Shown here: positions 1 to 64,000 of the stretch, piece after piece
Position numbering within the stretch: position 1 is the stretch's first letter
Layout: each line of letters begins with the position of its first letter
Origin: Methanotrichaceae archaeon
GTDB lineage: Archaea > Halobacteriota > Methanosarcinia > Methanotrichales > Methanotrichaceae
DNA length: 64,000 bases
Direction of reading: 5' to 3'
Assembly: GCA_963803145.1 (NCBI GenBank)
Contig: CAWDLW010000023.1
Location: forward strand, 32,001-96,000
Notes under the pieces: generated by a model
What the model was told of the DNA's origin: nothing
Seen by the model: the letters and a program-made list of their open reading frames with translations, nothing else
The model's database searches: none
Position numbers and translations under genes: made by a program

Positions 1-2
1 GA

Positions 3-2015
3 GGCCTGAAGCGATCCGATGCCGGCCTCATAGCCAGGAACGGCAGCCTGGTTATGCTGATGATGTGGTCTGTGGGCATTGTGTCCTTCCTGTCCATGCA
101 GCTGGCCTTTCCAGTGCTCCTAAATCCCTCGTTCTACAGCACCAGGGTCCTCCCTAACCCAGAGGCCACTAATATGATTGACCTCTTCATACCCTCTAAT
201 ATATTCCATTCTCTTTCTGAGGGAACAATTCCAGCGATTGTTTTTTTCTCACTCCTGCTGGGGTTCACATTAATAGGCGATGACAAGAACAAGCCTCTAG
301 TGAGCCTGATAAACGGCCTATCCTCAGCAATCTCACGCATGACCCATATCATCTCCAGAATTATCCCCCTCGGCGTCTTCATAATAGCCGCAAGCACTGC
401 AGGGACTCTCACTTTTGAGCGATTTCTTCAGCTCCAGGTCTTTTTTAGCTCAATGGCAGTGCTTTCAATCCTCATGACACTCATGGTGCTGCCCCTGATG
501 GTATCATGCTTTACGCCGTTTACCTACAGGGAAATCGTCTCAACGTCATCCAAAGCAGTCATTCTGGGCTTCTCCACTGGCAGTAGCTTCATCACACTTT
601 CTCTGATCTCTGAAAGCATACAGAAACTTTTCCAAAGCTACGGCAACACGGAAAAGCTGAGGTCCTACAGCGAGATCCTGGTGCCCCTTGGTTACACCTT
701 CCCCTCCATTGGATCCTTTATGCCCTTTCTATTCATTCTCTTCACAGCCTGGTTTTACCATGACCCACTCAACCTTGAAAGACAGCTGATCCTCATCTCT
801 GGCGGATTTCTCAGCCTCTTTAGCTCTTATAGAGCTGCCATCGAGTTCATGCTGAATCTGCTGGGTCTGCCAAATGATGCCATCAATCTGTACATGAGCT
901 CATATTCCCTCCATGTCCACCTCGTAGCTCCTCTGGTCAGCATGTCCATCTTCTCCTTTGCAGCCATTTGTACTGCCCTTCTATCCAACTTCGCCAGATT
1001 TAGATTGAAGAAAGCAATCTTTTCGGCATTGGTCGTCGTGATTGTTTTCTCTGTATCGATAATTGGATTGAACCTGGGCTTTTCTCATCTTCTGGCAAAC
1101 ACATACAGCAGTGATGAGACTGTATCGAATATGGACCTACCAAAACAGGATGACGGCTCATTCATGAATAAATCGCTGGATGTGAAGGTATATATGAGTC
1201 CAGCAGACTTGCCGCACATTGATCAAAGGAAGAATGCCACCGAAGGTGCGCTGGACAGGATCAAGCACCAGTCCGTCCTCAGAGTGGGGTACAACCCCGG
1301 ATCAATTCCCTTTGCTTTCTTCAATAAAAGGGGATCTCTGGTGGGGCATGATGTGGAGATGGCTTATGAGCTGGCCCACTTCATAGGAGTCAAGAAGCTG
1401 GAATTCATCCCTGTCACTGATAGCTCCATGGCCGAGTTTTTAAACAATGGCACCTGCGATATCATCATGAGTGGTGTGATGGTAACGCCTGAAAGGCTCG
1501 ATAGGTTCAGGTTCACATCGCCCTACATGACACTTCACCTGGCTATGGTTGTAAAAGATAATAGAAAAGGTGACTTCACGGACCTAGAGAATATCCAGAA
1601 AATGGAAGGGCTTAGATTGGCGTCACCTGCCGGGTCTGAGTATCTGAACATTTCATCGCAGCTATTTCCAAATGCGAGTCTTGTGAAGCTCAATAACTCC
1701 TGGGAGTTCTTCAAAGGAGATAGAGCTGATGCGCTCCTGACCACAGCGGAAGAGGGATCGGTCATGACACTGCTCTATCCATTCTATGATGTAGCCATGT
1801 TTGATACCACTGATACCTATAAGGTTCTGTGTGCCTATCCTATTGCCAAAGGCAGTGACGAATCTTTCCAAACGCTCCTGAACTATTGGATCAAGATGGA
1901 TGAAGAGTATGGGACGTTGAATAAGAAGTATGATTACTGGATACTTGGCAAGGGCGTGGAGAAGAAGCAGCCTCGCTGGTGCATTGCAAGGGATGTGCTT
2001 CATTTGATGAGATAA
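3..2015 (+). CDS. Dicarboxylate/amino acid:cation symporter fused to a C-terminal periplasmic substrate-binding domain (5' end outside window)
   Basis: Multi-TM N-terminal part (FIPSNIF, GFSTGSS), then SBP family 3 motifs LRVGYNP..PFAF, GHDVEMAYELA, FTSPY; frame is open to the window start. Confidence 0.85.
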   Translation, partial: GLKRSDAGLIARNGSLVMLMMWSVGIVSFLSMQLAFPVLLNPSFYSTRVLPNPEATNMIDLFIPSNIFHSLSEGTIPAIVFFSLLLGFTLIGDDKNKPLVSLINGLSSAISRMTHIISRIIPLGVFIIAASTAGTLTFERFLQLQVFFSSMAVLSILMTLMVLPLMVSCFTPFTYREIVSTSSKAVILGFSTGSSFITLSLISESIQKLFQSYGNTEKLRSYSEILVPLGYTFPSIGSFMPFLFILFTAWFYHDPLNLERQLILISGGFLSLFSSYRAAIEFMLNLLGLPNDAINLYMSSYSLHVHLVAPLVSMSIFSFAAICTALLSNFARFRLKKAIFSALVVVIVFSVSIIGLNLGFSHLLANTYSSDETVSNMDLPKQDDGSFMNKSLDVKVYMSPADLPHIDQRKNATEGALDRIKHQSVLRVGYNPGSIPFAFFNKRGSLVGHDVEMAYELAHFIGVKKLEFIPVTDSSMAEFLNNGTCDIIMSGVMVTPERLDRFRFTSPYMTLHLAMVVKDNRKGDFTDLENIQKMEGLRLASPAGSEYLNISSQLFPNASLVKLNNSWEFFKGDRADALLTTAEEGSVMTLLYPFYDVAMFDTTDTYKVLCAYPIAKGSDESFQTLLNYWIKMDEEYGTLNKKYDYWILGKGVEKKQPRWCIARDVLHLMR

Positions 2016-2046
2016 GAGATGCATCATCGCAGACGTCATATCAATA

Positions 2047-2415
2047 ATGTATTGTATCGTCACTTCACATCCAGAGGAATTAGCAAAGGCATTTGCCAAG
2101 GAGCTTGTGAGCGAGAATAAGGAGAGCTACAAGGTCCTCTTCGACGAGCTCAAGTTCGAAGGCGGCTATGTGCCGGTGAAGGTTGCCCTGCATATCGAAG
2201 ATGGCGAGGCCATATCCATAAGGGACAGGCTGAGGAACAAATTGGGATTCAAGAACGTCGTGGATGTAAAGAAGGCTACAATTTGGAAGCTGTATCTCAA
2301 GGGTGCGAATCAAGAGAAGCAGGAGAAGGTGGCCAAGGAGATTGCCGAGGGGCTGCTGACGAATCCGCATAAGGATAGCTATGAGGTAATGGGGAGACAG
2401 AAAATTGTGGTGTGA
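2047..2415 (+). CDS. purS: PurS-like protein (FGAM synthase small subunit fold)
   Basis: GEAISIRDRLRNKLGF..V.DVK....W.L and LLTNPHKDSY resemble PurS; no purQ/purL nearby. Confidence 0.55.
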   Translation: MYCIVTSHPEELAKAFAKELVSENKESYKVLFDELKFEGGYVPVKVALHIEDGEAISIRDRLRNKLGFKNVVDVKKATIWKLYLKGANQEKQEKVAKEIAEGLLTNPHKDSYEVMGRQKIVV

Positions 2416-3940
2416 TGGATGGTAATCAAGCCATGTTGATGTTAACTAGAGTGAGGGCTTTTTGGCCTTCACTCAAGTCAAACAAGTGCATCAGACAGCA
2501 AGTAGCGTAGAATAAATTAACGGGAATAACCTTAGGCTTGCATTACAATCCTTATTAGCACGATAGTGCGGGGAAAGGGATACTCGCATATTTTTACTAG
2601 TAAGGAATGAATCTGAAGCTACAGCGTATCCACGCAAAAAGTGGAATAGAGCAAATATAAATGTTAATGCGCACGATAAGCTTAGAGATATCTTCTGGAT
2701 AGCGCAGCAGAATTTTGCCGATGAGGATTGGGCGCGAGACCATAATGGCAGCGATTCCTATCCTAGATAACTGGTTATCATCGCTGCCTGGCAGCGGTCC
2801 ATACCTCCAGGGTCCTCTGGCTCTTCTCCGCTTTAGCAATGAGCCTTGGTTTGTCCTAGGCCCTTACCCTTCGAATGGTAGCATACAATCCGCTTCTCCC
2901 CTCGAAAAATCTCCACTACAAGTGCCAAATACCTGAAAAACGCGTTTATTTAAGACTCTGTGTAGATCAACGCACAATAAGAACCAAGCATCGACAGAAC
3001 ATATATACTATAGAAGAGCTCACTAACCATCAGATGCCCGCTGCGCCTCCAAATGATATAGAAAATAAGATTGCGCCTTCCATAGCGCGCATTCTTGACA
3101 ATAATGCTCAGGTTGTAGGTGCGGGAGTATTAATAAATGAGAGAACAATAATAACCACTGCTCAGGTAATAGCCGAGGCACTTGGAAAAAGTGATGATTT
3201 TCCAACTAATGCCCCGACACTAACCGGCCAGATACATTTGGATTTCCCGTATATTAAAAAGGGAAGTATCTTCTTAGCGGAAAATGTGAATTTGGTGCCC
3301 CGGAGGTCAGATGGGGGTGGAAACACCGCACTTATAATGCTAAAATCTTCTGCTCCAGAAGGGGCAAGGCCAATGAGTTTTTTTATCAAAGATAATATAT
3401 CGAAAGATCTATGGGGGCATCGGTTCTGGGCATTTGTCTTTTCATCGGCCAATCCATTAGGAAATTGGATCTATGGAAAATTGCTTAATTTTCAAGAAAA
3501 TACTAAGCTAATTAAAATAAATATAGAATATATCGATATGTATGGTGCTAGGTTTGAGGGCACGCCCATTTGGGATGAAAATCTAAATGAATTTATCGGA
3601 ATAGGAACAGATTTAATTGGATCGGACGAAGAAGGTTGGTCCGGCAATATAGATCCAGCTGATAATCTCGTACATGAATATTCAATTTTGAACGAATATG
3701 GAAAACGATCAGGTAACTCCGAGGTTAGGACTGAAAACGAACCCAATGTGAAATCAACCTCGGGGAATAAAGAAAACACCGATAAATTACCCGAAGAGGC
3801 GATTCCAGCTGGATTTAGTTTAGGACGAGAATTTACGGGTCATTCGAGCTATATAAGTCGGATTGCATGGTCTCCAGATGGCCAAATTCTTGCTTCTGGA
3901 TCGAATGATAAAACAATAAAATTATGGGATTTCGAGAAAG

Positions 3941-5376
3941 GTATGTGTTTAGCTACACAATTTTAGCCTTAGCATCTGTAGACTATCGAGTCCCTGTTGT
4001 GACCATGTTGCGATCACAGTCATGAGCCTTTCATGAATAGTCGTTCCTTTGCTATTGCGCAAAGTTCCTATGATCTTCCTCTGTACAACATGTTCACGGA
4101 GCGCTCTTTCAGCTCTGTTATTGGTTGGCTCTACACCTGGCTGAATGATAAAAGTGAACCAGTACTCAAAGCCATTGCTAATTTTGCCAATAAGCTTTCT
4201 GACTTTCTCGCTGGCATATTTGCCATTAACCAGCTGCTTGAGCGTAGCTCTTGCCAGATACCATAGCACTCTTCGGACTTCTGGCGGAGGATCGTTCTTT
4301 AGAGCATCGATTAGTAGATCATAGATCTTTCTGAGTGCTCCATGTAATGGAACCGCCTCCGGAATCTTCTCTGCTAGATCTTTTGATTCTCGAAGTAAGT
4401 GAGCCCAGCATCTCTGTAAGTGCTTTGAGAAACGTACATAAGGTTTCCAACCATCACAAACGATGGTTCCCTTGAACTTTCTCGTCAAAACCTCTACCAG
4501 GACCTTCATGCCCCGGCTCTTGCGAATCACGACAAAAGTTTCAGCCAGAGTTGCAAATACCCATAGCCAGTGAGTCTTACCCTGAACATCAATTGATGTC
4601 TCATCTACGTAAAGAACCTGTGCAGCTCGAATTCTTTCCAAAATAGTATTGTATTCCAGTGCAACGGCATCTGCAGCACGGCGAGTTAAGTCAAGTATCG
4701 TTGCAGGGCTTATATCCAGACCATACAGTCGCTTCAGTGCATCTCTGATTTTCCTATGAGGCAACCTGTCCTTGTATTTCAGTAACGTCGCCTGTGCAAT
4801 TGTATTGTTACCGAACATGCCTTCGCTTGGGCAACCAGAATCGGTTCCAACAACCTCTTTCAGGCAGTGAGGGCATATGTAATGGCAGATTTTGTACTCG
4901 GTAACTGTAACTGGTTGTGGTTCGGGAATTTCCTCGATAATCTTCGATTCTATTCTGAACGGATCACCAAGCTTCATACCGCAATCAGGACATCGATCTC
5001 TTGTGACTTGCACTTGCTTGTCAGGCTTGGCTATTGGCCTTGTCAGACCCTTATGTCCTTTCTTCTGACCAGGCTTTCCCGTTTCATTCTGATCATTTCT
5101 TCGATTGCCGCCACGTCTCAGACTCGGCGGAGTATGAGCATTCTCATACTTAGCCAATCGGGCTTCTAGATCAGCTAATCGAGCTTCAAGTTCCTCTATG
5201 CGCCTTTTGAGAAATTCATTCTCGCGTCTTAATAGGTCATTTGGCTCTTGGGGTTGCCTGATGATCTCGTCTTTATCCATATGCCAGCTAGCAGAATATT
5301 ATAGGCATATTATATAAGGTCATGGCTAAAAGGGTCTAAATCCATAAGGATGATACTATAGGGGCTAAACACATAC
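3941..5376 (-). mobile_element. IS66-family insertion sequence (single ORF, ISBst12-like)
   Basis: 13-bp terminal IR GTATGTGTTTAGC / GCTAAACACATAC; 8-bp TSD CGAGAAAG at 3933-3940 and 5377-5384. Confidence 0.95.
3949..5280 (-). CDS. IS66 transposase
   Basis: Coiled coil, CPDCG/CPHC zinc finger, VDET, CDG, QRCWAHLLR, PTNNRAERALR. Confidence 0.95.
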   Translation of the reverse strand: MDKDEIIRQPQEPNDLLRRENEFLKRRIEELEARLADLEARLAKYENAHTPPSLRRGGNRRNDQNETGKPGQKKGHKGLTRPIAKPDKQVQVTRDRCPDCGMKLGDPFRIESKIIEEIPEPQPVTVTEYKICHYICPHCLKEVVGTDSGCPSEGMFGNNTIAQATLLKYKDRLPHRKIRDALKRLYGLDISPATILDLTRRAADAVALEYNTILERIRAAQVLYVDETSIDVQGKTHWLWVFATLAETFVVIRKSRGMKVLVEVLTRKFKGTIVCDGWKPYVRFSKHLQRCWAHLLRESKDLAEKIPEAVPLHGALRKIYDLLIDALKNDPPPEVRRVLWYLARATLKQLVNGKYASEKVRKLIGKISNGFEYWFTFIIQPGVEPTNNRAERALREHVVQRKIIGTLRNSKGTTIHERLMTVIATWSQQGLDSLQMLRLKLCS

Positions 5377-6314
5377 CGAGAAAGGAAAATTATTATTTAC
5401 TCTCCAAGGTCATCACGATACAATTTCAGATATTTCCTGGTCGTCAGACAGTAGGCGACTCGTTTCAGCATCAAAAGATGGCAAGATGATAATCTGGAAT
5501 ACAGAGACGGACGTGATTGAACTTCAGCGCGATGAGCCCGCTCCCGTAGACAGCATTGCCTGGAATCCAGTAAGGAATGAGATTATAGCATATTCTTCTG
5601 GAAAGCAACTGAAGCGTTGGGTTCTTTCCAAAAAGGACTTTACGAAAGAGAGTCTTCATGATTCCACCTCTTCCTTGCAATTGATTGAAAATCATTCGGA
5701 TACCATTTATTGCGTGAGATGGTCTCCAAGCGGTCAGATTCTTGTATCTTCTTCAGGTAACCACGCGATCAGCATATGGGATATGAGTAATGAAGTCTCC
5801 AACGGTCGCTATAGATTTTCTAGGATTGAAAAGGCCCATTCAGATAGTATTTATGGAATTTCGTGGTCTCCTGCTGGGGAGATCTTCGCCTCGGGATCGA
5901 ATGATGGGACCATAAGGATCTGGGGCAAAGATGAAACTTTGCAGAGGGAATTGGAAAAATGCCCCGAAGGTATCTGTGACTTGGCTTTTTCATTTCAAGG
6001 CAGATTTCTGGCCTCAAAATCTGTTAACGGAACTGTGCGTATCTGGGATTCCAAAGGATGGATATTAATCGCCGAGCTTAAGGTGAAATCTTCTGTACAT
6101 TTCAATTGGGGTTTGGCCTTTCACCCATCTAAGCTATTTTTAGCCACCTTAGACGGAACAGATGAGAAAATTCGAGTATGGAACCTAGATTCCGCTGCCC
6201 TAGAACTATTTCATCTTCTTAATATTAATCCGAAAGCCATTGACGATGTATATTCCGAAGTTGACTCATTGGGTTTTGCTGATTACCGAGATGCTTTCGT
6301 GGATCTATTTGTAA

Positions 6315-7852
6315 CCTTAACTCCGGTTTTTAGGGAATAACTCAAGTCCAATTTTTTCGTCAAGCCTTTCTAATTTTTTAGGTATTTCTGAGATAATATT
6401 ACAATCATTTAATTCTATCAAGTAAACTTTACTAAGTTCTAACAGGACATCTTTTGGAGATTGTTTATCCAGAAGATTCGCCTTCTTCAAGGCCATTTCG
6501 ATTTTCGTATAGGCATATAAAGATAAAAACGATACAAAAATATGCCCAAATACACTCTCGTTATCCTGCAAGTAGAGCGTATCTGATTGAAGTACGTTCT
6601 TATAGGTATCAAAAAGCTTCTCGATTCTATCTCTACTCTTATATTGCATGAAAATTTCTTTCTCACCGAGATCGAGATTTGATACAATCAGAATTCTTCC
6701 CGCACGTTTTTGCGCTTCACTAAGTTCCTGGTTATCGATTAATCCTTCATCTAGCTTTCCATATAGAGTGGTATTTTCTTCAAGCATTAAATGCTGGTCC
6801 TCGAATAAATAAAGGAAGACGTTGTCGAGTTTTCGTTTTCCGCATCGTATCAGCCTTTTTTTATAGAAAAGGTGATCATTCAAATGAATTCTCGTTTCAT
6901 ATAGGCGGCTATTTCTCCTAGCTGGCAGAATGAAGTTCATCTTCTTTTCAAGCAGAAATTTGATGGCATCTTCGGAGAAGAATCCTCTATCGAGTATGAT
7001 AGTGCCCCCCTCTTTCTCTACCTCAATTATACTATTGTAGAGACTCTTTATGTCGCGAACGCTTCCCGGTATCATCCTGATCATCGTGGGAAGTCCTGTT
7101 TCCAGAGAGCAAAATAGGGCAATGTTCACTTGAGGAACATGGATTTTATCCTTATTGTAACCAAACTCTGCAATATTTAATGATGATCGGGTCAATATTG
7201 CACTCAAATCGTACACTAGATCCCGGTCTCTTTCGGACAATGCCTTAAAGACGGATTGCTGCGCATAACTATCTGTCCCAACTACTTTGAGGACATGGCT
7301 CAAATTTTTGGCATCTAAATTTGGTTTTATTCCAGTAACATTATACAATTTGTCCCAGGCACTGCGTACCCTTTTCAAGGGGATATAGCCCATTGTTCGC
7401 GTTATTGCAAGAGCATATATCTCTTCCCACTCACCCTCGAATGCATCTGCAAGATACGATCTCATTTCACTAAGAAGTCGATCGAATAACACAGCGTTGC
7501 CGTATTCTTTAATTCCTCGCAGATTTGTGGCAGTTATTGATCTCTTGATACCCTCAACGAGACCCTTAACCCTATCAAGTTTACCGATATATTCGGAGAT
7601 TTTCCTTCGTTTCTTTAGCTCCTTGTCCCAGTATGTCGTTGAATGATAGACATAATAATTACCGCTTATCTCTTTGACCTCGATTCCTTTCTTCCCCTGC
7701 TTTCGTTGCTCAATCAACCATGATTTCGCCCATTCTTCCATGTATGGTTTATTAGGGTATACATGAATTTATGGTTTTCGATTATAGGACAACCTGTGAT
7801 AGTGATATTCAAAGATTGAAATGATGTTAAACCCTAAATTTCGGAGTTAAGG
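6315..7852 (-). mobile_element. IS1634-like (IS4 superfamily) insertion sequence, copy A
   Basis: IR CCTTAACTCCG / CGGAGTTAAGG; duplicated target TTTGTAA at 6308-6314 and 7853-7859. Confidence 0.9.
6317..7741 (-). CDS. IS1634-like DDE transposase
   Basis: YDLS, GYNKD..PQ, ILDRGF, Y..R..IEKLF...K motifs. Confidence 0.9.
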   Translation of the reverse strand: MEEWAKSWLIEQRKQGKKGIEVKEISGNYYVYHSTTYWDKELKKRRKISEYIGKLDRVKGLVEGIKRSITATNLRGIKEYGNAVLFDRLLSEMRSYLADAFEGEWEEIYALAITRTMGYIPLKRVRSAWDKLYNVTGIKPNLDAKNLSHVLKVVGTDSYAQQSVFKALSERDRDLVYDLSAILTRSSLNIAEFGYNKDKIHVPQVNIALFCSLETGLPTMIRMIPGSVRDIKSLYNSIIEVEKEGGTIILDRGFFSEDAIKFLLEKKMNFILPARRNSRLYETRIHLNDHLFYKKRLIRCGKRKLDNVFLYLFEDQHLMLEENTTLYGKLDEGLIDNQELSEAQKRAGRILIVSNLDLGEKEIFMQYKSRDRIEKLFDTYKNVLQSDTLYLQDNESVFGHIFVSFLSLYAYTKIEMALKKANLLDKQSPKDVLLELSKVYLIELNDCNIISEIPKKLERLDEKIGLELFPKNRS

Positions 7853-9839
7853 TTTGTAAATATCAAGACAAAGGAACCATTGGTCGTAGGTATAGATGCA
7901 TCGTGGGGTATGGGCAAGACTACCTTGATGCATATGATCGAAAAAAGGTTGCTAGAACCTGATTTAAAAAATGATTTCAAAACGGTATGGTTTAATGCAT
8001 GGAAATTCGATCAAGAGGAATCATTATGGGCTGCAATGGCTCTAACAATCATTGATAGCCTCAAGAAAAGATATGGGCTAATTGGAAAATCGATTTTCTG
8101 GTTGAGGAGAATGCGGAAAAGCTTATCATCTAGACAAGCTATTTGGATGTTTATAAAGATCTTAATTGCTGCATTCCTGGTATTAGCAGCAGTGTCATTC
8201 GTTTCTAGCACGGGTTTAACCAAAGATTCGGGGTTTAATGAAGCTATTTCATATATTCTTTCGAAAGTTAAGTATTATATATATTTATTACCAATACCGA
8301 CATTTGTCTCCAAAAATCCATCAATCGGAAGCTTGGTTCTTCTAATTGGAGCTGTTTTATTGGTAGTCAAGCAATACTCAGACATGAAGCCCTTCCAACT
8401 CTCAACAAAGAAGATTTTTGATCAGCCCAATTACGAAGATAAAATAGGCTTCATCGGGAGCTTTCAAAAGGATTTCGGGGATATTATCTCAATTGCTACT
8501 AACTCGCTTGTAGGCGGAAAAACTTCAAAGCTAGTAATTTTCATCGATGATTTGGATAGATGTTCGCCCCCGAAGCCCGTCGAAATAATAGAAGCAATAA
8601 ATATATTTTTGGATGCAAAAAATTGTATTTTCGTAATAGGAATGGATGGGCCAACCATTGCGGCAAGTGTTGAAACGAAATACAAAGACCTAAAGAATTA
8701 TTTTGATAACTTCGATACCAATGAATTGTCACTCGGGCAGCGCTTTCTTGAGAAGATTATTCAAATCAACTTTCGAATACCAAAATCAACACAGGATGCC
8801 GTAAAGGATTTTATTAATAGACAAATGGGAATACAAGCTTCTCAAGAAGCTCGAAAAGATGGGGGGCTACGAGTTGAGCCTCCTTCTGAAGTATTGGTCC
8901 AGAAAGCAAGAGAATCATTAGAAAATATTCTACCTAAAGCCAGGAAGGAAGGGAAGACGCTCGATCAAATTTCGAAGGAAATCTTGGCAGAAAAACCTGA
9001 TCTAACGAAAGTCGCTATAGATAAAGCAAAAAAAGACGTTTTCCCTTCATATTTATTCGAGGAATATCCTGAAGTCAGTAGAGTTTTGGAGAAGGTTCCT
9101 GAATTGCTAGAGTTCAATCCAAGAAAAATAAAGCGATTTCTAAATGATTATCGCCTTCAGGCATTGATTGCAAACCGACGCGGTTTATTCGATAATAGGT
9201 GTATTAATCTGGAGTCGTTAGCAAAATTTGTAATTATTTCGATGAGGTGGCCGGATATCATAAATGTAATCGTTAATGATAAGGACTTTATTAACCGATT
9301 GAAGGCTGCATACGAGTTAAACCAAATCGAGATTTCTGGAAAGAATCTTAAAAAAGAAGAGAGACAGAAACTTGATTCCTTCCTCAAAGAGCCATTAATC
9401 GAAAGGATGATAAATGCAAAAGATTTCATAGAATTAATGGGCGATATTCTCTTGCGGCCCAATTCCTTCGAAATCTTCCTCTGTTTGTCAGAAATTGGCA
9501 CGCCAGTTTGAAAAGCTGACTTTAATCTTCAACCTGCATTCCACATATTAAACTCTTGATTTCTGAATTTTCAGCTTTTAAATATCAGAAATATCTTTAA
9601 GTCAAAGGGCATGGCGCATCATTGCAGCACTATGTGGGGTATTACGTTTTAAAGTAATTAATAGCTAGCTAAAATTAAATTGATAAAACGGAGAAGAATG
9701 CAAACGCTGGAGATAAATTATTAATATAATTTATCAATAAATGTAGGGTGAAACTTTTTGCCAGACAAGGCGAAAACTCATAAAAAAGGTAGCGATAAAA
9801 ATGAGGAGGACCATCAGAAAGCTCTTGAATTACTTAAAA

Positions 9840-11399
9840 CCTTAACTCCGCGAATATGGGGAATAAATTGGGCTTTTAAGTGGTTATTTCGGCTCTAGAT
9901 TCTTATTTGAGCGAAAGCTTAATTAACCTTTATTCCCCATATGGTGAATATGGAGACTTGGGCTAAAGAGTGGTTAGAGGATCAAAGAAAGAAAGGAGTT
10001 AAATGCCTTGAAATAAAACAGCATGGCGCTAAGCATTATGTTTACCATTCCACGACACATTGGGATAAAACTCAAAATAAAGCGATAAAGACCTCAAAAT
10101 ATATTGGTAAACTTGATCAAGAGCGCGGTTTAATAAGGTCCCATGAAGAAGATAGCCAAAATGTAAAGGTTGAAAAGTCAACAAAGGTTAGAAGCATTAC
10201 CGAGTACGGCAATGCCCTTTTGCTTCACGAAGCCATGAAAGACATAAAACCGCTATTGATGGAAGGTTTTCCTAACAATTGGTCGGAAATTTATTCGCTT
10301 TCTATGTTGAGAGTTATGGGAAATGTCCCTTTAAAAAGAGCTGAAAGCGCATGGCAAAAGCTCTATAATGTGGAATCCATTGAACCTAATCTCAAGTCTC
10401 AACATCTCTCTAAAGTAATGCAAGATATTGGCGGCAACCGCAAAGGTCAGAGCATATTATTTAAGGGCCTTCTCGATCAAAGTGAACAGCTTGTATACGA
10501 TTTAAGTTATATATTTTCGCGTTCTGTGAGCATACGTCAAGCAGAAAAGGGCTATAATAAAGATAAAATTCAATTACCTCAAATTAACATAGTGCTACTT
10601 TGTAACGCTGAAACTGGGCTGCCAACTATGATAAGATCCCTTCCAGGCAGTGTCAAAGACATAGCAACCCTGAGAAAATCCCTTTCTGAATTTGATATCC
10701 AAAACAAGATGCTCATATTGGATAGAGGTTTCTCCTCAGAAGATGTCTTTTCGGATTTAAATGAACTTGATATCTCATACCTTATTCCGGCGAAAAGAAA
10801 TAGCCATTATTATGATACGCGCATTCACCTAAATAGTCACTTTCGCTACCGTAAGCGGCTAATTCGATGTGGTAGCAGAATGTGCAAAGACAAGTATCTC
10901 TATCTATTTGAAGATCAAGAACTCTTGCTTGAAGAGCGTAATACCCTTTACGATAAACTTGATAAAGGTGAGATTGATAGAAATCAGTTTGATAAAAATT
11001 TTAAAAAAGCTGGAAGGATTTTAATTCTGTCAAATCGAAAGATGTCTGAGCAGGAAGCTTATGAATTCTACAAGAAAAGGGACGTTGTCGAGAAATTATT
11101 CGATACCTATAAATCAACTTTGTATGCAGATAGATTATACCTACATAACGATGAAAGCGTTTTCGGACATGTATTTATTGGATTTTTATCTCTCTACGCA
11201 TATTGTAAAATCGAATCTCTATTAAAGAAAGCCAATCTAAATAGAACTATGACACCAATGGATTTACTATTTGAGTTTAGCAAAATATATCATATCGACT
11301 TTGGTGAAGAGGACGCTATTATGGAAATTCCTAAGAAAGTTCGTGATCTAGATGTAAGGCTTAAACTAAATCTATTCCCCACGTAATGCGGAGTTAAGG
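9840..11399 (+). mobile_element. IS1634-like insertion sequence, copy B (diverged paralogue)
   Basis: Same IR CCTTAACTCCG / CGGAGTTAAGG; TSD TTAAAA at 9834-9839 and 11400-11405. Confidence 0.9.
9941..11386 (+). CDS. IS1634-like DDE transposase
   Basis: YDLS, GYNKD, ILDRGF, YKKRDVVEKLF; colinear with 6317-7741. Confidence 0.9.
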   Translation: MVNMETWAKEWLEDQRKKGVKCLEIKQHGAKHYVYHSTTHWDKTQNKAIKTSKYIGKLDQERGLIRSHEEDSQNVKVEKSTKVRSITEYGNALLLHEAMKDIKPLLMEGFPNNWSEIYSLSMLRVMGNVPLKRAESAWQKLYNVESIEPNLKSQHLSKVMQDIGGNRKGQSILFKGLLDQSEQLVYDLSYIFSRSVSIRQAEKGYNKDKIQLPQINIVLLCNAETGLPTMIRSLPGSVKDIATLRKSLSEFDIQNKMLILDRGFSSEDVFSDLNELDISYLIPAKRNSHYYDTRIHLNSHFRYRKRLIRCGSRMCKDKYLYLFEDQELLLEERNTLYDKLDKGEIDRNQFDKNFKKAGRILILSNRKMSEQEAYEFYKKRDVVEKLFDTYKSTLYADRLYLHNDESVFGHVFIGFLSLYAYCKIESLLKKANLNRTMTPMDLLFEFSKIYHIDFGEEDAIMEIPKKVRDLDVRLKLNLFPT

Positions 11400-11565
11400 T
11401 TAAAACTCAGTTTCTAAACTCTCCTGATAAAAATCAACCTTGACAGGATCTGCAGAAGCTAGCTAACGATAAAGATATTAGAGGTCTGACAGTATTGTCA
11501 CGGTGGGATATTGTTGAGGCATACCTGATTGCTGATTGATAGCGTTTTCGGGATTATCAACCTAA

Positions 11566-12744
11566 CTATATAAGTTTCTCCTTTCCAATTTTTCGACTTT
11601 TTCCAATAATTTCCGCCTCAAGCGTCGGATCAAGCTTAAAAGCATTACTGGCCGCTACTATGAATTCTTCTTTGCGACCCAATTTAGCAAATATAATTGC
11701 TTTATTTACCCATGCTATTGCATTTTTTGGATTAAGTGCAATAGCTTTTTCAAATATAACTAATGCTTTTTCATAATTCTTTAATTCAAGTAGGGCAGCT
11801 CCCATATAATTCCATACATCTACATCGTTAGGATCCAATTCTATTCCCTTGTTAGATGCTTCCAAAGCTTCCGTATGCTTGTCGATCATACTGAAGGCAA
11901 GACATAAATTTTTCCATGCATCTTTCATCTTTGGATTAATTTCAGTTGCCCTTTGAAAAGATATTATACCCTCTTCGTATTTGCCTAATGTAGCTAAGGA
12001 TGAACCTTTATTAAGCCAGGCAAGTTCATTCCCAGAATCCAACTCTATGGCTTTTTCAGAAGCTTGCAAAGCTTCAGCATGCCTATAAAGGCCACCTAAT
12101 GCAGAACTTTTGTTAGTCCAAGCTATAGAATCCCTCGGATCTAATCTAATCGCTTTTTCTGCAGCTTTTAGAGCTTCTTTTGATTTACCTAATCGTTCTA
12201 ATGAATTACTCAAATTGCTCCAAGCCATAGCATTATTAGGATCAGATTTAACTGCCGTTTTATAAGCTTCCAGAGCATCTATATCGTTTCCTGTATCACT
12301 TAGCATTGAACCCTTAATAGTCCATAGCTGGGATTCCTTCGGGTCTAATTCTATTGCTCTGCTAACAGCTTTTAAAGCTTCCTCGTTTCTACCTAACTTG
12401 GCAAGAGCAGTACCTTTATTAGCCCAGGCCATGGCATTTCTGGAATCTAATCCTATAGCTTTTTCAGAAGCCTGCAAAGCTTCAGCATGCCTACCCAGGA
12501 TACCTAAAGCATAAGCTTTTTTATCCCATTCAAATTCATCATGAGACTCCGATTTAGCGGCATTCACTGACGGGTTCAGCCCTTCTGCAATTACACCAAA
12601 TGCAGAATCCATTCTTTCTAATTCTAGCGCAAATTCTTGATTTAATTCCATAGTTTTTTTAAAAGCTTCAAGCATTTCATTATTTTTATTGAAATAGTGC
12701 GCCGATAAAGCTAATAATCCCCAAGCTATAGAGAATTTGGGATC
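11566..12744 (-). pseudogene. TPR-repeat protein, 5'-truncated by IS630
   Basis: Repeated AW.NKG..L..LG...EAL.A..KAI.LDP; the TPR frame continues upstream of the ORF-track start (IDPKFSIAW) up to the IS630 end. Confidence 0.8.
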
Positions 12745-13831
12745 TATAGTTAATCCACGTAATTTTTACCTCATAGATACCCTTAAATAATTAATATACG
12801 ATATAGCCGTTCATGGGCAGGAAACCTGTAATTGTAAGACATATCTCGAAGGTAGAATTAGATCAATTGTATAAAGATGAGAGAAACATAAGAATTAAAG
12901 AACGGCTACTAGCGATAATACATTTATACGAAGGAAAGAATGTATATATAGTAGCTGATATTCTTAAACGAAGTGAAAAGACAATAAAGAATTGGCTAAG
13001 CGATTGGAACAAACAAGGATATGATGGATTGATACCACAGAATAGAAACGGCAAAGAACCAATGATATCTTTTGATGAATGGGATAAAATTATCGAAGAG
13101 ATTGAGGACAAAGGAATGACTATAAAAGAGGTAATAAAATATGCAAAAGACACAAGAGGCGTAGAATATTCGTATAAAGGTGGTTGGAAGATTTTAAGAT
13201 CAATAAAGAAAGTCAAATATGGTAAACCATATATTAGAAATAATAAGAGGCCTGTTAATGCAGAAAGTTTTCTAAAAAAAGGATAGATTCAGTAATAACA
13301 ACAGTCAAAGAACCTATTATTGGATTCCTTGATGAAAGCTCTTTGCAACAGCGACCTAATACACGCAGGGTTTTAAACACCCATATGCTAAATTATCAAC
13401 CTGGAAAAGTTAGGTCTAGAACTGTTTTTGGGTTCATTGCATTGAATGGAAATGATGAAGTTATGGTCTCTCACTCATCCAAGAAAGAAGATTTAATGAT
13501 CTTCGCCCAAAAATTGAGAAGTAACAATATTATGAGACCAATATGTATTGTCCTAGATAATGCTAGAATACATCTAGCTAAGAAGTTTAGGGCATTAGCC
13601 CACGAACTTGATATCCATTTAATATATAACGTGCCATATTCCCCTGATTTAAATCCTATAGAGTTCGGTTGGAAGGATTTTAAAAGAGAGATATCAAAAT
13701 ATACTGATTTTGATGAAGCTATTGAGGATGCCCAAGATTGCGCTTTACAAATATTTTATTCCAATAAAGATGGATACTCTAAGTCTTGGATAAAGCAGTT
13801 TATAAGGTAAAAAGTTGGGAGAATGACTATA
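12745..13831 (+). mobile_element. IS630-family element, copy A (ORFs 12813-13286 and ~13283-13810)
   Basis: Imperfect IR TATAGTTAAT..TTTTTACC / GGTAAAAA..ATGACTATA with TA ends; HTH ORF plus DDE ORF (FLDE, LDNA, YSPDLNPIE); A7G slippery run at 13274-13281. Confidence 0.9.
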
Positions 13832-13881
13832 GTCATCCCAAACTCAGATCAGGATAAAGCTTTTGAACTGTAGCCTCTTGA

Positions 13882-13940
13882 AGCCCGCGCGGCGACTGAG
13901 CGCGCTATCGTCACCGTTAGTATTAGCCCCAGAAGGAAGT
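13882..13940. repeat. Structured dispersed repeat R1 (5'-truncated)
   Basis: AGCCCGCGCGGCGACTGAGCGCGCTATCGTCACCGTTAGTATTAGCCCCAGAAGGAAG. Confidence 0.85.
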
Positions 13941-13990
13941 GTCAGCTCTAAATACATTGGCTGGCCCAAATGTGAAGTCAAAACAGTTCC

Positions 13991-14489
13991 TTATTCTCCT
14001 GCAAGCTTCAGAACAGCTTTTCGTGTCTGCTTCGCCAGGCGAAAGCCTAATTCCTGGAGCCTATCGATAGATGGTTCAACTGCTTCCAGGTGCCCCGCAC
14101 GTTTTGCATCCAGCAGTAATCCCAGTGTACCTCTAATAGGTATTCCTTTTGCAGTGGCAATGCGCCGAGCCAGCGCATCATCCAGAAGCGGGAGGGCTTC
14201 CCGGCATTTCAAGCGCCAGCATCAGTACCTGGGATTCACCAGGTCCGAGATCTGTTATTAGGGGCTCTGCTTTTGCGCTGACAGGCACTTGGATCTTGAC
14301 CCAGCTTAGATTCTCCAGCTTTGGCAGGTCTAATCCTTTTGCGATGCCTGCATCCAGTTCAGCTCGGACGGAAGGAGGGACAATAATAGATCCAACAAGG
14401 GCTGGAAGAATCCTCAATTGACCTATCTGATGCAGATATTGCAGTGGCGATGTATTGCAGATGACCTTGGGCAGGGCTTTTTTAGGCAA
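13991..14489 (-). pseudogene. DUF3368 PIN-domain toxin, frameshifted (copy 1)
   Basis: VICNTSPL..L and LGPGES in one frame; LLDD..ARR..A...GTLGLL..AK in another. Confidence 0.8.
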
Positions 14490-14772
14490 GGCTGGTCTCC
14501 GCCTTGAGATCTTCTTCCGTCAAGCGGAAAGTGTCCACGCCATACTTTGCCAGGTTAGCCAAGAATATCGTTCGTGGAACTCCTGCCAGCTTTGCAGCTG
14601 CACCCGAGGATAATTTTCCAAGTTCAAAGAGCTTTACAGCAGCAGCTAATCTCAACTCCTTTCCGAGTTCATCCGGAGACATCTTCATCGCTAACAAGGC
14701 ATCATCCGGAACTTGCAAGACTATCTCGCTCATACGATCTAATCTCTTTTCATTGCTATTGTATTTTTGCAT
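14482..14772 (-). CDS. UPF0175-family antitoxin
   Basis: A.KLFELGKLSSGAAAKLAGV.R..FL; overlaps the DUF3368 start. Confidence 0.85.
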   Translation of the reverse strand: MQKYNSNEKRLDRMSEIVLQVPDDALLAMKMSPDELGKELRLAAAVKLFELGKLSSGAAAKLAGVPRTIFLANLAKYGVDTFRLTEEDLKAETSLA

Positions 14773-14872
14773 CTAGCTTTGTGGTTGATAGTTCATCCTT
14801 TGTTTATAATTACAGCCTGATATCCGACAAATGCAGAATAGTTTATCCTGTCTCAGTTAACCTTGTCGGCTG

Positions 14873-14965
14873 TTTCGAGAGACTTCCCCCAGCGAGGGGT
14901 TAGGGGCAGCCCGCGCGGCGATTGAGCGCGCTAGTAAACCGCTAGTGTTAGCCCCAGAAGGAAGT
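14873..14965. repeat. Structured dispersed repeat R2
   Basis: TTTCGAGAGACTTCCCCCAGCGAGGGGTTAGGGGCAGCCCGCGC...GCGCGCTAG...CTAGTGTTAGCCCCAGAAGGAAG. Confidence 0.9.
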
Positions 14966-15218
14966 ATAAGGATCTTGAATTGTCATAGGCCATAGGAAAG
15001 ATTGAAATGTGCGTTGTCTTAGGTGAACGAGCACTTTCTGAAGAAGAGATTATATAGATAGGGATTATTTATTGTATCAAAGTTATAGGCGAGGCTGTAA
15101 ATCCTAATCGAAGCATATAATTACTAAATAGTGTGCAATAAAGGCATTTGCTGAGAAAATCACATTATGGTCATTGGTGTCCACCAAACACAATGGCTCA
15201 GAGTTTAAGCGAGGCCTC

Positions 15219-15404
15219 TCAAGGATTCTCGCTTTTCTCTGATAATCTCTTTCGAAGAATAAGCCTAGCACCTTCTTCAAATACGTGTGAAATATTTCTA
15301 AATTCACCAGCAGCTACGGCCTCTTCAGCTGCTTTATACGTTTCAGGGCTTATACTAACGCTGAATTTTTTTGTGGGCATCGCTAAAAACAATGCTGCGC
15401 CCAT
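15219..15404 (-). CDS. Ribbon-helix-helix (CopG-like) regulator
   Basis: KKFSVSISPE...GEFRNISHVFEEG pattern. Confidence 0.75.
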   Translation of the reverse strand: MGAALFLAMPTKKFSVSISPETYKAAEEAVAAGEFRNISHVFEEGARLILRKRLSEKSENP

Positions 15405-15705
15405 CTAAATAGTTTTCTCACCGAGTATTACCAACAACCTTAAATAGAAATATGACCAGGTATTATTTTGGTGGACATCAATGAATGGAAAGACCCATCT
15501 AGAGGAAGCTATCCTTGTCTCTCAGATCAGGGAATCAATTGCACAGAAGTTGATTGGAAAGTATTCAACAACTTTTCTATACAGGATCGAAATTATCTGG
15601 CCCTGTTCAATATTAATCCAGATCGTTGAAAATAGTTTTCTGAATACCCTAACGACGAATGTCCTAGGCTCCTCTCAGGATATTCCAGAAGCAGAGGCGG
15701 TCTAA

Positions 15706-16284
15706 ATGCCCTCCCCAAACAATCCCGAAAGCGCCGTTCCGCTAGCAATCGATCCAGCAACCACATCCATATTATCAGAGCTGACCACATCACTAGCCGA
15801 ACTTCAGCCCCTCGCCCCCAAGATCGCCGATCTGAAAAATGAAACCCTGGAAAAAGAAGCCGCAATCCTGAAAGCAATCCTGGAGAAGCTCACGCATCTG
15901 GTGCCTCTGCTGAGCGAAGACTGCGAGCAATGTTACCGCCGTGAGATTGTCATCCTGACCGATGAGGAGAGAGTTCAGCTTGATGATTTTGGCTTTTTCA
16001 GCGAGCACAGGCTGATTCTCTACGAGAACGGCCTGCTGGTGAGGACTCACCGCTATGGCCAATCTATGGATCATGGCCAATCAATGGAAGCTTCACACGT
16101 AGGATGGGAGAACACCGATGAGGATGTGCTTACTCCTGAGGCGGCTATAATCGCATTCGGTTTCACGGCCATTTCACAGGGCTTGACAAAGGCTCTTGAA
16201 GAGGCATCATCGATGGCTGCACTCAAAGAGATGCTTGAAGAAGATGTAGCGGCTTTAACTAAGGCATTGGAGGCTCTATTATAG
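15706..16284 (+). CDS. Hypothetical protein (paralogue of 22491-23075)
   Basis: Intact ORF conserved in a second copy (CEQCYRREIVIL..HRLILYENG). Confidence 0.8.
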   Translation: MPSPNNPESAVPLAIDPATTSILSELTTSLAELQPLAPKIADLKNETLEKEAAILKAILEKLTHLVPLLSEDCEQCYRREIVILTDEERVQLDDFGFFSEHRLILYENGLLVRTHRYGQSMDHGQSMEASHVGWENTDEDVLTPEAAIIAFGFTAISQGLTKALEEASSMAALKEMLEEDVAALTKALEALL

Positions 16285-16496
16285 GCAGCTGCTGACCTGA
16301 TGGCAGGAACCACAAGCATTCGATTGCATCGAGCGAGACCGTCCATAGCTAATAGTAATTGCCTCCACTCGAAAGCTTCAAAATTTTAGCGTTCTCATAG
16401 GCCGCATCATACATCTCAGCTTGATCATATTCTCATACTTGCAAAATCATTATATGGGTTGAATGGGATAAATGGGTAAAAGAGTTGATTGAAAGG

Positions 16497-16760
16497 ATGC
16501 CGCTTGCCAAAATGGATGACCGGGGGAGGCTGCAGCTTCCCAGCGACCTAAGGCATAAAATGAAGCTCAAAGAGGGCGACGAATTTGTTGCAGAGAAGCT
16601 TGGAGAGGATACGATTCTTCTAAAGAAGATTAACATAAGAGCACTGCTGGAAGATGCAATAGAAAAGGCTAAATCCGTAGATCTTGACAAGCTGGAAAAA
16701 GAGATTGAGGAGGAAAGCAACCAGCTTGCCCGAAAGATGTACAAGGTATCTTCTAGATAA
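16497..16760 (+). CDS. AbrB/MazE/SpoVT-family antitoxin
   Basis: KMDDRGRLQLPSDLR..MKLKEGD. Confidence 0.9.
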   Translation: MPLAKMDDRGRLQLPSDLRHKMKLKEGDEFVAEKLGEDTILLKKINIRALLEDAIEKAKSVDLDKLEKEIEEESNQLARKMYKVSSR

Positions 16761-17166
16761 TACCCTCTTTATTGCCGCAGTCAAGAAGGGCTGGACTAAG
16801 AGCACTGAACTAATCTATACTCTTCTAGATAGCCCAGTGGAATTATTTGCCAATAAGCTCCTTATTTTCGAATACGAGAAATATGCCAGCGCCCTTCATA
16901 CCTATGAACTTTTAGAGCACTTGAAGAAGACTATGATTTTGGTAAATCCTTCTCAGGAAGAAGTCGATGTATGTGCAGCGTTCTTTCCTGAAAACGAGCT
17001 ATCGGATATAGTTCACGCAGCTACTTGTCTTTCAGTTGGTGCAATCCTAATCACCAATGATAACCATTTCAATAAAATTAAAGAAGCTAGGTTGATTGAG
17101 GCCTGGAGCATGACAAAGGCGATAAAGCGGCTTCTAGGAGAAGATAAGGATTATGAAGACAATTAG
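16726..17166 (+). CDS. PIN-domain (VapC-like) toxin
   Basis: YLLDNT, EYE, DIVHAA, LITNDNHF; probable TTG start after GAGGAGG. Confidence 0.85.
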   Translation: MPERCTRYLLDNTLFIAAVKKGWTKSTELIYTLLDSPVELFANKLLIFEYEKYASALHTYELLEHLKKTMILVNPSQEEVDVCAAFFPENELSDIVHAATCLSVGAILITNDNHFNKIKEARLIEAWSMTKAIKRLLGEDKDYEDN

Positions 17167-17188
17167 CACATGATAGTTCTTGAAACAT

Positions 17189-17479
17189 TTAGGCAAGGCT
17201 TGCCTCCGCCTTGAGATCTTCTTCCGTTAGGCGAAAAGTATCCACGCCATAGTTTGCCAGGCTGGCCAGGAATATCGTTCGTGGAACTCCTGCAAGCTTT
17301 GCAGCCGCACCGGAGGATAGTTTTCCAAGTTCAAAGAGCTTTGCAGCTGCAGCTAATCTCAACTCCTTTCCGAACTCGTCTGGAGACATCTTCATAGCCA
17401 ATAAGGCATCATCCGGAACTTGTAAGACTATCTCGCTCATACGATCTAACCTCTCTTTATGGCTATTGTATTTTTGCAT
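17189..17479 (-). CDS. UPF0175-family antitoxin (orphan copy)
   Basis: Near-identical to 14482-14772 but lacks the downstream DUF3368 gene. Confidence 0.8.
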   Translation of the reverse strand: MQKYNSHKERLDRMSEIVLQVPDDALLAMKMSPDEFGKELRLAAAAKLFELGKLSSGAAAKLAGVPRTIFLASLANYGVDTFRLTEEDLKAEASLA

Positions 17480-17574
17480 ATAGCTTTGTGGTTGATAGTT
17501 CATCTTTTGTTTAACAGCCAGATATCCTACAAATACAGAACCGCCCATCAGGTCTCTGTTAACCTAATTGCCTG

Positions 17575-17668
17575 TTTCGAGAGACTTCCCCCAGCGAGGG
17601 GTTAGGGGTAGCCCGCGCAGCGACTGAGCGCGCTATCGTCACCGTTAGTATTACCCTCAGAAGGAAGT
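17575..17668. repeat. Structured dispersed repeat R3
   Basis: Matches R2, with the compensated stem change GGGGC/GCCCC to GGGGTA/TACCCT. Confidence 0.9.
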
Positions 17669-17932
17669 ATAATGCTTTTGAATTTAATAGCAGACCTAAG
17701 CACTGAACCAATTAGCACTGAACCAATTATTCCATGATCGATCGTAAGAGAAGCCCATCAGGGTGAATATAGTAAATGAATGCGGACTAAGGAAGATGAT
17801 TTGGGATTAAGTACTTAGTGAGACGGTAGCCATAAGATAATGCAATCAGATAGATCTGAGGTATATTAGTACTCTTACTGAGGCATAATAAATGCAGCAA
17901 TCTCTTCATCCCTGAAGGCAACTATAATTCCG

Positions 17933-18265
17933 ATGGATAAATTCGAAGCCCTGAGAGAAAAAGTGCTAGTTAGCTCAGGCCATACGTTAAACGCAATTGC
18001 CGTTTTCGGCTCCTTCGCCCGAGATGAAGAGACCCGAAGAGAGCGATATAGATCTAATGGTCGAGCTGAAGCCGCGAGAGCTGGCCCATGCTTGGGCTTG
18101 AAGTGTTTGGCCTGGAAGAAGAGCTGAGCCGAATCCTGGGCAGAGATGTAGAATTGGTGACAGAGCGGGCTCTTAGCCCTTATATAAAGCCGTATGCAGA
18201 GATGGATATGGTTATGCTCTATGAAGAAGGATGATTATGTATATCTTCGCCATATACTCGATTCA
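17933..18265 (+). pseudogene. Minimal nucleotidyltransferase (MNT) pseudogene plus HEPN/DUF86 N-terminal stub
   Basis: IAVFGSFAR..E...SDIDL broken by frameshifts; MKKDDYVYLRHILDS stub at 18221. Confidence 0.75.
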
Positions 18266-18422
18266 GGCTTAGAATGGGTCGACCCATTTCCATCGATTGG
18301 CGGGGCTTCGATTACGGTCTCCATAGGGCCGGTTTCGATTGTCTAAGCTCATCATCATAACAAGGTTATCATAGAACATTTTCACCTAGACTTTAAATAA
18401 TAAGAATCCATAGGTAGTATCT

Positions 18423-18605
18423 ATGTGTGAGAGTTTGGAGCGCAAGACTATAACTCCCCAACTTCCCTACGATCAGGAAGAGCCAGGTGAGGATGAGGAG
18501 ATCACCCTTGCACTTATGAAGCTCTCAGCTCTATCACTGCAGGATTTCTTAGAGAGCGAACCAGATATCTATACGGACGATGATCTTAAAGTCAGATACC
18601 GATGA
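18423..18605 (+). CDS. Small acidic antitoxin-like protein
   Basis: LS..SL.DFLE.EPDIYT..DLK tail; ATGA overlap with the MazF gene. Confidence 0.7.
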   Translation: MCESLERKTITPQLPYDQEEPGEDEEITLALMKLSALSLQDFLESEPDIYTDDDLKVRYR

Positions 18606-18949
18606 AAGGTGATATCGTCCTTGTTCCTTTCCCAAACTCCGATTTGAGTACATGGAAGCGTAGGCCAGCGTTAATCCTTTATGAAGATCTTATAGAAAAT
18701 GAGACTACAATTGCTTACGTATCATCGCGTATCCCTATAATCCCAGCTTCTAGCGATATTCTGATAACAAGAGGAACGCGGTCTTTTAATGAGTCTGGCT
18801 TAAAGTGGAACTCAGTTATAAAATTAAATAAGATAGCTGCTATTAAAACCCATTTTATTGCCGGATTGCTTGGTGTTGCGGATGAAACCTTGAAGGCTGA
18901 AGTTAATAGGGCATTGGATGCTTGCTTAAAGTTTCCAGCAAAATTGTAA
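18602..18949 (+). CDS. MazF/PemK-family toxin
   Basis: MKGDIVLVPFP.SD....KRRPALI, GLK..S.I. Confidence 0.9.
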   Translation: MKGDIVLVPFPNSDLSTWKRRPALILYEDLIENETTIAYVSSRIPIIPASSDILITRGTRSFNESGLKWNSVIKLNKIAAIKTHFIAGLLGVADETLKAEVNRALDACLKFPAKL

Positions 18950-18957
18950 GGTTCTAT

Positions 18958-19212
18958 TTAGCTCCGGGCATACTCCAGATCCACTTCCAGCTCCGTCTCT
19001 CCATAATGGCGCTTGATCTTACGATGACCTAGAAGTTCCTCGAATTGCAAGCGTGCCAAGCCACTCAGTGCTGCAGCTTTGCCGGAAGAAAGCACTCCAT
19101 GCTGGTAAAGAGCCAAAGCTAGCTCTTTGTAAAGCTCTGCTTCAACATCATCAGGGGGAACTCTGAGGGCGTTTGCTACGTCTTCGGGAATCTTCAATGT
19201 GGGGGCACCCAT
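18958..19212 (-). CDS. UPF0175-family protein
   Basis: ALALYQ.G.LSSGKAA.LSGL.R..F.ELL. Confidence 0.8.
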   Translation of the reverse strand: MGAPTLKIPEDVANALRVPPDDVEAELYKELALALYQHGVLSSGKAAALSGLARLQFEELLGHRKIKRHYGETELEVDLEYARS

Positions 19213-19397
19213 GAATTTATGCACCTCTTCATAATTCTCGCTCGGATTATTTTTTAAGCTTTGGGAACAATAATAACAAGATTGGATTCGACCTAGAGCT
19301 TTAAGTCGGATGTGACACGTAGAAGGGCGTTAAAATACGATGGAATCACCATCAATTCCGCCATAGACATAAGAATAATGAATACTGTTATTCTACT

Positions 19398-19784
19398 ATG
19401 AAAATCAAACTGACAAGTGTATTTGTAGACGACCAAGGCAAGGCTCTCAAGTTTTATACAGAGGTCTTGGGCTTTGTTAAGAAATCGGATGTTACAGCAG
19501 GGAAATACAGATGGTTAACGGTTGTTTCGCCTGAAGAGCAAGACGGTGCCCAGTTACTTCTTGAGCCTAAGGATAATCCTGCGGCAAAATCCTACCAGGA
19601 ATCTATTTTCAAGCAAGGTATTCCCGCCGCTATGTTCTTCGTTGATGATATTCAGAAAGAGTATCAGAGACTGAAGAGACTTGGAGTGAAATTCACAATG
19701 GAGCCGACAAAAACACCCGGCTCGACTATTGTCGTGTTTGATGATACCAGCGGAAACCTGATACAGTTAGCTCAGCTTGGGTAG
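19398..19784 (+). CDS. VOC/glyoxalase-bleomycin resistance family protein
   Basis: VFVDDQ.KALKFYTEVLGF ... FDDTSGNLIQL. Confidence 0.9.
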   Translation: MKIKLTSVFVDDQGKALKFYTEVLGFVKKSDVTAGKYRWLTVVSPEEQDGAQLLLEPKDNPAAKSYQESIFKQGIPAAMFFVDDIQKEYQRLKRLGVKFTMEPTKTPGSTIVVFDDTSGNLIQLAQLG

Positions 19785-19894
19785 GATTTCACAGATAACG
19801 TCAGCGTGACAAAGTTGATCCTTTGAGGGTTATCAGTTTAGGCATTGCCGCAGCCGATCTATCCTGCAAATCAAGGGACCTGGGCAACGAAGAC

Positions 19895-20127
19895 TAGACG
19901 AGATAGGAACCGATAACAAATTCATGTAGAGTATATTTCCCTTTTTCGCTTTCAAAGGGAATAATCAGGTATTTTCATTTTTCAATTCTCTCGATGTATC
20001 CTCGCTTCTCCAATCTTGTGAGCATTATTTTCAATGTGCTTTTATCAATCCGAGTCTTTTGATACATTTGGTCAATTGAAAATATCTTGCTCCCTTTTGC
20101 CATAGATTTGAGATCCTTAATAGCCAT
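19895..20127 (-). pseudogene. AbiEi-like (type IV TA antitoxin) N-terminal remnant
   Basis: Manual translation MAIKDL..IFSIDQ.../LTRLEKRGYIERIE/KYLIIP..KGKYTLHEFVIGSYLV, with frameshifts. Confidence 0.6.
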
Positions 20128-20257
20128 GCAACCCACTGTCTTGATTTTCCCCTTTAATACACCAAAGTTATCATAATGTTAATTTTGGTGTATACAAGGG
20201 GGAATCTTGTGAATTCAAATGAATATAACTCCTCTCAATCAACCTAATAGCACGCGT

Positions 20258-20349
20258 TTTCGAAACCTTCCCCCAGCGAGGGGTTAGGGGTAACCTGCCC
20301 GGCGACTGAGGGCGCTAGTAAAACCCCTAGTGTTAGCCCCGGAAGAAAT
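20258..20349. repeat. Structured dispersed repeat R4
   Basis: Matches R2, with the compensated change GCGC/GCGC to GCCC/GGGC. Confidence 0.9.
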
Positions 20350-20422
20350 TGCAAGGCTTCTAAGATATATTAGTCAGCCCAAACTCAGATCAGAATAAAG
20401 CTTTTGAACTGTAGCCGCTTGA

Positions 20423-20481
20423 AGCCAGCGCGGCGATTGAGCGCGCTATCGTCACCGTCAGTTTTAGCCCCAGAAGGAAGT
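20423..20481. repeat. Structured dispersed repeat R5 (5'-truncated, same left flank as R1)
   Basis: 20371-20481 matches 13830-13940. Confidence 0.85.
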
Positions 20482-20751
20482 TTATTGCCTTTGAATTTAA
20501 TAGCAGGCCCAAGCACTGAACTAATTTTTCCACGATCGATCGTAAGAGAAGGTCATCAATGTGAATATAGTAAATGAACGCGGACTAAGGAAGATGTTTT
20601 GGGATTGAGTACTGAGTGAGACGATAGCTATACGGTAATGCAAATTTAAGTAGATAGAATGCAAGCAGATAGATCAGAGGTATATCAGCACTCTTACTGA
20701 GGCGCAACAAATGCAGCAATTTCTTCATTCCTGAAGGCAACTATAATTCCG

Positions 20752-21062
20752 ATGGATAAATTCGAAGCCCTAAGAGAAAAAGTGCTGCCTTTGCTCAGGC
20801 CATACGTTAAACGCAATTGCCGTTTTCGGCTCCTTCGCCCGAGGTGATGAGACTCCAGAGCGATATAGATCTAATGGTTGAGCTGAAGCCGCGAGAGCAG
20901 CGCCCATGCTTGGGCTTGAAGTGGTTTGGCCTGGAAGAAGAGTTGAGCCGAATACTGGGCAGAGATGTAGAATTGGTGACAGAGGGCGCTCTTAGCCCTT
21001 ATATAAAACCGTATTCAGAGAGGAATATGGTTATGCTCTATGAAGAGCCTCAAAGCTTTTAG
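20752..21062 (+). pseudogene. MNT antitoxin, frameshifted (paralogue of 17933)
   Basis: MDKFEALREKVLPLLRPYVKR / IAVFGSFARGDETPESDIDL across a frameshift. Confidence 0.75.
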
Positions 21063-21168
21063 CGTTCTCATAGGCCGTATCATACAGCTCAGCCTGATCT
21101 TATTCTCATGCCCTGCAAAATCGTTATATGGGATGAATGGGTTAAATGGGTAATGGAGTGATTGAAGA

Positions 21169-21432
21169 ATGCCGCTCGCCAAAATGGATGATCGCGGGAG
21201 GTTGCAGCTTCCCAGCGATCTGAGGCATAAGATGAAGCTCAAAGAGGGCGACGAATTTGTTGCAGAGAAGCTTGGAGAGGATACGATTATCCTTAAAAAG
21301 ATTAACATAAGAGCGCTGCTTGAAGATGCGATAGAAAAGGCTAAATTCGTGGATCTTGACAAGCTGGAAAAAGAGATCGAGGAGGAGAGCAACCAGCTTG
21401 CCCGAAAGATGTACAAGGTATCTTCTAGATAA
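21169..21432 (+). CDS. AbrB-family antitoxin (copy 2)
   Basis: Near-identical to 16497-16760. Confidence 0.9.
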   Translation: MPLAKMDDRGRLQLPSDLRHKMKLKEGDEFVAEKLGEDTIILKKINIRALLEDAIEKAKFVDLDKLEKEIEEESNQLARKMYKVSSR

Positions 21433-21838
21433 CACCCTCTTTATTGCTGCTGTCAAGAAGGGATGGACTAAGAGCACTGAGCTTGTCTATGCTCTTCTAG
21501 ATAGCCCAGTAGAATTATTCGCCAATAAGCTCCTTATTTTCGAATACGAGAAATATGCCAGCGCCCTTCATACCTATGATCTCTTGAATCACTTGAAGAG
21601 GACTATGATTTTGGTCAATCCTTCTCAGGAAGAAGTCGATGCATGTGCAGCGTTCTTTCCTGAAAACGAGCTATCTGACATAGTTCACGCAGCTACTTGT
21701 CTTTCAGTTGGTGCAATCCTAATCACCAATGATAACCATTTCAATAGGATTAGAGAAGCTAGGTTGATCGAGGTCTGGAGCATGACAAAGGCGATAAAGC
21801 GGCTTTTAGAAGATGATAAAGATTTTGAAGATAGTTAA
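21398..21838 (+). CDS. PIN-domain toxin (copy 2)
   Basis: Near-identical to 16726-17166. Confidence 0.85.
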   Translation: MPERCTRYLLDNTLFIAAVKKGWTKSTELVYALLDSPVELFANKLLIFEYEKYASALHTYDLLNHLKRTMILVNPSQEEVDACAAFFPENELSDIVHAATCLSVGAILITNDNHFNRIREARLIEVWSMTKAIKRLLEDDKDFEDS

Positions 21839-21947
21839 GTATACGATTGCCCTTGAGATGATTTCTTTATCCGATACAGTTTCTTATTCTGTTATAATTC
21901 TATGAGCCAAATCGTCCATCTGCCTCAATCAACCTTATAGCATGCGT

Positions 21948-22040
21948 TTTCAAAACCTTCCCCCAGCGAGGGGTTAGGGGCAGCCCGCGCGGCGACTGAG
22001 CGCGCTAGTAAACCGCTAGTATTAGCCCCAGAAAGTAAGT
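21948..22040. repeat. Structured dispersed repeat R6
   Basis: CTTCCCCCAGCGAGGGGTTAGGGGCAGCCCGCGCGGCGACTGAGCGCGCTAGTAAACCGCTAGTATTAGCCCCAG. Confidence 0.9.
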
Positions 22041-22137
22041 ATGAGGCCCTTGAATCATTGGACCCGATATGGTTATCTTTAAGAGCGACAAAAATTTTAT
22101 TGCATCTCAACTCACCAAGAAGAGATGCAGGGTGGGC

Positions 22138-22320
22138 TTATGCCTGCCCTTTAAACTTGACACCATGCTTTTCCAAATATTCGCGTATCGCCTTCTCTGC
22201 AACCTCTGAAACTCCTCTCATTTGCCCTGTAGATTCGAAGGCGAATTTTCTCAACGCCGCGGCCACTTCTGGTGATAACGATATATTCATTTTAGTTGGC
22301 GTTTTTCTCTCAGGCTCCAT
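22138..22320 (-). CDS. Ribbon-helix-helix regulator
   Basis: KMNISLSPEV...LR ... SEVAEKAIREYLEK. Confidence 0.8.
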   Translation of the reverse strand: MEPERKTPTKMNISLSPEVAAALRKFAFESTGQMRGVSEVAEKAIREYLEKHGVKFKGQA

Positions 22321-22490
22321 GCTTGTTATATGTCTAAATCTTTAACTATTAACCTTTTATCATATTAAGCCACTTAGGAAGAAAAAGAGTTAAATATCTT
22401 ACTCTCCTATTAGGTCATTGGTGAGTTGAGATGATTGGAAGAACAATTTTTGAGAGCGGTTTAGAGACCTTAGCATCGGAGGCGGTCTAA

Positions 22491-23075
22491 ATGCCCTCCC
22501 TACTCCACCCCGAAAACTCCGTCCAGACAGCAGCCGATCCAATAGACACAATAGCGACCGATCCAGCAACCACATCCATGTTATCAGAGCTGACTGCATC
22601 ACTAGCCGAACTTTGGCCCCTCACCTTCAATATCATCGATCTGCAAAAGCAAACCCTGGAGAAAGAAGCCTCCATCCTAAAAGCAATCGTGGAGAAGGCC
22701 ACGCCTCTGGTGCCTCTGCTGTGTGAAGACTGTGAGCAATGTTACCGCCGTGAGATTGTCATCCTGGCCAGAGAGGAGAGAGTGCAGCTTGATGATTTCG
22801 GCTTTTTCAGCGAGCACAGGCTGATTCTCTACGAGAACGGCCTGCTGGCAAGAACTCATCGCTATGGCCAATCAATGAAAGATCTGAATTTTGGATGTGA
22901 GAACACCGATGAGGATGTGCTTACACCTGAGTCTGCTATAACCACATTCGGCTTCACGGCAATTTCAAAGGGCTTGATGAGGATTCTTGGAGATGCGTCA
23001 TCGATGGCTGTACTCAAAGAGGAGCTAGAAGGCAGGCTTGCGGCTTTAGCTGAGGCATTGGAGGCTCTACGATAA
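22491..23075 (+). CDS. Hypothetical protein (paralogue of 15706-16284)
   Basis: Conserved duplicate, divergent from an RHH gene as in copy 1. Confidence 0.8.
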   Translation: MPSLLHPENSVQTAADPIDTIATDPATTSMLSELTASLAELWPLTFNIIDLQKQTLEKEASILKAIVEKATPLVPLLCEDCEQCYRREIVILAREERVQLDDFGFFSEHRLILYENGLLARTHRYGQSMKDLNFGCENTDEDVLTPESAITTFGFTAISKGLMRILGDASSMAVLKEELEGRLAALAEALEALR

Positions 23076-23118
23076 AGGGATTAGCTAATCTTATTTTATT
23101 CAACCTTACAGCATATAT

Positions 23119-23211
23119 TTTCCCGAACCTTCTCCCGAAAAGGGGCTGGGGGTTGCTCGCATGGCGACTAAGCGCGCTAGAATAACCGTTAGTATTAGCC
23201 CCAGAAGAAAA
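23119..23211. repeat. Structured dispersed repeat R7 (diverged)
   Basis: CTTCTCCCGAAAAGGGGCTGGGGGTT...GCGCGCTAG...GTTAGTATTAGCCCCAGAAG. Confidence 0.8.
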
Positions 23212-23381
23212 TGCAGTCTCTCTAATTACAATGAATTTAGCCAAAAGCAAAGTTAGAGACATTCTTTTATGTATACTCTTGAATTTAAATTTCTTGAAGA
23301 ACGCTATCTTTTGCCTGTTGCTCACATGCCGGGAAGTTCCAATAGCATCAATCTGGATGAACCGGCAATGGTTCGATGCCT

Positions 23382-23880
23382 TTATTCTCCTGCAAGCTTC
23401 AGAACAGCTTCTCGTGTCTGCTTCGCCAGGCGGAAGCCTAATTCCTGGAGCCTATCAATAGATGGTTCAACTGCTTCCAGGTGCCCCGCACGTTTTGCAT
23501 CCAGCAATAATCCCAGTGTACCTCTAATAGGTATTACTTTTGCAGTGGCAATGCGCCGAGCCAGTGCATCATCCAGAAGCGGGAGGGCTTCCCGGCATTT
23601 CAAGCGCCAGCATCAGTACCTGGGATTCACCAGGTCCGAGATCTGTTATTAGGGGCTCTGCTTTTGCGCTGACAGGCACTTGGATCTTGACCCAGCTTAG
23701 ATTCTCCAGCTTTGGCAGGTCTAATCCTTTTGCGATGCCTGCATCCAGTTCAGCTCGGACGGAAGGAGGGACAATAATAGATCCAACAAGGGCTGGAAGA
23801 ATCCTCAATTGACCTATCTGATGCAGATATTGCAGTGGCGATGTATTGCAGATGACCTTGGGCAGGGCTTTTTTAGGCAA
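23382..23880 (-). pseudogene. DUF3368 PIN toxin, frameshifted (copy 2)
   Basis: Near-identical to 13991-14489, with the same frameshift. Confidence 0.8.
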
Positions 23881-24163
23881 GGCTTGCCTCCGCCTTGAGA
23901 TCTTCTTCCGTTAGGCGAAAAGTATCCACGCCATAGTTCGCCAGGCTGGCCAGGAATACCGTTCGTGGAACTCCTGCCAGCTTTGCAGCTGCACCGGAGG
24001 ATAATTTTCCAAGTTCAAAGAGCTTTACAGCAGCAGCTAATCTCAACTCCTTTCCGAGTTCATCCGGAGACATCTTCATCGCTAACAAGGCATCATCCGG
24101 AACTTGCAAGACTATCTCGCTCATACGATCTAATCTTTCGTTATGGCTATTGTATTTTTGCAT
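23873..24163 (-). CDS. UPF0175-family antitoxin (copy 3)
   Basis: Near-identical to 14482-14772. Confidence 0.85.
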   Translation of the reverse strand: MQKYNSHNERLDRMSEIVLQVPDDALLAMKMSPDELGKELRLAAAVKLFELGKLSSGAAAKLAGVPRTVFLASLANYGVDTFRLTEEDLKAEASLA

Positions 24164-24262
24164 ATAGCTTTGTGGTTGATAGTTCATCTTTTGTTTATAA
24201 TTACAGCCAGATATCATGCAAGTGCATAACCGCTCATTCAGTTACGTCAACCTTATCGCCTG

Positions 24263-24355
24263 TTTCGAGGGACTTCCCCGTAGAGGGGTTAGGGGCAGCC
24301 CGCGCGGCTTCTCTCGCGCGCTGGAATAGCCGTTAGTGTTAGCCCCAGAAGAAGG
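24263..24355. repeat. Structured dispersed repeat R8
   Basis: CTTCCCCGTAGAGGGGTTAGGGGCAGCCCGCGCGG..CGCGCG...GTTAGCCCCAGAAG. Confidence 0.9.
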
Positions 24356-24440
24356 TGAAGCTTTTGAATTATTTCATTCAGCTCCAAAAACAAAGTAAGG
24401 ACGATTCTCCAATACACTCTTGTGATCTCTTAGCCTGTGC

Positions 24441-24686
24441 TCATACTACCTTGAATGCCACGCCCACCGCCTGGAACTCTGATGTATCCTGGCGCTCAAG
24501 CTTCGATTTGATCCCCTCGAATCTCCTTACGGTCTCCTGAGAGTACAATCTCTCGCCGCACCTGAGACATACCTCGGCACATACTTTCAGGACCGCTGTA
24601 TTTACGCCGCCCCGAATTACCTTTTCTACTTCCTTCTCCACTAGACTACCGCCACAAACAGGGCATCTCTCGAAAGACGTCATCAT
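24441..24686 (-). CDS. YgiT-type zinc-finger protein (MqsA-like antitoxin domain)
   Basis: CPVCGG ... AEVCLRCGERLYS. Confidence 0.85.
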   Translation of the reverse strand: MMTSFERCPVCGGSLVEKEVEKVIRGGVNTAVLKVCAEVCLRCGERLYSQETVRRFEGIKSKLERQDTSEFQAVGVAFKVV

Positions 24687-24864
24687 TCAACCCTATAGAT
24701 CCTCCTCCAGCTCCATTTCTCAATAATGGCACTAGATCTTATGATGACCTACATGAATCGCTCCGAATACTTTTCACAGGCCGGAGTATATAAAGTCAAT
24801 CATTTCAAGATTATACGCAATTTGCGCAAAGTCTTTTATCATCTTCAATAGATAATCTGATAAT

Positions 24865-25059
24865 ATGGAGACAAAGGAATTGATTCATCGAGAGATCGAG
24901 GCTTTCCCTGAGCCCTATCTCGAAGAAGTGCTAGACTTTATACACTTTTTAAAGGATAAGGCAATGAAAAAGAGAATGGAAGCTGCGATTCTAAGTGAGT
25001 CAGTTCTTGCCAGGGATTGGCTGAGTCCAGAGGAGGATGAAGCTTGGAAAAATTTATAA
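24865..25059 (+). CDS. DUF2281-like antitoxin
   Basis: EIE.FPE..LEEVLDFI.FL and SE..LA.DW.SPEEDEAW. Confidence 0.8.
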   Translation: METKELIHREIEAFPEPYLEEVLDFIHFLKDKAMKKRMEAAILSESVLARDWLSPEEDEAWKNL

Positions 25060-25376
25060 AAGGAGATATAGTTGTACTTCCCTTTCCGTTCTCAGACTTG
25101 ACTGAGGCGAAAAGGCGTCCTGCTCTAGTACTCGCAGAACTTGATGGGACCGATAGAATTCTTTGCCAGATAACGAGCCAGAATTTCGAAGACAGATACG
25201 CTGTTTCAATAGATGAATTAGACTTCGAAGAGGGCTCCCTTAGAAAAAGAAGCAATGTTAGACCGAATCGAATATTCACTGCGGATAGCAAGATAATTCT
25301 GTATAAAGCAGGCCATATCAAATCCAGTAAGATAGATGAAGTCGTGAATAGAATAATCGAAATCTTGACCCGCTAA
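25044..25376 (+). CDS. MazF/PemK-family toxin
   Basis: KGDIVVLPFPFSD...KRRPALV, ILCQITS. Confidence 0.9.
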   Translation: MEKFIKGDIVVLPFPFSDLTEAKRRPALVLAELDGTDRILCQITSQNFEDRYAVSIDELDFEEGSLRKRSNVRPNRIFTADSKIILYKAGHIKSSKIDEVVNRIIEILTR

Positions 25377-25451
25377 TCTGCATTGCTGCTTTCCACGATC
25401 TCAATATCCTCATTCGCTATCTACATGTCCCACTCAACCTCGTAACCTGCA

Positions 25452-25546
25452 TTTCGAAAATCCTCCCCCAGCGAGGGGTTAGGGGCAGCCTGCGCGGGCG
25501 TTGGAGCGCGCTATCGTCACCGTTAGTTTTAGCCCCAGAAGGAAGT
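25452..25546. repeat. Structured dispersed repeat R9
   Basis: CCTCCCCCAGCGAGGGGTTAGGGGCAGCC..GCGC..GCGCG...TTAGCCCCAGAAGGAAG. Confidence 0.9.
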
Positions 25547-25593
25547 GTTAGCTTTTAAATTATGTAATTAGCCATAATCCAAATCTGAGCGGA

Positions 25594-26037
25594 CTATGTA
25601 TCTGCTTGTATCTTCAGAAATTCCTCTATTGCATCTATAAACTGATCAAAATCGTCGATATTATCTATCAGGATGGAAAATGCAACTTTATCATCGATTT
25701 TTCCATACCTGTGAACAACTATATTTCTGAATCCCTTCATCTTTCGGATCTTACCACTAATCTCCTCAGTCAAAATACCTTTTTTTGCCAGGCTCTCCAC
25801 TATTCCTTCCTCACTCTCGGGCATCTCCAATCTCAGATCAGAGTTAATGATGGCGCAAATATCGATCACATTCTCGACTGCAAATTCTGCCCTCTTGTAG
25901 ATACCATCTTTAACTAGCCCTAGCCTTGAAAACTCCTCGAAGCTCTGTGGAAGATGAGATCTTACCAACTCTATGCTATCCTCTATCTCAGTCATCTTAT
26001 CTCTGATGAGATCAACTCTGAGGCCCTTCTTTCTCAT
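25594..26037 (-). CDS. HEPN (DUF86/HepT) RNase toxin
   Basis: RX4-6H motif in GFRNIVVHRY. Confidence 0.9.
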   Translation of the reverse strand: MRKKGLRVDLIRDKMTEIEDSIELVRSHLPQSFEEFSRLGLVKDGIYKRAEFAVENVIDICAIINSDLRLEMPESEEGIVESLAKKGILTEEISGKIRKMKGFRNIVVHRYGKIDDKVAFSILIDNIDDFDQFIDAIEEFLKIQADT

Positions 26038-26048
26038 TCTCCCCCCGC

Positions 26049-26438
26049 TTACCTTATTGCCTCCACACCAATATAATCATAATACCTGGGCTTGAAGGCT
26101 TCAAAATCCTTAATGGTCTCATATGCCTTATCGTACAGGAACTGCTTGCTATCGCAATACAGGATCTTTCCCTGCAGAACATCCCTCCTGAGATAAACGG
26201 GAAGCTGCTGGAAGATCTTGATGTCATAGATATCTTCGAACAGCTCCGAAAGAACCCTAAGCCTGAATTCGGAGGCATCCTCGCCCTCATAGTAAACACT
26301 GAGATCGATATCTGAGCCTTCTCTTATCCTGTCCTGTGAGGCTGAGCCGTAAAGAATTATAAAGCGAACTTTCTCGCGGCCGAGTTCTTTGATCTTCTGG
26401 ACGGCATGCTCAATTTTCTCGGATAGAAGTTGGCGAAT
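26049..26438 (-). CDS. MNT (MntA-like) antitoxin, missed by the ORF track; start codon uncertain (ATT?)
   Basis: Manual translation IILYGSAS..RIREGSDIDL ... FQQLPVYLRRDVLQGK; frame is open and lies directly upstream of HEPN. Confidence 0.75.
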   Translation of the reverse strand: MRQLLSEKIEHAVQKIKELGREKVRFIILYGSASQDRIREGSDIDLSVYYEGEDASEFRLRVLSELFEDIYDIKIFQQLPVYLRRDVLQGKILYCDSKQFLYDKAYETIKDFEAFKPRYYDYIGVEAIR

Positions 26439-26751
26439 AGGACGTCCCTCTCAGATTTATCGTTGTATGCAGTTCATAAGCTAGTTTAGCAAATTATTTG
26501 TGGCTATAGGTTTAAAGATATTTCGCCAATCGTCCAAAAAAATAGGCGAATTAGGAAGAACTTAAGGGTTAAAGTTTCAATAAAATTTTTAATGTCTCAA
26601 AAGTGCATTACTGAGTTTGGAGATAATCCATCAGCAGCGAGCAAGATTTCTTTGACAGGTCTAATCCTTTTGCAATGCCGGTATCCAGTTCAGCTTGGAC
26701 GGATGGAGGAACAATAATGGAATCAACAAGAGCTGGAAGAATCCTCAATTG

Positions 26752-27035
26752 AGGAAGTTCTTATAGCATGTTCAAGCTTCATCCTGGGTTGAAGAAACGC
26801 TATTGTGGGTGGAAATCTATGGCAAAACGGCAAATTCTTTCGATCTGTTGGAAATGTGACTGCTGATACAATCAAACACTATATTAAGGAATCTCAAGGG
26901 AAACAGAAAGCAGAGTTTCAATCGCGCAGATCAAGAGAATATGGACAACGAAGACTGGACGATTTCTGAATTCAAAAAAACTGGTCGTGCGGCCCGAAGC
27001 ATACCCCACCCTTTAGGGAGGTGGCCGCACGCAGT
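26752..27035 (+). mobile_element. IS200/IS605 remnant: TnpA (Y1) C-terminus plus end hairpin
   Basis: SYSMFKLHPGLKKRY / GGNLWQNGKFFRSVGNVTADTIKHYIKESQ; hairpin CGTGCGGCC..CCCCACCCTTTAGGGAGG..GGCCGCACG. Confidence 0.75.
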
Positions 27036-27141
27036 TTTATTGATAACTGTTGCAAAGCATGACTATATAAAGAAATCATGTTGATAATGCATTAACATGA
27101 TCTGAAAGACAATTATATGTAAAATAAAAACAGGTGATAAA

Positions 27142-28545
27142 ATGAAAAAATGCATAGCAATGCTTATTTCGCTCTTGGCTCTGACATCGCTTTTAATTAT
27201 ATATGCCATGGCCGATACCGGGAATGAAACTTCTAATAATGGCATTGTTGCAGTCGCAGAGAACCCTGTGATCTTGAAGGACGAGGTACTGCAGAATAGA
27301 GATAGTGCCAATTACACAGAGGTGCGACACATAGTCCTCAAGGGAACCGATGAACAGATCGGCAAGGCCCTGGGCGAGATCGCTAGGAAGGATTACAATG
27401 TCAGCCTGTACCCGTATGCTGATCCCATTTATGCCAAAGCTCGCCTGGACTACATGCAGAAGAATTACCCGGCTTTCTATGAGAGGATGAAGGGAGTGGC
27501 TGAGGCATACAACGTTTCCCTTAACTCCACAAACCTAGATCTCAGCGCTCTTATTTACGATGTAAAATTTCCTGACTGCTCAATGGTCTACTTCCCACCA
27601 TCTGTAACCTCTAATGGCCATGCCATGGTCTGCAGAAACGTTGACTTTTACAAAGTACCCTATGACATACTGGTTGGCAAGACTAATATCTCTAGCCAGC
27701 CCGATATATTGTCTAGAACCTTTGTGCTGGAGACCTATCCTACTGGGGGCTATTCGAGCCTGGTATTAGGCGCCGTGGATCTAATGGGATTTAGCGTCCA
27801 TGGATTCAACTCTCAAGGTCTGGGCGTTGATATGCAAGATGACAACCTCGGCCCCACCAACCCCAATTTTCAACTAGTTGGAGGCAGGAATAGCGGCATC
27901 TCAATATTAGATGTAGAAAGGATGATACTGGATAACTGCAAGAGCATCGATGAAGCGAAAATGGCCCTGCTAAACAACAAGATTTACTTATTCAATGTCG
28001 GCTTTCACTTCATGATCTACGATAAATACGGCAAATCCACCATAGCTGAGTTTCAAGGTCCCTTCGACCCACTAAAGGATGGCAGCAATGGCAGCATTCA
28101 CTTTACAGATCATTCCAACTCCACTGTTGTGATGACCAACCATCCAGTATACCTGTTTCCCACAATAGAGATTGTGAACAAATACATAGAGGACAATCCG
28201 ATCCCAACCTCATGCTATTACGACACTTGGGTGCGCTATAAGACTCTGTCAGACATCATATCGAACCACAAGGGAAAATTCACACCCCAGTATATGCTCG
28301 ATACTCTCAGTCATGTTAATGAAGAAGTGACTGGTGGTAGCCAGACTGGTGGAAGCGAGATGGACTTCAAAAAATCGAGAACTTTAGCAAACTTTCTGCT
28401 GGATCTTACCAATAGCACCTTATCAGTACGATTCTATCTAAGAGATGGCTGGACAGATCCAATGGAGGACCAAGATTTTTACTGTCCGAAAGGACCCCGT
28501 GGAGTTATCTTCTCACCGTTCTTTAACTTCACTCTTGAAAAATAA
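27142..28545 (+). CDS. Secreted Ntn-hydrolase (peptidase C45 / choloylglycine hydrolase-like)
   Basis: Signal peptide; catalytic Cys in DCS, RNVDF, GFNSQGL, MTNH. Confidence 0.8.
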   Translation: MKKCIAMLISLLALTSLLIIYAMADTGNETSNNGIVAVAENPVILKDEVLQNRDSANYTEVRHIVLKGTDEQIGKALGEIARKDYNVSLYPYADPIYAKARLDYMQKNYPAFYERMKGVAEAYNVSLNSTNLDLSALIYDVKFPDCSMVYFPPSVTSNGHAMVCRNVDFYKVPYDILVGKTNISSQPDILSRTFVLETYPTGGYSSLVLGAVDLMGFSVHGFNSQGLGVDMQDDNLGPTNPNFQLVGGRNSGISILDVERMILDNCKSIDEAKMALLNNKIYLFNVGFHFMIYDKYGKSTIAEFQGPFDPLKDGSNGSIHFTDHSNSTVVMTNHPVYLFPTIEIVNKYIEDNPIPTSCYYDTWVRYKTLSDIISNHKGKFTPQYMLDTLSHVNEEVTGGSQTGGSEMDFKKSRTLANFLLDLTNSTLSVRFYLRDGWTDPMEDQDFYCPKGPRGVIFSPFFNFTLEK

Positions 28546-28759
28546 GAGTCAGCATGCGCTGAAGGGTGTAGAATATGGAATGCAATGCGATGAATCAAGC
28601 GACGTTGAGGATTGTGTGGCTGATTGCAAGTTAGAAATTGTGAGGCATGGTGCATGCCTCTCCATTGTATCTGTGAGAAACTGGATGGTTGATCTCGAAG
28701 AAATGGCTAACTTCTCGAGCTCCTCCCATGCCTTGCTAAGCGCAATCTCGATTTGCATT

Positions 28760-29845
28760 TATAGTCAATTTTGCATCTAACTTCCTAATAGAAAACCTTA
28801 ATATTCAAGGCGTTAAATTATAGCTGATGGGAAGAAAACCTAAAGTCATAAAACATATCTCAAAAGAAGAGCTAGAAGACCTATATAGAAAAGAAAAAGA
28901 TCCAAGAATTAAAGAGAGGCTGTTAGCGATAATTCATCTTTATGAAAAGAAAAACATTTACGAAGTTCAGGACATTTTGAAAAAGAGCGATCGAACTATC
29001 AAGGATTGGTTAAGTAGATGGAATAATAAAGGCTATGAAGGACTAATACCAGGAAGCGGAGGTGGCGTTGAACCGAGGATACCTTCTCAGGAATGGGATA
29101 ATATTATTAAAGAGATTGAAGGTAAAGGGATGACTATCAGAGATGTTATGGTTTATGTCAAGACTACGAGAGGTGTAGACTATTCTTATAACACGACGTG
29201 GAAAATTTTAAGAGTGGATAAAGGAGTTAAGTATGGGAAACCCTATATTAAAAATGAGAAAAGACCAGAATATGCGGAAAAAATTTTAAAAAAGAATAGA
29301 TTGCGTGTTATCAACAGTCACTGATCCCATTGTGGGTTTTCTAGATGAGAGTTCATTGCAACAAAATCCCAATAAAAGACGAGTGATAAACACTCCTGTG
29401 ATAAAATATGATCAAGGCAGAAAGAGATCTAAGACTATATTCGGTTTTATGGCTATAAATGGCAACGATGCAGTCATGCTATCTGATTCGTCTAAGGCAG
29501 AAGATATGATTAGTTTTATCCAAGTAATAAGAACAGCTAACATTATGAAGCCAATATGTCTCCTGCTCGATAATGCAAAGATACATCTGGCAAAAACAGT
29601 TAGGATATTAGCTCAAGAATTGGATATCCACTTTATCTACTTGCCCCCATATTCGCCAGATTTGAATCCTATTGAGTTTGGATGGAAAGATTTGAAAAGA
29701 GATTTGAGTAAATTCCTTAATTTTGATGAGGCTATCGAAATGAGTGAAGAGTGTGCCCTAAAAATTATATATTTCAGGAAAGATGGATACTCTAGGCATG
29801 TGATAAATAAGGTTTTTAGTGAAGAAAGTTAGGAGATTGACTATA
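28760..29845 (+). mobile_element. IS630-family element, copy B (ORFs 28827-29324 and 29305-29832)
   Basis: IR TATAGTCAAT / ATTGACTATA; A6G slippery site near 29290; FLDESS, LDNAKIH, YSPDLNPIE. Confidence 0.9.
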
Positions 29846-30229
29846 ATTTTTGTTATGTTGCATAATTCGATGCCTCAACACTATGAGTATCCTTCGCGAC
29901 TACTGTCATATAGACCGCCGGGCTATTTCTCGTTAACGGATAATCCTGGAATTCAACGATATATTTAGCCTGAGAGAGTAAATGCTCGGACAGGAACGGC
30001 GCACAGAAAATTCCAAACCTATTTTATTGATGACTCGTTATAAAATGGTTGCTGATAAATCTATATACTTGATGATCAAAGCTGGCGCGGTTTGCGCCTT
30101 ATATGGCTGATAAGCATAGGAATCTCTAAACAAGCCCATATAAGGCGCCGAGACTACAGGTTCTCCGATCTATTACGTACGGGGTGAGATCCCCACATCC
30201 TTCATCACAATCTGGCTTTATCCTTTCTC

Positions 30230-30832
30230 TTACCCATTAATATCACGTATTACTATTGGTGAAGTCGAATGTTTCTGTTGTGAATTTGGCAACTGTGATG
30301 TTGGTGAGGGGGACGATGGTGTTTCAGAAGGATTCGTTGAGGCTCCTGAACCAGCTTTGGCATATGCTTCATTTGCCCGTTCATTATCCCCTACCTTGGT
30401 AAAGAGATCTCCGATACTTCGCCAAAGATATTCATTGTTGGGATCGATATTCAATGCGTTATTGAAGCATTTCGAAGCTGAATCATAATCGCCGAGGCGG
30501 GTAAATGTTCTACCTTCGCTGGTCAGTATATCTGCATTTGATGGGTCTAATTCAGAAGCCATTGTATAATACACAAGCGCTTGATGATAGAATCCCATAT
30601 TGTTCATTGTATCTCCTTGGCCTGCCCAGTTTAAAGCAGATTGCGGATTGTTTTCAATTACCTTGGCAAAGCAGACAAATGCATCGGCATAATTGTTCTC
30701 TGATAGCAACTGGTTGCAATCGTCTGAGTTACTGAGGGATGTGCTTTGACTGGCGCAGACCCCTGTTAAAAAATAACTCAACAAACAGAACATAATTAAG
30801 ATCTTTCCTCGTATCGTTTTCTGTTTGAACAT
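30230..30832 (-). CDS. Secreted TPR protein
   Basis: Hydrophobic N-terminus, TPR repeats, Ser/Pro-rich tail. Confidence 0.75.
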   Translation of the reverse strand: MFKQKTIRGKILIMFCLLSYFLTGVCASQSTSLSNSDDCNQLLSENNYADAFVCFAKVIENNPQSALNWAGQGDTMNNMGFYHQALVYYTMASELDPSNADILTSEGRTFTRLGDYDSASKCFNNALNIDPNNEYLWRSIGDLFTKVGDNERANEAYAKAGSGASTNPSETPSSPSPTSQLPNSQQKHSTSPIVIRDING

Positions 30833-31289
30833 TCCTCATACACCTTAAATAACCGTTACAATTCTATAACTATATAGCTTTATACTCCTCCTTGTAAATT
30901 AACTCTTAAAAGCAATGCATTGGCTACGGCGCATATTTGCTATAACAGGCCGATTCGCTTTACCTATTCATCCATTGATACATGAACGATCATTGAAACG
31001 AGTCCTAGAAAACAAATCATTCAGGATCAAGAGATCGAGAAGGAAAGCCACCAGCTTGCCCGGAAAATGTATAAGGTATCTTCTAGATAATATTCTCTTC
31101 ATAGCCGCAGTCAAAAAGAGATGGACTAAGAGCACTGAACTCACGGAGAGAGCACCATTATGCAATTCGTGAATCTACACCGTTAAGCTTTTTATAGTTC
31201 GCAGCTACATATGACATGGTGGTATTATCACCCTCAGACTTATCTCAATATTAATTAGCTTCATCATAATTATTTCCCCAGCCGCATCG

Positions 31290-32060
31290 GTGGAGACGGT
31301 TATAACGGTGTCTGGGTCCACCTCAATGCTCCCTTTGATAGCTGCCGCTGCCGAGGCTTTCAATGATCTGCAGAAAGAGTATTTCGTTACAGTTACAGGA
31401 GGAGGCACGGTGCCTGGCATTACTAACACTGCAGAACGAAAAGATGACATAGCCATGGCATCCAGAGCGCTTACAGAGGAAGAGAAGTCTAATTATGGAA
31501 ATCGGTTCCAAGAGTTTCTCATAGGATATGGGGATATCGTAATAGCTGTAAGCCAGGCTGTTTATAATAAAGGAGTTACAGACCTTTCGAGTGAACAGGT
31601 TAAAAATATCTACCTGGGCAAGATAACCAATTGGAAAGGGGTAGGAGGCCCAGACCAAAATATCTATGCGATAGCCAGAATGAATGGCTCGGGAACCGGG
31701 GATATCTTTAATGAGGTCATTCTGGGAAATGTGAGCGCTGAGACACCTGGAGTTAGCACCAATACTTTATCGGATGGAGAGACCTATACGGCTATAAATG
31801 GGAGTGATAAAGCCATAGGGTACCTGGGACTAATCTATGCTCAGAGAGGCAACATTAAACCAATAGCTTTAGATGGCATTCAGCCAAGCGTTAATAGCTT
31901 GAGGAATGGCTCTTATAAGCTCACTACTAAGCTTTACTTATATACATATGGAGATCCTAGCCCTGGGGACAAGAAATTCATTGAATTTTTACTTAGTGCC
32001 GAGGGCCAAAAGATAGTTGAGGAGACAGGTTTCACTCCGCTGGACTATATTGCAGCGTGA
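31290..32060 (+). CDS. pstS: Phosphate ABC transporter substrate-binding protein (orphan)
   Basis: SGSTSMLP, DIAMASR, R..GSGT, AIGY; an in-frame hydrophobic leader upstream lacks an ATG. Confidence 0.8.
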   Translation: METVITVSGSTSMLPLIAAAAEAFNDLQKEYFVTVTGGGTVPGITNTAERKDDIAMASRALTEEEKSNYGNRFQEFLIGYGDIVIAVSQAVYNKGVTDLSSEQVKNIYLGKITNWKGVGGPDQNIYAIARMNGSGTGDIFNEVILGNVSAETPGVSTNTLSDGETYTAINGSDKAIGYLGLIYAQRGNIKPIALDGIQPSVNSLRNGSYKLTTKLYLYTYGDPSPGDKKFIEFLLSAEGQKIVEETGFTPLDYIAA

Positions 32061-32646
32061 GAAACTGCGAAGAGATATTCGAGTATTCTGTTATAATCCT
32101 ATGAACTACCGAATCCAGAAATACCGCAATATCCTCTGTTGCGAGAACATCTGTCAGACTCCTATCAAATAGTATAGTTGCTTCAGGCGGAATCTCATCC
32201 TCACCTCTCCAGATAGTTATCCTGATGAAAACCTCCGGAAAGGTCTCTAGCATTATAGCAATATCTCCTCCTTCCACAACTTTGCCCTTATAACTTGTCG
32301 ATAGTCTTCTGATCAAGCCATCTGGATCTTTTTGCAGCCGCTCGATCAAAGGTCGAATGGTGTTATTTCGGTAAGCCGGGAAATACGTATCTCCTCCCCA
32401 GATATCCTTGAATGAAACCCAATCGCCGCTCGGTCTATAGCCATACTTCAGGCAGCCGATAAGATAGTGGAGGATTAGAACCGAGAGGTAATCTTCGGCA
32501 GGCAAAAGCGAGGACTGCTGCAGGATAGTCCTATCGCTCACATTTACCTCATAAGCATCTGTGAGAAACTGGATGGTAGATCTCGAAGAAAGGGCTAATT
32601 TTTCGAGCTCCTCCCAGGCCTTATTAAGCGCGATTTCACATCCCAT
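32032..32646 (-). CDS. DUF3786-like protein
   Basis: LILHYL, WVSFKDI.GG..Y, W.GEDE.PPEATILFD, L.TEDIA. Confidence 0.75.
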   Translation of the reverse strand: MGCEIALNKAWEELEKLALSSRSTIQFLTDAYEVNVSDRTILQQSSLLPAEDYLSVLILHYLIGCLKYGYRPSGDWVSFKDIWGGDTYFPAYRNNTIRPLIERLQKDPDGLIRRLSTSYKGKVVEGGDIAIMLETFPEVFIRITIWRGEDEIPPEATILFDRSLTDVLATEDIAVFLDSVVHRIITEYSNISSQFLTLQYSPAE

Positions 32647-32901
32647 TGCCAGATAGCTCTCATATTTGCATTTATAGTTCTTCTTTTGACTAATTGCCTA
32701 ATGAATTCAAGCTAACGCTAAAGTCCTCCAGATTGATTGTTCGGTATACTTCCATAAATAGAAGGTGAACGTAATTATGCCTATCGAATTATTATTTACC
32801 CTTAAGAGACCAATCATATGCCTTATCCTTGTTCTTGTGGCGGTCTCTATAATGTTGGGATGTGTTGCTTGAGTTCAGCCCAGTCATTACCTATGGCCTT
32901 T

Positions 32902-33480
32902 CTAATTTAGTTCTTTTACTCCTTCAAAGGCAGGTTTGGGCAACCTAATTTCATAGATGCGAACCATGTTCTCACGATCGTCGAGCCCTATCAACGGGAA
33001 CATCCACCCAACCATTTCAGGAAATCTTTCTTGGGGAACCTGGCTTGACATGATACCTAACGCCTTCCATTGATCGGTTAGTGAAATGCGTTCCTTGAAA
33101 ATCCGGTAGAGGTGGGTATCTTCTTTGTACAAGTGCATATCGAGATGAAAACGGAATGCTGCTGTGGCCCTAGCTGTCTGCAACAGGTCCCCTTCGGAAT
33201 ACGATTTGCTTAATGTGTCATATGCCCGGTCTAAGCCGCGATGGTCTTTCAAATAAGCCTCAGCAACTAGAGGAGCGACATTATCGAGCATGGGAAAGAC
33301 TGATAACTCTTCTCCATCTGCATGCCAGACCAGCATTTCATTGAAGAATCTGAAACGCTCCAAGGTGGCGGTAAGTCCTTCTTTTCCTTTTGCCGCATCC
33401 AAAGCCGCGGCATCGATATGCTTCAGATCATTTCTGAACGCATTGTGAAACGCAAGTATTATATCAACAGGTTCAGGCAT
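32902..33480 (-). CDS. Hemerythrin-domain protein
   Basis: H.AFR, H..GEE..VFP, DH, HL.KED; likely start MPEPVD. Confidence 0.8.
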   Translation of the reverse strand: MPEPVDIILAFHNAFRNDLKHIDAAALDAAKGKEGLTATLERFRFFNEMLVWHADGEELSVFPMLDNVAPLVAEAYLKDHRGLDRAYDTLSKSYSEGDLLQTARATAAFRFHLDMHLYKEDTHLYRIFKERISLTDQWKALGIMSSQVPQERFPEMVGWMFPLIGLDDRENMVRIYEIRLPKPAFEGVKELN

Positions 33481-33610
33481 AATAATTAGCGTATGTTGAA
33501 AGATATCAATATTATGTTCGATATGTGGATAGGTCCTATGATGCGTATAGAGCATCTTATATATCCCCATGATATCCCAAAAAGACAACAAAAGCTCGAG
33601 AGAATAAACA

Positions 33611-34216
33611 ATGCTCATTGATTTGCATATCCATACCAGGAGCGGCTCATCGTGCAGTGCCCTGCATACCAAGGATCTCATCAGGCGGGCGAAGGAGATA
33701 CATCTGGATGCCGTCTGCATCACAGACCACAATACCACCAAGGCGGTTGAAAGGGCTAAAAAGATTGGAGGAGAGCAAGGTCTTCTAGTTTTTGGCGGAA
33801 TTGAGGTGAGGTGCCGCGAAGGAGATGTCCTTGTCTTTGGGCTCGAGAATTCTCCCCACTCAGGGATCATGGCACAGGATCTAGTTAGTCTGGTGCATAG
33901 TGAGGGAGGAGTGGCGATACCTGCACATCCCTTCAGATCCTCTGCACCCAGCCTTGGGAGCATGGTATTCGAGGTTCAAAGCTTTGATGCAATTGAAGTG
34001 CTCAACGGCAATTCAAATGATGATGAGAACCGAATATCACGTGAGGCTGCGCAAAAGCTTGGTTTGCCTGGCACAGGCGGTAGCGATTCTCATTCGCTTA
34101 AGCATGTTGGGAGGTGCATTACTGAGTTTGAGGATAACGGCGTTAAGAGCGAACAAGATCTTATCAATGCTATAAAAGGCGGTAGGTTCAAGCCGAAACG
34201 ACTTTCACTCAAATGA
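33611..34216 (+). CDS. PHP-domain metal-dependent phosphoesterase
   Basis: DLHIHT, ITDHN, AHPF, GGSDSH. Confidence 0.9.
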   Translation: MLIDLHIHTRSGSSCSALHTKDLIRRAKEIHLDAVCITDHNTTKAVERAKKIGGEQGLLVFGGIEVRCREGDVLVFGLENSPHSGIMAQDLVSLVHSEGGVAIPAHPFRSSAPSLGSMVFEVQSFDAIEVLNGNSNDDENRISREAAQKLGLPGTGGSDSHSLKHVGRCITEFEDNGVKSEQDLINAIKGGRFKPKRLSLK

Positions 34217-34427
34217 GAAATAAATCAGCAATCGGATTATATGAGATCCTCCGGGAACGACCTGAGCTTAGAGAATCTTAAGGCCAGTTTTTAATGCAGA
34301 AAACACAATATTAATAATTTTAATATGGGTAAATAAAATTGCAAAATCTATAAAATTATACAATCTAAATCATACAAAAATATTTCCCTTATCTTCTTAA
34401 ATAGTATAGATAACTAATTGCCTAATA

Positions 34428-36662
34428 ATGATCTCTTACCTTGAGCACCCTCTGCTCAAGCCACAGACTGTGGAAAAGAGGCTCTTCCAGATGGATCTGG
34501 CAGCGACTGCCTTGAAGGAATCAAGCCTAGTTGTAGTGCCTACTGGCCTCGGAAAAACTGTGATAGCTCTTATGGTCCTGCTTGCAAGGCTTGATAAAGG
34601 CAGGATACTTTTCCTTGCACCAACAAAGCCTCTGGTCGAGCAGCATGCCTCATTTTTACGGAAGGTCCTCATGGATGAATCTATCGTTGCTATGATGACT
34701 GGGGAAACTATGCCTGAAAAGAGGGCCGAGATCTACAACCAGACTAGAATAATTGCATCCACGCCACAGGTCATCGAGAATGATTTGCTTTCCAGAAGAA
34801 TCGATCTGAAAGATGTAGGCCTGATCATATTCGATGAAGCCCACAGAGCCGTAGGGAACTATGCCTATGTCTACATTGCAGAGCGATATGGGCGCGAGGC
34901 ATCGAATCCCCTTGTGCTCGGCATCACAGCCAGCCCCGGAAGCCAGAGCGAGAAGATCGAAGAGATATGCACAAACCTGGGCATCGAGAAGATCCAGACC
35001 CGTACAGAAAGCGATCCTGATGTAGCTCCCTTTGTCCATCAGCGGGAGATAGAATGGGTCAAGGTCAAAGTTCCTGAGGAGCTTCTGAGGGTTAGGACTG
35101 CAATAGAGAATGTTCTGAAAGATAGAATCGATGATCTGAATCAGCTTGGAGTAGCACCTGCAAGGATCGATTTAAGAGCCTCAAAGAAGGAACTTCTAGG
35201 ACTACAGAGTATGCTTCACTCCTCTGTAGCAAGGAACGCGAGTCCGGCTGCTTTCAAGGGCATTTCCGTCTTGGCTGAAATACTCAAGCTCCATCATGCC
35301 ATTGAGCTGGCTGAAACGCAAAGCAGCGATGCATTGAACAGATACTTCCAGAAGCTTCAGGGAGAAGCCCTCTCTAGAAGCGGATCCAAGGCATCCCGCC
35401 GCATCATGGAGGACCCCAGGTTCAGACAGGCAATGGCAGCATTAATGGAAACAAATGTGGAGCATCCGAAGCTTGCAGCTGTGCAGAGCATTTTAAGAGA
35501 TCAGCTCCTGGCCAAGCCCGATTCCAGGATAATGGTCTTTACAAATTATAGAGACACAGCTTCGGCTCTTCTTAAGTCCCTAGAGAAGGATGATGCCATT
35601 AAAGCGGTCAGGTTTGTTGGTCAATCTAGCCGACAAGATGACGAGGGACTCAGCCAGAAGAGGCAGACCGAAATTCTGAACAAGTTCAGGTCTGGAGAGT
35701 TCAATGTCCTCATAGCCACATCAGTCGGCGAGGAAGGTATCGATATACCCGCCACGGATCTAGTTTTATTCTATGAGCCAGTGCCATCTGAAATTCGCAG
35801 CATTCAACGCAAAGGCAGAACGGGACGTGCAAGAGCTGGTAGGGTTGTTGTATTAATTGCAAAAGGCACACGCGATGAGGCCTACTATTGGATAAGCGAT
35901 CGCAAAGAAAAGAGCATGCAGAGGGAGATCCGCGGTCTGAGTGGCAAAGCGCAGGAATCTCTTGTAAAGGAGTTTAAGCCCAAGCAGATACAGATCACTG
36001 ATGTTGAGGATAAACCGGCGGAAACATTAGGCAAAATCTTCGTTGATCCCAGAGAGCGAGAGATGGGAAAACTGCTGGAGGCTCAAGGCCTTGAGGTGAC
36101 TTTGAAAAATCTAGAGGTTGGAGATTACATTGTCAGCGATCGAATTGCCATCGAGCGCAAAACTGCAGATGATTTTGTGGCGTCCATCATTGATCCAGAG
36201 AGGAACCTTTTCAGACAGATATCAGATCTATCGAGGTCTTATGAAAAGCCCGTTTTGATACTGGAGGGAAGAGACCTATACACTCGTCAGATAAGTCCCA
36301 ACTCCATTAGAGGTGCTCTGGCCGCAATAGCCATAGACTACGGTATTCCTATTATTCCCACTGAAAGCCGGGAGGAGACTGCAGCTATAATCGCTATACT
36401 CGCCGCCCGGGAACATAAAGAGGGACGAGAGCCTAAGCTGCACGGTCATAAAACTGCAAGAACGCTTTCAGAGCAGCAGGAATATCTGGTTTCGGCAATA
36501 CCCAGTGTTGGCCCTGCAGTTGCACGAAATCTGCTTAAGCACTTTGGAACGATTGAGAAAATCATGACAGCTTCAGAGGAGGAGCTTCGGCAGGTGGAGC
36601 TTGTGGGACCGAAGATTGCCGAGCGAATTCGAGAGCTGATTGGTGGGGAGTATAAAGGATAA
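34428..36662 (+). CDS. hef: Hef helicase/nuclease (DEAH + ERCC4 + HhH)
   Basis: PTGLGKT, DEAH, QRKGRTGR, GDY...ERKT..D, tandem HhH. Confidence 0.95.
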   Translation: MISYLEHPLLKPQTVEKRLFQMDLAATALKESSLVVVPTGLGKTVIALMVLLARLDKGRILFLAPTKPLVEQHASFLRKVLMDESIVAMMTGETMPEKRAEIYNQTRIIASTPQVIENDLLSRRIDLKDVGLIIFDEAHRAVGNYAYVYIAERYGREASNPLVLGITASPGSQSEKIEEICTNLGIEKIQTRTESDPDVAPFVHQREIEWVKVKVPEELLRVRTAIENVLKDRIDDLNQLGVAPARIDLRASKKELLGLQSMLHSSVARNASPAAFKGISVLAEILKLHHAIELAETQSSDALNRYFQKLQGEALSRSGSKASRRIMEDPRFRQAMAALMETNVEHPKLAAVQSILRDQLLAKPDSRIMVFTNYRDTASALLKSLEKDDAIKAVRFVGQSSRQDDEGLSQKRQTEILNKFRSGEFNVLIATSVGEEGIDIPATDLVLFYEPVPSEIRSIQRKGRTGRARAGRVVVLIAKGTRDEAYYWISDRKEKSMQREIRGLSGKAQESLVKEFKPKQIQITDVEDKPAETLGKIFVDPREREMGKLLEAQGLEVTLKNLEVGDYIVSDRIAIERKTADDFVASIIDPERNLFRQISDLSRSYEKPVLILEGRDLYTRQISPNSIRGALAAIAIDYGIPIIPTESREETAAIIAILAAREHKEGREPKLHGHKTARTLSEQQEYLVSAIPSVGPAVARNLLKHFGTIEKIMTASEEELRQVELVGPKIAERIRELIGGEYKG

Positions 36663-37027
36663 TATGAATAGGATATTTAATGGTTCTAACAGAAATTTGG
36701 TATGCAGCTAGTTATTAATAATATTATCGGCTATTAAGAATAGCGATTGTGGCCCGAGCATATGATCATCTGGGCTTAGTCAAACAGGCGGACCCTGCAG
36801 CCATACCAACTCGCTTCGACCTTGATTCCACGACCGAGGAATTTATAATTGATGTTCATGAGTAGCGTGAGCACAGCGAGTACAACGGTCAGTCGGCTCC
36901 TTTTATTCAGCATCTTGAGCCATTTAGTTTCTCTTCCTAATCTAGCACAAGCTAAATAACCATAGCTAGAGGGTAACATATAGATAATAAGACATAATTA
37001 CGTGTTTCAGTTAGTGCTGGTGTAGAA

Positions 37028-40000
37028 ATGGCGATTGATAACCTCTCCCAAAGGGTATTCGAGCTTTCACAGCGCTTAGAGGAACTCCAGGCAAAATGTG
37101 TGAGCAATCCAGCAAACGCACCCGATATCCTATCCGGTGTCATAGAGGATTTCCAGATTAGTCTCGAAGAGTTATCTGCTGCAGATGAGGAACTCATGCA
37201 GCAGAATGAGGAATTAATCGAGGCTCAGGAGGAACGGGAGAGGTATCTCAGAGAGTTGGAGGATTCCCATAAGGCCCTTCGTGAAAGCGAGGAGAAGTAC
37301 AGAGAGCTCGTGCAGAATACGAATAGCATAATATTGAAGTACGATATCAACGGGAAGATCACATTCTTCAACGAATATGCACAGAGGTTCTTTGGATACA
37401 CCAAGGACGAGATCATCGGAAAAGATGTCATGATCCTGGTCCCGAAAACAGAAAGCACAGGAGAGGGCTTAGAAACACTGGCAGATGATATACTGAAAGA
37501 CCCTGAAGGCTTCACAGAGAACGTAAATGAAAACATTTTGAGAAACGGTGAGCGAGTCTGGATCTCCTGGCGAAACAAGGTGATTTTAGATTCAGATGGG
37601 TGTGTCGTGGGCAACCTCGCTGTCGGTCAGGAAATCACCGAGCGCAAGCATATGGAAGCTGATTTAGAACAGCTAGCGTCCTTCCCAAAAATCAATCCGA
37701 ATCCAATCATCGAAGTTGACCTGGAAGGATGTGTTCATTTCCTTAACCCTGCCGCCAAAGAGCTGTTTCCCGGCCTCTTGGAAAGCGGATGCAATCACCC
37801 CTGGTTGACTGATTGGGAGCAGGTGGTGCAGATTTTCCATAAGAGGGGAACGAGCGCTTTTGTCCGAGATATTTTCGTTGGCGATAGGTGGTACCAGCAG
37901 TCGATGCATTTCGTTCCTAATACCCAAGCCATCCGCATCTATGGCCTGGACATCACAGAGCGCAGGCAGGCTGAGGATGCGCTGCAGGAAGCAAACGAAG
38001 AGCTTGAAGCCACAGGCGAGGAACTCCGCCAGCAAAATGGCGAGCTCATGCACGCTCAGTCAGCTCTACAGGAAAGCGAGGAGAAGTATCGCACTATCGT
38101 TGAGACTGCCAATGAGGGTATATGGGTCGTGGATTCAGAGGCCCAAACGACTTACGTCAACAAAAGAATGGCAGAGATGCTTGGGTTCAGCCCAGAAGAG
38201 ATGATTGGTAAAAAGTCGTCCGAGTTTATGGACGAGGAAGAAAGGGCTCGCCTTGAGTTAATGCTTGAACGCAGGCGGCAGGGCATCGAGGAGAGCTTTG
38301 AGTTCAAATTCATCCGCAAGGATGGCTCCTTTTTATGGGCACATTCAAACGCTGCGCCGCTTCGGGATAGAGATGGCAAGTTTGTTGGCTCTTTGGGCAT
38401 GCTTACGGATATTACGGAACGCAAGCGAGCTGAGGAGGCGCTCCAAATGCTTTCCAGACAGCGCCAGCTTGCACTGGACGCAGCGCGCATGGGTTGGTGG
38501 CGTTATGACCCGGTTACACGGATCGCATCATGGGACGACCGCTATAAGGAAATCTTCGGCGTTATAGGCGACCAGAGCCCGAATGATGAGATACTTAAGC
38601 GGCTGCATCCCGAAGATCTGCCTGGTGTCTGGGCGAAAGTGGAGGCTGCGCTGGATCCGACAAATCCCCAACCCTATTCGGCAGAGTACCGCATAAACCA
38701 TCCTGATGGATCGGTGCGATGGATCGAGGCTCACGGCATTGCGCTGTTTGAAGGGGTTGGCGAGAACAGACGGGCTGTAGACTTTGTCGGCACAGCAGCC
38801 GACATCACAGAGCGCAAGCAGGTCGAGGATGTACTGCGAACCACATTACAACGCTTATACACAGTTCTTTCAAGCATGTATTCCAGCATCTTGCTTGTGA
38901 CGAACGAGGGTCGGACTGAGTTTGCCAATCAAGCGTTCTCCGACTTTTTCGGTCTGAAGGGTTACTCTGCTGACTTAATAGGACTCACCTCATCAGAAAT
39001 GATCGAAAAAATTAAAAATGCTTACCTGCATCCTGATGAGGAAGTTAAACGCATAGGGGAAATAGTTGGCCGCGGACACCCTGTAAAAGGCGAAGAAATT
39101 GCAATGAGCGGCGATCGGACATGCCTGCGAGATTTCATTCCCATATGCATAGATGGAAAATCATATGGTCGGTTATGGCATCATCTGGACATCACAGAGC
39201 GAAAGCTGATGGAAGAGGAGCTGAGAAAAGCCCGTGATGAGCTGGAACTTAGGGTGAAGGCGAGAACCTCTGAACTACAGGATGCCAAAGAGAACCTCGA
39301 AATCATAAATGAAGAGCTTCAGGTGGAGATCTCAGAGCACGAGAAGACAGAGAAAGATCTGTTGAAGGCTAAAGAGACAGCAGAGGCTGCAGTCGAGGCC
39401 AAGGCAGCCTTCCTTGCGAACATGAGTCATGAGCTCAGAACACCCCTGAATGCTGTTATAGGCTTCTCAAGCCTTCTCCTGGATGATAACCTCACACAGG
39501 AGCAGAAGGAGGACATTGAGAGAATCAGAAACGGTGGAGAAGCTCTTCTAACGATCATTAGCGATATCCTTGAGTTTTCGAGAGCAGAAAAGGAGAAAGT
39601 AGAGCTTGAGCATCAGTCACTCAGCCTCAAGGCTTCCATCGAAGAATCTCTTGATATGGTTGCAGTGCAGGCCATCGATAAGGGTCTGAACCTTGCTTAT
39701 ACCATCGCTTATGGAACCCCGGATACTATCATCGGTGATCCCGGAAGACTTCGGCAGGTTTTAGTTAATCTGCTCAGCAACGCTGTCAAGTTCACTGATG
39801 TTGGGGATATATCAGTTTCAGTTTCGTCTAAAGCGCTCGTTGGCAACAAGTGCCAGATAACATTTTCAGTTAAGGACACAGGCATTGGAATGCCTCAGGA
39901 TAAGATGGATAGGCTCTTCAAGCCCTTTACACAGCTTGAGTATACCCTGAGCAGAAAACGTGATGGTGCAGGGCTCGGACTCTCCATAAGCAAGAAGCTT

Positions 40001-40519
40001 GTGGAACTTATGGGTGGAGAGATCTGGGCTGAAAGCGAGGAAAGCAAAGGCTCTACTTTCCGATTCACAATCCAGGCTGAGGTCATTCCAGGAAAGCAAT
40101 TGGACTTAGAAGATAAAGCTACTGAATATGAAAACCTCTCAGCTGAAAAGCCTTTCGCGATCCTTGTCGCCGAAGATAACCCTTCAAACCAGAAGGTACT
40201 CGTCGAGATGCTGAAACGCCTAGGCTATAGGGCGGATGCTGTTGCAGATGGCGTTGAGGTTCTGCAGGCCCTTCAAGTCCGACCTTACGATCTGATCTTC
40301 ATGGATATCAAGATGCCAGAGATGGATGGACTCACTGCCACCAGGGAGATACGAAAGCTCTGGCCTAATAACGGGCCGAAGATTATAGCTATCACAGCCT
40401 TCGCAATGGACGGCGATCAAGAAAAGTGTCTGGAAGCTGGCATGGATGGTTATATAGCAAAGCCTGTGAAAGTAAATGATCTTGCGATACTCTTGCGCAA
40501 TATTCCCTGCCAAGAGTAA
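37028..40519 (+). CDS. Multi-PAS hybrid sensor histidine kinase with receiver domain
   Basis: PAS/PAC repeats, SHELRTPL, NAVKFT, GLGL, MDIKMPEMDG. Confidence 0.95.
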   Translation: MAIDNLSQRVFELSQRLEELQAKCVSNPANAPDILSGVIEDFQISLEELSAADEELMQQNEELIEAQEERERYLRELEDSHKALRESEEKYRELVQNTNSIILKYDINGKITFFNEYAQRFFGYTKDEIIGKDVMILVPKTESTGEGLETLADDILKDPEGFTENVNENILRNGERVWISWRNKVILDSDGCVVGNLAVGQEITERKHMEADLEQLASFPKINPNPIIEVDLEGCVHFLNPAAKELFPGLLESGCNHPWLTDWEQVVQIFHKRGTSAFVRDIFVGDRWYQQSMHFVPNTQAIRIYGLDITERRQAEDALQEANEELEATGEELRQQNGELMHAQSALQESEEKYRTIVETANEGIWVVDSEAQTTYVNKRMAEMLGFSPEEMIGKKSSEFMDEEERARLELMLERRRQGIEESFEFKFIRKDGSFLWAHSNAAPLRDRDGKFVGSLGMLTDITERKRAEEALQMLSRQRQLALDAARMGWWRYDPVTRIASWDDRYKEIFGVIGDQSPNDEILKRLHPEDLPGVWAKVEAALDPTNPQPYSAEYRINHPDGSVRWIEAHGIALFEGVGENRRAVDFVGTAADITERKQVEDVLRTTLQRLYTVLSSMYSSILLVTNEGRTEFANQAFSDFFGLKGYSADLIGLTSSEMIEKIKNAYLHPDEEVKRIGEIVGRGHPVKGEEIAMSGDRTCLRDFIPICIDGKSYGRLWHHLDITERKLMEEELRKARDELELRVKARTSELQDAKENLEIINEELQVEISEHEKTEKDLLKAKETAEAAVEAKAAFLANMSHELRTPLNAVIGFSSLLLDDNLTQEQKEDIERIRNGGEALLTIISDILEFSRAEKEKVELEHQSLSLKASIEESLDMVAVQAIDKGLNLAYTIAYGTPDTIIGDPGRLRQVLVNLLSNAVKFTDVGDISVSVSSKALVGNKCQITFSVKDTGIGMPQDKMDRLFKPFTQLEYTLSRKRDGAGLGLSISKKLVELMGGEIWAESEESKGSTFRFTIQAEVIPGKQLDLEDKATEYENLSAEKPFAILVAEDNPSNQKVLVEMLKRLGYRADAVADGVEVLQALQVRPYDLIFMDIKMPEMDGLTATREIRKLWPNNGPKIIAITAFAMDGDQEKCLEAGMDGYIAKPVKVNDLAILLRNIPCQE

Positions 40520-40743
40520 AATTTGGAAATCAAAGCCCTTGAACTCAATCATTAAGATCTGGTACTTATGGATAAAGGATAGACCTCTGGAGGCATGATT
40601 CTCTGGATTGTTGCCCCTTTTATTCCGCTAATATTGCCATAATTACACAGATCGCTAAATCCCCAATTTCATTTTGATATTTAAGTTTGAAATAAAAATT
40701 TATATAAGTAGTTTGGTAGTATATACATACATGAGGTTCACTA

Positions 40744-41133
40744 TTGACAGGAGACAGCATCGGCCATATGCGTATTTTACTTGCAGAAGATGATGAATCA
40801 CATCGAAAATTAACTATGCTCATGCTGGCTCGTCTGGGCTATAAATCGGATGCTGTCTCGAATGGACGTCAGGCAATCCAAGCCGTTAGCCACAGCCAAT
40901 ATGATCTAGTACTCATGGATCTAGTAATGCCAGAGATGGATGGCCTGAAAGCTACTCGTGAAATGCGTAAGCTTGGGCAAAAGGAGATAAAGATTATAGC
41001 AATTACTGCCTACGTTGTTCCTGGTATTAGAGAGACGTGCCTCGAAGCAGGTATGGATGATTGCATTACCAAGCCTGTAAAGATAGGAGATCTGGCGAAG
41101 GTCCTAAATCAGTATAACTTAGATGTTCTGTAA
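40744..41133 (+). CDS. Stand-alone response regulator
   Basis: ILLAEDD, MDLVMPEMDG, KP. Confidence 0.9.
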   Translation: MTGDSIGHMRILLAEDDESHRKLTMLMLARLGYKSDAVSNGRQAIQAVSHSQYDLVLMDLVMPEMDGLKATREMRKLGQKEIKIIAITAYVVPGIRETCLEAGMDDCITKPVKIGDLAKVLNQYNLDVL

Positions 41134-41310
41134 ATTAGTTGAAGCCAATATATTTTGCTAGTAGATTCATGCGGAATTCCGCTCTCGGTATTAAAACATA
41201 AACTGGGATGAAGATGTCAAGTCCGACTATATCGGTAATTTATTCGACGCTGCTGGCTGCTGGGCATTAGTAAAATAGTAAAAATAAATTGGCCCATATC
41301 GATAATAAGG

Positions 41311-41742
41311 TCAGCTTATGCTAAGCTTGCTCAAAATAACACTCTCAAGCGTGGCCTTTGGGTAGTTTCCAAGGTGTTTGTATACGAGAGAGCCGTTTTT
41401 GAATATGAGCAGCATTGGGTAATGATAGATATGGTACTTGACACGGGTCTTATGGTTTTGATCCGTGAGAAGCTTGCCGAAAACAACCTTATCTTTGAAG
41501 TCCTGAGCCATCTCATCTACTGTTGGAGAGATAAGCTGACAGGGTTCGCACCCCTCTTTCCAGCAGTCCAGCACGAAGAGCGAGTAGCTCTTGACGGCAG
41601 AATCGAGAGTGCTATCAGTTATTGTTACTGGAGTAACTGGAGATTCATGCTGCCAAGGACCGACTATATCAGCCATATTGGCCACACAGGTTTTATCATT
41701 AGTGGCTATGATGGTTGGCACTAGCATAATCAGCATCATCAC
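41311..41742 (-). CDS. Exported thioredoxin-family protein
   Basis: CEPC active site, N-terminal hydrophobic leader. Confidence 0.85.
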   Translation of the reverse strand: MMMLIMLVPTIIATNDKTCVANMADIVGPWQHESPVTPVTITDSTLDSAVKSYSLFVLDCWKEGCEPCQLISPTVDEMAQDFKDKVVFGKLLTDQNHKTRVKYHIYHYPMLLIFKNGSLVYKHLGNYPKATLESVILSKLSIS

Positions 41743-42022
41743 TATGCATAGACTAAGTAAAGATTGAGCTATTTTTATTGAGATATCACTAGCCCCCTCA
41801 TTGCCAAAGTAGCCTTGTTAAGAACAAATATTAAAGCTTTTCAGTCAATATATTATGTGCCAATCGATTAATATTAAATCCAGTACATTATATGTAGCAA
41901 CTATAGTTTAGCCGAAAGATATATTATGTACATAAGCCGTTTATAAAAAGCTGCACTAACGTCGCTTCGTCGTAGGGATGTTTTGTGGCAGGATCGATCC
42001 TAGGGGTCGATGCCAAAGGTAA

Positions 42023-42217
42023 GTGAATCAAATGGAAAGGTTCGGCAATAGAGGCGGAAGCGGCTTCAACAGAGGCCCAAGAGAGATGCACGATGCAACC
42101 TGTGCAGAGTGCGGAAAGCAATGTCAAGTTCCCTTCAACCCAGATGGATCAAGGCCGGTCTACTGCAGCGATTGCTATCAGAAGCATAGACCCGCAAAGC
42201 CCCCAAGAAGATACTAG
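42023..42217 (+). CDS. CxxC-x17-CxxC domain protein
   Basis: CAECG...VPF.P...RPVYCSDC. Confidence 0.9.
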   Translation: MNQMERFGNRGGSGFNRGPREMHDATCAECGKQCQVPFNPDGSRPVYCSDCYQKHRPAKPPRRY

Positions 42218-42363
42218 ACTGATACGATTATATATTCGACTGTTCACAAGTGCAGGGCAGTGGTTTCTGGCCCTGCAAGGTTTTAATTTTCGTTCATTTA
42301 GGGTGATGCTTATTTCGAAGCTTCTAAGATAAAATTACTTATTAAAAATTTCTCCTTACTCCT

Positions 42364-43101
42364 TTATAATTCCAAAACCATCCCATCGCATGAAGCCACG
42401 ACATTATCAAAGCCCTGAATGCTCTTCACGGCGTTTAGCCTTTCCAGTATAGTTGTGTATCTGGCAGCATCGAAGTGAACAAGAGCAAGCCTCTTTGCAT
42501 TTGCTCGACGGGCGATGTCGGCTGCATCCTGAGGATTGAGATGTGGCCACTCAGGACTTTGCTCTCCCGGAAGATGGGCACATTCGGCTATAAGGAGATC
42601 TGCATCCTCTGCCAGCTTGACTGCATTATCGCAGATGCCTGTATCAGGAACATAGGCAATCCTCTTTCCATCAACTTCGAATTGGTAGCCCATGCATGGC
42701 GAGGCATGTACCAGGTAGTAGCACTCCAGCGGGAATGGAATTTTATAAGGCCCCTCCGAAAGATCGTGAACCTGTACAGGGTAAGGCATCTCGCTGAAGG
42801 GAATTGTAAACGGCCTTGTAATAATGGTATCCAGTGCCTTCTTCGTACCCTTTTGACCATAGATGTGAAGTATAGGGAAGCGGAACTTGTTAAGTATGTG
42901 CAGGCCCTCGATGTGGTCCAGATGGAAGTGACTTAGCAGAAGGTAGACAGGCAAGTCGTCATGGATATAGCGGTCTGCCTTGTAGATGCCGTTGCCTGCA
43001 TCGAGGATTATGTGATACTTTTCTGAGTTGACGAGAACAGAGATCGTGTTTCCTGTATCTGTGTCATACCAACCGTTGGTGCCGAGAAAGATTACTTCCA
43101 T
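42364..43101 (-). CDS. Metallo-beta-lactamase-fold hydrolase (RNase Z-like)
   Basis: FLGT.G, SHFHLDH, DT, LVHF. Confidence 0.85.
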   Translation of the reverse strand: MEVIFLGTNGWYDTDTGNTISVLVNSEKYHIILDAGNGIYKADRYIHDDLPVYLLLSHFHLDHIEGLHILNKFRFPILHIYGQKGTKKALDTIITRPFTIPFSEMPYPVQVHDLSEGPYKIPFPLECYYLVHASPCMGYQFEVDGKRIAYVPDTGICDNAVKLAEDADLLIAECAHLPGEQSPEWPHLNPQDAADIARRANAKRLALVHFDAARYTTILERLNAVKSIQGFDNVVASCDGMVLEL

Positions 43102-43221
43102 CCTTTAGCCTCAAGTGTATCTTCTTTCAAGCTGCCGTGTAGAAAAGCATGATTACAAGGTAGTATATAAGTTGCTAAGTTGTTTTAGTTGCTATAAATT
43201 GATAAAAATTGTTTGGGGAGG

Positions 43222-43557
43222 CTAATAATTGCCTCCGTGAAGTCTGCCGAACGTTCCCAGACGGAAACTGTCGAAATCATTGTAGTATCGTGGATAATAA
43301 TAGGGAGGATAATAAGTGCTGTAAATTGGGTAATAAATTGAATGGTAGATCGGATAATCTTCCCACCCCCAATAGTACATTGTATCGTAATATATTGGAT
43401 TTTCGTAATAGACCGGATAGTAATATGGTCCATAGGGATATATCGGCCCAACGCCGAGCCAATCTTGAGATGATTCCGAATTCCAATGTCCATGTCCAGA
43501 AGCTGCTCCTGCAAAGATGCCGAGGAGGAAGAGAGATAAACATAATAGCTTTATCAT
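43222..43557 (-). CDS. Small secreted Tyr/Pro-rich protein
   Basis: Signal peptide followed by YYP-rich low-complexity sequence. Confidence 0.6.
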   Translation of the reverse strand: MIKLLCLSLFLLGIFAGAASGHGHWNSESSQDWLGVGPIYPYGPYYYPVYYENPIYYDTMYYWGWEDYPIYHSIYYPIYSTYYPPYYYPRYYNDFDSFRLGTFGRLHGGNY

Positions 43558-43720
43558 AATTTACTCGCCATAGTAATATCTACCTAGGAAAATTTAAAGT
43601 TATCTCTTCACACAAATTCTGTTAATAAGCTCTATTCCCGAATCCTATTGCTAAATCAGTAGTCAAATAGTGTAGATTAATTTAGAGGATAATATCGTCT
43701 TTCCTAACGGTTCATCTCCT

Positions 43721-45136
43721 TCAAGTCTCAGTATTGTTCTTAGTTCTTTTTTGCCTTAAATTATAGCGTCGGATGAGATATAAAGCGAGAATGGTAGCAA
43801 CGATGATCAGTCCCTCTGAAAAGAACAGAGCGCCCCGATAGCCGATAACCCTCGATGCAGGACTGCTTCCAATAGATAGCGCAACTGTCGTCACAACTAC
43901 GCTCGCTACACTCACTCCGATTGCTGCCCCGATCTGCTGTGCAGTGGTCAGCAGGCCAGCTGCCAGTCCCTGACGCGCTGACTCTACTCCTGTCGTACCT
44001 GCAATGTTCAGGGATACGATGGCAGAGACTAGGCCTATCCCACCAAAGTAGTAGAAGAGCATTAGCGTCACTAGTGAGCTTTCAATGTTTATGGTGGTCA
44101 AGCCTGCAACACCAATGCCGAACATGAAGAGGCCGATGATCATCATTTTTCGAAAACCTATCCTTTTGATGGCTCGGGGTGCAAGGGTTGCTCCAGTTAG
44201 GCCTCCGAGACCAGCTGGAATGAAGATAAGACCTGTCTCCAGGGGAGAGTAACCCCTCACTTCCTGGAGGAACAGTGTGATGATGAACACAAGTGCGGCA
44301 TTCGCTCCGAAGGCCAGGAACATGATCAGATCGGATATAACTATTGTTCGGCGACCGAAGATGTCAAGAGGTACAAGTGGGATGCCGACCCTCCGCTCTA
44401 CAAAGATAAAGCTCAATGCCAGCACTATCGATAGAAAAAGAAGTATAACCACCTCCACAAAAGATTCACCCGGGACGGAAATTTGAGTGATTGCATAAAC
44501 GATAGTGAGAAGTGAAGTAGTCACAAGCACTGCACCTGTTACGTCAAAGCCTCTCTTTTGCTGGTTTTTCGATTGATCGGGTAAGATTAGAAATCCAGCA
44601 ATGATTGCAATGGCACCAATAGGCACGTTGACGAAGAAGACCCAGTGCCAGGAGAGAGAGCTTGTCAGAATGCCTCCAAGGATAACGCCAGTGGTGAAGC
44701 CTATAGCAGCCATGGAGCTGAAGATGCCGAGTGCCTTGTTCCTCTCGCTCCCCTCTGAGAAGGTTGTTGTGATGAGAGACAGCGCAGATGGAGAGAGCAT
44801 GGATGCGCCGAGCCCCTGAACGGCTCTGGAAATAAAAATCATGACTGCTGATGTAGCCAGACCTCCCAAGAGTGACGCCAAAGAAAAAACAGTCAGACCG
44901 ATCAGGAAGATCATCTTCCTACTGAACAGGTCGGAGGCTCGGCCTCCAAGTAGAAGGAAACCGCCGAAGGTCAATGCGTAGGCGCTGACAACCCACTGCA
45001 GCTTTGTAGGTGTTAGATGGAATTGTGACTGGATCGAGGGCAGTGCGACGTTAACAATGGAGAAGTCAAGGACTATCATGAGCTGAGCTAAAGATAGCAG
45101 AACAAGAATCAGGAGCGATGCGTGGGGACGTTCCAT
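43721..45136 (-). CDS. MFS transporter, DHA2 (EmrB/QacA-like)
   Basis: LDFSIVNVALP, GGRASD, WVFFVNVPIG; ~14 TM segments. Confidence 0.92.
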   Translation of the reverse strand: MERPHASLLILVLLSLAQLMIVLDFSIVNVALPSIQSQFHLTPTKLQWVVSAYALTFGGFLLLGGRASDLFSRKMIFLIGLTVFSLASLLGGLATSAVMIFISRAVQGLGASMLSPSALSLITTTFSEGSERNKALGIFSSMAAIGFTTGVILGGILTSSLSWHWVFFVNVPIGAIAIIAGFLILPDQSKNQQKRGFDVTGAVLVTTSLLTIVYAITQISVPGESFVEVVILLFLSIVLALSFIFVERRVGIPLVPLDIFGRRTIVISDLIMFLAFGANAALVFIITLFLQEVRGYSPLETGLIFIPAGLGGLTGATLAPRAIKRIGFRKMMIIGLFMFGIGVAGLTTINIESSLVTLMLFYYFGGIGLVSAIVSLNIAGTTGVESARQGLAAGLLTTAQQIGAAIGVSVASVVVTTVALSIGSSPASRVIGYRGALFFSEGLIIVATILALYLIRRYNLRQKRTKNNTET

Positions 45137-45591
45137 CTTACAACCATTTATGAATCAATAACATTGGAATTAATCATATAATTAAGGCTGCAAGATATAA
45201 ATATTTTCTATCATCGAACTTTCATGTTTATTTCTAGCTATGCCCTTTCTTCCAACTAATTGCCTAATAAAGGACCTTAACTGGCTTACTTAATGTCAGT
45301 ACTGAGAGCTATATGACAGTGGCCCCATAGCTACTAAATTTATGTTTTATCAGCCCCGCCCCTATCCTTCTGCGCCTTCACCAGCTCTCCGTATGCCTTT
45401 CCCGATTCAGTTAGCACAATTGTCTCTTTCCGCACCTCGATCAGCCCCGCCAGCTCCAGGCGATGCAGGTGGTAGTCCAGCATATTAGGCCCAACAGCGT
45501 TGGCGATCTCTGGAACGGTCAGACAACCTTCGTTCATCAGAAGGAGAAGAGCTTAGAACATGTTCAAGCTACTGATAGCGAAAAAAATGGC

Positions 45592-45939
45592 TCAGATCTT
45601 CATCCTCTTGAACTCTTCGAGCTCCTCAGGAGTAAAGAACTCCCGCCATTCTTTCGGTATCACTAAAAGCACCGAGCGACCGCCTCGCACGGCTCTTTCT
45701 GTCTTTACAAGGCCCTTATTCACAAGCCTCATCACGGCGCCATGGACTTTCCCAGGGGTCCAGTCCATAATTTTCGATAGCTCATAAACACTTAGGCCCG
45801 GAGTATCGTCCACTTTTTCGTATAATTCCCAGTCAGATTCTCCGCTTAGTTCGCGCCGCCTATGGGTTGCTCTGGTCGTGACGGATGCCATACCAATAAT
45901 TGGAGGTCGATCCTTTATAAACGTTTTGGTATATTCCAT
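45592..45939 (-). CDS. Winged-helix (MarR-like) protein
   Basis: PGLSVYELSK.MDWTPGKVHGAVMRLVNKGLV; true start may be downstream. Confidence 0.7.
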   Translation of the reverse strand: MEYTKTFIKDRPPIIGMASVTTRATHRRRELSGESDWELYEKVDDTPGLSVYELSKIMDWTPGKVHGAVMRLVNKGLVKTERAVRGGRSVLLVIPKEWREFFTPEELEEFKRMKI

Positions 45940-46005
45940 ACGTAAAGGAATATTCCAAGACGATTAAGCGTAAGGTTTATATCGTTTTGGAATATTCTAT
46001 AGTAT

Positions 46006-46260
46006 ATGCTGAGGAGATTTGAGATAGCAGTTCTACAAAGCGTTTGCAAGGCCACGAGGATGAGCAAGGCGTCGCATGTGCCTGAGCAGGCGTTTTTGAA
46101 GAGGTTTCCAGGCGCGGAGCGCGAGGCACGAAAGACTTTGAAGAAACTCATAAGCCTCGGATATGTGAAAATGCATCCAACGCGCGGCGGGATGACTTAT
46201 GATCTAACGGATGTTGGGTGGAGTTTATGCCAGAAATTGAGAGAGCAGGTCCCAAAGTGA
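46006..46260 (+). CDS. Small winged-helix protein
   Basis: LKKLISLGYV....G..YDLT..G. Confidence 0.65.
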   Translation: MLRRFEIAVLQSVCKATRMSKASHVPEQAFLKRFPGAEREARKTLKKLISLGYVKMHPTRGGMTYDLTDVGWSLCQKLREQVPK

Positions 46261-46494
46261 TCTTTTTGCGTTGGGCGCTGAGGGAGAGGGCGCACTGAAA
46301 ACTTTTGCGTTGGCCTTCTAAAGTCTATAGCGCCGGCGCCAGGCCTGACAGCACTCCCGGAGGGGTCGATACATTTCGGTTAATTCTTTGGATCTTTGAA
46401 AATTGAAATATAATTTCAGTTGAATTCATGCAATGAGAAAATTTGCAGCGATGCGCAGCGCTGCAAGCTGAGGACGTAGCCGGACGTACTTCGG

Positions 46495-47103
46495 CTATGT
46501 TCCTGTACTGTTGGCTACTTTCTCGACGTGGATGGTCTTGAGGAGTTGCTGAGTGCCGAAGTTCCAGGGATATAGGGATTCGATCAACACATGTACTCGC
46601 GTGGGATCGGAGATCGGAACATATTTAGCGAAGTAGATATTACTTTCCGGTGGCGATGAAGAGATAGAAGTAAATGCTCCTGTTGTATTATCTATTGATA
46701 GCAGTGTCGCATTGTTGAAAGCCGAATCTTTGAATGGCGTCCCAAACAACAAGGCGTATCTTATATCTGGAATCAAATATCTCTGAAGCAATTCATTGGA
46801 TACAATCGGTTGATCTCTATCATATTCTTCCAGTGCAATCGTTGCATCTGACGTCTTATTTGATATAGAGATGTAAAAGGTTGTGCGATTGCCACCGCCC
46901 AAGCCTGTTACTGCTTCACGGGTTACTCCTATCACGTTTCGAGAATAAGAGTTCTTAGGGACGCCCAAATCAAACGACACCTTATATGGTACGCCTAATG
47001 ACATATTATTAAACTGCCCGCCGACGATTATGCTGTCTTTTTCTGCTGATGCTATCGAGGCAAGGCACAATAGCGATACTAAGATTAAGGCTAATATCTT
47101 CAT
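46495..47103 (-). CDS. Secreted hypothetical protein
   Basis: Signal peptide MKILALILVSLLCLASIASA. Confidence 0.75.
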   Translation of the reverse strand: MKILALILVSLLCLASIASAEKDSIIVGGQFNNMSLGVPYKVSFDLGVPKNSYSRNVIGVTREAVTGLGGGNRTTFYISISNKTSDATIALEEYDRDQPIVSNELLQRYLIPDIRYALLFGTPFKDSAFNNATLLSIDNTTGAFTSISSSPPESNIYFAKYVPISDPTRVHVLIESLYPWNFGTQQLLKTIHVEKVANSTGT

Positions 47104-47198
47104 GATCGATGCTTAAGCACAACATCGGGCTAAAAAACTTTTGGTTTGCTTGAAGGGGGAATACTTTAATATAGTACTTCAAGTACTGACCTGAGATT

Positions 47199-47429
47199 AT
47201 GAGGAGAAGTAGGGATGAGATCATGGCCAATATTCTAGAGGTCTGTCTTGTCGGCGCCAGTAAAACAAAGGTAGTTTATGGGAGCAATCTTAACTTTAGA
47301 AACGTGGTCCCTTACCTCGATTCCCTGAAGAAGAATGGGTCTATTGTCTCAGTGAATGGAAAATATAAGACCTCAGAAAAAGGAAAGCAGCTTTTGGCCC
47401 TGCTCAGGGAAATGCGAAAATTCTTCTAG
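47199..47429 (+). CDS. Archaeal winged-helix regulator
   Basis: RRSR.EI...IL, KTKVVYGSNLNF, Y.T.EKG. Confidence 0.85.
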   Translation: MRRSRDEIMANILEVCLVGASKTKVVYGSNLNFRNVVPYLDSLKKNGSIVSVNGKYKTSEKGKQLLALLREMRKFF

Positions 47430-47566
47430 GGCTAGATTTGATGCTTTTATCCTCCGGGCAGCGCTGCAAGCTGAGGACGTAGCCGAAATACATTCAGCTA
47501 CGTTTCTGTACTATTGGCCGTTTTCTCAAAGCGTGTGGTTTTGAGGAGCCGCATATAAGCCAAAGC

Positions 47567-48325
47567 TTAGATTATGCCTCCTTCGATCTCCATCCACTTG
47601 GGCCAGGGTGGATTGGGCGGCAAGAACTTAGGGGTTTCTCCTGGATTGATTGCATACCATGTAAATGTGGTATTGCTAAATGCAGCTCTGGCATCGTTAG
47701 TCACAAGGCTGCGATGCAATGCGGTGAGAGCATACAATTTGTCATAGTTGAATAATGAATTATAGGGAGCCACCTTAAGAGAGTGATTGTAATCTTCAAG
47801 CGCTTCTTCCCATCGGCCTGCCTTGGCGAGCTCCAGCCCTTTATCATTTATGATATGGGCTTTTACATCCTCCACTAAAGGCTTTGTTGAGTTGCGCTCA
47901 TCCAGCGAGCTTAATTCTAGCGATCTATTGAGGCAATCAAGCGATTGATTATAAAGGCTATCAGCATTAGAGATATTTTCTCCCTTGGTTATCTGTAGGT
48001 CCTCAGCATACATTTTAAGAGTCCAGGCTTTCAGATACCAAAAACTAGAGTCACGTGGATTGATTTTTATGGCCTCATCAACAGCATCAAGAGCTTGAGT
48101 ATATCGGCAAGAATTGGCGAAATAATAAATTATATTATCCAATCTATCAGTGTTATTTGTGTTAAGCTTCTTGGCATTATCGAAGGCCTGGACGGCCTGA
48201 TCGATCTTGTTTTGGTTCTCTAGATCAAAGCCTTTTTTATACCAATCTATTGCAATCTCTCTTTCAGCCAACGCCATCGTGGTAAAACAAAGAAGCGATG
48301 CCAATATTAGCGCCGATATCTTCAT
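47567..48325 (-). CDS. Secreted TPR protein
   Basis: Signal peptide MKISALILASLLC..ALA; TPR helices. Confidence 0.75.
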   Translation of the reverse strand: MKISALILASLLCFTTMALAEREIAIDWYKKGFDLENQNKIDQAVQAFDNAKKLNTNNTDRLDNIIYYFANSCRYTQALDAVDEAIKINPRDSSFWYLKAWTLKMYAEDLQITKGENISNADSLYNQSLDCLNRSLELSSLDERNSTKPLVEDVKAHIINDKGLELAKAGRWEEALEDYNHSLKVAPYNSLFNYDKLYALTALHRSLVTNDARAAFSNTTFTWYAINPGETPKFLPPNPPWPKWMEIEGGII

Positions 48326-48443
48326 GATCGATCCTCGTACAAATGACAGGCTAAAAAGTTTTTGGTTGATCCTGGGGAAAATAAAATATAGTTAAGGCCA
48401 CTCATAGAATACATCTTCAGTCGTGAGCTGGAGGTGCGCGAAG

Positions 48444-48638
48444 TTAAGCCGAAATAGCAACGGCTTCAGGAGCCTTTAGAGGGTTTTCAGTCGTTGCTTT
48501 TTCTGGCGTTTCTATAACCGCAATTGTGATATCAACTAATGCTTTTTTTCCAAGTACCCCAAGCTTCTTCCTTGTAGCAACTGGCACTTGAATTCTACCT
48601 CTTTCATCAATCTCTACTTGAGTAGTTGCTTCGCGCAT
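48444..48638 (-). CDS. AbrB-family regulator, divergent from the viral early operon
   Basis: IDERGRIQVPVATRKKLG. Confidence 0.8.
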   Translation of the reverse strand: MREATTQVEIDERGRIQVPVATRKKLGVLGKKALVDITIAVIETPEKATTENPLKAPEAVAISA

Positions 48639-48744
48639 ATACTCATAATATGCTCTTTTTGTTTATATACTTTACCTTTTTTTACCCAAAATTTGGGTAA
48701 AGCTTAAATAGAACGTTGAATATATTGGGGATAGGTGAATCGCG

Positions 48745-49260
48745 GTGATTGCAACTCAAGCTTCTCAAGTCGTCCAGCGCATCTCCTACGATGTGCTGAT
48801 GCATGATGGTTCGAGCCACTCCTTCGCAATCGAGCAGATCCCCGAAGGGTTCAGGCTAAACCCTGTATTCACAATCAATATGTGGCGGCTCTATGGCCAC
48901 ATGAGCCACAAGACCTATCTTACCATCGAAGCTCTCCTGGATGATGCCTGCCCTGGGTGGAGCTCATACAATCTCTATATTCCACAAAAGCCAAGGAGTG
49001 CTCGCGAAGAGACAGCGCTAATCAAGAAATCTCTTGAGAGCAATGGGATTCAAGCTCGCGTGATGCACTATAGGGGCGCCCTCGTGATCGAGCTGGGAAG
49101 GCCAATCCAATCTGGCGACTGGGATCATGTCAGATCGATTGCTGAGGGGGCACTCGGGGAAGCAGGACGATTCGCATATGGCGGCTTACACGTCTTCGAA
49201 AAGTTCGAAGGCAAAAAGAAAGCGGGGTGGGGAAGGGGAAACAGGAGGATGTTTTTTTGA
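48745..49260 (+). CDS. Viral hypothetical protein
   Basis: GGTGA RBS plus GTG start, downstream of a TTAAATA box. Confidence 0.6.
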   Translation: MIATQASQVVQRISYDVLMHDGSSHSFAIEQIPEGFRLNPVFTINMWRLYGHMSHKTYLTIEALLDDACPGWSSYNLYIPQKPRSAREETALIKKSLESNGIQARVMHYRGALVIELGRPIQSGDWDHVRSIAEGALGEAGRFAYGGLHVFEKFEGKKKAGWGRGNRRMFF

Positions 49261-49909
49261 AGCGAAGGACTGCAAGAAATCGTGCACAGATTGAGGCTTG
49301 GATAAGACAGATTCATGATTTGGCCGATAAAGCTTCGCGTGAAATGGAAAATGTGCTTGGCGCAGATTCACCAGCATCGGCCACTATTGGCAATATTATG
49401 TGTAATGCTGATGATGGACTGGCCGAGCTCAGAGATGAATGGAAATGATACTTTCGCTTTGCTCTCGGCAAAAATTCAAAGAATAGGAAGCCAACTTTCG
49501 CGAAGAATGAGATACATATCCCTGAGGGAGGCCAGAGAGAGGCGAGCCAAAGGTATAATCGACCCTGCAGAGGATAGATGCATGGAATGCCATAGCGTTC
49601 TAACTCCGATATTCAGGGGCGGTGCATTGATATTCAGGTGCAAAAAATGCGAAAACAAGAGGCGAAGAAAAAATTGAGATTACATTCGCGGCACGATACC
49701 AGAAATAATATAAGTAAGAACTTAGAATCAGAGCTTAAAGAAACTGAGCGCTGAAAGAGCGCCCAAGCTAAGAGTATGGGCCGGACAAAACCCTTCGGTC
49801 GCCAAACTTTCGGGTTTTGTCACAGCAAATACTAGTATAGGACTAGCCCTGATATATAACAGTAGCCCCCTAAACACTAGTATGCTGTTTGGCCAACTCT
49901 TGAAAGGGG

Positions 49910-50152
49910 TTGGCAAAGATGAGTAAAAACCTTGACCATGAGATACTGAAGTTGGTCGCGAAAGAACCTGGAATTTCAAAATCCAGTGTCATAAAACGAC
50001 TAAAAAATATTGCAAGCAGAGACACTATAATTAAGCATATATATAAATTGTGTGCTGAAAATTATATAAAGCTGAACCTGGACACTGTTCTCGAACCGCT
50101 TAAGAAGTGCAAGGAAGCGGTCAAGGGCTTTGGAGAGGATGAAAATGAATAG
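49910..50152 (+). CDS. Winged-helix protein
   Basis: EILKLV..EPGISKS ... SR.TI.KHI..L...NYI. Confidence 0.7.
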   Translation: MAKMSKNLDHEILKLVAKEPGISKSSVIKRLKNIASRDTIIKHIYKLCAENYIKLNLDTVLEPLKKCKEAVKGFGEDENE

Positions 50153-50196
50153 TCCTCTCTCCGTAAGTCTTCAGCCTTCTAATTATCAACATGTGG

Positions 50197-50497
50197 GCCA
50201 CTGTGAATTAAAACTCATCCCTCCTTGTGATGGTGTCGCAGTGGCGCCAACCCCAATCACCGTGGGTCGGGTCTGTTCTTGGCTTCATCTGCATCTGATC
50301 ACCTCCCCGACCCTCTCCATTATCAATGTGCTCCGCCGCATCTCGTTTATTACCCCCTCATGCTACTCCTTGAATGTGGCGGGGCAATCCCTATCAGTGC
50401 CCCAGCTAATCGCAAAGCTAATCCTAATGACAGGCTGGGGCTCCCTCCATGATGATAAGCCCGCCAGTTCCTTAACCTCCTTTTCATCGGGCGGGCT
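50197..50497 (+). ncRNA. Putative array of five tandem stem-loop small RNAs with anti-RBS loops
   Basis: Five 8-12 bp GC stems starting at 50197, 50264, 50330, 50399 and 50458; G-U pairs favour the + strand; see findings. Confidence 0.6.
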
Positions 50498-50561
50498 CCT
50501 AACTATTGCGAGGCTCATCATTCTGGCAGCCTGCATATTCTATGTCCTGAAGGCGATCTGA

Positions 50562-51101
50562 ATGTTCGACATCAGAAAAGCCCATGTGCTTATGGATCAT
50601 TTCTTCGATGATGAGTACAAAGTAACATCTTCACCAATCATAAGAGAGCTTCATAGGACATTATCGGGATCTCTCGAACAGATCTCAGAACTCGAAGACC
50701 AGAATAAGATCCTCTGGGAAAATATCCAGGAAGGATCCATACTACTGAATCTCGGGGCCAGTATAATACAGAATCTCACACAATTGAGGATCAGGGACAT
50801 CAAGAAAATAAAAGCTCTGAGAGAGGAGATTTCCGATTCAGAAAAAAGAAATGCGGACCTGCAAAAATGCATAGAAAAGGATGCAGAGGGCGTATTCTCT
50901 GGAAAAGTCCAGCAGCTTGAAAATGCTCTGATAAAAGAGCGGGCCAATAGAATAATATCCCGCCAGAAGGTTTTCCAGAATTGTAAACACTATTGTCCAG
51001 TCTGCAATAATATCAGAATATGTGTATTGAAAGACTGCCCTGCTAAAGACTTCTTCATAGATGAGGCAAGAAAGGAGCTCGACGCAGAGGGGGCGGTCTG
51101 A
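50562..51101 (+). CDS. Viral coiled-coil protein with Cys cluster
   Basis: Heptad pattern, CKHYCPVC..C..C; TGA-ATG coupling on both sides. Confidence 0.65.
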   Translation: MFDIRKAHVLMDHFFDDEYKVTSSPIIRELHRTLSGSLEQISELEDQNKILWENIQEGSILLNLGASIIQNLTQLRIRDIKKIKALREEISDSEKRNADLQKCIEKDAEGVFSGKVQQLENALIKERANRIISRQKVFQNCKHYCPVCNNIRICVLKDCPAKDFFIDEARKELDAEGAV

Positions 51102-52085
51102 ATGGCCGAACAGAATCGTAAGTACGAGCTTCTCGTCGATGAATCGATCGAGGTCCTCGGGACAAAGCTCTTCCGAATCCGAGCTTTGTGCTCTTTTGGA
51201 GTCGTGGAGGTAGGACAGAAAGGCGGCTTCATTCAGTCTGAAAAGAATCTTTCTCCTGAAAGGAATGCCTGGGTCTTTGGGAATGCCTGGGTCTTTGGGA
51301 ATGCCTGGGTCTTTGGGGATGCCGAGGTCTCTGGGGATGCCAGGGTCTCTGGGGATGCCAGGGTCTCTGGGGATGCCAGGGTCTTTGGGAATGCCTGGGT
51401 CTTTGGGAATGCCAGGGTCTCTGGGGATGCCAGGGTCTTTGGGAATGCCTGGGTCTTTGGGGATGCCGAGGTCTCTGGGGATGCCGAGGTCTCTGGGGAT
51501 GCCAGGGTCTTTGGGGATGCCAGGGTCTTTGGGGATGCCGAGGTCTTTGGGAATGCCAGGGTCTTTGGGGATGCCGAGGTCTCTGGGGATGCCGAGGTCT
51601 CTGGGGATGCCAGGGTCTTTGGGAATGCCAGGGTCTTTGGGGATGCCGAGGTCTCTGGGGATGCCAGGGTCTTTGGGAATGCCAGGGTCTTTGGGGATGC
51701 CAGGGTCTTTGGGAATGCCAGGGTCTTTGGGGATGCCGAGGTCTTTGGGAATGCCAGGGTCTTTGGGAATGCCGAGGTCTCTGGGGATGCCGAGGTCTCT
51801 GGGGATGCCAGGGTCTTTGGGAATGCCAGGGTCTTTGGGGATGCCGAGGTCTCTGGGGATGCCAGGGTCCGACGACCGGCGGATCTGCTGGTCGTCGGTC
51901 CGATCGGCAGCAGAGATAGCTTCCTGACGATTATCGTCCCGACTGAAAAAGCTGTGACTGGATGCTTCAGTGGGACGATTGACGAGCTTGAAGCGGCTGC
52001 AAAAGAAAAGAAGCGGCAAGATTACCTTGACCTGTTGCTAGGGATCCGAGCGATCATAGCAAGACGAAAGGCGGAGGAGCAATAA
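51102..52085 (+). CDS. Phage-type left-handed beta-helix hexapeptide-repeat protein
   Basis: LFRIRAL..FG.V..G..GGFI.SEKNLS head, (N/D)A(W/R/E)V(F/S)G repeats, GCFSGT..E tail. Confidence 0.85.
   Translation: MAEQNRKYELLVDESIEVLGTKLFRIRALCSFGVVEVGQKGGFIQSEKNLSPERNAWVFGNAWVFGNAWVFGDAEVSGDARVSGDARVSGDARVFGNAWVFGNARVSGDARVFGNAWVFGDAEVSGDAEVSGDARVFGDARVFGDAEVFGNARVFGDAEVSGDAEVSGDARVFGNARVFGDAEVSGDARVFGNARVFGDARVFGNARVFGDAEVFGNARVFGNAEVSGDAEVSGDARVFGNARVFGDAEVSGDARVRRPADLLVVGPIGSRDSFLTIIVPTEKAVTGCFSGTIDELEAAAKEKKRQDYLDLLLGIRAIIARRKAEEQ
51264..51869 (+). repeat. 18-bp coding tandem repeat, ~34 units
   Basis: (A/G)ATGCC(TGG/AGG/GAG)GTCT(T/C)TGGG. Confidence 0.97.
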
Positions 52086-52568
52086 TGGATGCCTCCTGCA
52101 CGGCGCCCCAGCCGCCCAAGCTCGAGCATATGCACCATTGTTCACGACGCTTCGGTATCCTGCACGGTGTTCAGAAGGCAGAGGACTGCCAGATCGCTTG
52201 TATAGGCAAGAGGGAAGTAGTCCTCCCTGCAGATCTGCAGCTTAAGCCCTGGCTGAGCAAGTACATTGGCATCGTGAAAATCGACGATCAGCATTATGTC
52301 CAAGATTTTTCGGAGATGGCCTGAATGTATCCTGGCCTTATTAACAGTATTCGGGCCGCAGCCAAAGATGTCGAGGTCCTGGAGTTCATTAGAAGGAATC
52401 CAGGGAAATCGGCTTCTGAAATAGCGGCCAGGGCCTCATTGAGCGGGTATATGTTAACAGGACTCGAGGGGGTAAGCCTCAGCTGGTCCCAACAAACCAT
52501 TTCCAACTCTATGCTAAATATCGGAGAAAAGGCCTGGACCTCGAAAGGCTCGTAAGGAGAATTCTTCG

Positions 52569-52895
52569 ATGAATCCAGAGGACTTCAGGCGTATCGAACA
52601 GGATCGCCTGATCCGATGCGAGTTCGTCCTTCAACCCAAAGGAGAAGAGTATTCCAGGGGCGGGGATAGATTGCACAACTTCAAGGATGCTGCAGAGCTT
52701 CTGAACTGTACTCCAGAGCAGGCTTGCTTAGGAATGGGAGTAAAGCATTTTGTCAGCATTCGGGATATGATCAAAGATCTCGAAAAGGGCATTCTGCCTG
52801 AGCAAAAACAGATAGACGAAAAATTCACTGATTTTCATAATTATTTGTTATTGGCTGAAGCATTGATCATCGAGCGGAGGGGAGCCATTCGATGA
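52569..52895 (+). CDS. Nucleotide-modification-associated domain 1 (DUF1599-like) protein
   Basis: KG.EYS...DRLHNF ... KH..SI ... D..NYL.L. Confidence 0.6.
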   Translation: MNPEDFRRIEQDRLIRCEFVLQPKGEEYSRGGDRLHNFKDAAELLNCTPEQACLGMGVKHFVSIRDMIKDLEKGILPEQKQIDEKFTDFHNYLLLAEALIIERRGAIR

Positions 52896-53049
52896 CTCTG
52901 ATAGAAGAAGTGCTCCGCCCTGGCGATCATCGATGCCTGAAAAATATAATGGGTCTGGTGCAGGCTGCAACAGGCCCAGAAACCGATAGTGATGAACTCG
53001 ACTGTCTGCGGAGGCTATTGAAAGCTGCAGAGCAGATGGAGGCCTCGCA

Positions 53050-53742
53050 TTGAGCTTCAAAAAAAGCGTCGGCTGGGCGGATCTCTCTATAAATCCAATC
53101 AGCGGATGCCGTGGGGGCTGCAGATACTGTTATGCCAGAGATATGGCCGCGCGTCATTGTAACAGAAACGGCTACCCTGGGAAAGGTCATACGTTCGATC
53201 CCACTTTTCACGCCGATAAAATAGACCAGATCTTAAACCTCAAGGGCAAGAGAAAGAGGATCTTCCTAGACAGCATGTCGGATTGGTGGAGCCCCGGGGT
53301 AGATTCCAGGTGGGTTAGGGCTATCATAGAGGCCGTCAGCCAGAAGCCCGAACATACATTCTTGGTTCTGACGAAATTTCCGCAGTATATCGATCGGTCA
53401 GAGTTCCCTGAAAACTTGTGGCTGGGCGTATCCGTAACATGTAACGCAGAAAACTGGCGCATACGCAAGCTTTTGGATTATGTATCTGAGGACGTGCACA
53501 AGTTCGCATCCTTCGAGCCGCTCCATGGCTCGATAACCTATGATCTTTCGGAGCTCGAGTGGATTATCGTTGGTGCGGAGAGTGGCAACAGGCCAGGCAA
53601 GGTAGAACCTAAAGAAGAGTGGGTTAAGTCGATCTTCAATTGCTGGCCCGATGATAAGCCGATTCCGATTTACATGAAGGATAATTTGATGCCCTATTTG
53701 CCTGAATGGGGCCAGATAAAAGTGTTCCCAGAGGGGATTTGA
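53050..53742 (+). CDS. Phage Gp37/Gp68 (DUF5131) radical-SAM-like protein
   Basis: NPISGCRGGCRYCYA, SMSD, VLTK, NLWLGVSV, SFEPL, WIIVGAESG. Confidence 0.88.
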   Translation: MSFKKSVGWADLSINPISGCRGGCRYCYARDMAARHCNRNGYPGKGHTFDPTFHADKIDQILNLKGKRKRIFLDSMSDWWSPGVDSRWVRAIIEAVSQKPEHTFLVLTKFPQYIDRSEFPENLWLGVSVTCNAENWRIRKLLDYVSEDVHKFASFEPLHGSITYDLSELEWIIVGAESGNRPGKVEPKEEWVKSIFNCWPDDKPIPIYMKDNLMPYLPEWGQIKVFPEGI

Positions 53743-54012
53743 ATGCCCTGCGATGGGCCCAGACAATTGGGCCTCTTCAAGTCCCCGCATGATGCCTATC
53801 TCTACATTGCAGATATTGTGATGCAAAGGATCAAAATCAATCTCTCCGACAAAGAGACAGATAAGAAAGTCGGAGCTGCATTAATGGATGTCCAGCTCGC
53901 CGTCATTCATAATGATAATCTGCAGACGACCGTGGATGAGATGGCCCGGATCATCAAAGATCTGAACGGATGGCTGGAAGCAAAAAAGCAGGCTGTATTT
54001 GGAGAGATCTGA

Positions 54013-54360
54013 ATGCTTCTCTTCCAGCCAGAGCATGTAGAAATGATCTTGCGAGGCCATAAAACCCAGTCCCGCAGACCCTGGAAATCTCGGAGAGCCA
54101 AAGCAGGCTCAGTACAATTAGCTACAACAAAATTATACTCAAGAGAATATTTTGCCATGTTATATATTCTATCTGTTCGATTAGAGAGATTGGGAGATAT
54201 CTCTCTAGCAGATTGCATAGCAGAAGGCTATATGAGCAGAGATCTTTATTTCGACGAATATTTAAAGATCTTAAGAAAGAAAAGGCCCAAAGCTGTTCTT
54301 GATCTCGATCAGATTGTTTATGTGTTGAATTTCGAGGTGGTGCCAAATGCAGAAGCGTAA
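54013..54360 (+). CDS. ASCH-domain protein
   Basis: F...H..MIL.G.KTQSRR, L.DIS..D..AEG. Confidence 0.85.
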   Translation: MLLFQPEHVEMILRGHKTQSRRPWKSRRAKAGSVQLATTKLYSREYFAMLYILSVRLERLGDISLADCIAEGYMSRDLYFDEYLKILRKKRPKAVLDLDQIVYVLNFEVVPNAEA

Positions 54361-55168
54361 AATTGCTTTTGGCTTCTACGGCGGCAAGTTCTCTCATCTC
54401 AAGTGGCTCCTGCCGCTGCTGCCCAGGTGCCGGCATTATGTCGAGCCTTATGGAGGATCAGCTGCGGTACTGCTGAATCGTCAGCCTTCGCCCTTGGAGA
54501 CTTATAATGATCTGAATGAAGAAATCGTCAATTTCTTCCGGATATTAAGAGAGCAGAAAGGCCAATTGATAGAGGCCATTACATTGACACCATTCTCCAG
54601 GAAGGAATACCTCGAGTCCTTGGAAAGCTGTGATAATCCTCTGGAGAGAGCGAGGCGCTTCTATGTCAGGACGAGACAATCGTTCTTTGGGCTCTCGGAG
54701 TCAGGATCCCCCGGCAGATGGGCATATCGCCTCACAGACAGCAAAAGGGGTATGTCGAGCTCGGTCTCCAAATATCTGGGCGGAATAGAAAATCTTGCCT
54801 GGGTCGCAGGCCGCCTCAAAAAGGTTCAGCTTGAGTGTTCAAGCGCCATTGAAATCCTGGAGAGGTATGACAGTAAATATACTCTGTTCTATATCGATCC
54901 ACCTTATCTACACGAATCAAGATGCGATTCCATAGCATTCGGCCAGTTTGAGATGAGTGCTAAAGAGCATGGGGGGCTCTCTGAGGTCCTGCATGATCTT
55001 GATGGCAGGGTAGCAATCTCGGGCTATAGATGTACTCTGATGGATGATTTCTATCATGATTGGAGATGTGTAGAGGCTTCAGGAAAGCGCTGTAACTCTT
55101 CTAAGCGGGGGGGGATCCGGAAAGAAGCTCTCTGGATGAATTACACCCCCGCGGGGGCTAGGATATGA
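54347..55168 (+). CDS. DNA adenine methyltransferase (D12 class)
   Basis: YGGK, YVEPYGGS, YND, YIDPPY. Confidence 0.9.
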   Translation: MQKRKIAFGFYGGKFSHLKWLLPLLPRCRHYVEPYGGSAAVLLNRQPSPLETYNDLNEEIVNFFRILREQKGQLIEAITLTPFSRKEYLESLESCDNPLERARRFYVRTRQSFFGLSESGSPGRWAYRLTDSKRGMSSSVSKYLGGIENLAWVAGRLKKVQLECSSAIEILERYDSKYTLFYIDPPYLHESRCDSIAFGQFEMSAKEHGGLSEVLHDLDGRVAISGYRCTLMDDFYHDWRCVEASGKRCNSSKRGGIRKEALWMNYTPAGARI

Positions 55169-56053
55169 AGGCCTGCAGACTCTCCGATGATGAGGATTTT
55201 GACGATGACGATGTTCGACATCGTAAGGATCCCATCATATTGGAGATGAACTTTAGCCTGGTGGAGCTCTCAAACGGCATGGCACTGAAGATGGAAGGGA
55301 GAGCATACCCCTATGCGAGCTCCGGAAGTTGGTTCGGTTACGGCAGTCTTCTCAGAGGAACAGTTGAAGAGGACATCAATAAAGTGATAGCGTCTGAGAA
55401 GCGCTGGTTCAAAGAATCATATCCCAGCAGACGAATAATATTGAAGGTATCCCGGCCTGGAAAACAGCAGAGCCTCACAGATCTGAGCCTGAAACAGATG
55501 AATCTGGGGGCACGGGTGTGAATCATCAGCGAGGCCGGCGCAGGGAGGAGAAGCCGAAGCCCGAAAATATCCCAGAGTGCCCTGCATACAGGCTATGCCA
55601 GTATAAGGGCTACAAGTGCTCCGACTGCCTTGAGATGGATGATCAGAGCTGGAGAGACCGTGTGAGGGCCGTGCTACAGGTCGTGAGAACCTGAGGATGG
55701 TCTTCAGAATTCTTGATATCCTGTGGCATATCTTCTGGATACTGTTCCTCGTGGGGCTTCTCAATTCTATGGCGGATCATGGGGGCGCATGCATATGAAG
55801 CCCCATAAAGATTCTTCTGAAGATGATGATTTTGCATCTGCAGAAGAATCTTCTACAGAGCCTCTCCGGATGGAGTTCACAGGCATAGATAAAAACACAT
55901 TCTATAGATTCGGCGGCTTGCTGTTTTCCATGCAAGTAGACGGTTACCCGGACTCTGAACCTATAAAGAAATTCCTGGATGCCATAGATGGCAAGCATAT
56001 CAGAGTCCTGATAGAGGAAATCCCATGAGCGCCCGGAAGAAGGTGGCAAAGGC

Positions 56054-56908
56054 TTGATGGCCATTCCTCAGCCATCGGGCTTTGTACCGGCTTCTGAATA
56101 TACGCCAATTGAGCTAAATGAAGTAGCTAATCTTGAGCAGCGTATTAGAGATCAGGATGCCTTATTAGATCAATATCTAGAGCACATACTGAAGCTTGAG
56201 TCGGAGCTTGAATCCAAGAAGAAGAAAAGCAAGCCAGAAGAATCCAATCATAAAAAGCCAGCTGAAAAGCCCTGCTTCACTGAAGAGGATTATCTCAGGA
56301 ATTTAGAGATCATTGCAAAGCTGAAGTCCGAGAGGAAAGAAATAGACTCTCGGGTCGCTGAGAAAGACAAAAAAATTATTGGATTGCAAAATGAAATCAA
56401 AACTCTTCAAGAAGCCGATGAACTCCTGTTCCCGGTATTAAAATCATTTTGTGAAAACTTGGGTGCAATAATTGAACATCAAGCCCTGGATTCAGATTCA
56501 AGAGAGACTGCCAGAAAGCTTTTGCAAAGGCCTGATTCTCTGGAACATTATATCGTTCACAAGAAAATATCAGCTAATCGGGCCATAAAAGAAATAACAC
56601 CTCTTATTTTGGAAGCTAAGAACAGGCTCTCCAGGAGGAAGAAACCAGGAAGCGCAGAACATAGTAATGAACATAGGGCCAAAATCCTCTTAGAAAGGCT
56701 TCTTTTAGTCGGAGAGGAGCAAATAAGGACTAAAAGAGCAATTGAGATCATATATAGCGATGAAGGCGTTAGACCGGATAAAACGGTCGCACGCAGAGCT
56801 ATGAGGTTAGCCGCTGAGATGGAGCCAGACAAAGTGGACTTTTCTAGTAGCTTCTCAGGCGGTATAGGAGCGGTATTAAAGAAAAGGAGGTGCCTTACTG
56901 ATGAATAA
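56054..56908 (+). CDS. Coiled-coil protein with possible C-terminal winged helix (candidate replication protein)
   Basis: Long heptad region and basic helical C-terminus; lies next to a long inverted repeat. Confidence 0.5.
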   Translation: MMAIPQPSGFVPASEYTPIELNEVANLEQRIRDQDALLDQYLEHILKLESELESKKKKSKPEESNHKKPAEKPCFTEEDYLRNLEIIAKLKSERKEIDSRVAEKDKKIIGLQNEIKTLQEADELLFPVLKSFCENLGAIIEHQALDSDSRETARKLLQRPDSLEHYIVHKKISANRAIKEITPLILEAKNRLSRRKKPGSAEHSNEHRAKILLERLLLVGEEQIRTKRAIEIIYSDEGVRPDKTVARRAMRLAAEMEPDKVDFSSSFSGGIGAVLKKRRCLTDE

Positions 56909-56920
56909 ACCGCTGGATAC

Positions 56921-57146
56921 CGAAGGGACAGTTTGTTCCCATCCCGGTATAGTGGTTTACCCTTTAGACTGTTAGATATTTAGCTTCTTTGAGGCTCTTC
57001 AAGAAGAGAAAACTCCTTGATGTAATTGTATATTATGACATCTTTACTTGATGGTAAAAAAGAAGATCGGAAAAAAGATCAATTATAATAGCAAAGAAAT
57101 GAGATTCCATAAAAATTACGTGGTTTGGGAACAAACTGTCCCTTCG
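56921..57146. repeat. 21-bp perfect inverted repeat around an AT-rich spacer
   Basis: CGAAGGGACAGTTTGTTCCCA (56921-56941) / TGGGAACAAACTGTCCCTTCG (57126-57146). Confidence 0.92.
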
Positions 57147-59119
57147 CTATCAGGCGAAATTATAGCCTTTCGCTGATAGTGATAAGGAATAGTGATAAGG
57201 AGGGTAAAATGGTCGAAGTCTCATGCATAATCGATGGGAAGGACAAATTCTACGGCCCATATATAAATAAGCAATTGATGCAAATGACGCTGAACATAAT
57301 AAAAAAGACAGGAGATGATTACGCCGAGCCTTTTTCATTCGATGCAGATCCCTGGGAAGAGAAGATTATGCGAGGTCTGCTGCCTTTTCGGGTTAGCGTA
57401 GAAATATTCAAGGGCCAACCCCAAAAGCCTGAGATCAGGTTGCAATGGCCGCCGCTCGATGAAGAAGGAATAATCAGCGAATCCGACTTCCTGATAGAAT
57501 ATTTCTTCTGGGCCCTGGGCCGGGACAATGTTTTACGCAGGCTCAGCTCGGTCAATCGCAATACAAATACAAGCACTCCAAAGGTGCATGCTCACGCCTG
57601 AATGGGCATATACATCGACGCAGGAACGGCAGTCTGAAATATCATCGAAAAAGGTCAAAGGGCTGCTGCAATACGATCCTAGAGATTACGATGGCTGTGG
57701 GGCTGAAGAAGAATGAGTGGGCACATTAGATGGCAGAAAAGCAAAACAGTGTTTGGGCTTTTTCACATCTCGATTTTGGCCCGATGTAAAGGCTATTTCC
57801 CAAGATACGAGTTGATGGTCTGGTGGTACTGATGGCCGATCTAGCGACTTTGCTATATCAAATTTTAGAGAATCAGATAGCAATTATGACTGTAATGAGG
57901 TTTCAATTAGCGCAGACTCATTCAGGATCAGATGACATAGTTGCCTTGGGGATACAGAGGCTAACGCGTGGAATCATGTATTCAGAAGAGAGGCTAAGAG
58001 GATGAAAAAAATCGATTGCGTCCGGTGTTCGCTGGCCGTGTGGCTGGCAAGATACGCTTCCAAGATTATGCAGGAGCAGGGTATAGATCAAAATCAATGG
58101 CTGAAATATGAGTTTGAGAAGCTTTAGGAGATAGAGAATATGCCGACTATAGACAAAATCGAGATGATCAAGCCTTCAAGGAGCTGATTTATGAGCCAGA
58201 AGGAGTTCGTGGACTTTCAAGTATTTCTGCTCATAAAAACTCACCCAGGTACATGCGAACGGGGACTCCTCAAGATAGCGCAGTTTGAGATGAAATGCAC
58301 CAAGTGGACCTACAATCTAATTCATCATTCCGTATCGAGGTGGATAAAGAAGGGCAAGGTCAGAACGAGGCTAGTGCTCTCCGAGGGCCATTCATGCAAG
58401 CGTCTGTATCTGAAATAATTTGCGATATCTCAGACAGCGGTTCTCCCTTTATTGAGGGAGAGAAATATTTCGAAGAGAGTAATCTTAGCCCAGATGATCA
58501 GAAGCTATTTGCAAAATACCTCAAGAAGTCTCCGAGGTTTCGCTATATATGGGTAGGCAAAATAGCTGACGTCCACATCAAAATTCAATCCCTCTTAGAA
58601 TACGATTCGAAAGGACGACTTCTGTATAGGGGCAATCCCTACAACAAGGACACCTGGACAGCGTTCTTTGTCGTGGATAACCTTCTTTGGGGGCCTCCTC
58701 CTGTCATAAGAGATCAAGGCCGATATGCAAAAGAGCAGTTTGATCCTAGGAACGATTATCCCACTGAAGTTGTAGAGGATAATCACGGGAACAAGCTTAG
58801 GGTATTGAGATATTGCGATGGTTGTGGCGGGGATCTGGAGTACGATCATAGGATGGTACTATACTGCAAAAAATGTTTTTTGGAGTTTAAATGAAATATG
58901 TTAATAGAGTTGACCACGGCGGAAAAGCAAGGACTATAGCGGATCTCCACACTGCTAGATTGAGGGCTGATAACAGACAAATGTCTGAAATAGAATTCTT
59001 CAGAAAGTTTCATAGTCATCCATTGATGACATAGGGACATGTCTAGCCAGAACTGAAGCGGGCCGGAGCCAATGGCGATGATGGCTCATCCCTCCTTTTG
59101 ATAATATGGATACAGTCAC

Positions 59120-60340
59120 ATGTCCGAGCGTACTTTAGCCGAGTTTAATAAAATCCTTCTAGAAAACTTCGGCTTCGAGATAGATATTTGGCCTATAGAG
59201 AAGTTCAAGGGCTATGCCAGGAATGTCAAAAAGCATAGAAGCAAAGATATAGATACAATGGTCAAAGCCTTTGAGGAAACGAACTTCAAGGACTTTATAA
59301 AATATGATCCTATAAGCGATTCCATAGCAGACGGTCACAGAAGAGTTGCAGCAGCAATAAAATGGGGTAAAAAAGAATTACCTGTTTTAATTCCTAGAGA
59401 CCTTACACCAGAGAAGATGAAGCTCCTACGGCTAGAATATAATCGTCTGCCTGAGCAATCAAGCTATGATAAACGAAATTTAGTCAATGAGCTTGCAGAT
59501 CTGACGCGCTCTAATATCGATTATAATTTTCTCGATTATAATAAATACGATCCGTTAGTAGAGGCCAATCTGAGCAATAATGCTGAGCAGGCATTCGAGT
59601 ATCCTGGAGATTCTGCTTTAGGCTCCCTGACTTTTGACCGGCCACTGCATGAGCCGTTACAGGAAGCAGAGCCCAATCAATTTACCCCAAAACCATCCAT
59701 CCTGCAAGCAAAGAAACAAAAAGAGGACCTCCATGGAATGGGATTGGCCGATATGATATTTCCTTCCGATCCTATTGAAGGAATACCAATCCTGAGCCTT
59801 GAATATATGCCCAAGACGGTCAAAACACCTTTTATCAAACACGGCGAGGTCTCGAATAAGCGTAATCTTGGGGGCGCAAAGCATTTCTATGCTTTTGATG
59901 GAAAATTGTATAATATTTGGCACAATCCTTTCCAACTTCTTGAAGGCAATACATCACAATTTGTCGAAGTAAACTTCAGTATACGCAATACTCATGGCAG
60001 GGCCTATGCACTCGGACAGATTTTCAGGAAACGCCAGATAGCGGCGTGGCTGCAGACAAAAGACAAAGAAATCTTCGTCGATATGAATGTAGGCGGCAAA
60101 TGGCGAAAAGAAAATTTGATAAGCGTGCCCGAAGGATATACTGCCTATTGTACTAGAGGCTACACATCAAAAGCCATGTATATCGCTGAGCAAATCGATT
60201 TGGCAACTGAACGGGCAGGTACTAATAATATATTATTCGTCGTATATGGTGGAGGGGAAGTGATAGAAGACTGCTGCAAAGAAGCAGGATGTCTATACTT
60301 CCCTGAAGTCATGGATGTTCAGAAAGGTAAAGGGGTGTAG
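59120..60340 (+). CDS. ParB/Srx-like N-terminal domain fused to a DUF4417-like domain
   Basis: Y.RN.K.H, IADGHRRV.AA; C-terminal HFY..D....IW..P, NFS, R.R..A..Q, VYGG. Confidence 0.7.
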   Translation: MSERTLAEFNKILLENFGFEIDIWPIEKFKGYARNVKKHRSKDIDTMVKAFEETNFKDFIKYDPISDSIADGHRRVAAAIKWGKKELPVLIPRDLTPEKMKLLRLEYNRLPEQSSYDKRNLVNELADLTRSNIDYNFLDYNKYDPLVEANLSNNAEQAFEYPGDSALGSLTFDRPLHEPLQEAEPNQFTPKPSILQAKKQKEDLHGMGLADMIFPSDPIEGIPILSLEYMPKTVKTPFIKHGEVSNKRNLGGAKHFYAFDGKLYNIWHNPFQLLEGNTSQFVEVNFSIRNTHGRAYALGQIFRKRQIAAWLQTKDKEIFVDMNVGGKWRKENLISVPEGYTAYCTRGYTSKAMYIAEQIDLATERAGTNNILFVVYGGGEVIEDCCKEAGCLYFPEVMDVQKGKGV

Positions 60341-60487
60341 ATAATTGGTCAATTCGAACGCTTTTAGGGATATAAGGTATTCTCCGCCGAATCCAAGCAC
60401 CAGAGGCAGCGCGAATGTTTTTGCCAGCAATGCGATTCTCCGGGGCGTAGGTGGCGGAATGCCTGATGAAAAGATCTCCTGAGAGTT

Positions 60488-61198
60488 TCAGGCTTTTATT
60501 CTGACGTTCAAGCCTCTCTCCTGGAGCCTTTTCTTTACTCCAGGATAGTATCTAAGGTTCTCATCCTCAAGGATATAAGGATCATAATCAAGGGATCTAT
60601 AGTCAATGAATTGCGGCATGAAGGCTATTCTATATGGGATATGCCTCTTTCTTAGTTCTTCTATGCCCCTCTGCTGATACACGAATCCAAAGGCATTTGA
60701 GCCCGTGAACTTCTCCCACAGGAGGCCATTGTTAGCCTTTAAGGATACTCTGAACCTGAAATTATTGCCCTCAAAGTAATCCAGGAGCCATGGATAAGCA
60801 CCTATGCAAACAGCGTTGGTCTCAATGACATAATCAAGTTCACTGCTCTGTATTATGGAAGCTAGATGCCTGGCGGAGGCCTCACCAAGTATAGATTCGC
60901 AGCCGCTTATTCGGGCGACGCTGGTTTTACCCCTGGCTAACTTTTCGAGCTTGAGGACTACTTCTGAGGGGCTATAGAAGGAACCTGCACAATCAGGGCA
61001 CTCATTCCTCTCATAGTTCCAGCAAGGAGCACACTTCAAGTTACAACCTCTGGATCCCGCTGTAACAATACCGCCGTAAAACCGCTGGAACCTGAACTTA
61101 TCATTATCGTAAAGGCGCTTGTTGCCTTTCATGACAATGTCCTCGATCTGCCGAGATCTCTCCAGGGGGTCGAATAGCTCCAATCGCATTACCTTCAA
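60488..61198 (-). CDS. Radical SAM protein
   Basis: RFYGGI.T, GCNLKCAPCWN (CxxxCxxC), RISGCE, IETNA. Confidence 0.85.
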   Translation of the reverse strand: MKVMRLELFDPLERSRQIEDIVMKGNKRLYDNDKFRFQRFYGGIVTAGSRGCNLKCAPCWNYERNECPDCAGSFYSPSEVVLKLEKLARGKTSVARISGCESILGEASARHLASIIQSSELDYVIETNAVCIGAYPWLLDYFEGNNFRFRVSLKANNGLLWEKFTGSNAFGFVYQQRGIEELRKRHIPYRIAFMPQFIDYRSLDYDPYILEDENLRYYPGVKKRLQERGLNVRIKA

Positions 61199-61467
61199 GC
61201 CCCCTGCAGGAACTTATGAGTATGCCAGAGCTCCCGCAGGCTGATCCTATAGGTAGGTCCTACTTTCTTGCGCAGGATCTCATATGATGCTTGGCGCTGG
61301 CTATCAGGTAACGATAGGAAGGCGTCTTCAGGCTTATCATTCAATCGCATTTTACATTCCTCTGTGTATATGTCACAATCGCACTATTACACATTGAAAC
61401 TATTTAAGTCTATCTAATATGCTATAATAGCACAAAGTATAAATGTAACAATAACATAATACAACAT

Positions 61468-61626
61468 ATGGCCCGAATATCTTATACTGTGCCAGATGAA
61501 ATCGAAAAGGCATTTAAAGACCATGTATATGCTACCAGAGGGAGTACATATTATTGTGGAGAGGTTTTGGCTGAAGCCATGAGGGAATATTTGGAGAAGA
61601 GAGGTATAAAGATAAAGGAGGATTAA
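61468..61626 (+). CDS. Small ribbon-helix-helix protein (below the ORF-track cutoff)
   Basis: MARISYTVPDEIEKAFK...EVLAEAMREYLEKRGIK, similar to 22138-22320. Confidence 0.7.
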   Translation: MARISYTVPDEIEKAFKDHVYATRGSTYYCGEVLAEAMREYLEKRGIKIKED

Positions 61627-61833
61627 ATACCCTTTTATTCCCTGAAATATCGGAAATATCCAAAACAAATTCTGTAAATCATAATAAAATCCAATTTTCC
61701 CATATCATAATTCGAACAATTCCTCAAAATAAATCTTAATAATTCCTCTAATATTCAGAATAAAATCATTTAATCTCTCTCATTATCATCATAAAATCCA
61801 GGGATTTCCAGGACGCTATAAAAAAGGCAAATC

Positions 61834-62601
61834 ATGCCAGAAGATCCAAGCAAAAAGAAAAAGCGTGGAAGGCCGCCAGAGAAGATCATCATTCTTGACT
61901 ATGGCATGATCTCCGCCCTTGCCTCCCAGGATTGGACTCATAAAGCCATAGCTGAAAAGTGCGGCATGACTGAGAAAGCCTTCAGCAGGCGGCTTAATTG
62001 GGACACACAACTGCAGGAAGCCCTAAGCAAGTCCAATGAGTCGCTTGATTACAATTACATCTACGTTCTTGCCTCGGACAATTGCTCTGATGCTGAAATA
62101 GCTCGCAAGATCAGGATGTCGAAGTCGCAGTTCAGCGATCGCAAGAAAAAAGATTCTCAATTGGTCGATGCTCTCGATGCAGGTCGGAATGACTACGTCA
62201 TTGTCCTGAAGCACGAAAAGAAGCAATCGATACGGCCTCAGTACAAAGCTATCTGCCGAGAGTGTGGCTATGTTATGTACGGCCTTGAGAGATACAAAGA
62301 CAGGGATGATGAAGGCAAGGAAGTCATAAGGGAGCGTGCGCCGATCGATTGCAAGAAGTGCGGCTCCAGTAAACTCGAATACAAGGAGCGGGCACCGTCC
62401 ATAGCAGCCCAGATCTGGGAGTCGAAACAACATTTGAATGAAAAGGATAAAGTTGAGCATTCAGGCGACGATAAGAAGCCCATTGTATTCGAGCGAAAGC
62501 TCAGTGAAGTTGAACTAGATGCGCAAATTGAAAGGTTTATCGCTTCAAGAGAAAGAAAGCTTAAGGAACAGCCTGATCAAGGAGCGCCAAAAGTATTATG
62601 A
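61834..62601 (+). CDS. Terminase small subunit (two HTH repeats plus Zn ribbon)
   Basis: GRP, two IA..(G/R)M HTH units, APSIAAQIW, DKVEHSG; directly upstream of TerL. Confidence 0.75.
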   Translation: MPEDPSKKKKRGRPPEKIIILDYGMISALASQDWTHKAIAEKCGMTEKAFSRRLNWDTQLQEALSKSNESLDYNYIYVLASDNCSDAEIARKIRMSKSQFSDRKKKDSQLVDALDAGRNDYVIVLKHEKKQSIRPQYKAICRECGYVMYGLERYKDRDDEGKEVIRERAPIDCKKCGSSKLEYKERAPSIAAQIWESKQHLNEKDKVEHSGDDKKPIVFERKLSEVELDAQIERFIASRERKLKEQPDQGAPKVL

Positions 62602-63364
62602 TAGATTTCCGAGTTGGTGGGTCGAGGACCTGGGCCTTCTCCGAGATAAGCAAGGAAATCCCAGCCCAACGGATCCCTGGCAGGAAGTATTTCTCGACTC
62701 ACCTAAAAAGCGCAAGATCCTGAACATACACAGGCAGGCCGGGAAATCCGCCATGGCGTCCCTGAAGTGCCTGCATAAAGCAATATTCCGGCCTGGCAGC
62801 CTTTCATTGATCATCGCTCCTGCACTAAGGCAAGCCCAGGAAGACTTCATTTCTATCAAGAAAACAATAGACATCATACCAGATCCTCCTGATTTCGATA
62901 GCTTAACGAAGCTCAGCCTGGAGACCGACAAAGGCTCTAGAATTCTATGCCTCCCAGGCGGCAACGAAGGCGCCACCATCCGAGGCTTTTCAAGGCCGGA
63001 TATCATCGTGGAGGATGAGAGCTCGAGGTGTTCGGATACCCTCTACGAGGCTATAGTGCCCATGATGACCGCCTATCCAGATTGCGAACTCATCTTAGCC
63101 TCAACTCCGTGGGGCCAGAGAGGCCATTATTACAATATCTGGACTACTACAGGACCTCAGTGGCTCAAGATCGAACTGAACGCTGAGCAGAATCCGAGGA
63201 TCAGCAGGGAGTTCCTCGAAGAGCAAAAGCAGAGCGGCATAAGTCCATGGTACTACTTACAAGAGTTCATGTGTCAATTTGTGCAGGCTGAGAACCAGCT
63301 CATAAGCTGTGACATGATTGAACGATCGCTAGATCAGAGCATACCGATAGTGGATTTGGATTGA
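62519..63364 (+). CDS. Terminase large subunit, ATPase domain only
   Basis: DPWQ, HRQAGKS (Walker A), IRG....IVEDE (Walker B), ASTP.G, QEFMCQF. Confidence 0.88.
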   Translation: MRKLKGLSLQEKESLRNSLIKERQKYYDRFPSWWVEDLGLLRDKQGNPSPTDPWQEVFLDSPKKRKILNIHRQAGKSAMASLKCLHKAIFRPGSLSLIIAPALRQAQEDFISIKKTIDIIPDPPDFDSLTKLSLETDKGSRILCLPGGNEGATIRGFSRPDIIVEDESSRCSDTLYEAIVPMMTAYPDCELILASTPWGQRGHYYNIWTTTGPQWLKIELNAEQNPRISREFLEEQKQSGISPWYYLQEFMCQFVQAENQLISCDMIERSLDQSIPIVDLD

Positions 63365-63383
63365 GATGTAAAAGTGATCTTCT

Positions 63384-64000
63384 TTGCGATTCTTACTAGG
63401 CCTCGATGAAGCCAAAATTAGAGATTGGTCGGCCTTAAGCGCGGTAGGCCTCGAAACCCCCAGCCAAAACCAGTATTCTCTGGTAGGGGCATCGAAAAAG
63501 CAAAGGCTGCCATACGATCAGATAGTTGACTGGGTCATTGCTCAGATGAATAAACCCTTTTTCAACACGAAGGTCACCCATAAGCCCAAGCTCATCATGG
63601 ACGCTACTGGCGTGGGTGCGCCGATTCGAGACATGTTCATCAAGGCAGGCGTTAGCCCGGTGGGCGTATCAATCACCACTGGCAGCAACTGTTCAATTCA
63701 AGATGGTATTTATCATCTCGGAAAGGCCCGGCTGATAGGGACCTTCATAGCTGTGTATGATCAGGGCCGGATCAAGGTCAATCCCAATATCCCTGTATGG
63801 CCCCTAATGGAGCGAGAACTGCTCTCATTCAGGGCTCAGCAGAATCAATCAGGCCACATCAAGTTTGAAGCAGCAGCAGGTGAGAACGACGATCTGCTGA
63901 CAAGTCTTGCGCTTGCAATCTGGTATGGCGAAGAGATCCTCGGCCAGAAAAAGACACAGATAACTTTTCCAATTCCTAAACAGGCTATAACAGGCGGAGG
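63384..64000 (+). CDS. Terminase RNase H-like nuclease domain as a separate ORF (runs off the window)
   Basis: Manual translation MRFLLGLDEAKIRDWSAL ... MDATGVGAPIRD ... GENDDLLTSLALAIW; in-frame TGA at 63375-63377 upstream of the TTG start. Confidence 0.82.
   Translation, partial: MRFLLGLDEAKIRDWSALSAVGLETPSQNQYSLVGASKKQRLPYDQIVDWVIAQMNKPFFNTKVTHKPKLIMDATGVGAPIRDMFIKAGVSPVGVSITTGSNCSIQDGIYHLGKARLIGTFIAVYDQGRIKVNPNIPVWPLMERELLSFRAQQNQSGHIKFEAAAGENDDLLTSLALAIWYGEEILGQKKTQITFPIPKQAITGG

Follow-up and report, generated by a model that had tools for sequence, protein, structure and literature searches.

The repeated element that separates the modules of this toxin-antitoxin island is an old and previously undescribed DNA repeat, modular in build and restricted to one lineage, the Methanotrichaceae. 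On a reading to which we give about even weight, it serves at the DNA level as a recombination joint whose outcome resembles that of an integron, although it is not one. Among the options listed in an earlier note on this DNA, that of a recombination site gained most from the analysis, since the element behaves as a joint between cargo modules: copies share flank homology on one side only, and a copy in a sister genome is a chimera of two copies from the window (the whole 64,000-nt stretch analysed here).

All nine copies that had been proposed within 13882-25546 were recovered on the + strand by motif scan, alignment and covariance model. The 3' box GTTAGCCCCAGAAG, allowing at most 3 mismatches, has nine + strand matches in this interval; the only others in the window are four with 2-3 mismatches at 8562, 34929 and 38185 (+) and 47423 (-), and - strand matches at 22266 and 255. 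A repeat search of the window places the copies in families D2, D8 and D9, and a single alignment (A1) includes all nine. Seven are full, with left module, core (P1-P5) and right module, and score 112-139 bits with the covariance model: R2 (14829..14989, coordinates from an extended profile, 138.6 bits), R3 (17531..17693, 134.8 bits), R4 (20219..20366, 135.9 bits), R6 (21905..22056, 137.9 bits), R7 (23065..23233, 119.1 bits), R8 (24227..24387, 112.4 bits, with the deviant P4 loop GGCTTCTCTC) and R9 (25421..25571, 130.2 bits). The half copies R1 (13840..13954, 52.7 bits) and R5 (20381..20497, 47.2 bits) fall in the range 47-53 bits and do lack the left part, as had been noticed: their nhmmer matches begin at model position 52 of 113, and R1 comprises only the right half (model positions 52-113), starting at the P3/P4 junction where ..AGCC meets CGCGC. 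R5 is preceded by a spacer module, CCAAAC..GCTTGAAGCC, and forms with R4 a 'full + spacer + half' composite, an arrangement also present at other places in the genome. The truncation point is fixed, in that 17 of 118 matches in the genome begin at model position 52-57. These 17 half copies may all descend from one event. Conservation spans about 150 nt, from an optional upstream hairpin (GGGAAT-N10-ATTCCC) and TTCAACCTTATAGC to GGCTTTTGAATTAT, and not the 90-110 nt first estimated. The placement between genes stands, no copy being overlapped by a Pfam-supported ORF in the annotated arrays.

Pfam annotation likewise bears out the description of the cargo as rich in toxin-antitoxin genes. An IS630-type transposase in two ORFs (HTH and DDE_3; 12813..13810, +) abuts R1 on the left. 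The modules then run as follows: a DUF3368 gene (PIN-like, two overlapping ORFs; PF11848, 3.5e-14) with UPF0175 (PF03683, 1.2e-25) at 13991..14772 (-); a 60-aa ORF (-) and a 192-aa ORF (+), both without a Pfam family, at 15219..16284; a MazE/AbrB-like antitoxin (PF04014, 9.3e-4, below its cut-off) and a PIN toxin (PF01850, 1.5e-5) at 16485..17166 (+); and, directly left of R3, a UPF0175 gene at 17189..17548 (-), homologous at the DNA level (87% over ~500 nt) to those on the left of R2 and R8. The region 18423..19784 holds a 60-aa ORF and MazF/PemK (PF02452, 1.3e-11) on the + strand, UPF0175 (PF03683, 6.8e-24) on the - strand and a glyoxalase-fold protein (PF00903, 3.8e-23) on the + strand. Three later modules are paralogues of earlier ones: a nucleotidyltransferase fragment, MazE-like ORF and PIN gene at 20817..21838 (+), matching 16374-17165 (91% over 794 nt); a 60-aa ORF (-) and 194-aa ORF (+) at 22138..23075, matching 15219-16284 (82% over 536 nt); and DUF3368, again as two ORFs, with UPF0175 at 23382..24217 (-), matching 13991-14772 (94% over 972 nt). 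An MqsA-like zinc-ribbon ORF (-) lies with DUF2281 and MazF/PemK (+) at 24441..25376 (Pfam), and this module also sits between two elements in a sister species (D-homology 87-89%, U-homology 96%). A HepT-like toxin gene lies just right of R9 (25594..26037, -; PF01934, 7.2e-28).

The + strand of the element can fold into a small multi-helix core, in which a P2 hairpin is followed by P3 enclosing the hairpins P4 and P5. Pairing in P2-P4 is maintained by compensating changes, including those that the earlier note had picked out and that are visible in the alignment (R3, GGGGT/ACCCT; R4, TGCCC/GGGCG). Covariation is significant both within the genus, where 92.5% of cells are paired vs 89.0% in shuffles (0/500) and P4 contains covarying pairs such as GC:32/CG:18 and CG:49/UA:11, and across genera, where both partners have changed in 17 of 22 pairs (0/500 shuffles). 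The bias of wobble pairs towards the + strand was also upheld, at 79 G.T vs 28 A.C in P2-P5. Loop sequences are nearly invariant across genera, the motif GGCGAYTGA occurring 71 times inside elements and 0 times outside, and the 3' part of the element varies from genus to genus. Fold stability is ordinary, with MFE values no better than those of shuffles (z = -0.41, -1.00 and +0.62). The long outer stem that had been proposed shows no covariation: cognate arms pair at -3.72 vs -3.87 kcal/mol for non-cognate arms, and 1470 of 2000 permutations of the variable arms were as good as pairing with the own partner.

The source genome contains 118 nhmmer matches at E<1e-3, 78 of them full length, including about 45 singleton or near-singleton sites over many contigs, so that the element is a dispersed repeat and not punctuation specific to one island. 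The four largest arrays (11, 9, 8 and 12 matches) each lie wholly on one strand, and one-way arrays are also present in a sister genome; the co-orientation first seen in the window is strict in these four arrays, and two smaller clusters are mixed (--+++ and +++-). The element, which exceeds 100 copies per genome in a few methane-producing archaea, is present in 9 of 61 Methanotrichaceae genomes searched and absent from 16 searched genomes of two other families of the same class, and its invariant 31-nt box is restricted to Methanotrichaceae among 185,579 species genomes. In other genera its neighbours are mostly housekeeping genes, so that module exchange is not evident there. The family was rightly called unrecognised: a covariance search of the window returned 0 Rfam matches at the gathering score, and around R6 the sole match at E<=10 was mir-1781 (17 bits, - strand, outside the core). 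The earlier note would have abandoned its reading for a known IS end or MITE scattered through the genome, or for a lack of covariation; the copies are indeed scattered genome-wide, they match no known IS end or MITE, and the helices covary.

Evidence for exchange comes from the assortment of flanks. Among 68 full copies of the source genome the upstream flank is common to 29 pairs, the downstream flank to 9 and both to 0; among 92 copies, including sister-genome loci, the corresponding values are 41, 29 and 2, and the 2 pairs alike in both flanks are cross-species orthologues. The sister-genome copy at locus L056 is a left/right chimera of R9 and R2, having the upstream module of R9 (96% over 298 nt) and the variable spacer ACCTGCATTTC in common with R9, followed by a P5 hairpin, right module and downstream module that are R2-like (87% over 290 nt). 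In a likelihood change-point test the homology of upstream flanks gives out at model 30-76 in 10 of 12 groups, and that of downstream flanks sets in at model 151-170 in 5 of 5. Taken alone, this result says only that the conserved core has too little signal to place the crossover, and it is also compatible with replacement of elements as whole units. The copies are old, with no trace of recent activity: no pair among 65 copies is at least 95% alike (best 94%), and copies persist at orthologous loci in species 83-89% alike, where they are retained at about the same level as coding flanks.

If the element is a recombination joint, it would act, or would have acted, as the crossover site for exchange of gene modules, the left part of a copy moving together with the module upstream of it and the right part with the module downstream. 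The crossover would lie within the conserved core, the likeliest position being close to the P3/P4 junction at which half copies start. Recombination of a circle, carrying one module and one element, with any resident copy would insert an extra module that has a direct, chimeric copy on either side; repeated integrations would build one-way arrays such as R1-R9, and copies standing alone among housekeeping genes would be vacant docking sites. What we infer is integration by way of circles, the precise position of the crossover and recognition of a single strand; the exchange may be due either to a dedicated recombinase or to general homologous recombination. Besides the flanks and the chimera, this reading is favoured by the one-way arrays, the fixed truncation point, the conserved helices, the + strand bias of wobbles, an orientation and promoter scan that show no tie to transcription, and the IS110-family insertions described below. 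Against it stand the lack of a recombinase linked to the arrays, the missing signs of recent activity, the persistence of copies at orthologous loci, the possible single origin of the half copies, an orientation unrelated to GC skew, the ordinary fold stability and the housekeeping neighbours in other genera. A more specific version, to which we would not commit and which is rather improbable as a whole, is an archaeal non-integron cassette system in which a putative recombinase uses the invariant P4 loop as a handle to recognise the folded core of the + strand, cuts at the P3/P4 junction, excises module circles and inserts them at any copy, lone copies serving as landing pads for toxin-antitoxin and defence modules.

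No enzyme is consistently linked to the arrays. The genome has 13 tyrosine-recombinase, 5 Y1-transposase and 17 TnpB matches, none consistently beside arrays, and no recombinase was found at the array ends; the links to a tyrosine recombinase and to a RAYT or HUH gene suggested at the outset did not materialise, the five PF01797 (Y1) matches being those of an IS present in three identical copies and of a broken gene split in two, none of which adjoins an element. The IS elements seen in the arrays (IS110, IS630, TnpB and IS1-like) interrupt or adjoin the element and do not have its ends. One IS of the IS110 family has 8 copies, of which 7 interrupt the element at exactly the same position. Members of this family are reported to insert into REP or one conserved intergenic sequence (10.1101/2025.01.17.633520; 10.64898/2026.03.19.712850).

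Part of this evidence could also be accommodated by a structured RNA, either a multi-copy small RNA or a cis-acting motif on neighbouring transcripts, a possible reading that we nevertheless doubt. The compensated pairs of P2-P4, the + strand wobbles (G.U in RNA), the near-invariant loops with their element-confined motif and the retention of orthologous copies at about coding-flank level all favour it, and the P4 hairpin loop GGC-GA-CU-GA, which may resemble a K-turn bound by L7Ae, might be a putative K-loop-type protein-binding site. Orientation, however, is unrelated to the neighbouring ORFs, the nearest upstream ORF being co-oriented with the element in 29 cases and opposed in 33 (downstream 25/37), and it is strictly uniform within arrays whose genes lie on both strands. 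A PWM built from 38 tRNA upstream regions of the source genome (consensus GCGAAAGGTTTATATA), and specific to tRNA-type promoters, found no BRE/TATA signal of that type: left modules have a median of 2.1 vs 2.0 in random windows, 5% of copies exceed the random 95th percentile, and the best scores fall at varying places. Oligo-T runs are not a consistent feature of the right module, individual copies show uncompensated stem damage, and the non-significant MFE z-scores and empty Rfam search also count against an RNA. A self-mobile non-autonomous element with its transposase in trans, whether MITE-like or a single-strand HUH/IS200-IS605/Helitron-like end, is unlikely in our judgement. It would make module shuffling a by-product of homologous recombination between copies, and it would suit the high copy number, the modular build with truncated and composite forms, the strand-specific folding, a 3' part that varies between genera as expected of co-evolution with an enzyme, and the element remnants at two of four loci compared with the sister species. 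Yet terminal inverted repeats are absent beyond TTCAA/TTGAA, no IS element seen in the arrays is an autonomous parent with the same ends, the Y1 genes lie apart from the elements, near-identical copies are lacking, and none was found in the viral contigs or plasmids searched. Nor is there orientation bias with local GC skew (31/32, 34/29 and 36/27 clusters), a skew that may not report replication direction in this archaeon, or target duplication at the compared loci, which are remnants and not clean empty sites, so that this last test is weak. Two named classes do not fit: a MITE, given ends that match only as TTCAA/TTGAA, the absence of near-identical copies and array IS elements without matching ends; and a REP/BIME with RAYT, given a multi-helix unit of ~150 nt and PF01797 genes that do not adjoin it.

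Scars of attachment sites, in the form of direct repeats that integrative elements leave behind when they insert in tandem at a single host RNA gene, would account for co-oriented arrays between foreign-looking modules; they are very improbable in view of a window with no tRNA or Rfam family as the source of the repeat, modules without an integrase and ~45 lone copies across many contigs. We give hardly any credence to the element as the attC of a canonical integron or CALIN, in spite of one-way arrays with toxin-antitoxin cargo and of TTCAAC on the left and TTGAAT on the right, each of which fits 6 of 7 positions of what we take to be the attC R''/R' boxes. An IntI integrase was sought and not found in any of the five genomes searched (TIGR02249 above its 265-bit cut-off in 0/5; best 60.8 bits). 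The single imperfect hairpin of attC was set aside as well, the outer arms showing no covariation and the interior consisting of P2 and of P3 enclosing P4 and P5, all in keeping with the earlier statement that this is not a canonical attC. An attC belonging to the upstream cassette was dismissed too: in 10 of 12 groups the upstream homology is lost before the core is reached, so that the site and the upstream gene do not move as a unit.

As a recombination joint, the element resembles integron arrays and CALINs in its one-way arrays of a folded, strand-specific site between small, swappable, toxin-antitoxin-rich modules, and orphan arrays without an adjacent integrase are common in those systems. 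The main text of a study of archaeal integrons (Ghaly et al. 2022, PMC9668308) contains no occurrence of Methanothrix or Methanosaeta. Unlike integrons, the arrays described here have no IntI, a conserved multi-helix site in place of a variable single hairpin, modules of several genes on both strands, a site independent of the upstream gene and many lone copies between housekeeping genes. The pdif sites of Acinetobacter plasmids are 28-bp Xer sites in alternating orientation, unlike an element that is ~150 nt, folded and in direct orientation. The likeness lies in discrete accessory modules reportedly bounded by short recombination sites and shuffled between replicons (dif modules; PMC13141974, PMC6449649) and in the reported targeting of those sites by a specialised IS family (PMC10132070). 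REP/BIME, BOX and similar intergenic repeats of bacteria are likewise dispersed, modular, able to fold and, reportedly, targets of IS110-family elements; the present element is much longer, multi-helix and archaeal, and, unlike REP/BIME, it has no RAYT-type gene flanked by copies and forms arrays that are strictly one-way, not alternating.

Methanotrichaceae are major acetate-using methanogens, and to our knowledge hardly anything has been established about the way their accessory genome is assembled. The element offers a concrete marker, searchable by covariance model or through its invariant 31-nt box, of the joints between toxin-antitoxin and defence modules in this family, and bridge-RNA targeting in archaea gains a natural, ready-made example in the IS110-type element, which homes to a single point of the repeat. 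Should the element prove to be an RNA, few structured RNA families of any archaeon would be more abundant. If instead a dedicated enzyme acts on it, the element would represent a second, independent route to gene-cassette arrays beside the integron, and its copies would be natural docking sites for genetic tools in organisms that have none.

The repeat that punctuates the array is real and forms an undescribed family, which we place among dispersed structured repeats or recombination sites. A repeat search of window positions 13000-27000 recovered it as families D2, D8 and D9, and a motif scan with its 3' box GTTAGCCCCAGAAG (up to 3 mismatches) matched nine times, reproducing the nine + strand copies, R1-R9, that the earlier note had placed there. 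Aligned together, the nine have a mean column identity of 70%. The seven full copies (alignment A4) were used to build a covariance model, under which they score 112-139 bits; R1 and R5 reach 47-53 bits, and profile matches to these two start at model position 52 of 113, bearing out the remark that they lack the left part, so that both are right halves of the element. The compensated base changes named at first reading are likewise present in our alignments, and Pfam annotation of the array ORFs agrees with the cargo then described and identifies UPF0175/DUF3368, MazE-like/PIN, two MazF, an MqsA-like ORF, HepT and a glyoxalase-fold gene, together with two copies of a pair of ORFs (60 aa plus 192 or 194 aa) belonging to no Pfam family. 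A tRNA scan of the 64-kb window found none, and no tRNA or rRNA gene from whose end the repeat could derive is visible there. Searches of an open-access library yielded no published account of the repeat in Methanothrix or Methanosaeta.

The genome of the window (4.13 Mb in 51 contigs; the window is C23:32001-96000) holds 118 matches to a profile of the seven copies (E<1e-3), 78 of them full length and 17 starting at model position 52-57. Four one-way arrays, each with its matches on one strand, lie at C15:5110-21038 (11 matches), C8:432071-440373 (8), C8:484571-502661 (12) and in the window itself (9); two smaller clusters are of mixed orientation, and about 45 sites are lone or paired. When 75 full copies are aligned with their flanks, conservation spans ~150 nt, comprising in order an optional hairpin, GGGAAT-N10-ATTCCC; TTCAACCTTATAGC; a variable spacer of 10-14 nt; TTTTCCAAAAC; a core, CTTCCCCC-loop-GGGG TTA GGGGC AGCC CGCGC-GGCGAYTGA-GCGCG CTAG-loop-TTAG TRTTA GCCCC AGAAG; and GTAGGCTTTTGAATTAT. 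From about half of the copies a CCAAAC...CTCTTGAA module continues, often followed by a half copy.

The family is old and mostly static. Pairwise identity averages 75% over 65 full copies and best matches average 85%; no pair is 95% identical or more. Nor is there grouping by genome, a sister-genome copy having a best match of 0.842 both within its own genome and in this one. Of four lone loci compared with two sister species, the one on C26 has an element at the orthologous place in both, and the one on C34 in one, the contig of the other breaking there. At the C17 and C12 loci one sister species retains a remnant only. A first empty-site comparison had suggested clean insertion 3' of the left module, a reading we reject because the second locus has a different deletion end; with ends that differ, both are better read as decayed remnants. 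Some copies also carry uncompensated stem damage.

In alignments fitted to the covariance model, itself a bias towards structure, paired cells within the genus reach 92.5%, versus 89.0% in shuffles (0/500; 61 distinct sequences) and 32-59% in slid controls; across genera, 17 of 22 pairs change on both sides (0/500; 30 distinct sequences), including all five of P4, a hairpin that lies with P5 inside helix P3. P4 is the best supported helix, with within-genus counts of GC:32, CG:18 and AU:2 at one pair and CG:49 and UA:11 at another. Individual divergent copies show clean pair swaps, such as the P2 hairpin written as CCCACA-GAA-TGTGGG. G.T occupies 79 cells of P2-P5 and A.C 28, counts that are not independent events, and this excess points to the + strand as the one that folds. 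On loose alignments, RNAalifold recovered P2 and a portion of P4 but no other helix. A strong fold is disfavoured on three counts: no MFE z-score is significant (-0.41, -1.00 and +0.62 on the + strand, similar on the - strand); a long attC-like outer stem between the variable arms was rejected when cognate and non-cognate duplexes showed no partner specificity; and, judged by sequence, GGGGTTAG could equally well pair with TTAGCCCC as an alternative.

The best-supported reading is that the element is a DNA-level recombination joint. In this genome, full-copy pairs sharing at least 100 nt of flank do so upstream (29 pairs) or downstream (9) and in no case on both sides. With loci from the two sister genomes added (92 copies) the counts become 41 upstream, 29 downstream and 2 both; the last two are orthologues, across species, of the loci on C34 and C26. 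Many of the upstream pairs come from one gene family, the 192-aa ORF. A copy at locus L056 of a sister genome illustrates the pattern most clearly. Its upstream module is that of R9 (96% over 298 nt) and its variable spacer, ACCTGCATTTC, is common to both, but from the P5 hairpin through the right module to the downstream module it matches R2 (87% over 290 nt). In this genome, therefore, HepT comes after the MqsA-like/MazF module, whereas in the sister genome the 60-aa/192-aa module does, and the joint, R9-like on its left and R2-like on its right, is a chimeric element.

By a likelihood change-point test, upstream homology ends at model positions 30-76 in 10 of 12 groups and downstream homology starts at 151-170 in all 5 of 5. 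Because the conserved core carries little signal, the crossover is only bracketed between the spacer and P5, an interval that also contains the common start of the half copies, AGCC|CGCGC. A by-eye reading in which upstream homology runs through the core to ..CCCCAGAAG was not upheld by the test; it holds only for one adjacent pair on contig C8. Metagenome contigs compared with the window have many joints inside repeats, which are not readable as excision products because the repeat is multi-copy and the runs contain other strains.

The rival reading, that the element is an RNA gene, is weakened but not overturned by several observations. The nearest mechanical ORF upstream shares the element's strand in 29 cases and opposes it in 33; for the nearest one downstream the numbers are 25 and 37. 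The flanking ORFs are diverse, 93 of 124 being singletons on clustering. When scored with a BRE/TATA matrix trained on 38 upstream regions of tRNAs from the same genome (consensus GCGAAAGGTTTATATA), the left module performs like random windows, with best-scoring positions scattered, so that a promoter of tRNA type is rejected. Rfam holds no match to the element, and its orientation is unrelated to GC skew, a possible marker of replication direction.

Exchange at the joint could be driven either by a dedicated recombinase or by general homologous recombination. The earlier note had proposed testing for a link to a tyrosine recombinase or HUH/RAYT gene; the genome has 13 matches to tyrosine recombinases, 5 to Y1 transposases and 17 to TnpB, none consistently linked to the arrays, and the integron integrase is above cut-off in 0 of 5 genomes. 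The other three arrays and five sister-genome stretches carry toxin-antitoxin genes, acylphosphatase-domain genes, gene fragments and assorted IS, with no recombinase at their ends. Modules encoding proteins of 174-294 aa that begin with an acylphosphatase domain are seen repeatedly in arrays L077, L078, L079 and L090, from two genomes.

The element is itself a target of insertion. A 1.54-kb IS at L078:10325-11863 (contig C8 of this genome) encodes a 419-aa IS110-family (DEDD) transposase between ends CCCATGA...TCATGGG; seven of its eight copies interrupt the element at exactly the same position (..TAGTTT | ..AGCCCC) and with an unvarying relative orientation, and ~240 nt of non-coding DNA upstream of the transposase gene is the expected place of a bridge RNA. 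At C17:254207, C38:47114 and C9:4312, three identical element copies are cut after GGGGTGAGGG by a repeat beginning TGTTATTTTTTCAAGCC..., which may be a second mobile element targeting the ~150-nt element.

Several features of the surroundings deserve mention. The 192-194-aa protein occurs eight times among element-flanking ORFs, seven of these ending just upstream of an element and on its strand. In the window its genes (15706-16284 and 22491-23075, +) are paired with divergent 60-aa ORFs lacking a Pfam match (15219-15404 and 22138-22320, -), and the two may form an undescribed toxin-antitoxin-like pair. The DUF3368 (PIN-like) gene at 13991-14489 and 23382-23880 (-) consists of two overlapping ORFs of 73 and 103 aa in both paralogues, indicating a shared split and not a one-off error. 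A 103-nt piece of this gene at 26650-26752, 89% identical to 14319-14421, lies beyond R9, so the island reaches past the last element. The array starts directly after a low-GC stretch (0.35-0.40) at 3949-13810, where mobile genes are dense: an IS66-family transposase, two DDE_Tnp_1 around a KAP-family NTPase, a TPR protein and an IS630-type transposase with a second copy at 28827-29832. At L077:4314-7250 (contig C8) an NAD-epimerase gene start appears on the opposite strand after every one of three successive elements, in order as a 63-aa fragment, a 118-aa fragment and the 309-aa gene; the pattern resembles a unit of gene start and element duplicated in series. In sister-species genome G002, elements and small modules run one way for 12 kb (L093:4690-19795) between cas6b and cas3-like helicase genes, as if inserted into a CRISPR-Cas locus.

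A DNA search of relatives found the element in 7 of 41 genomes, with 6 of 24 in the same family and 0 of 16 in two other families of the class; a covariance model search of the family found it in 9 of 61 genomes and 5 of 16 genera, the two same-genus genomes having 38 and 57 scored matches. A search of 185,579 species genomes for an exact 31-nt core pattern gave 33 stretches, confined to four assemblies titled Methanotrichaceae archaeon; viral contigs gave none, and BLAST of R6 against 72,556 plasmids returned nothing. Copies from other genera have a core with a nearly constant 5' half and a 3' half of differing types. Immediate neighbours there are mostly housekeeping genes (isocitrate dehydrogenase, SAICAR synthetase, thermosome, eRF1, HisG and others), with few toxin-antitoxin genes, so the toxin-antitoxin link belongs to the islands of this genus and not to the element itself. 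Two other genera have elements in the topoisomerase-eRF1 spacer, where this genome has a tRNA-like sequence and no element.

The element system is alike in outcome to the Acinetobacter dif-module system and to the integron; it fails the integron's defining tests. We infer the integration route, crossover point and catalyst. A circle with one module and one element would recombine with a resident copy, and its integration would yield two direct, chimeric element copies, lone copies serving as docking sites. Such circle integration would jointly explain why arrays run one way, why homology is confined to one side, why modules carry genes on either strand and why there are lone docking copies.

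Follow-up and report, generated by a model that had tools for sequence, protein, structure and literature searches.

A proviral array of five stem-loops with host-like loops, a putative multi-loop decoy and antisense RNA of a methanogen virus

Introduction

RNA-based anti-CRISPRs have so far been known as solitary repeat mimics of bacterial phages and plasmids, and many anti-CRISPR loci adjoin a small helix-turn-helix gene. In Staphylococcus aureus, the C-rich loops of RNAIII pair with Shine-Dalgarno (SD) regions, and the protein sponges CsrB and RsmZ repeat one short motif across their hairpins. AgvB and AsxR are prophage-encoded anti-sRNAs or sponges of enterohaemorrhagic E. coli; they are bacterial, Hfq-dependent and single-site RNAs.

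Some phages encode RNAs (Racrs) that imitate CRISPR repeats; these bind Cas6 and block immunity, and the survey in the study that describes them also reports such solitary units among viruses that infect archaea (PMC10651486). The SRUFinder procedure of that study requires ≥90% identity and calls a match full at ≥90% coverage and partial at 50-90% coverage, and the word "antisense" occurs 0 times in the main text of that paper (PMC10651486). In Methanosarcina mazei, sRNA154 (through its loop 2), sRNA41 and sRNA162 (through its linker) mask ribosome-binding sites (PMC5867862, PMC11456600, PMC3510493).

Here, we describe an array of five stem-loops in a provirus of a Methanotrichaceae archaeon, located in the window (the whole 64,000-nt stretch of DNA that was analysed, from whose first letter positions are counted). 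Every loop of the array carries a 19-28-nt near-copy of host RNA gene sequence. From these resemblances, we propose that the array may encode an early viral multi-loop RNA that would serve as a decoy and antisense molecule against Cas6 and crRNA maturation as well as against host SD/anti-SD riboregulation, a reading to which we assign a probability of roughly 0.5. In the literature searched, we found neither an antisense route against cas6 or CRISPR repeats nor an archaeal virus with a multiplex display of hairpins.

Results

Five tandem hairpins in the early operon of a provirus

Within the early operon of a tailed provirus, a small winged-helix gene precedes the array and the next early gene follows it (Table 1). 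The putative early-operon promoter contains the TATA-like GATATATAA, and the direct repeats (AAATACTAGTAT / AAACACTAGTAT) and the inverted repeat (ATACTAGT / ACTAGTAT) that flank it may serve as operator sites. The winged-helix protein, a candidate regulator of the operon, has a weak match to Pfam HTH_24 (E 0.002, under the curated cut-off) and a gene-like codon score of 0.218, and its one other weak match in the 105 family genomes comes from its own genome (E 0.008). The 179-aa ORF downstream of the array has a codon score of 0.140, and its sole match in the protein collection is itself.

Table 1 Features of the array and its surroundings in the window.
Feature	Position	Strand	Description
Putative promoter region	49827..49883	+	TATA-like GATATATAA at 49851-49859
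Small winged-helix gene	49910..50152	+	80 aa from TTG 49910; ATG at 49919; directly upstream of the array
Open frame, 138 codons	50145..50561	+	spans the array; called as a protein in the protein collection
Hairpin A	50197-50245	+	GCCACTGTGA/TCGCAGTGGC, 10 bp incl. 1 G.U, loop 29 nt
Hairpin B	50264-50313	+	GGGTCGGG/CCCGACCC, 8 bp, loop 34 nt
Hairpin C	50330-50385	+	GCTCCGCCGCAT/ATGTGGCGGGGC, 12 bp incl. 2 G.U, loop 32 nt
Hairpin D	50399-50441	+	GCCCCAGC/GCTGGGGC, 8 bp, loop 27 nt
Hairpin E	50458-50497	+	AGCCCGCC/GGCGGGCT, 8 bp, loop 24 nt
Possible outer helix around hairpin E	50439-50455 and 50515-50531	+	arms of 17 nt each, 76% complementary
Next early gene	50562..51101	+	179 aa, coiled-coil-like, CxxC...C motif, orphan

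Sequence inspection and hairpin detection showed that all five stem-loops proposed in a first-pass annotation of this DNA are present between 50197 and 50497. Each module consists of a G+C-rich stem of 8-12 bp, mostly with GCC...GGC at its base, and an open loop of 24-34 nt, and a short pyrimidine-rich linker follows each hairpin. The period of 59-69 nt and the linker lengths of 13-18 nt given in that annotation also hold, as the hairpin starts are 67, 66, 69 and 59 nt apart and the linkers from A to E measure 18, 16, 13 and 16 nt. The linker motif was recovered in a modified form: it had been described as a shared ATCA/ATGA, and what we see by eye is ATCA...GTG in four of the five linkers. 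Hairpins A, B, D and E appear as inverted repeats in the repeat-finder output; hairpin C, with its two G.U pairs, is absent from that output and was found by a purpose-written hairpin detector. Read from the sequence, stem positions 4, 6, 7 and 8 from the base vary between the units and all still pair, and the five units were not alignable in register by MAFFT. The array is not a CRISPR array, in that no direct-repeat family runs across it and its sole direct repeat is an 8-nt pair within loop D.

Folding of 50150-50520, a check suggested along with the array, gave a minimum free energy (MFE) structure of the + strand that contains all five hairpins. Its energy is -115.7 kcal/mol, compared with -94.7 +/- 5.2 kcal/mol for shuffled sequences (z = -4.02; 0 of 100 shuffles as good), whereas the - strand of the same region yields z = -0.89, with 18 of 100 shuffles as good. 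The stems pair with P >= 0.98, and the mean P(unpaired) of the loop segments ranges from 0.46 to 0.89. Three G.U pairs, one in hairpin A and two in hairpin C, can pair on the + strand only; the earlier argument that G-U pairs mark a + strand RNA agrees with both these pairs and the strand-specific z-score. The outer helix, which extends from 50439 to 50531, was found as an inverted repeat and belongs to the + strand MFE fold. We hold, with moderate confidence, that the array encodes a putative structured RNA on the + strand, made up of five stem-loop modules in tandem.

The loops resemble host RNA genes

Loop A is identical in 18 of 19 positions (50214-50232) to the + strand of a conserved host intergenic element, which we call element 2 (G000:C12:~220740-220830). 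In loop B, positions 50287-50306 match, in 18 of 21 alignment columns and in the same sense, the 21 nt that immediately precede the terminal base of the host 16S rRNA, and this segment contains GATCACCTCC, the anti-SD end. The segment 50344-50369 of loop C agrees in 26 of 28 columns (two 1-nt gaps), again in the same sense, with the loop of a host hairpin RNA whose architecture is like that of hairpin C and whose stem sequence is entirely different. Loop D (50409-50430) is identical in 19 of 22 positions to nt 1-22 of R1, the repeat of the host type I-A CRISPR array, in the same sense; its initial 11 nt are exact, and the match extends over 59% of R1 (22 of 37 positions) at 86% identity. Loop E holds two blocks that are perfectly reverse-complementary to R1, 50479-50491 to nt 15-27 and 50466-50471 to nt 28-33, on either side of an 8-nt insert. 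All five matched segments are situated in loops.

We compared the alignment scores with those of dinucleotide shuffles of 50153-50561. The scores were 33 for loop A against the + strand of element 2 (reached by 0 of 2000 shuffles), 25 for loop B against the 16S 3' end in sense (4 of 3000 and 2 of 2000), 42 for loop C against the host hairpin RNA in sense (0 of 2000), 29 for loop D against R1 in sense (0 of 3000 and 0 of 2000) and 26 for loop E against R1 in antisense (1 of 3000 and 2 of 2000), and these counts are conditional because the reference RNAs were picked after the BLAST hits had been seen. The match of loop B is the weakest of the five because its reference was picked after CCTCC had been noticed. 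Three of the references were unremarkable in the reverse orientation, where the shuffles equalled or bettered the array in 1903, 892 and 602 of 2000 cases. Across 62 kb around the provirus, four of the six BLAST matches of the reference RNAs (E <= 0.5) fall within the 301-nt array. Genome-wide, the BLAST E-values of the single matches are modest (0.03 for loop C, 1.3 for loop A, 1.2 and 4.9 for R1). Loop E also has a 16-nt exact match at C8:39584, which lies inside a coding region and was taken as chance.

Loops B, C and D thus run in the same sense as their host counterparts, loop E is antisense and loop A is probably antisense. Because the orientations are mixed, no single mechanism spans all the loops.

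Host counterparts of the loops

The host R1 array contains 18 repeats, and the type I-A genes on contig C12 encode Cas8a, Cas5a, Cas7, Cas3', Cas3'' and Cas6; a complete type I-B locus including Cas6b is also present. The cas6 gene, identified by PADLOC (Cas6, E 1.2e-68) and by Pfam CRISPR_Cas6, carries at its start-codon region the same 24 nt as R1 nt 13-36. The type I-A cas3' and cas7 genes each appear split into two ORFs, so the system may be decaying. When the host spacers were compared with the provirus, no full match was found, and two were partial (28 of 37 and 23 of 37).

The host hairpin RNA that resembles loop C (G000:C25:71533-71640, minus strand) is present in 104 of the 105 family genomes, and 27 of its 29 unique copies are identical across 66 nt. 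Its strand was assigned from an invariant G.U pair and from the alifold energies (-25.0 vs -20.1). Element 2 occurs in 58 of the 105 family genomes, and both its G.U pattern and alifold (-25.0 vs -15.0) favour the minus strand. If the minus strand is the RNA, loop A would be complementary to the GGAGG-rich end of element 2. The predicted duplex of loop A with minus-strand element 2 has an energy of -33.7 kcal/mol, beyond all 3620 SD+ATG control sites (minimum -29.0 kcal/mol). A 26-nt text search of the literature gave no match that links these conserved host RNAs to a named M. mazei sRNA.

Antisense matches to start sites

The first-pass annotation had read the loops as antisense to ribosome-binding and start sites; for loop E a sequence match of this kind was found, and the general claim was not supported. 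Loop E is complementary in 13 + 6 nt to the start-codon region of cas6, a sequence that is also in every R1 repeat. The predicted duplex of loop E with the cas6 start has an energy of -17.8 kcal/mol, at rank 0.062 among 3620 SD-containing control starts. The SD..ATG patterns on the reverse complement, on which the claim had rested, number 6 against 2.44 expected, and 167 of 2000 shuffles reach 6. Similarly, CCTCC is present in loops A, B and E and also in the linker between D and E; its count of four compares with 1.6 expected and is attained by 135 of 2000 shuffles. Both signals are therefore within what composition yields.

Among 3620 SD+ATG sites, no outlying target was found for loops A, B, D or E. 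Loop C had one outlier, at C25:71567, which we rejected as an mRNA target since the frame there is non-coding-like and lies on the opposite strand of the host hairpin RNA. Loops B, C and D are same-sense copies of host RNAs, and we identified no mRNA to which they are antisense. The start regions of the cas genes of both CRISPR loci gave no outlier for any loop.

The array in its own genome and elsewhere

Both strands of the 4.13-Mb host genome (8,265,690 nt in all) were scanned for hairpins with 8-bp stems, at least five G-C pairs, at most one G.U pair and loops of 16-40 nt. The scan returned 2479 hairpins. Arrays of two occurred 50 times, arrays of three or four did not occur, and the proviral array was the only one of five. 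In other loci examined (1.48 Mb, both strands), there were 21 arrays of two hairpins and two of three. The YdcK-like neighbour gene of the provirus has 436 viral relatives, and an array comparable to the five-hairpin one was not found in their flanks. Two runs of three hairpins were seen in such flanks (loci L052 and L082).

A homologous array was found nowhere among the genus, the 105 family genomes, the viral contigs and the metagenome contigs that were searched, and cross-species covariation is consequently absent. Exact or degenerate patterns of loop C gave 0 matches in the viral contigs and 0 in the metagenome contigs. The proteins around the array are similarly isolated. The 138-codon frame, the 179-aa ORF, the winged-helix protein and the 108-aa downstream protein have no relatives in the viral contigs; their matches in the 105 family genomes were weak or spurious only; the protein collections gave none apart from the proteins themselves; and the genus search for relatives returned the window itself as the sole match (1 of 3 genomes).

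Rfam at gathering thresholds gave 0 matches over the whole window, and at E-value thresholds the best matches in 49600-50700 had E of 1.5-9 with scores far under gathering; a scan for tRNA and tmRNA found none. A C/D-box reading of the ATGATGA motif was set aside, as the spacing is wrong by eye and Rfam sR23 scores 13.5 bits against a gathering threshold of 45. We also rejected recurrent matches of the 3' half of hairpin B in one genus, which look like chance hits to purine-rich coding sequence on the opposite strand.

Discussion

Proposed mode of action

In our proposal, the array RNA would work in trans, with its several heads serving as decoys and antisense segments; its transcription, its action in trans and every binding step are inferred. 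Loop D may titrate Cas6 through the 5' recognition segment of the repeat, and loop E could anneal both to the cas6 start codon and, in each R1 repeat, to the region of the cleavage site, which would lower crRNA maturation. Loops A-C, in turn, might imitate or sequester pyrimidine-rich (anti-SD-like) and GGAGG-rich host riboregulators and so shift translation control towards the virus. Should the array work in this manner, it would show that archaeal viruses attack crRNA biogenesis with structured RNAs, that several host-derived "heads" can sit on one viral RNA, and that viruses tap a little-known sRNA layer of methanogen gene regulation.

A more speculative extension, which we regard as rather unlikely, is that the array represents a new class of viral counter-defence RNA. 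One hairpin would have been duplicated five times into a scaffold of loop cassettes, whose loops were loaded with pieces of host RNA in either orientation, and a single early transcript would both disable Cas6-dependent crRNA maturation and rewire SD/anti-SD riboregulators. Such an RNA would be at once a decoy for Cas6, antisense to the Cas6 substrate and antisense to the cas6 mRNA. If the loops are exchangeable over evolution, the array would parallel a spacer array, on the side of the virus and at the level of RNA.

Comparison with described RNAs

Like the Racr RNAs, the array is a virus-encoded non-coding sequence that resembles a host CRISPR repeat, its host has a matching CRISPR-Cas system (the R1 array and the type I-A genes), the proposed target is Cas6 and crRNA biogenesis, and it adjoins a small helix-turn-helix gene. 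It differs from them in several respects. The identity of loop D to R1 (86% over 22 of 37 positions, 59%) is below that demanded by SRUFinder, and loop E covers 19 positions, in antisense and with its 8-nt insert. The repeat-like segment is displayed by the loop of a hairpin with an unrelated 8-bp stem instead of adopting the fold of the repeat itself, a second loop of the array is antisense to the repeat and the cas6 start, and the CRISPR-related loops are only two of five modules.

The stable stems and mostly unpaired, pyrimidine-rich, anti-SD-like loops fit the corresponding trait of the Methanosarcina-type anti-RBS sRNAs, and viral loop C is a near-copy of a loop of this kind in a host hairpin RNA. 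Unlike these M. mazei sRNAs, the array RNA is encoded by a provirus and not by the chromosome, it has five tandem modules, and the search for mRNA targets of its loops A-D returned none above background. In the minus-strand reading of element 2, the array would resemble AgvB and AsxR, in that loop A would pair with a conserved regulatory RNA of the host or mimic what that RNA targets; unlike them, it is archaeal and has several modules. A series of stem-loops with exposed loops as the active parts is reminiscent of CsrB, RsmZ and RNAIII, and loops A, B and E could pair with SD regions via CCUCC as in RNAIII. In contrast to CsrB and RsmZ, the loops of the array are all different, each from a different host RNA, and CCTCC is not significantly enriched (135 of 2000 shuffles).

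Alternative explanations

The array occupies the space between two genes on the + strand and might be a cis-acting, intercistronic structured spacer of the early mRNA that influences stability, processing, pausing or flanking translation, with the host-like loops as raw material that has no function in trans. By eye, there is no run of at least five T before the next gene, so that read-through into it is likely, nor is there a strong TATA box directly upstream of hairpin A, and the outer helix around hairpin E would suit such a spacer. Nevertheless, we consider this unlikely, as it leaves unexplained why near-copies of host RNAs occur in all five loops and not in stems or linkers, and why loop C retains 26 of 28 positions of a host loop above a wholly different stem. 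A still more doubtful possibility is that the frame at 50145-50561 is a genuine orphan gene whose small protein ends in a hydrophobic helix, with hairpins and host-like segments as incidental features. In favour of a gene, GGAGAGG lies 6 nt ahead of the ATG at 50145, the TGA abuts the ATG of the next gene, the C-terminal 23 residues are hydrophobic, and an open frame of 135 codons arises in the 409-nt gap in 4.6% of 5000 dinucleotide shuffles on the + strand (5.2% of 2000 on both strands), a marginal signal. The codon score of the frame, however, is -0.003, while 12 of the 13 other ORFs scored reach 0.085-0.225; it falls under the 1st percentile (0.031) of real-gene chunks, and two reverse frames score higher. 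The composition of the frame is reversed relative to the neighbour genes (C+T rich, with one Glu in 138 residues), it matches no Pfam, PHROG or PADLOC family, and a single-sequence AlphaFold model is uninformative (mean pLDDT 49.6). A search of 5.8 billion clusters returned only the frame itself, 1.84 billion representatives added one weak repetitive match (E 1.5e-5), and the 105 family genomes held no credible match. Conservation of the frame 50130-50561 as a protein had been named beforehand as evidence against an RNA, and no relatives were found; their absence is not decisive because the flanking genes are orphans too. Coding also gives no reason for five strand-specific hairpins with copies of host RNAs in their loops. 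Taken together, the G.U pairs, the z-score, the orphan ORF and the codon usage fit a + strand structured RNA better than a protein gene, and the 138-codon frame is probably not genuine.

An explanation at the level of DNA, either a non-functional patchwork left by illegitimate recombination or a functional DNA site, for example an origin, a recombination site or an array bound by a protein, would accommodate segments from four separate host loci in both orientations, and the location near the lysogeny/early switch of the provirus is presumably a frequent place for such elements. We hold it to be very unlikely: the G.U pairs and the strand-specific fold energy indicate RNA instead of duplex DNA, neither iterons nor an A+T-rich unwinding stretch is present, and random recombination would hardly set five pieces so precisely between perfect inverted repeats of unrelated sequence that recur with a 59-69-nt period. 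Similarly improbable, in our estimate, is the pure form of the model in the first-pass annotation, in which processing would yield a set of antisense or guide sRNAs and each would silence one chosen mRNA through the ribosome-binding site. In its favour, loop E is complementary to the start region of cas6, loops A, B and C show a GGAG-type motif and then ATG on their reverse complements, and Methanosarcina sRNAs are reported to act in this way (PMC5867862). Against these points stand the shuffles that equal the SD..ATG count, the lack of an outlying target for loops A, B, D and E among the 3620 sites, the loop C outlier on the opposite strand of a non-coding RNA, and the same-sense host copies in loops B, C and D.

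Apart from the decoy and antisense reading, the analysis brought to light two strongly conserved and so far unnamed host RNAs, and a host cas6 start region that copies its own CRISPR repeat.

Genomic setting of the hairpin array

Judged by its gene content, the window has a tailed provirus in its right part, within a host genome of 4.13 Mb. The provirus carries genes for the terminase small and large subunits, a ParB-like nuclease, a D12 methyltransferase, a DUF5131 protein and a YdcK-type beta-solenoid protein, the last of which has many relatives in phages; the hairpin array sits in the early, rightward operon of the provirus. The YdcK-type gene (51102-52085) is built of many near-identical short repeats, and this repetitiveness accounts for other long open frames at 51265-51927 (plus strand) and 50838-52019 (minus strand). 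Weak matches of ORF179 in two same-genus genomes (L013 and L014) cross two TAG codons each, which might reflect pyrrolysine read-through in the family or chance coiled-coil similarity.

Features of the operon around the array (window coordinates; hairpins on the plus strand)
Feature	Position	Length	Host-matching segment	Remark
TATA-like GATATATAA	49851			small direct and inverted repeats on its flanks
Winged-helix gene	49910-50152	80 aa		
Gap	between winged-helix gene and ORF179	409 nt		holds the array
Hairpin A	50197-50245	loop 29 nt	50214-50232	
Hairpin B	50264-50313	loop 34 nt	50287-50306	
Hairpin C	50330-50385	loop 32 nt	50344-50369	
Hairpin D	50399-50441	loop 27 nt	50409-50430	
Hairpin E	50458-50497	loop 24 nt	50479-50491; 50466-50471	
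ORF179	from 50562	179 aa		orphan gene

Structure and rarity of the array

All five stem-loops proposed in the first-pass annotation were found with the arms it described, and the proposed ranges of loop length (24-34 nt) and linker length (13-18 nt) agree with the loops in the table and with linkers of 18, 16, 13 and 16 nt. When 50150-50520 was folded as plus-strand RNA, exactly these five hairpins formed, at -115.7 kcal/mol compared with -94.7 ± 5.2 for shuffles (z = -4.02; none of 100 shuffles was as good), while the minus strand gave z = -0.89. This asymmetry is due to three G·U pairs (stem A has one, stem C two), which had been put forward as the mark of a plus-strand RNA. The host-matching segments of the loops have a predicted mean unpaired probability of 0.46-0.89, whereas that of the stems is at most 0.02.

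We also scanned for hairpins of 8 bp that enclose a loop of 16-40 nt and counted arrays at 45-85-nt spacing. Both strands of the whole genome (8.27 Mb) contained 2479 hairpins, forming 50 pairs, no triples, no quadruples and a single array of five, which is A-E; 1.48 Mb of other loci gave 21 pairs and two triples. The triples (L052:10443-10624 and L082:3416-3607, both minus strand) lie on unrelated viral contigs that each encode a YdcK-like protein, and the one in L082 is directly 3' of the YdcK-like gene. By eye, four of the five units have a GCC...GGC (or GCU...GGC) stem base in common, with an ATCA...GTG linker motif ahead. The upper stem positions vary between units with pairing always kept, so that the units look like paralogues whose helix is maintained by selection. 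Searches of viral contigs, of genomes of the genus and of the 105 family genomes turned up no homologous array; for loop C patterns the search also covered metagenome contigs.

The gap is likewise covered by an open frame of 138 codons that could be read as a protein gene: it starts at an ATG at 50145 preceded by GGAGAGG and ends immediately before the next ATG. However, a frame this open occurs in 4.6% of 5000 dinucleotide shuffles, given the C+T-rich composition. Its codon score of -0.003 compares with 0.085-0.225 in 12 of 13 other ORFs (the thirteenth, a doubtful one at 49315-49677, is low as well), is below the 1st percentile (0.031) of long host genes cut into 138-codon pieces, and is exceeded by two reverse frames. 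Searches returned no relative in the 105 family genomes (its own locus and one match at E = 0.009), only the frame itself among 5.8 billion protein clusters, itself and one repetitive match (E = 1.5e-5) among 1.84 billion representatives, and nothing in protein family libraries, though this orphan status is weak evidence because the neighbouring genes are also orphans. A single-sequence AlphaFold model (mean pLDDT 49.6) was uninformative either way. Taken together, the frame is probably not a protein gene.

Loops A, B and C resemble conserved host RNAs

Short-word BLAST of the 409-nt gap against the host genome pointed to matches between the loops and host sequences. Loop C aligns with a site on contig C25, matching in 26 of 28 columns; the site is within a host hairpin RNA of two hairpins and ~108 nt (L104:1527-1647, minus strand = C25:71525-71645) that is present in 104 of the 105 family genomes and has no match in Rfam. 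Its first hairpin covaries; the second has a 13-bp stem and a loop of ~30 nt, the architecture of viral hairpin C with another stem sequence. The RNA was compared at 30 loci, which gave 29 unique copies. Of these, 27 show no difference over 66 nt, one differs by a single change, which makes a G·U pair, and one is cut at a contig end. An invariant G·U pair and the consensus fold energy (-25.0 vs -20.1) place the RNA on the strand of the same sense as loop C. A start-site target was rejected here: the apparent duplex of -42.5 kcal/mol, where 3620 SD+ATG sites average -15.2 ± 4.1, belongs to the opposite strand of this non-coding RNA. In 17 of the 30 loci the RNA is followed, after a varying gap of roughly 10-45 nt, by the start of a gene for a DUF3147-like membrane protein; the other 13 lack such a gene. 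In the largest genus of the family (L185-L202, e.g. L188:300-800), seven aligned of 18 loci have a pyrimidine-rich stretch of ~500 nt with several GTGCCATCCCTT-like motifs and one host hairpin RNA loop sequence, and core-motif BLAST matches occur in all 18; this may be a longer, multi-module relative of the host hairpin RNA.

Loop A is identical at 18 of 19 positions to the plus strand of element 2, a conserved intergenic element (L153:441-531 = C12:~220740-220830) found in 58 of the 105 family genomes, representing 8 of 16 genera. Element 2 has a covarying G+C-rich hairpin adjoining CTCCTCCCTCC(T)TGTGATG, plus a conserved TATA-like box, and no match in Rfam; loop A has the 'TT' variant, which among 28 unique host copies occurs in four, one of them from the host itself. 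The A·C/G·U stem pattern, the consensus fold (-25.0 vs -15.0) and the TATA-like box favour transcription from the opposite strand. Such an RNA would start with a GGAGGGAGGAG tract, and loop A would then be antisense to its GGAGGGAGGAG-rich 5' end, with a predicted duplex of -33.7 kcal/mol, beyond all 3620 controls (minimum -29.0). The loop A core (CTCATCCCTCCTT.TGAT) recurs elsewhere in the provirus, at 17 of 18 positions and in the same orientation, at 59085-59102; this copy is intergenic and lies just 5' of the gene for the ParB-like nuclease. Loop B aligns in the same sense with the 3' end of the host 16S rRNA, GATCACCTCC included, and matches it in 18 of 21 columns.

Loops D and E match the host CRISPR repeat

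R1 is the 37-nt repeat of an 18-repeat CRISPR array on contig C12. Loop D has the same sense as R1 nt 1-22 (19 of 22 identical, the first 11 exact), while in loop E 50479-50491 is the exact reverse complement of R1 nt 15-27 and 50466-50471, after an 8-nt insert, complements R1 nt 28-33. The expected Cas6 cleavage site, which we take to be 8 nt from the repeat end, falls within the region opposite loop E.

Type I-A genes for Cas3', Cas3'', Cas8a, Cas7 and Cas5a adjoin the array, with Cas6 (324 aa; PADLOC E 1.2e-68) on the opposite strand to the others. Both cas3' (L100:512-1740 = C12:127511-128739) and cas7 (Csa2/DevR; L100:4766-5606 = C12:131765-132605) appear as two overlapping ORFs, which suggests frameshifts from a decaying system or from assembly errors. 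Contig C18 has a second locus, of type I-B, which is complete and comes with Cas6b and a related repeat. At its start, cas6 on the minus strand carries an exact 24-nt copy of R1 nt 13-36 that includes the ATG (L100:9188-9211 = C12:136187-136210); this copy could let Cas6 bind the cas6 mRNA and so autoregulate, or it could be what is left of a terminal repeat. Because of it, loop E is antisense to the cas6 start codon as well as to every R1 repeat, and for this loop the sequence agrees with the earlier proposal of loops antisense to start sites. The predicted duplex of loop E with the cas6 start is only -17.8 kcal/mol (rank 0.062 against 3620 SD+ATG sites); other cas start regions gave no outlier with the loops.

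Chance matches and controls

Alignment scores were compared with those of dinucleotide shuffles of 50153-50561. The observed score was reached by 0 of 2000 shuffles for the host hairpin RNA (sense) and for element 2 (plus strand), by 0 of 3000 and 0 of 2000 for R1 sense, 1 of 3000 and 2 of 2000 for R1 antisense, and 4 of 3000 and 2 of 2000 for the 16S rRNA end (sense), counts that are conditional because the reference RNAs were picked after the matches were seen. In the opposite orientation, the scores of three of these references were reached by 1903, 892 and 602 of 2000 shuffles. Genome-wide BLAST E-values are modest (0.03 for loop C, 1.2-4.9 for loops A, D and E). It is the pattern of the matches that lifts them above chance: neighbouring loops D and E both match R1, two loops match conserved host RNAs in those single-stranded parts that are conserved best, the host-matching segments of all five hairpins are inside loops, and four of six reference matches (E ≤ 0.5) in 62 kb round the provirus fall within the 301-nt array.

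A general antisense system against ribosome-binding and start sites, as first suggested, did not hold up. SD..ATG occurs six times on the reverse complement against 2.44 expected (167 of 2000 shuffles reach six), and a generic anti-SD signal fared similarly, with four CCTCC against 1.6 expected (135 of 2000 shuffles reach four).

A candidate decoy and antisense RNA

The best-supported reading of these predictions is that the array is a plus-strand RNA showing host-derived sequences in accessible loops. The plus-strand RNA, its multiplex design and the antisense character of some loops are thus retained from the first-pass annotation. We put the probability that it acts in trans as a decoy or antisense RNA at about one half. 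No single mode covers all loops because their orientations are mixed.

The repeat 5' region is the high-affinity site of some Cas6 enzymes, such as those of Pyrococcus and Methanococcus. Loops D and E could form a coherent pair directed at Cas6, in which loop D keeps the repeat 5' end and loop E could pair both with the repeats, around their cleavage site, and with the start of cas6; a weak point is that the type I-A locus may be decaying. Loops A-C are of the pyrimidine-rich, anti-SD-like kind, as in methanogen riboregulators, which the viral copies may imitate or whose partners they may sequester. Masking of ribosome-binding sites is reported in M. mazei for sRNA41 and for loop 2 of sRNA154 (PMC5867862, PMC11456600), and for a single-stranded linker region in sRNA162 (PMC3510493).

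Among known systems, the array would work most like a cross between an RNA anti-CRISPR (Racr) and an RNA directed against RBSs or sRNAs. It is outside the Racr family, described with at least 90% identity and coverage (PMC10651486), because loop D has 86% identity and 59% coverage of R1. Neither is it a CRISPR array, since it is without direct repeats, nor a CsrB-type sponge, since no motif is common to the loops above chance. The bolder reading of the array as a modular loop-cassette RNA, a new class of viral counter-defence, seems unlikely.

Spacer matches in the window

No host CRISPR spacer matched the window over its full length. One type I-B spacer agrees with 45903-45939 at 28 of 37 positions, 26 of them in one run; a MarR-like gene starts there, to the left of the presumed provirus. 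A second type I-B spacer agrees with 60217-60253, within the gene for the ParB-like nuclease, at 23 of 37 positions.
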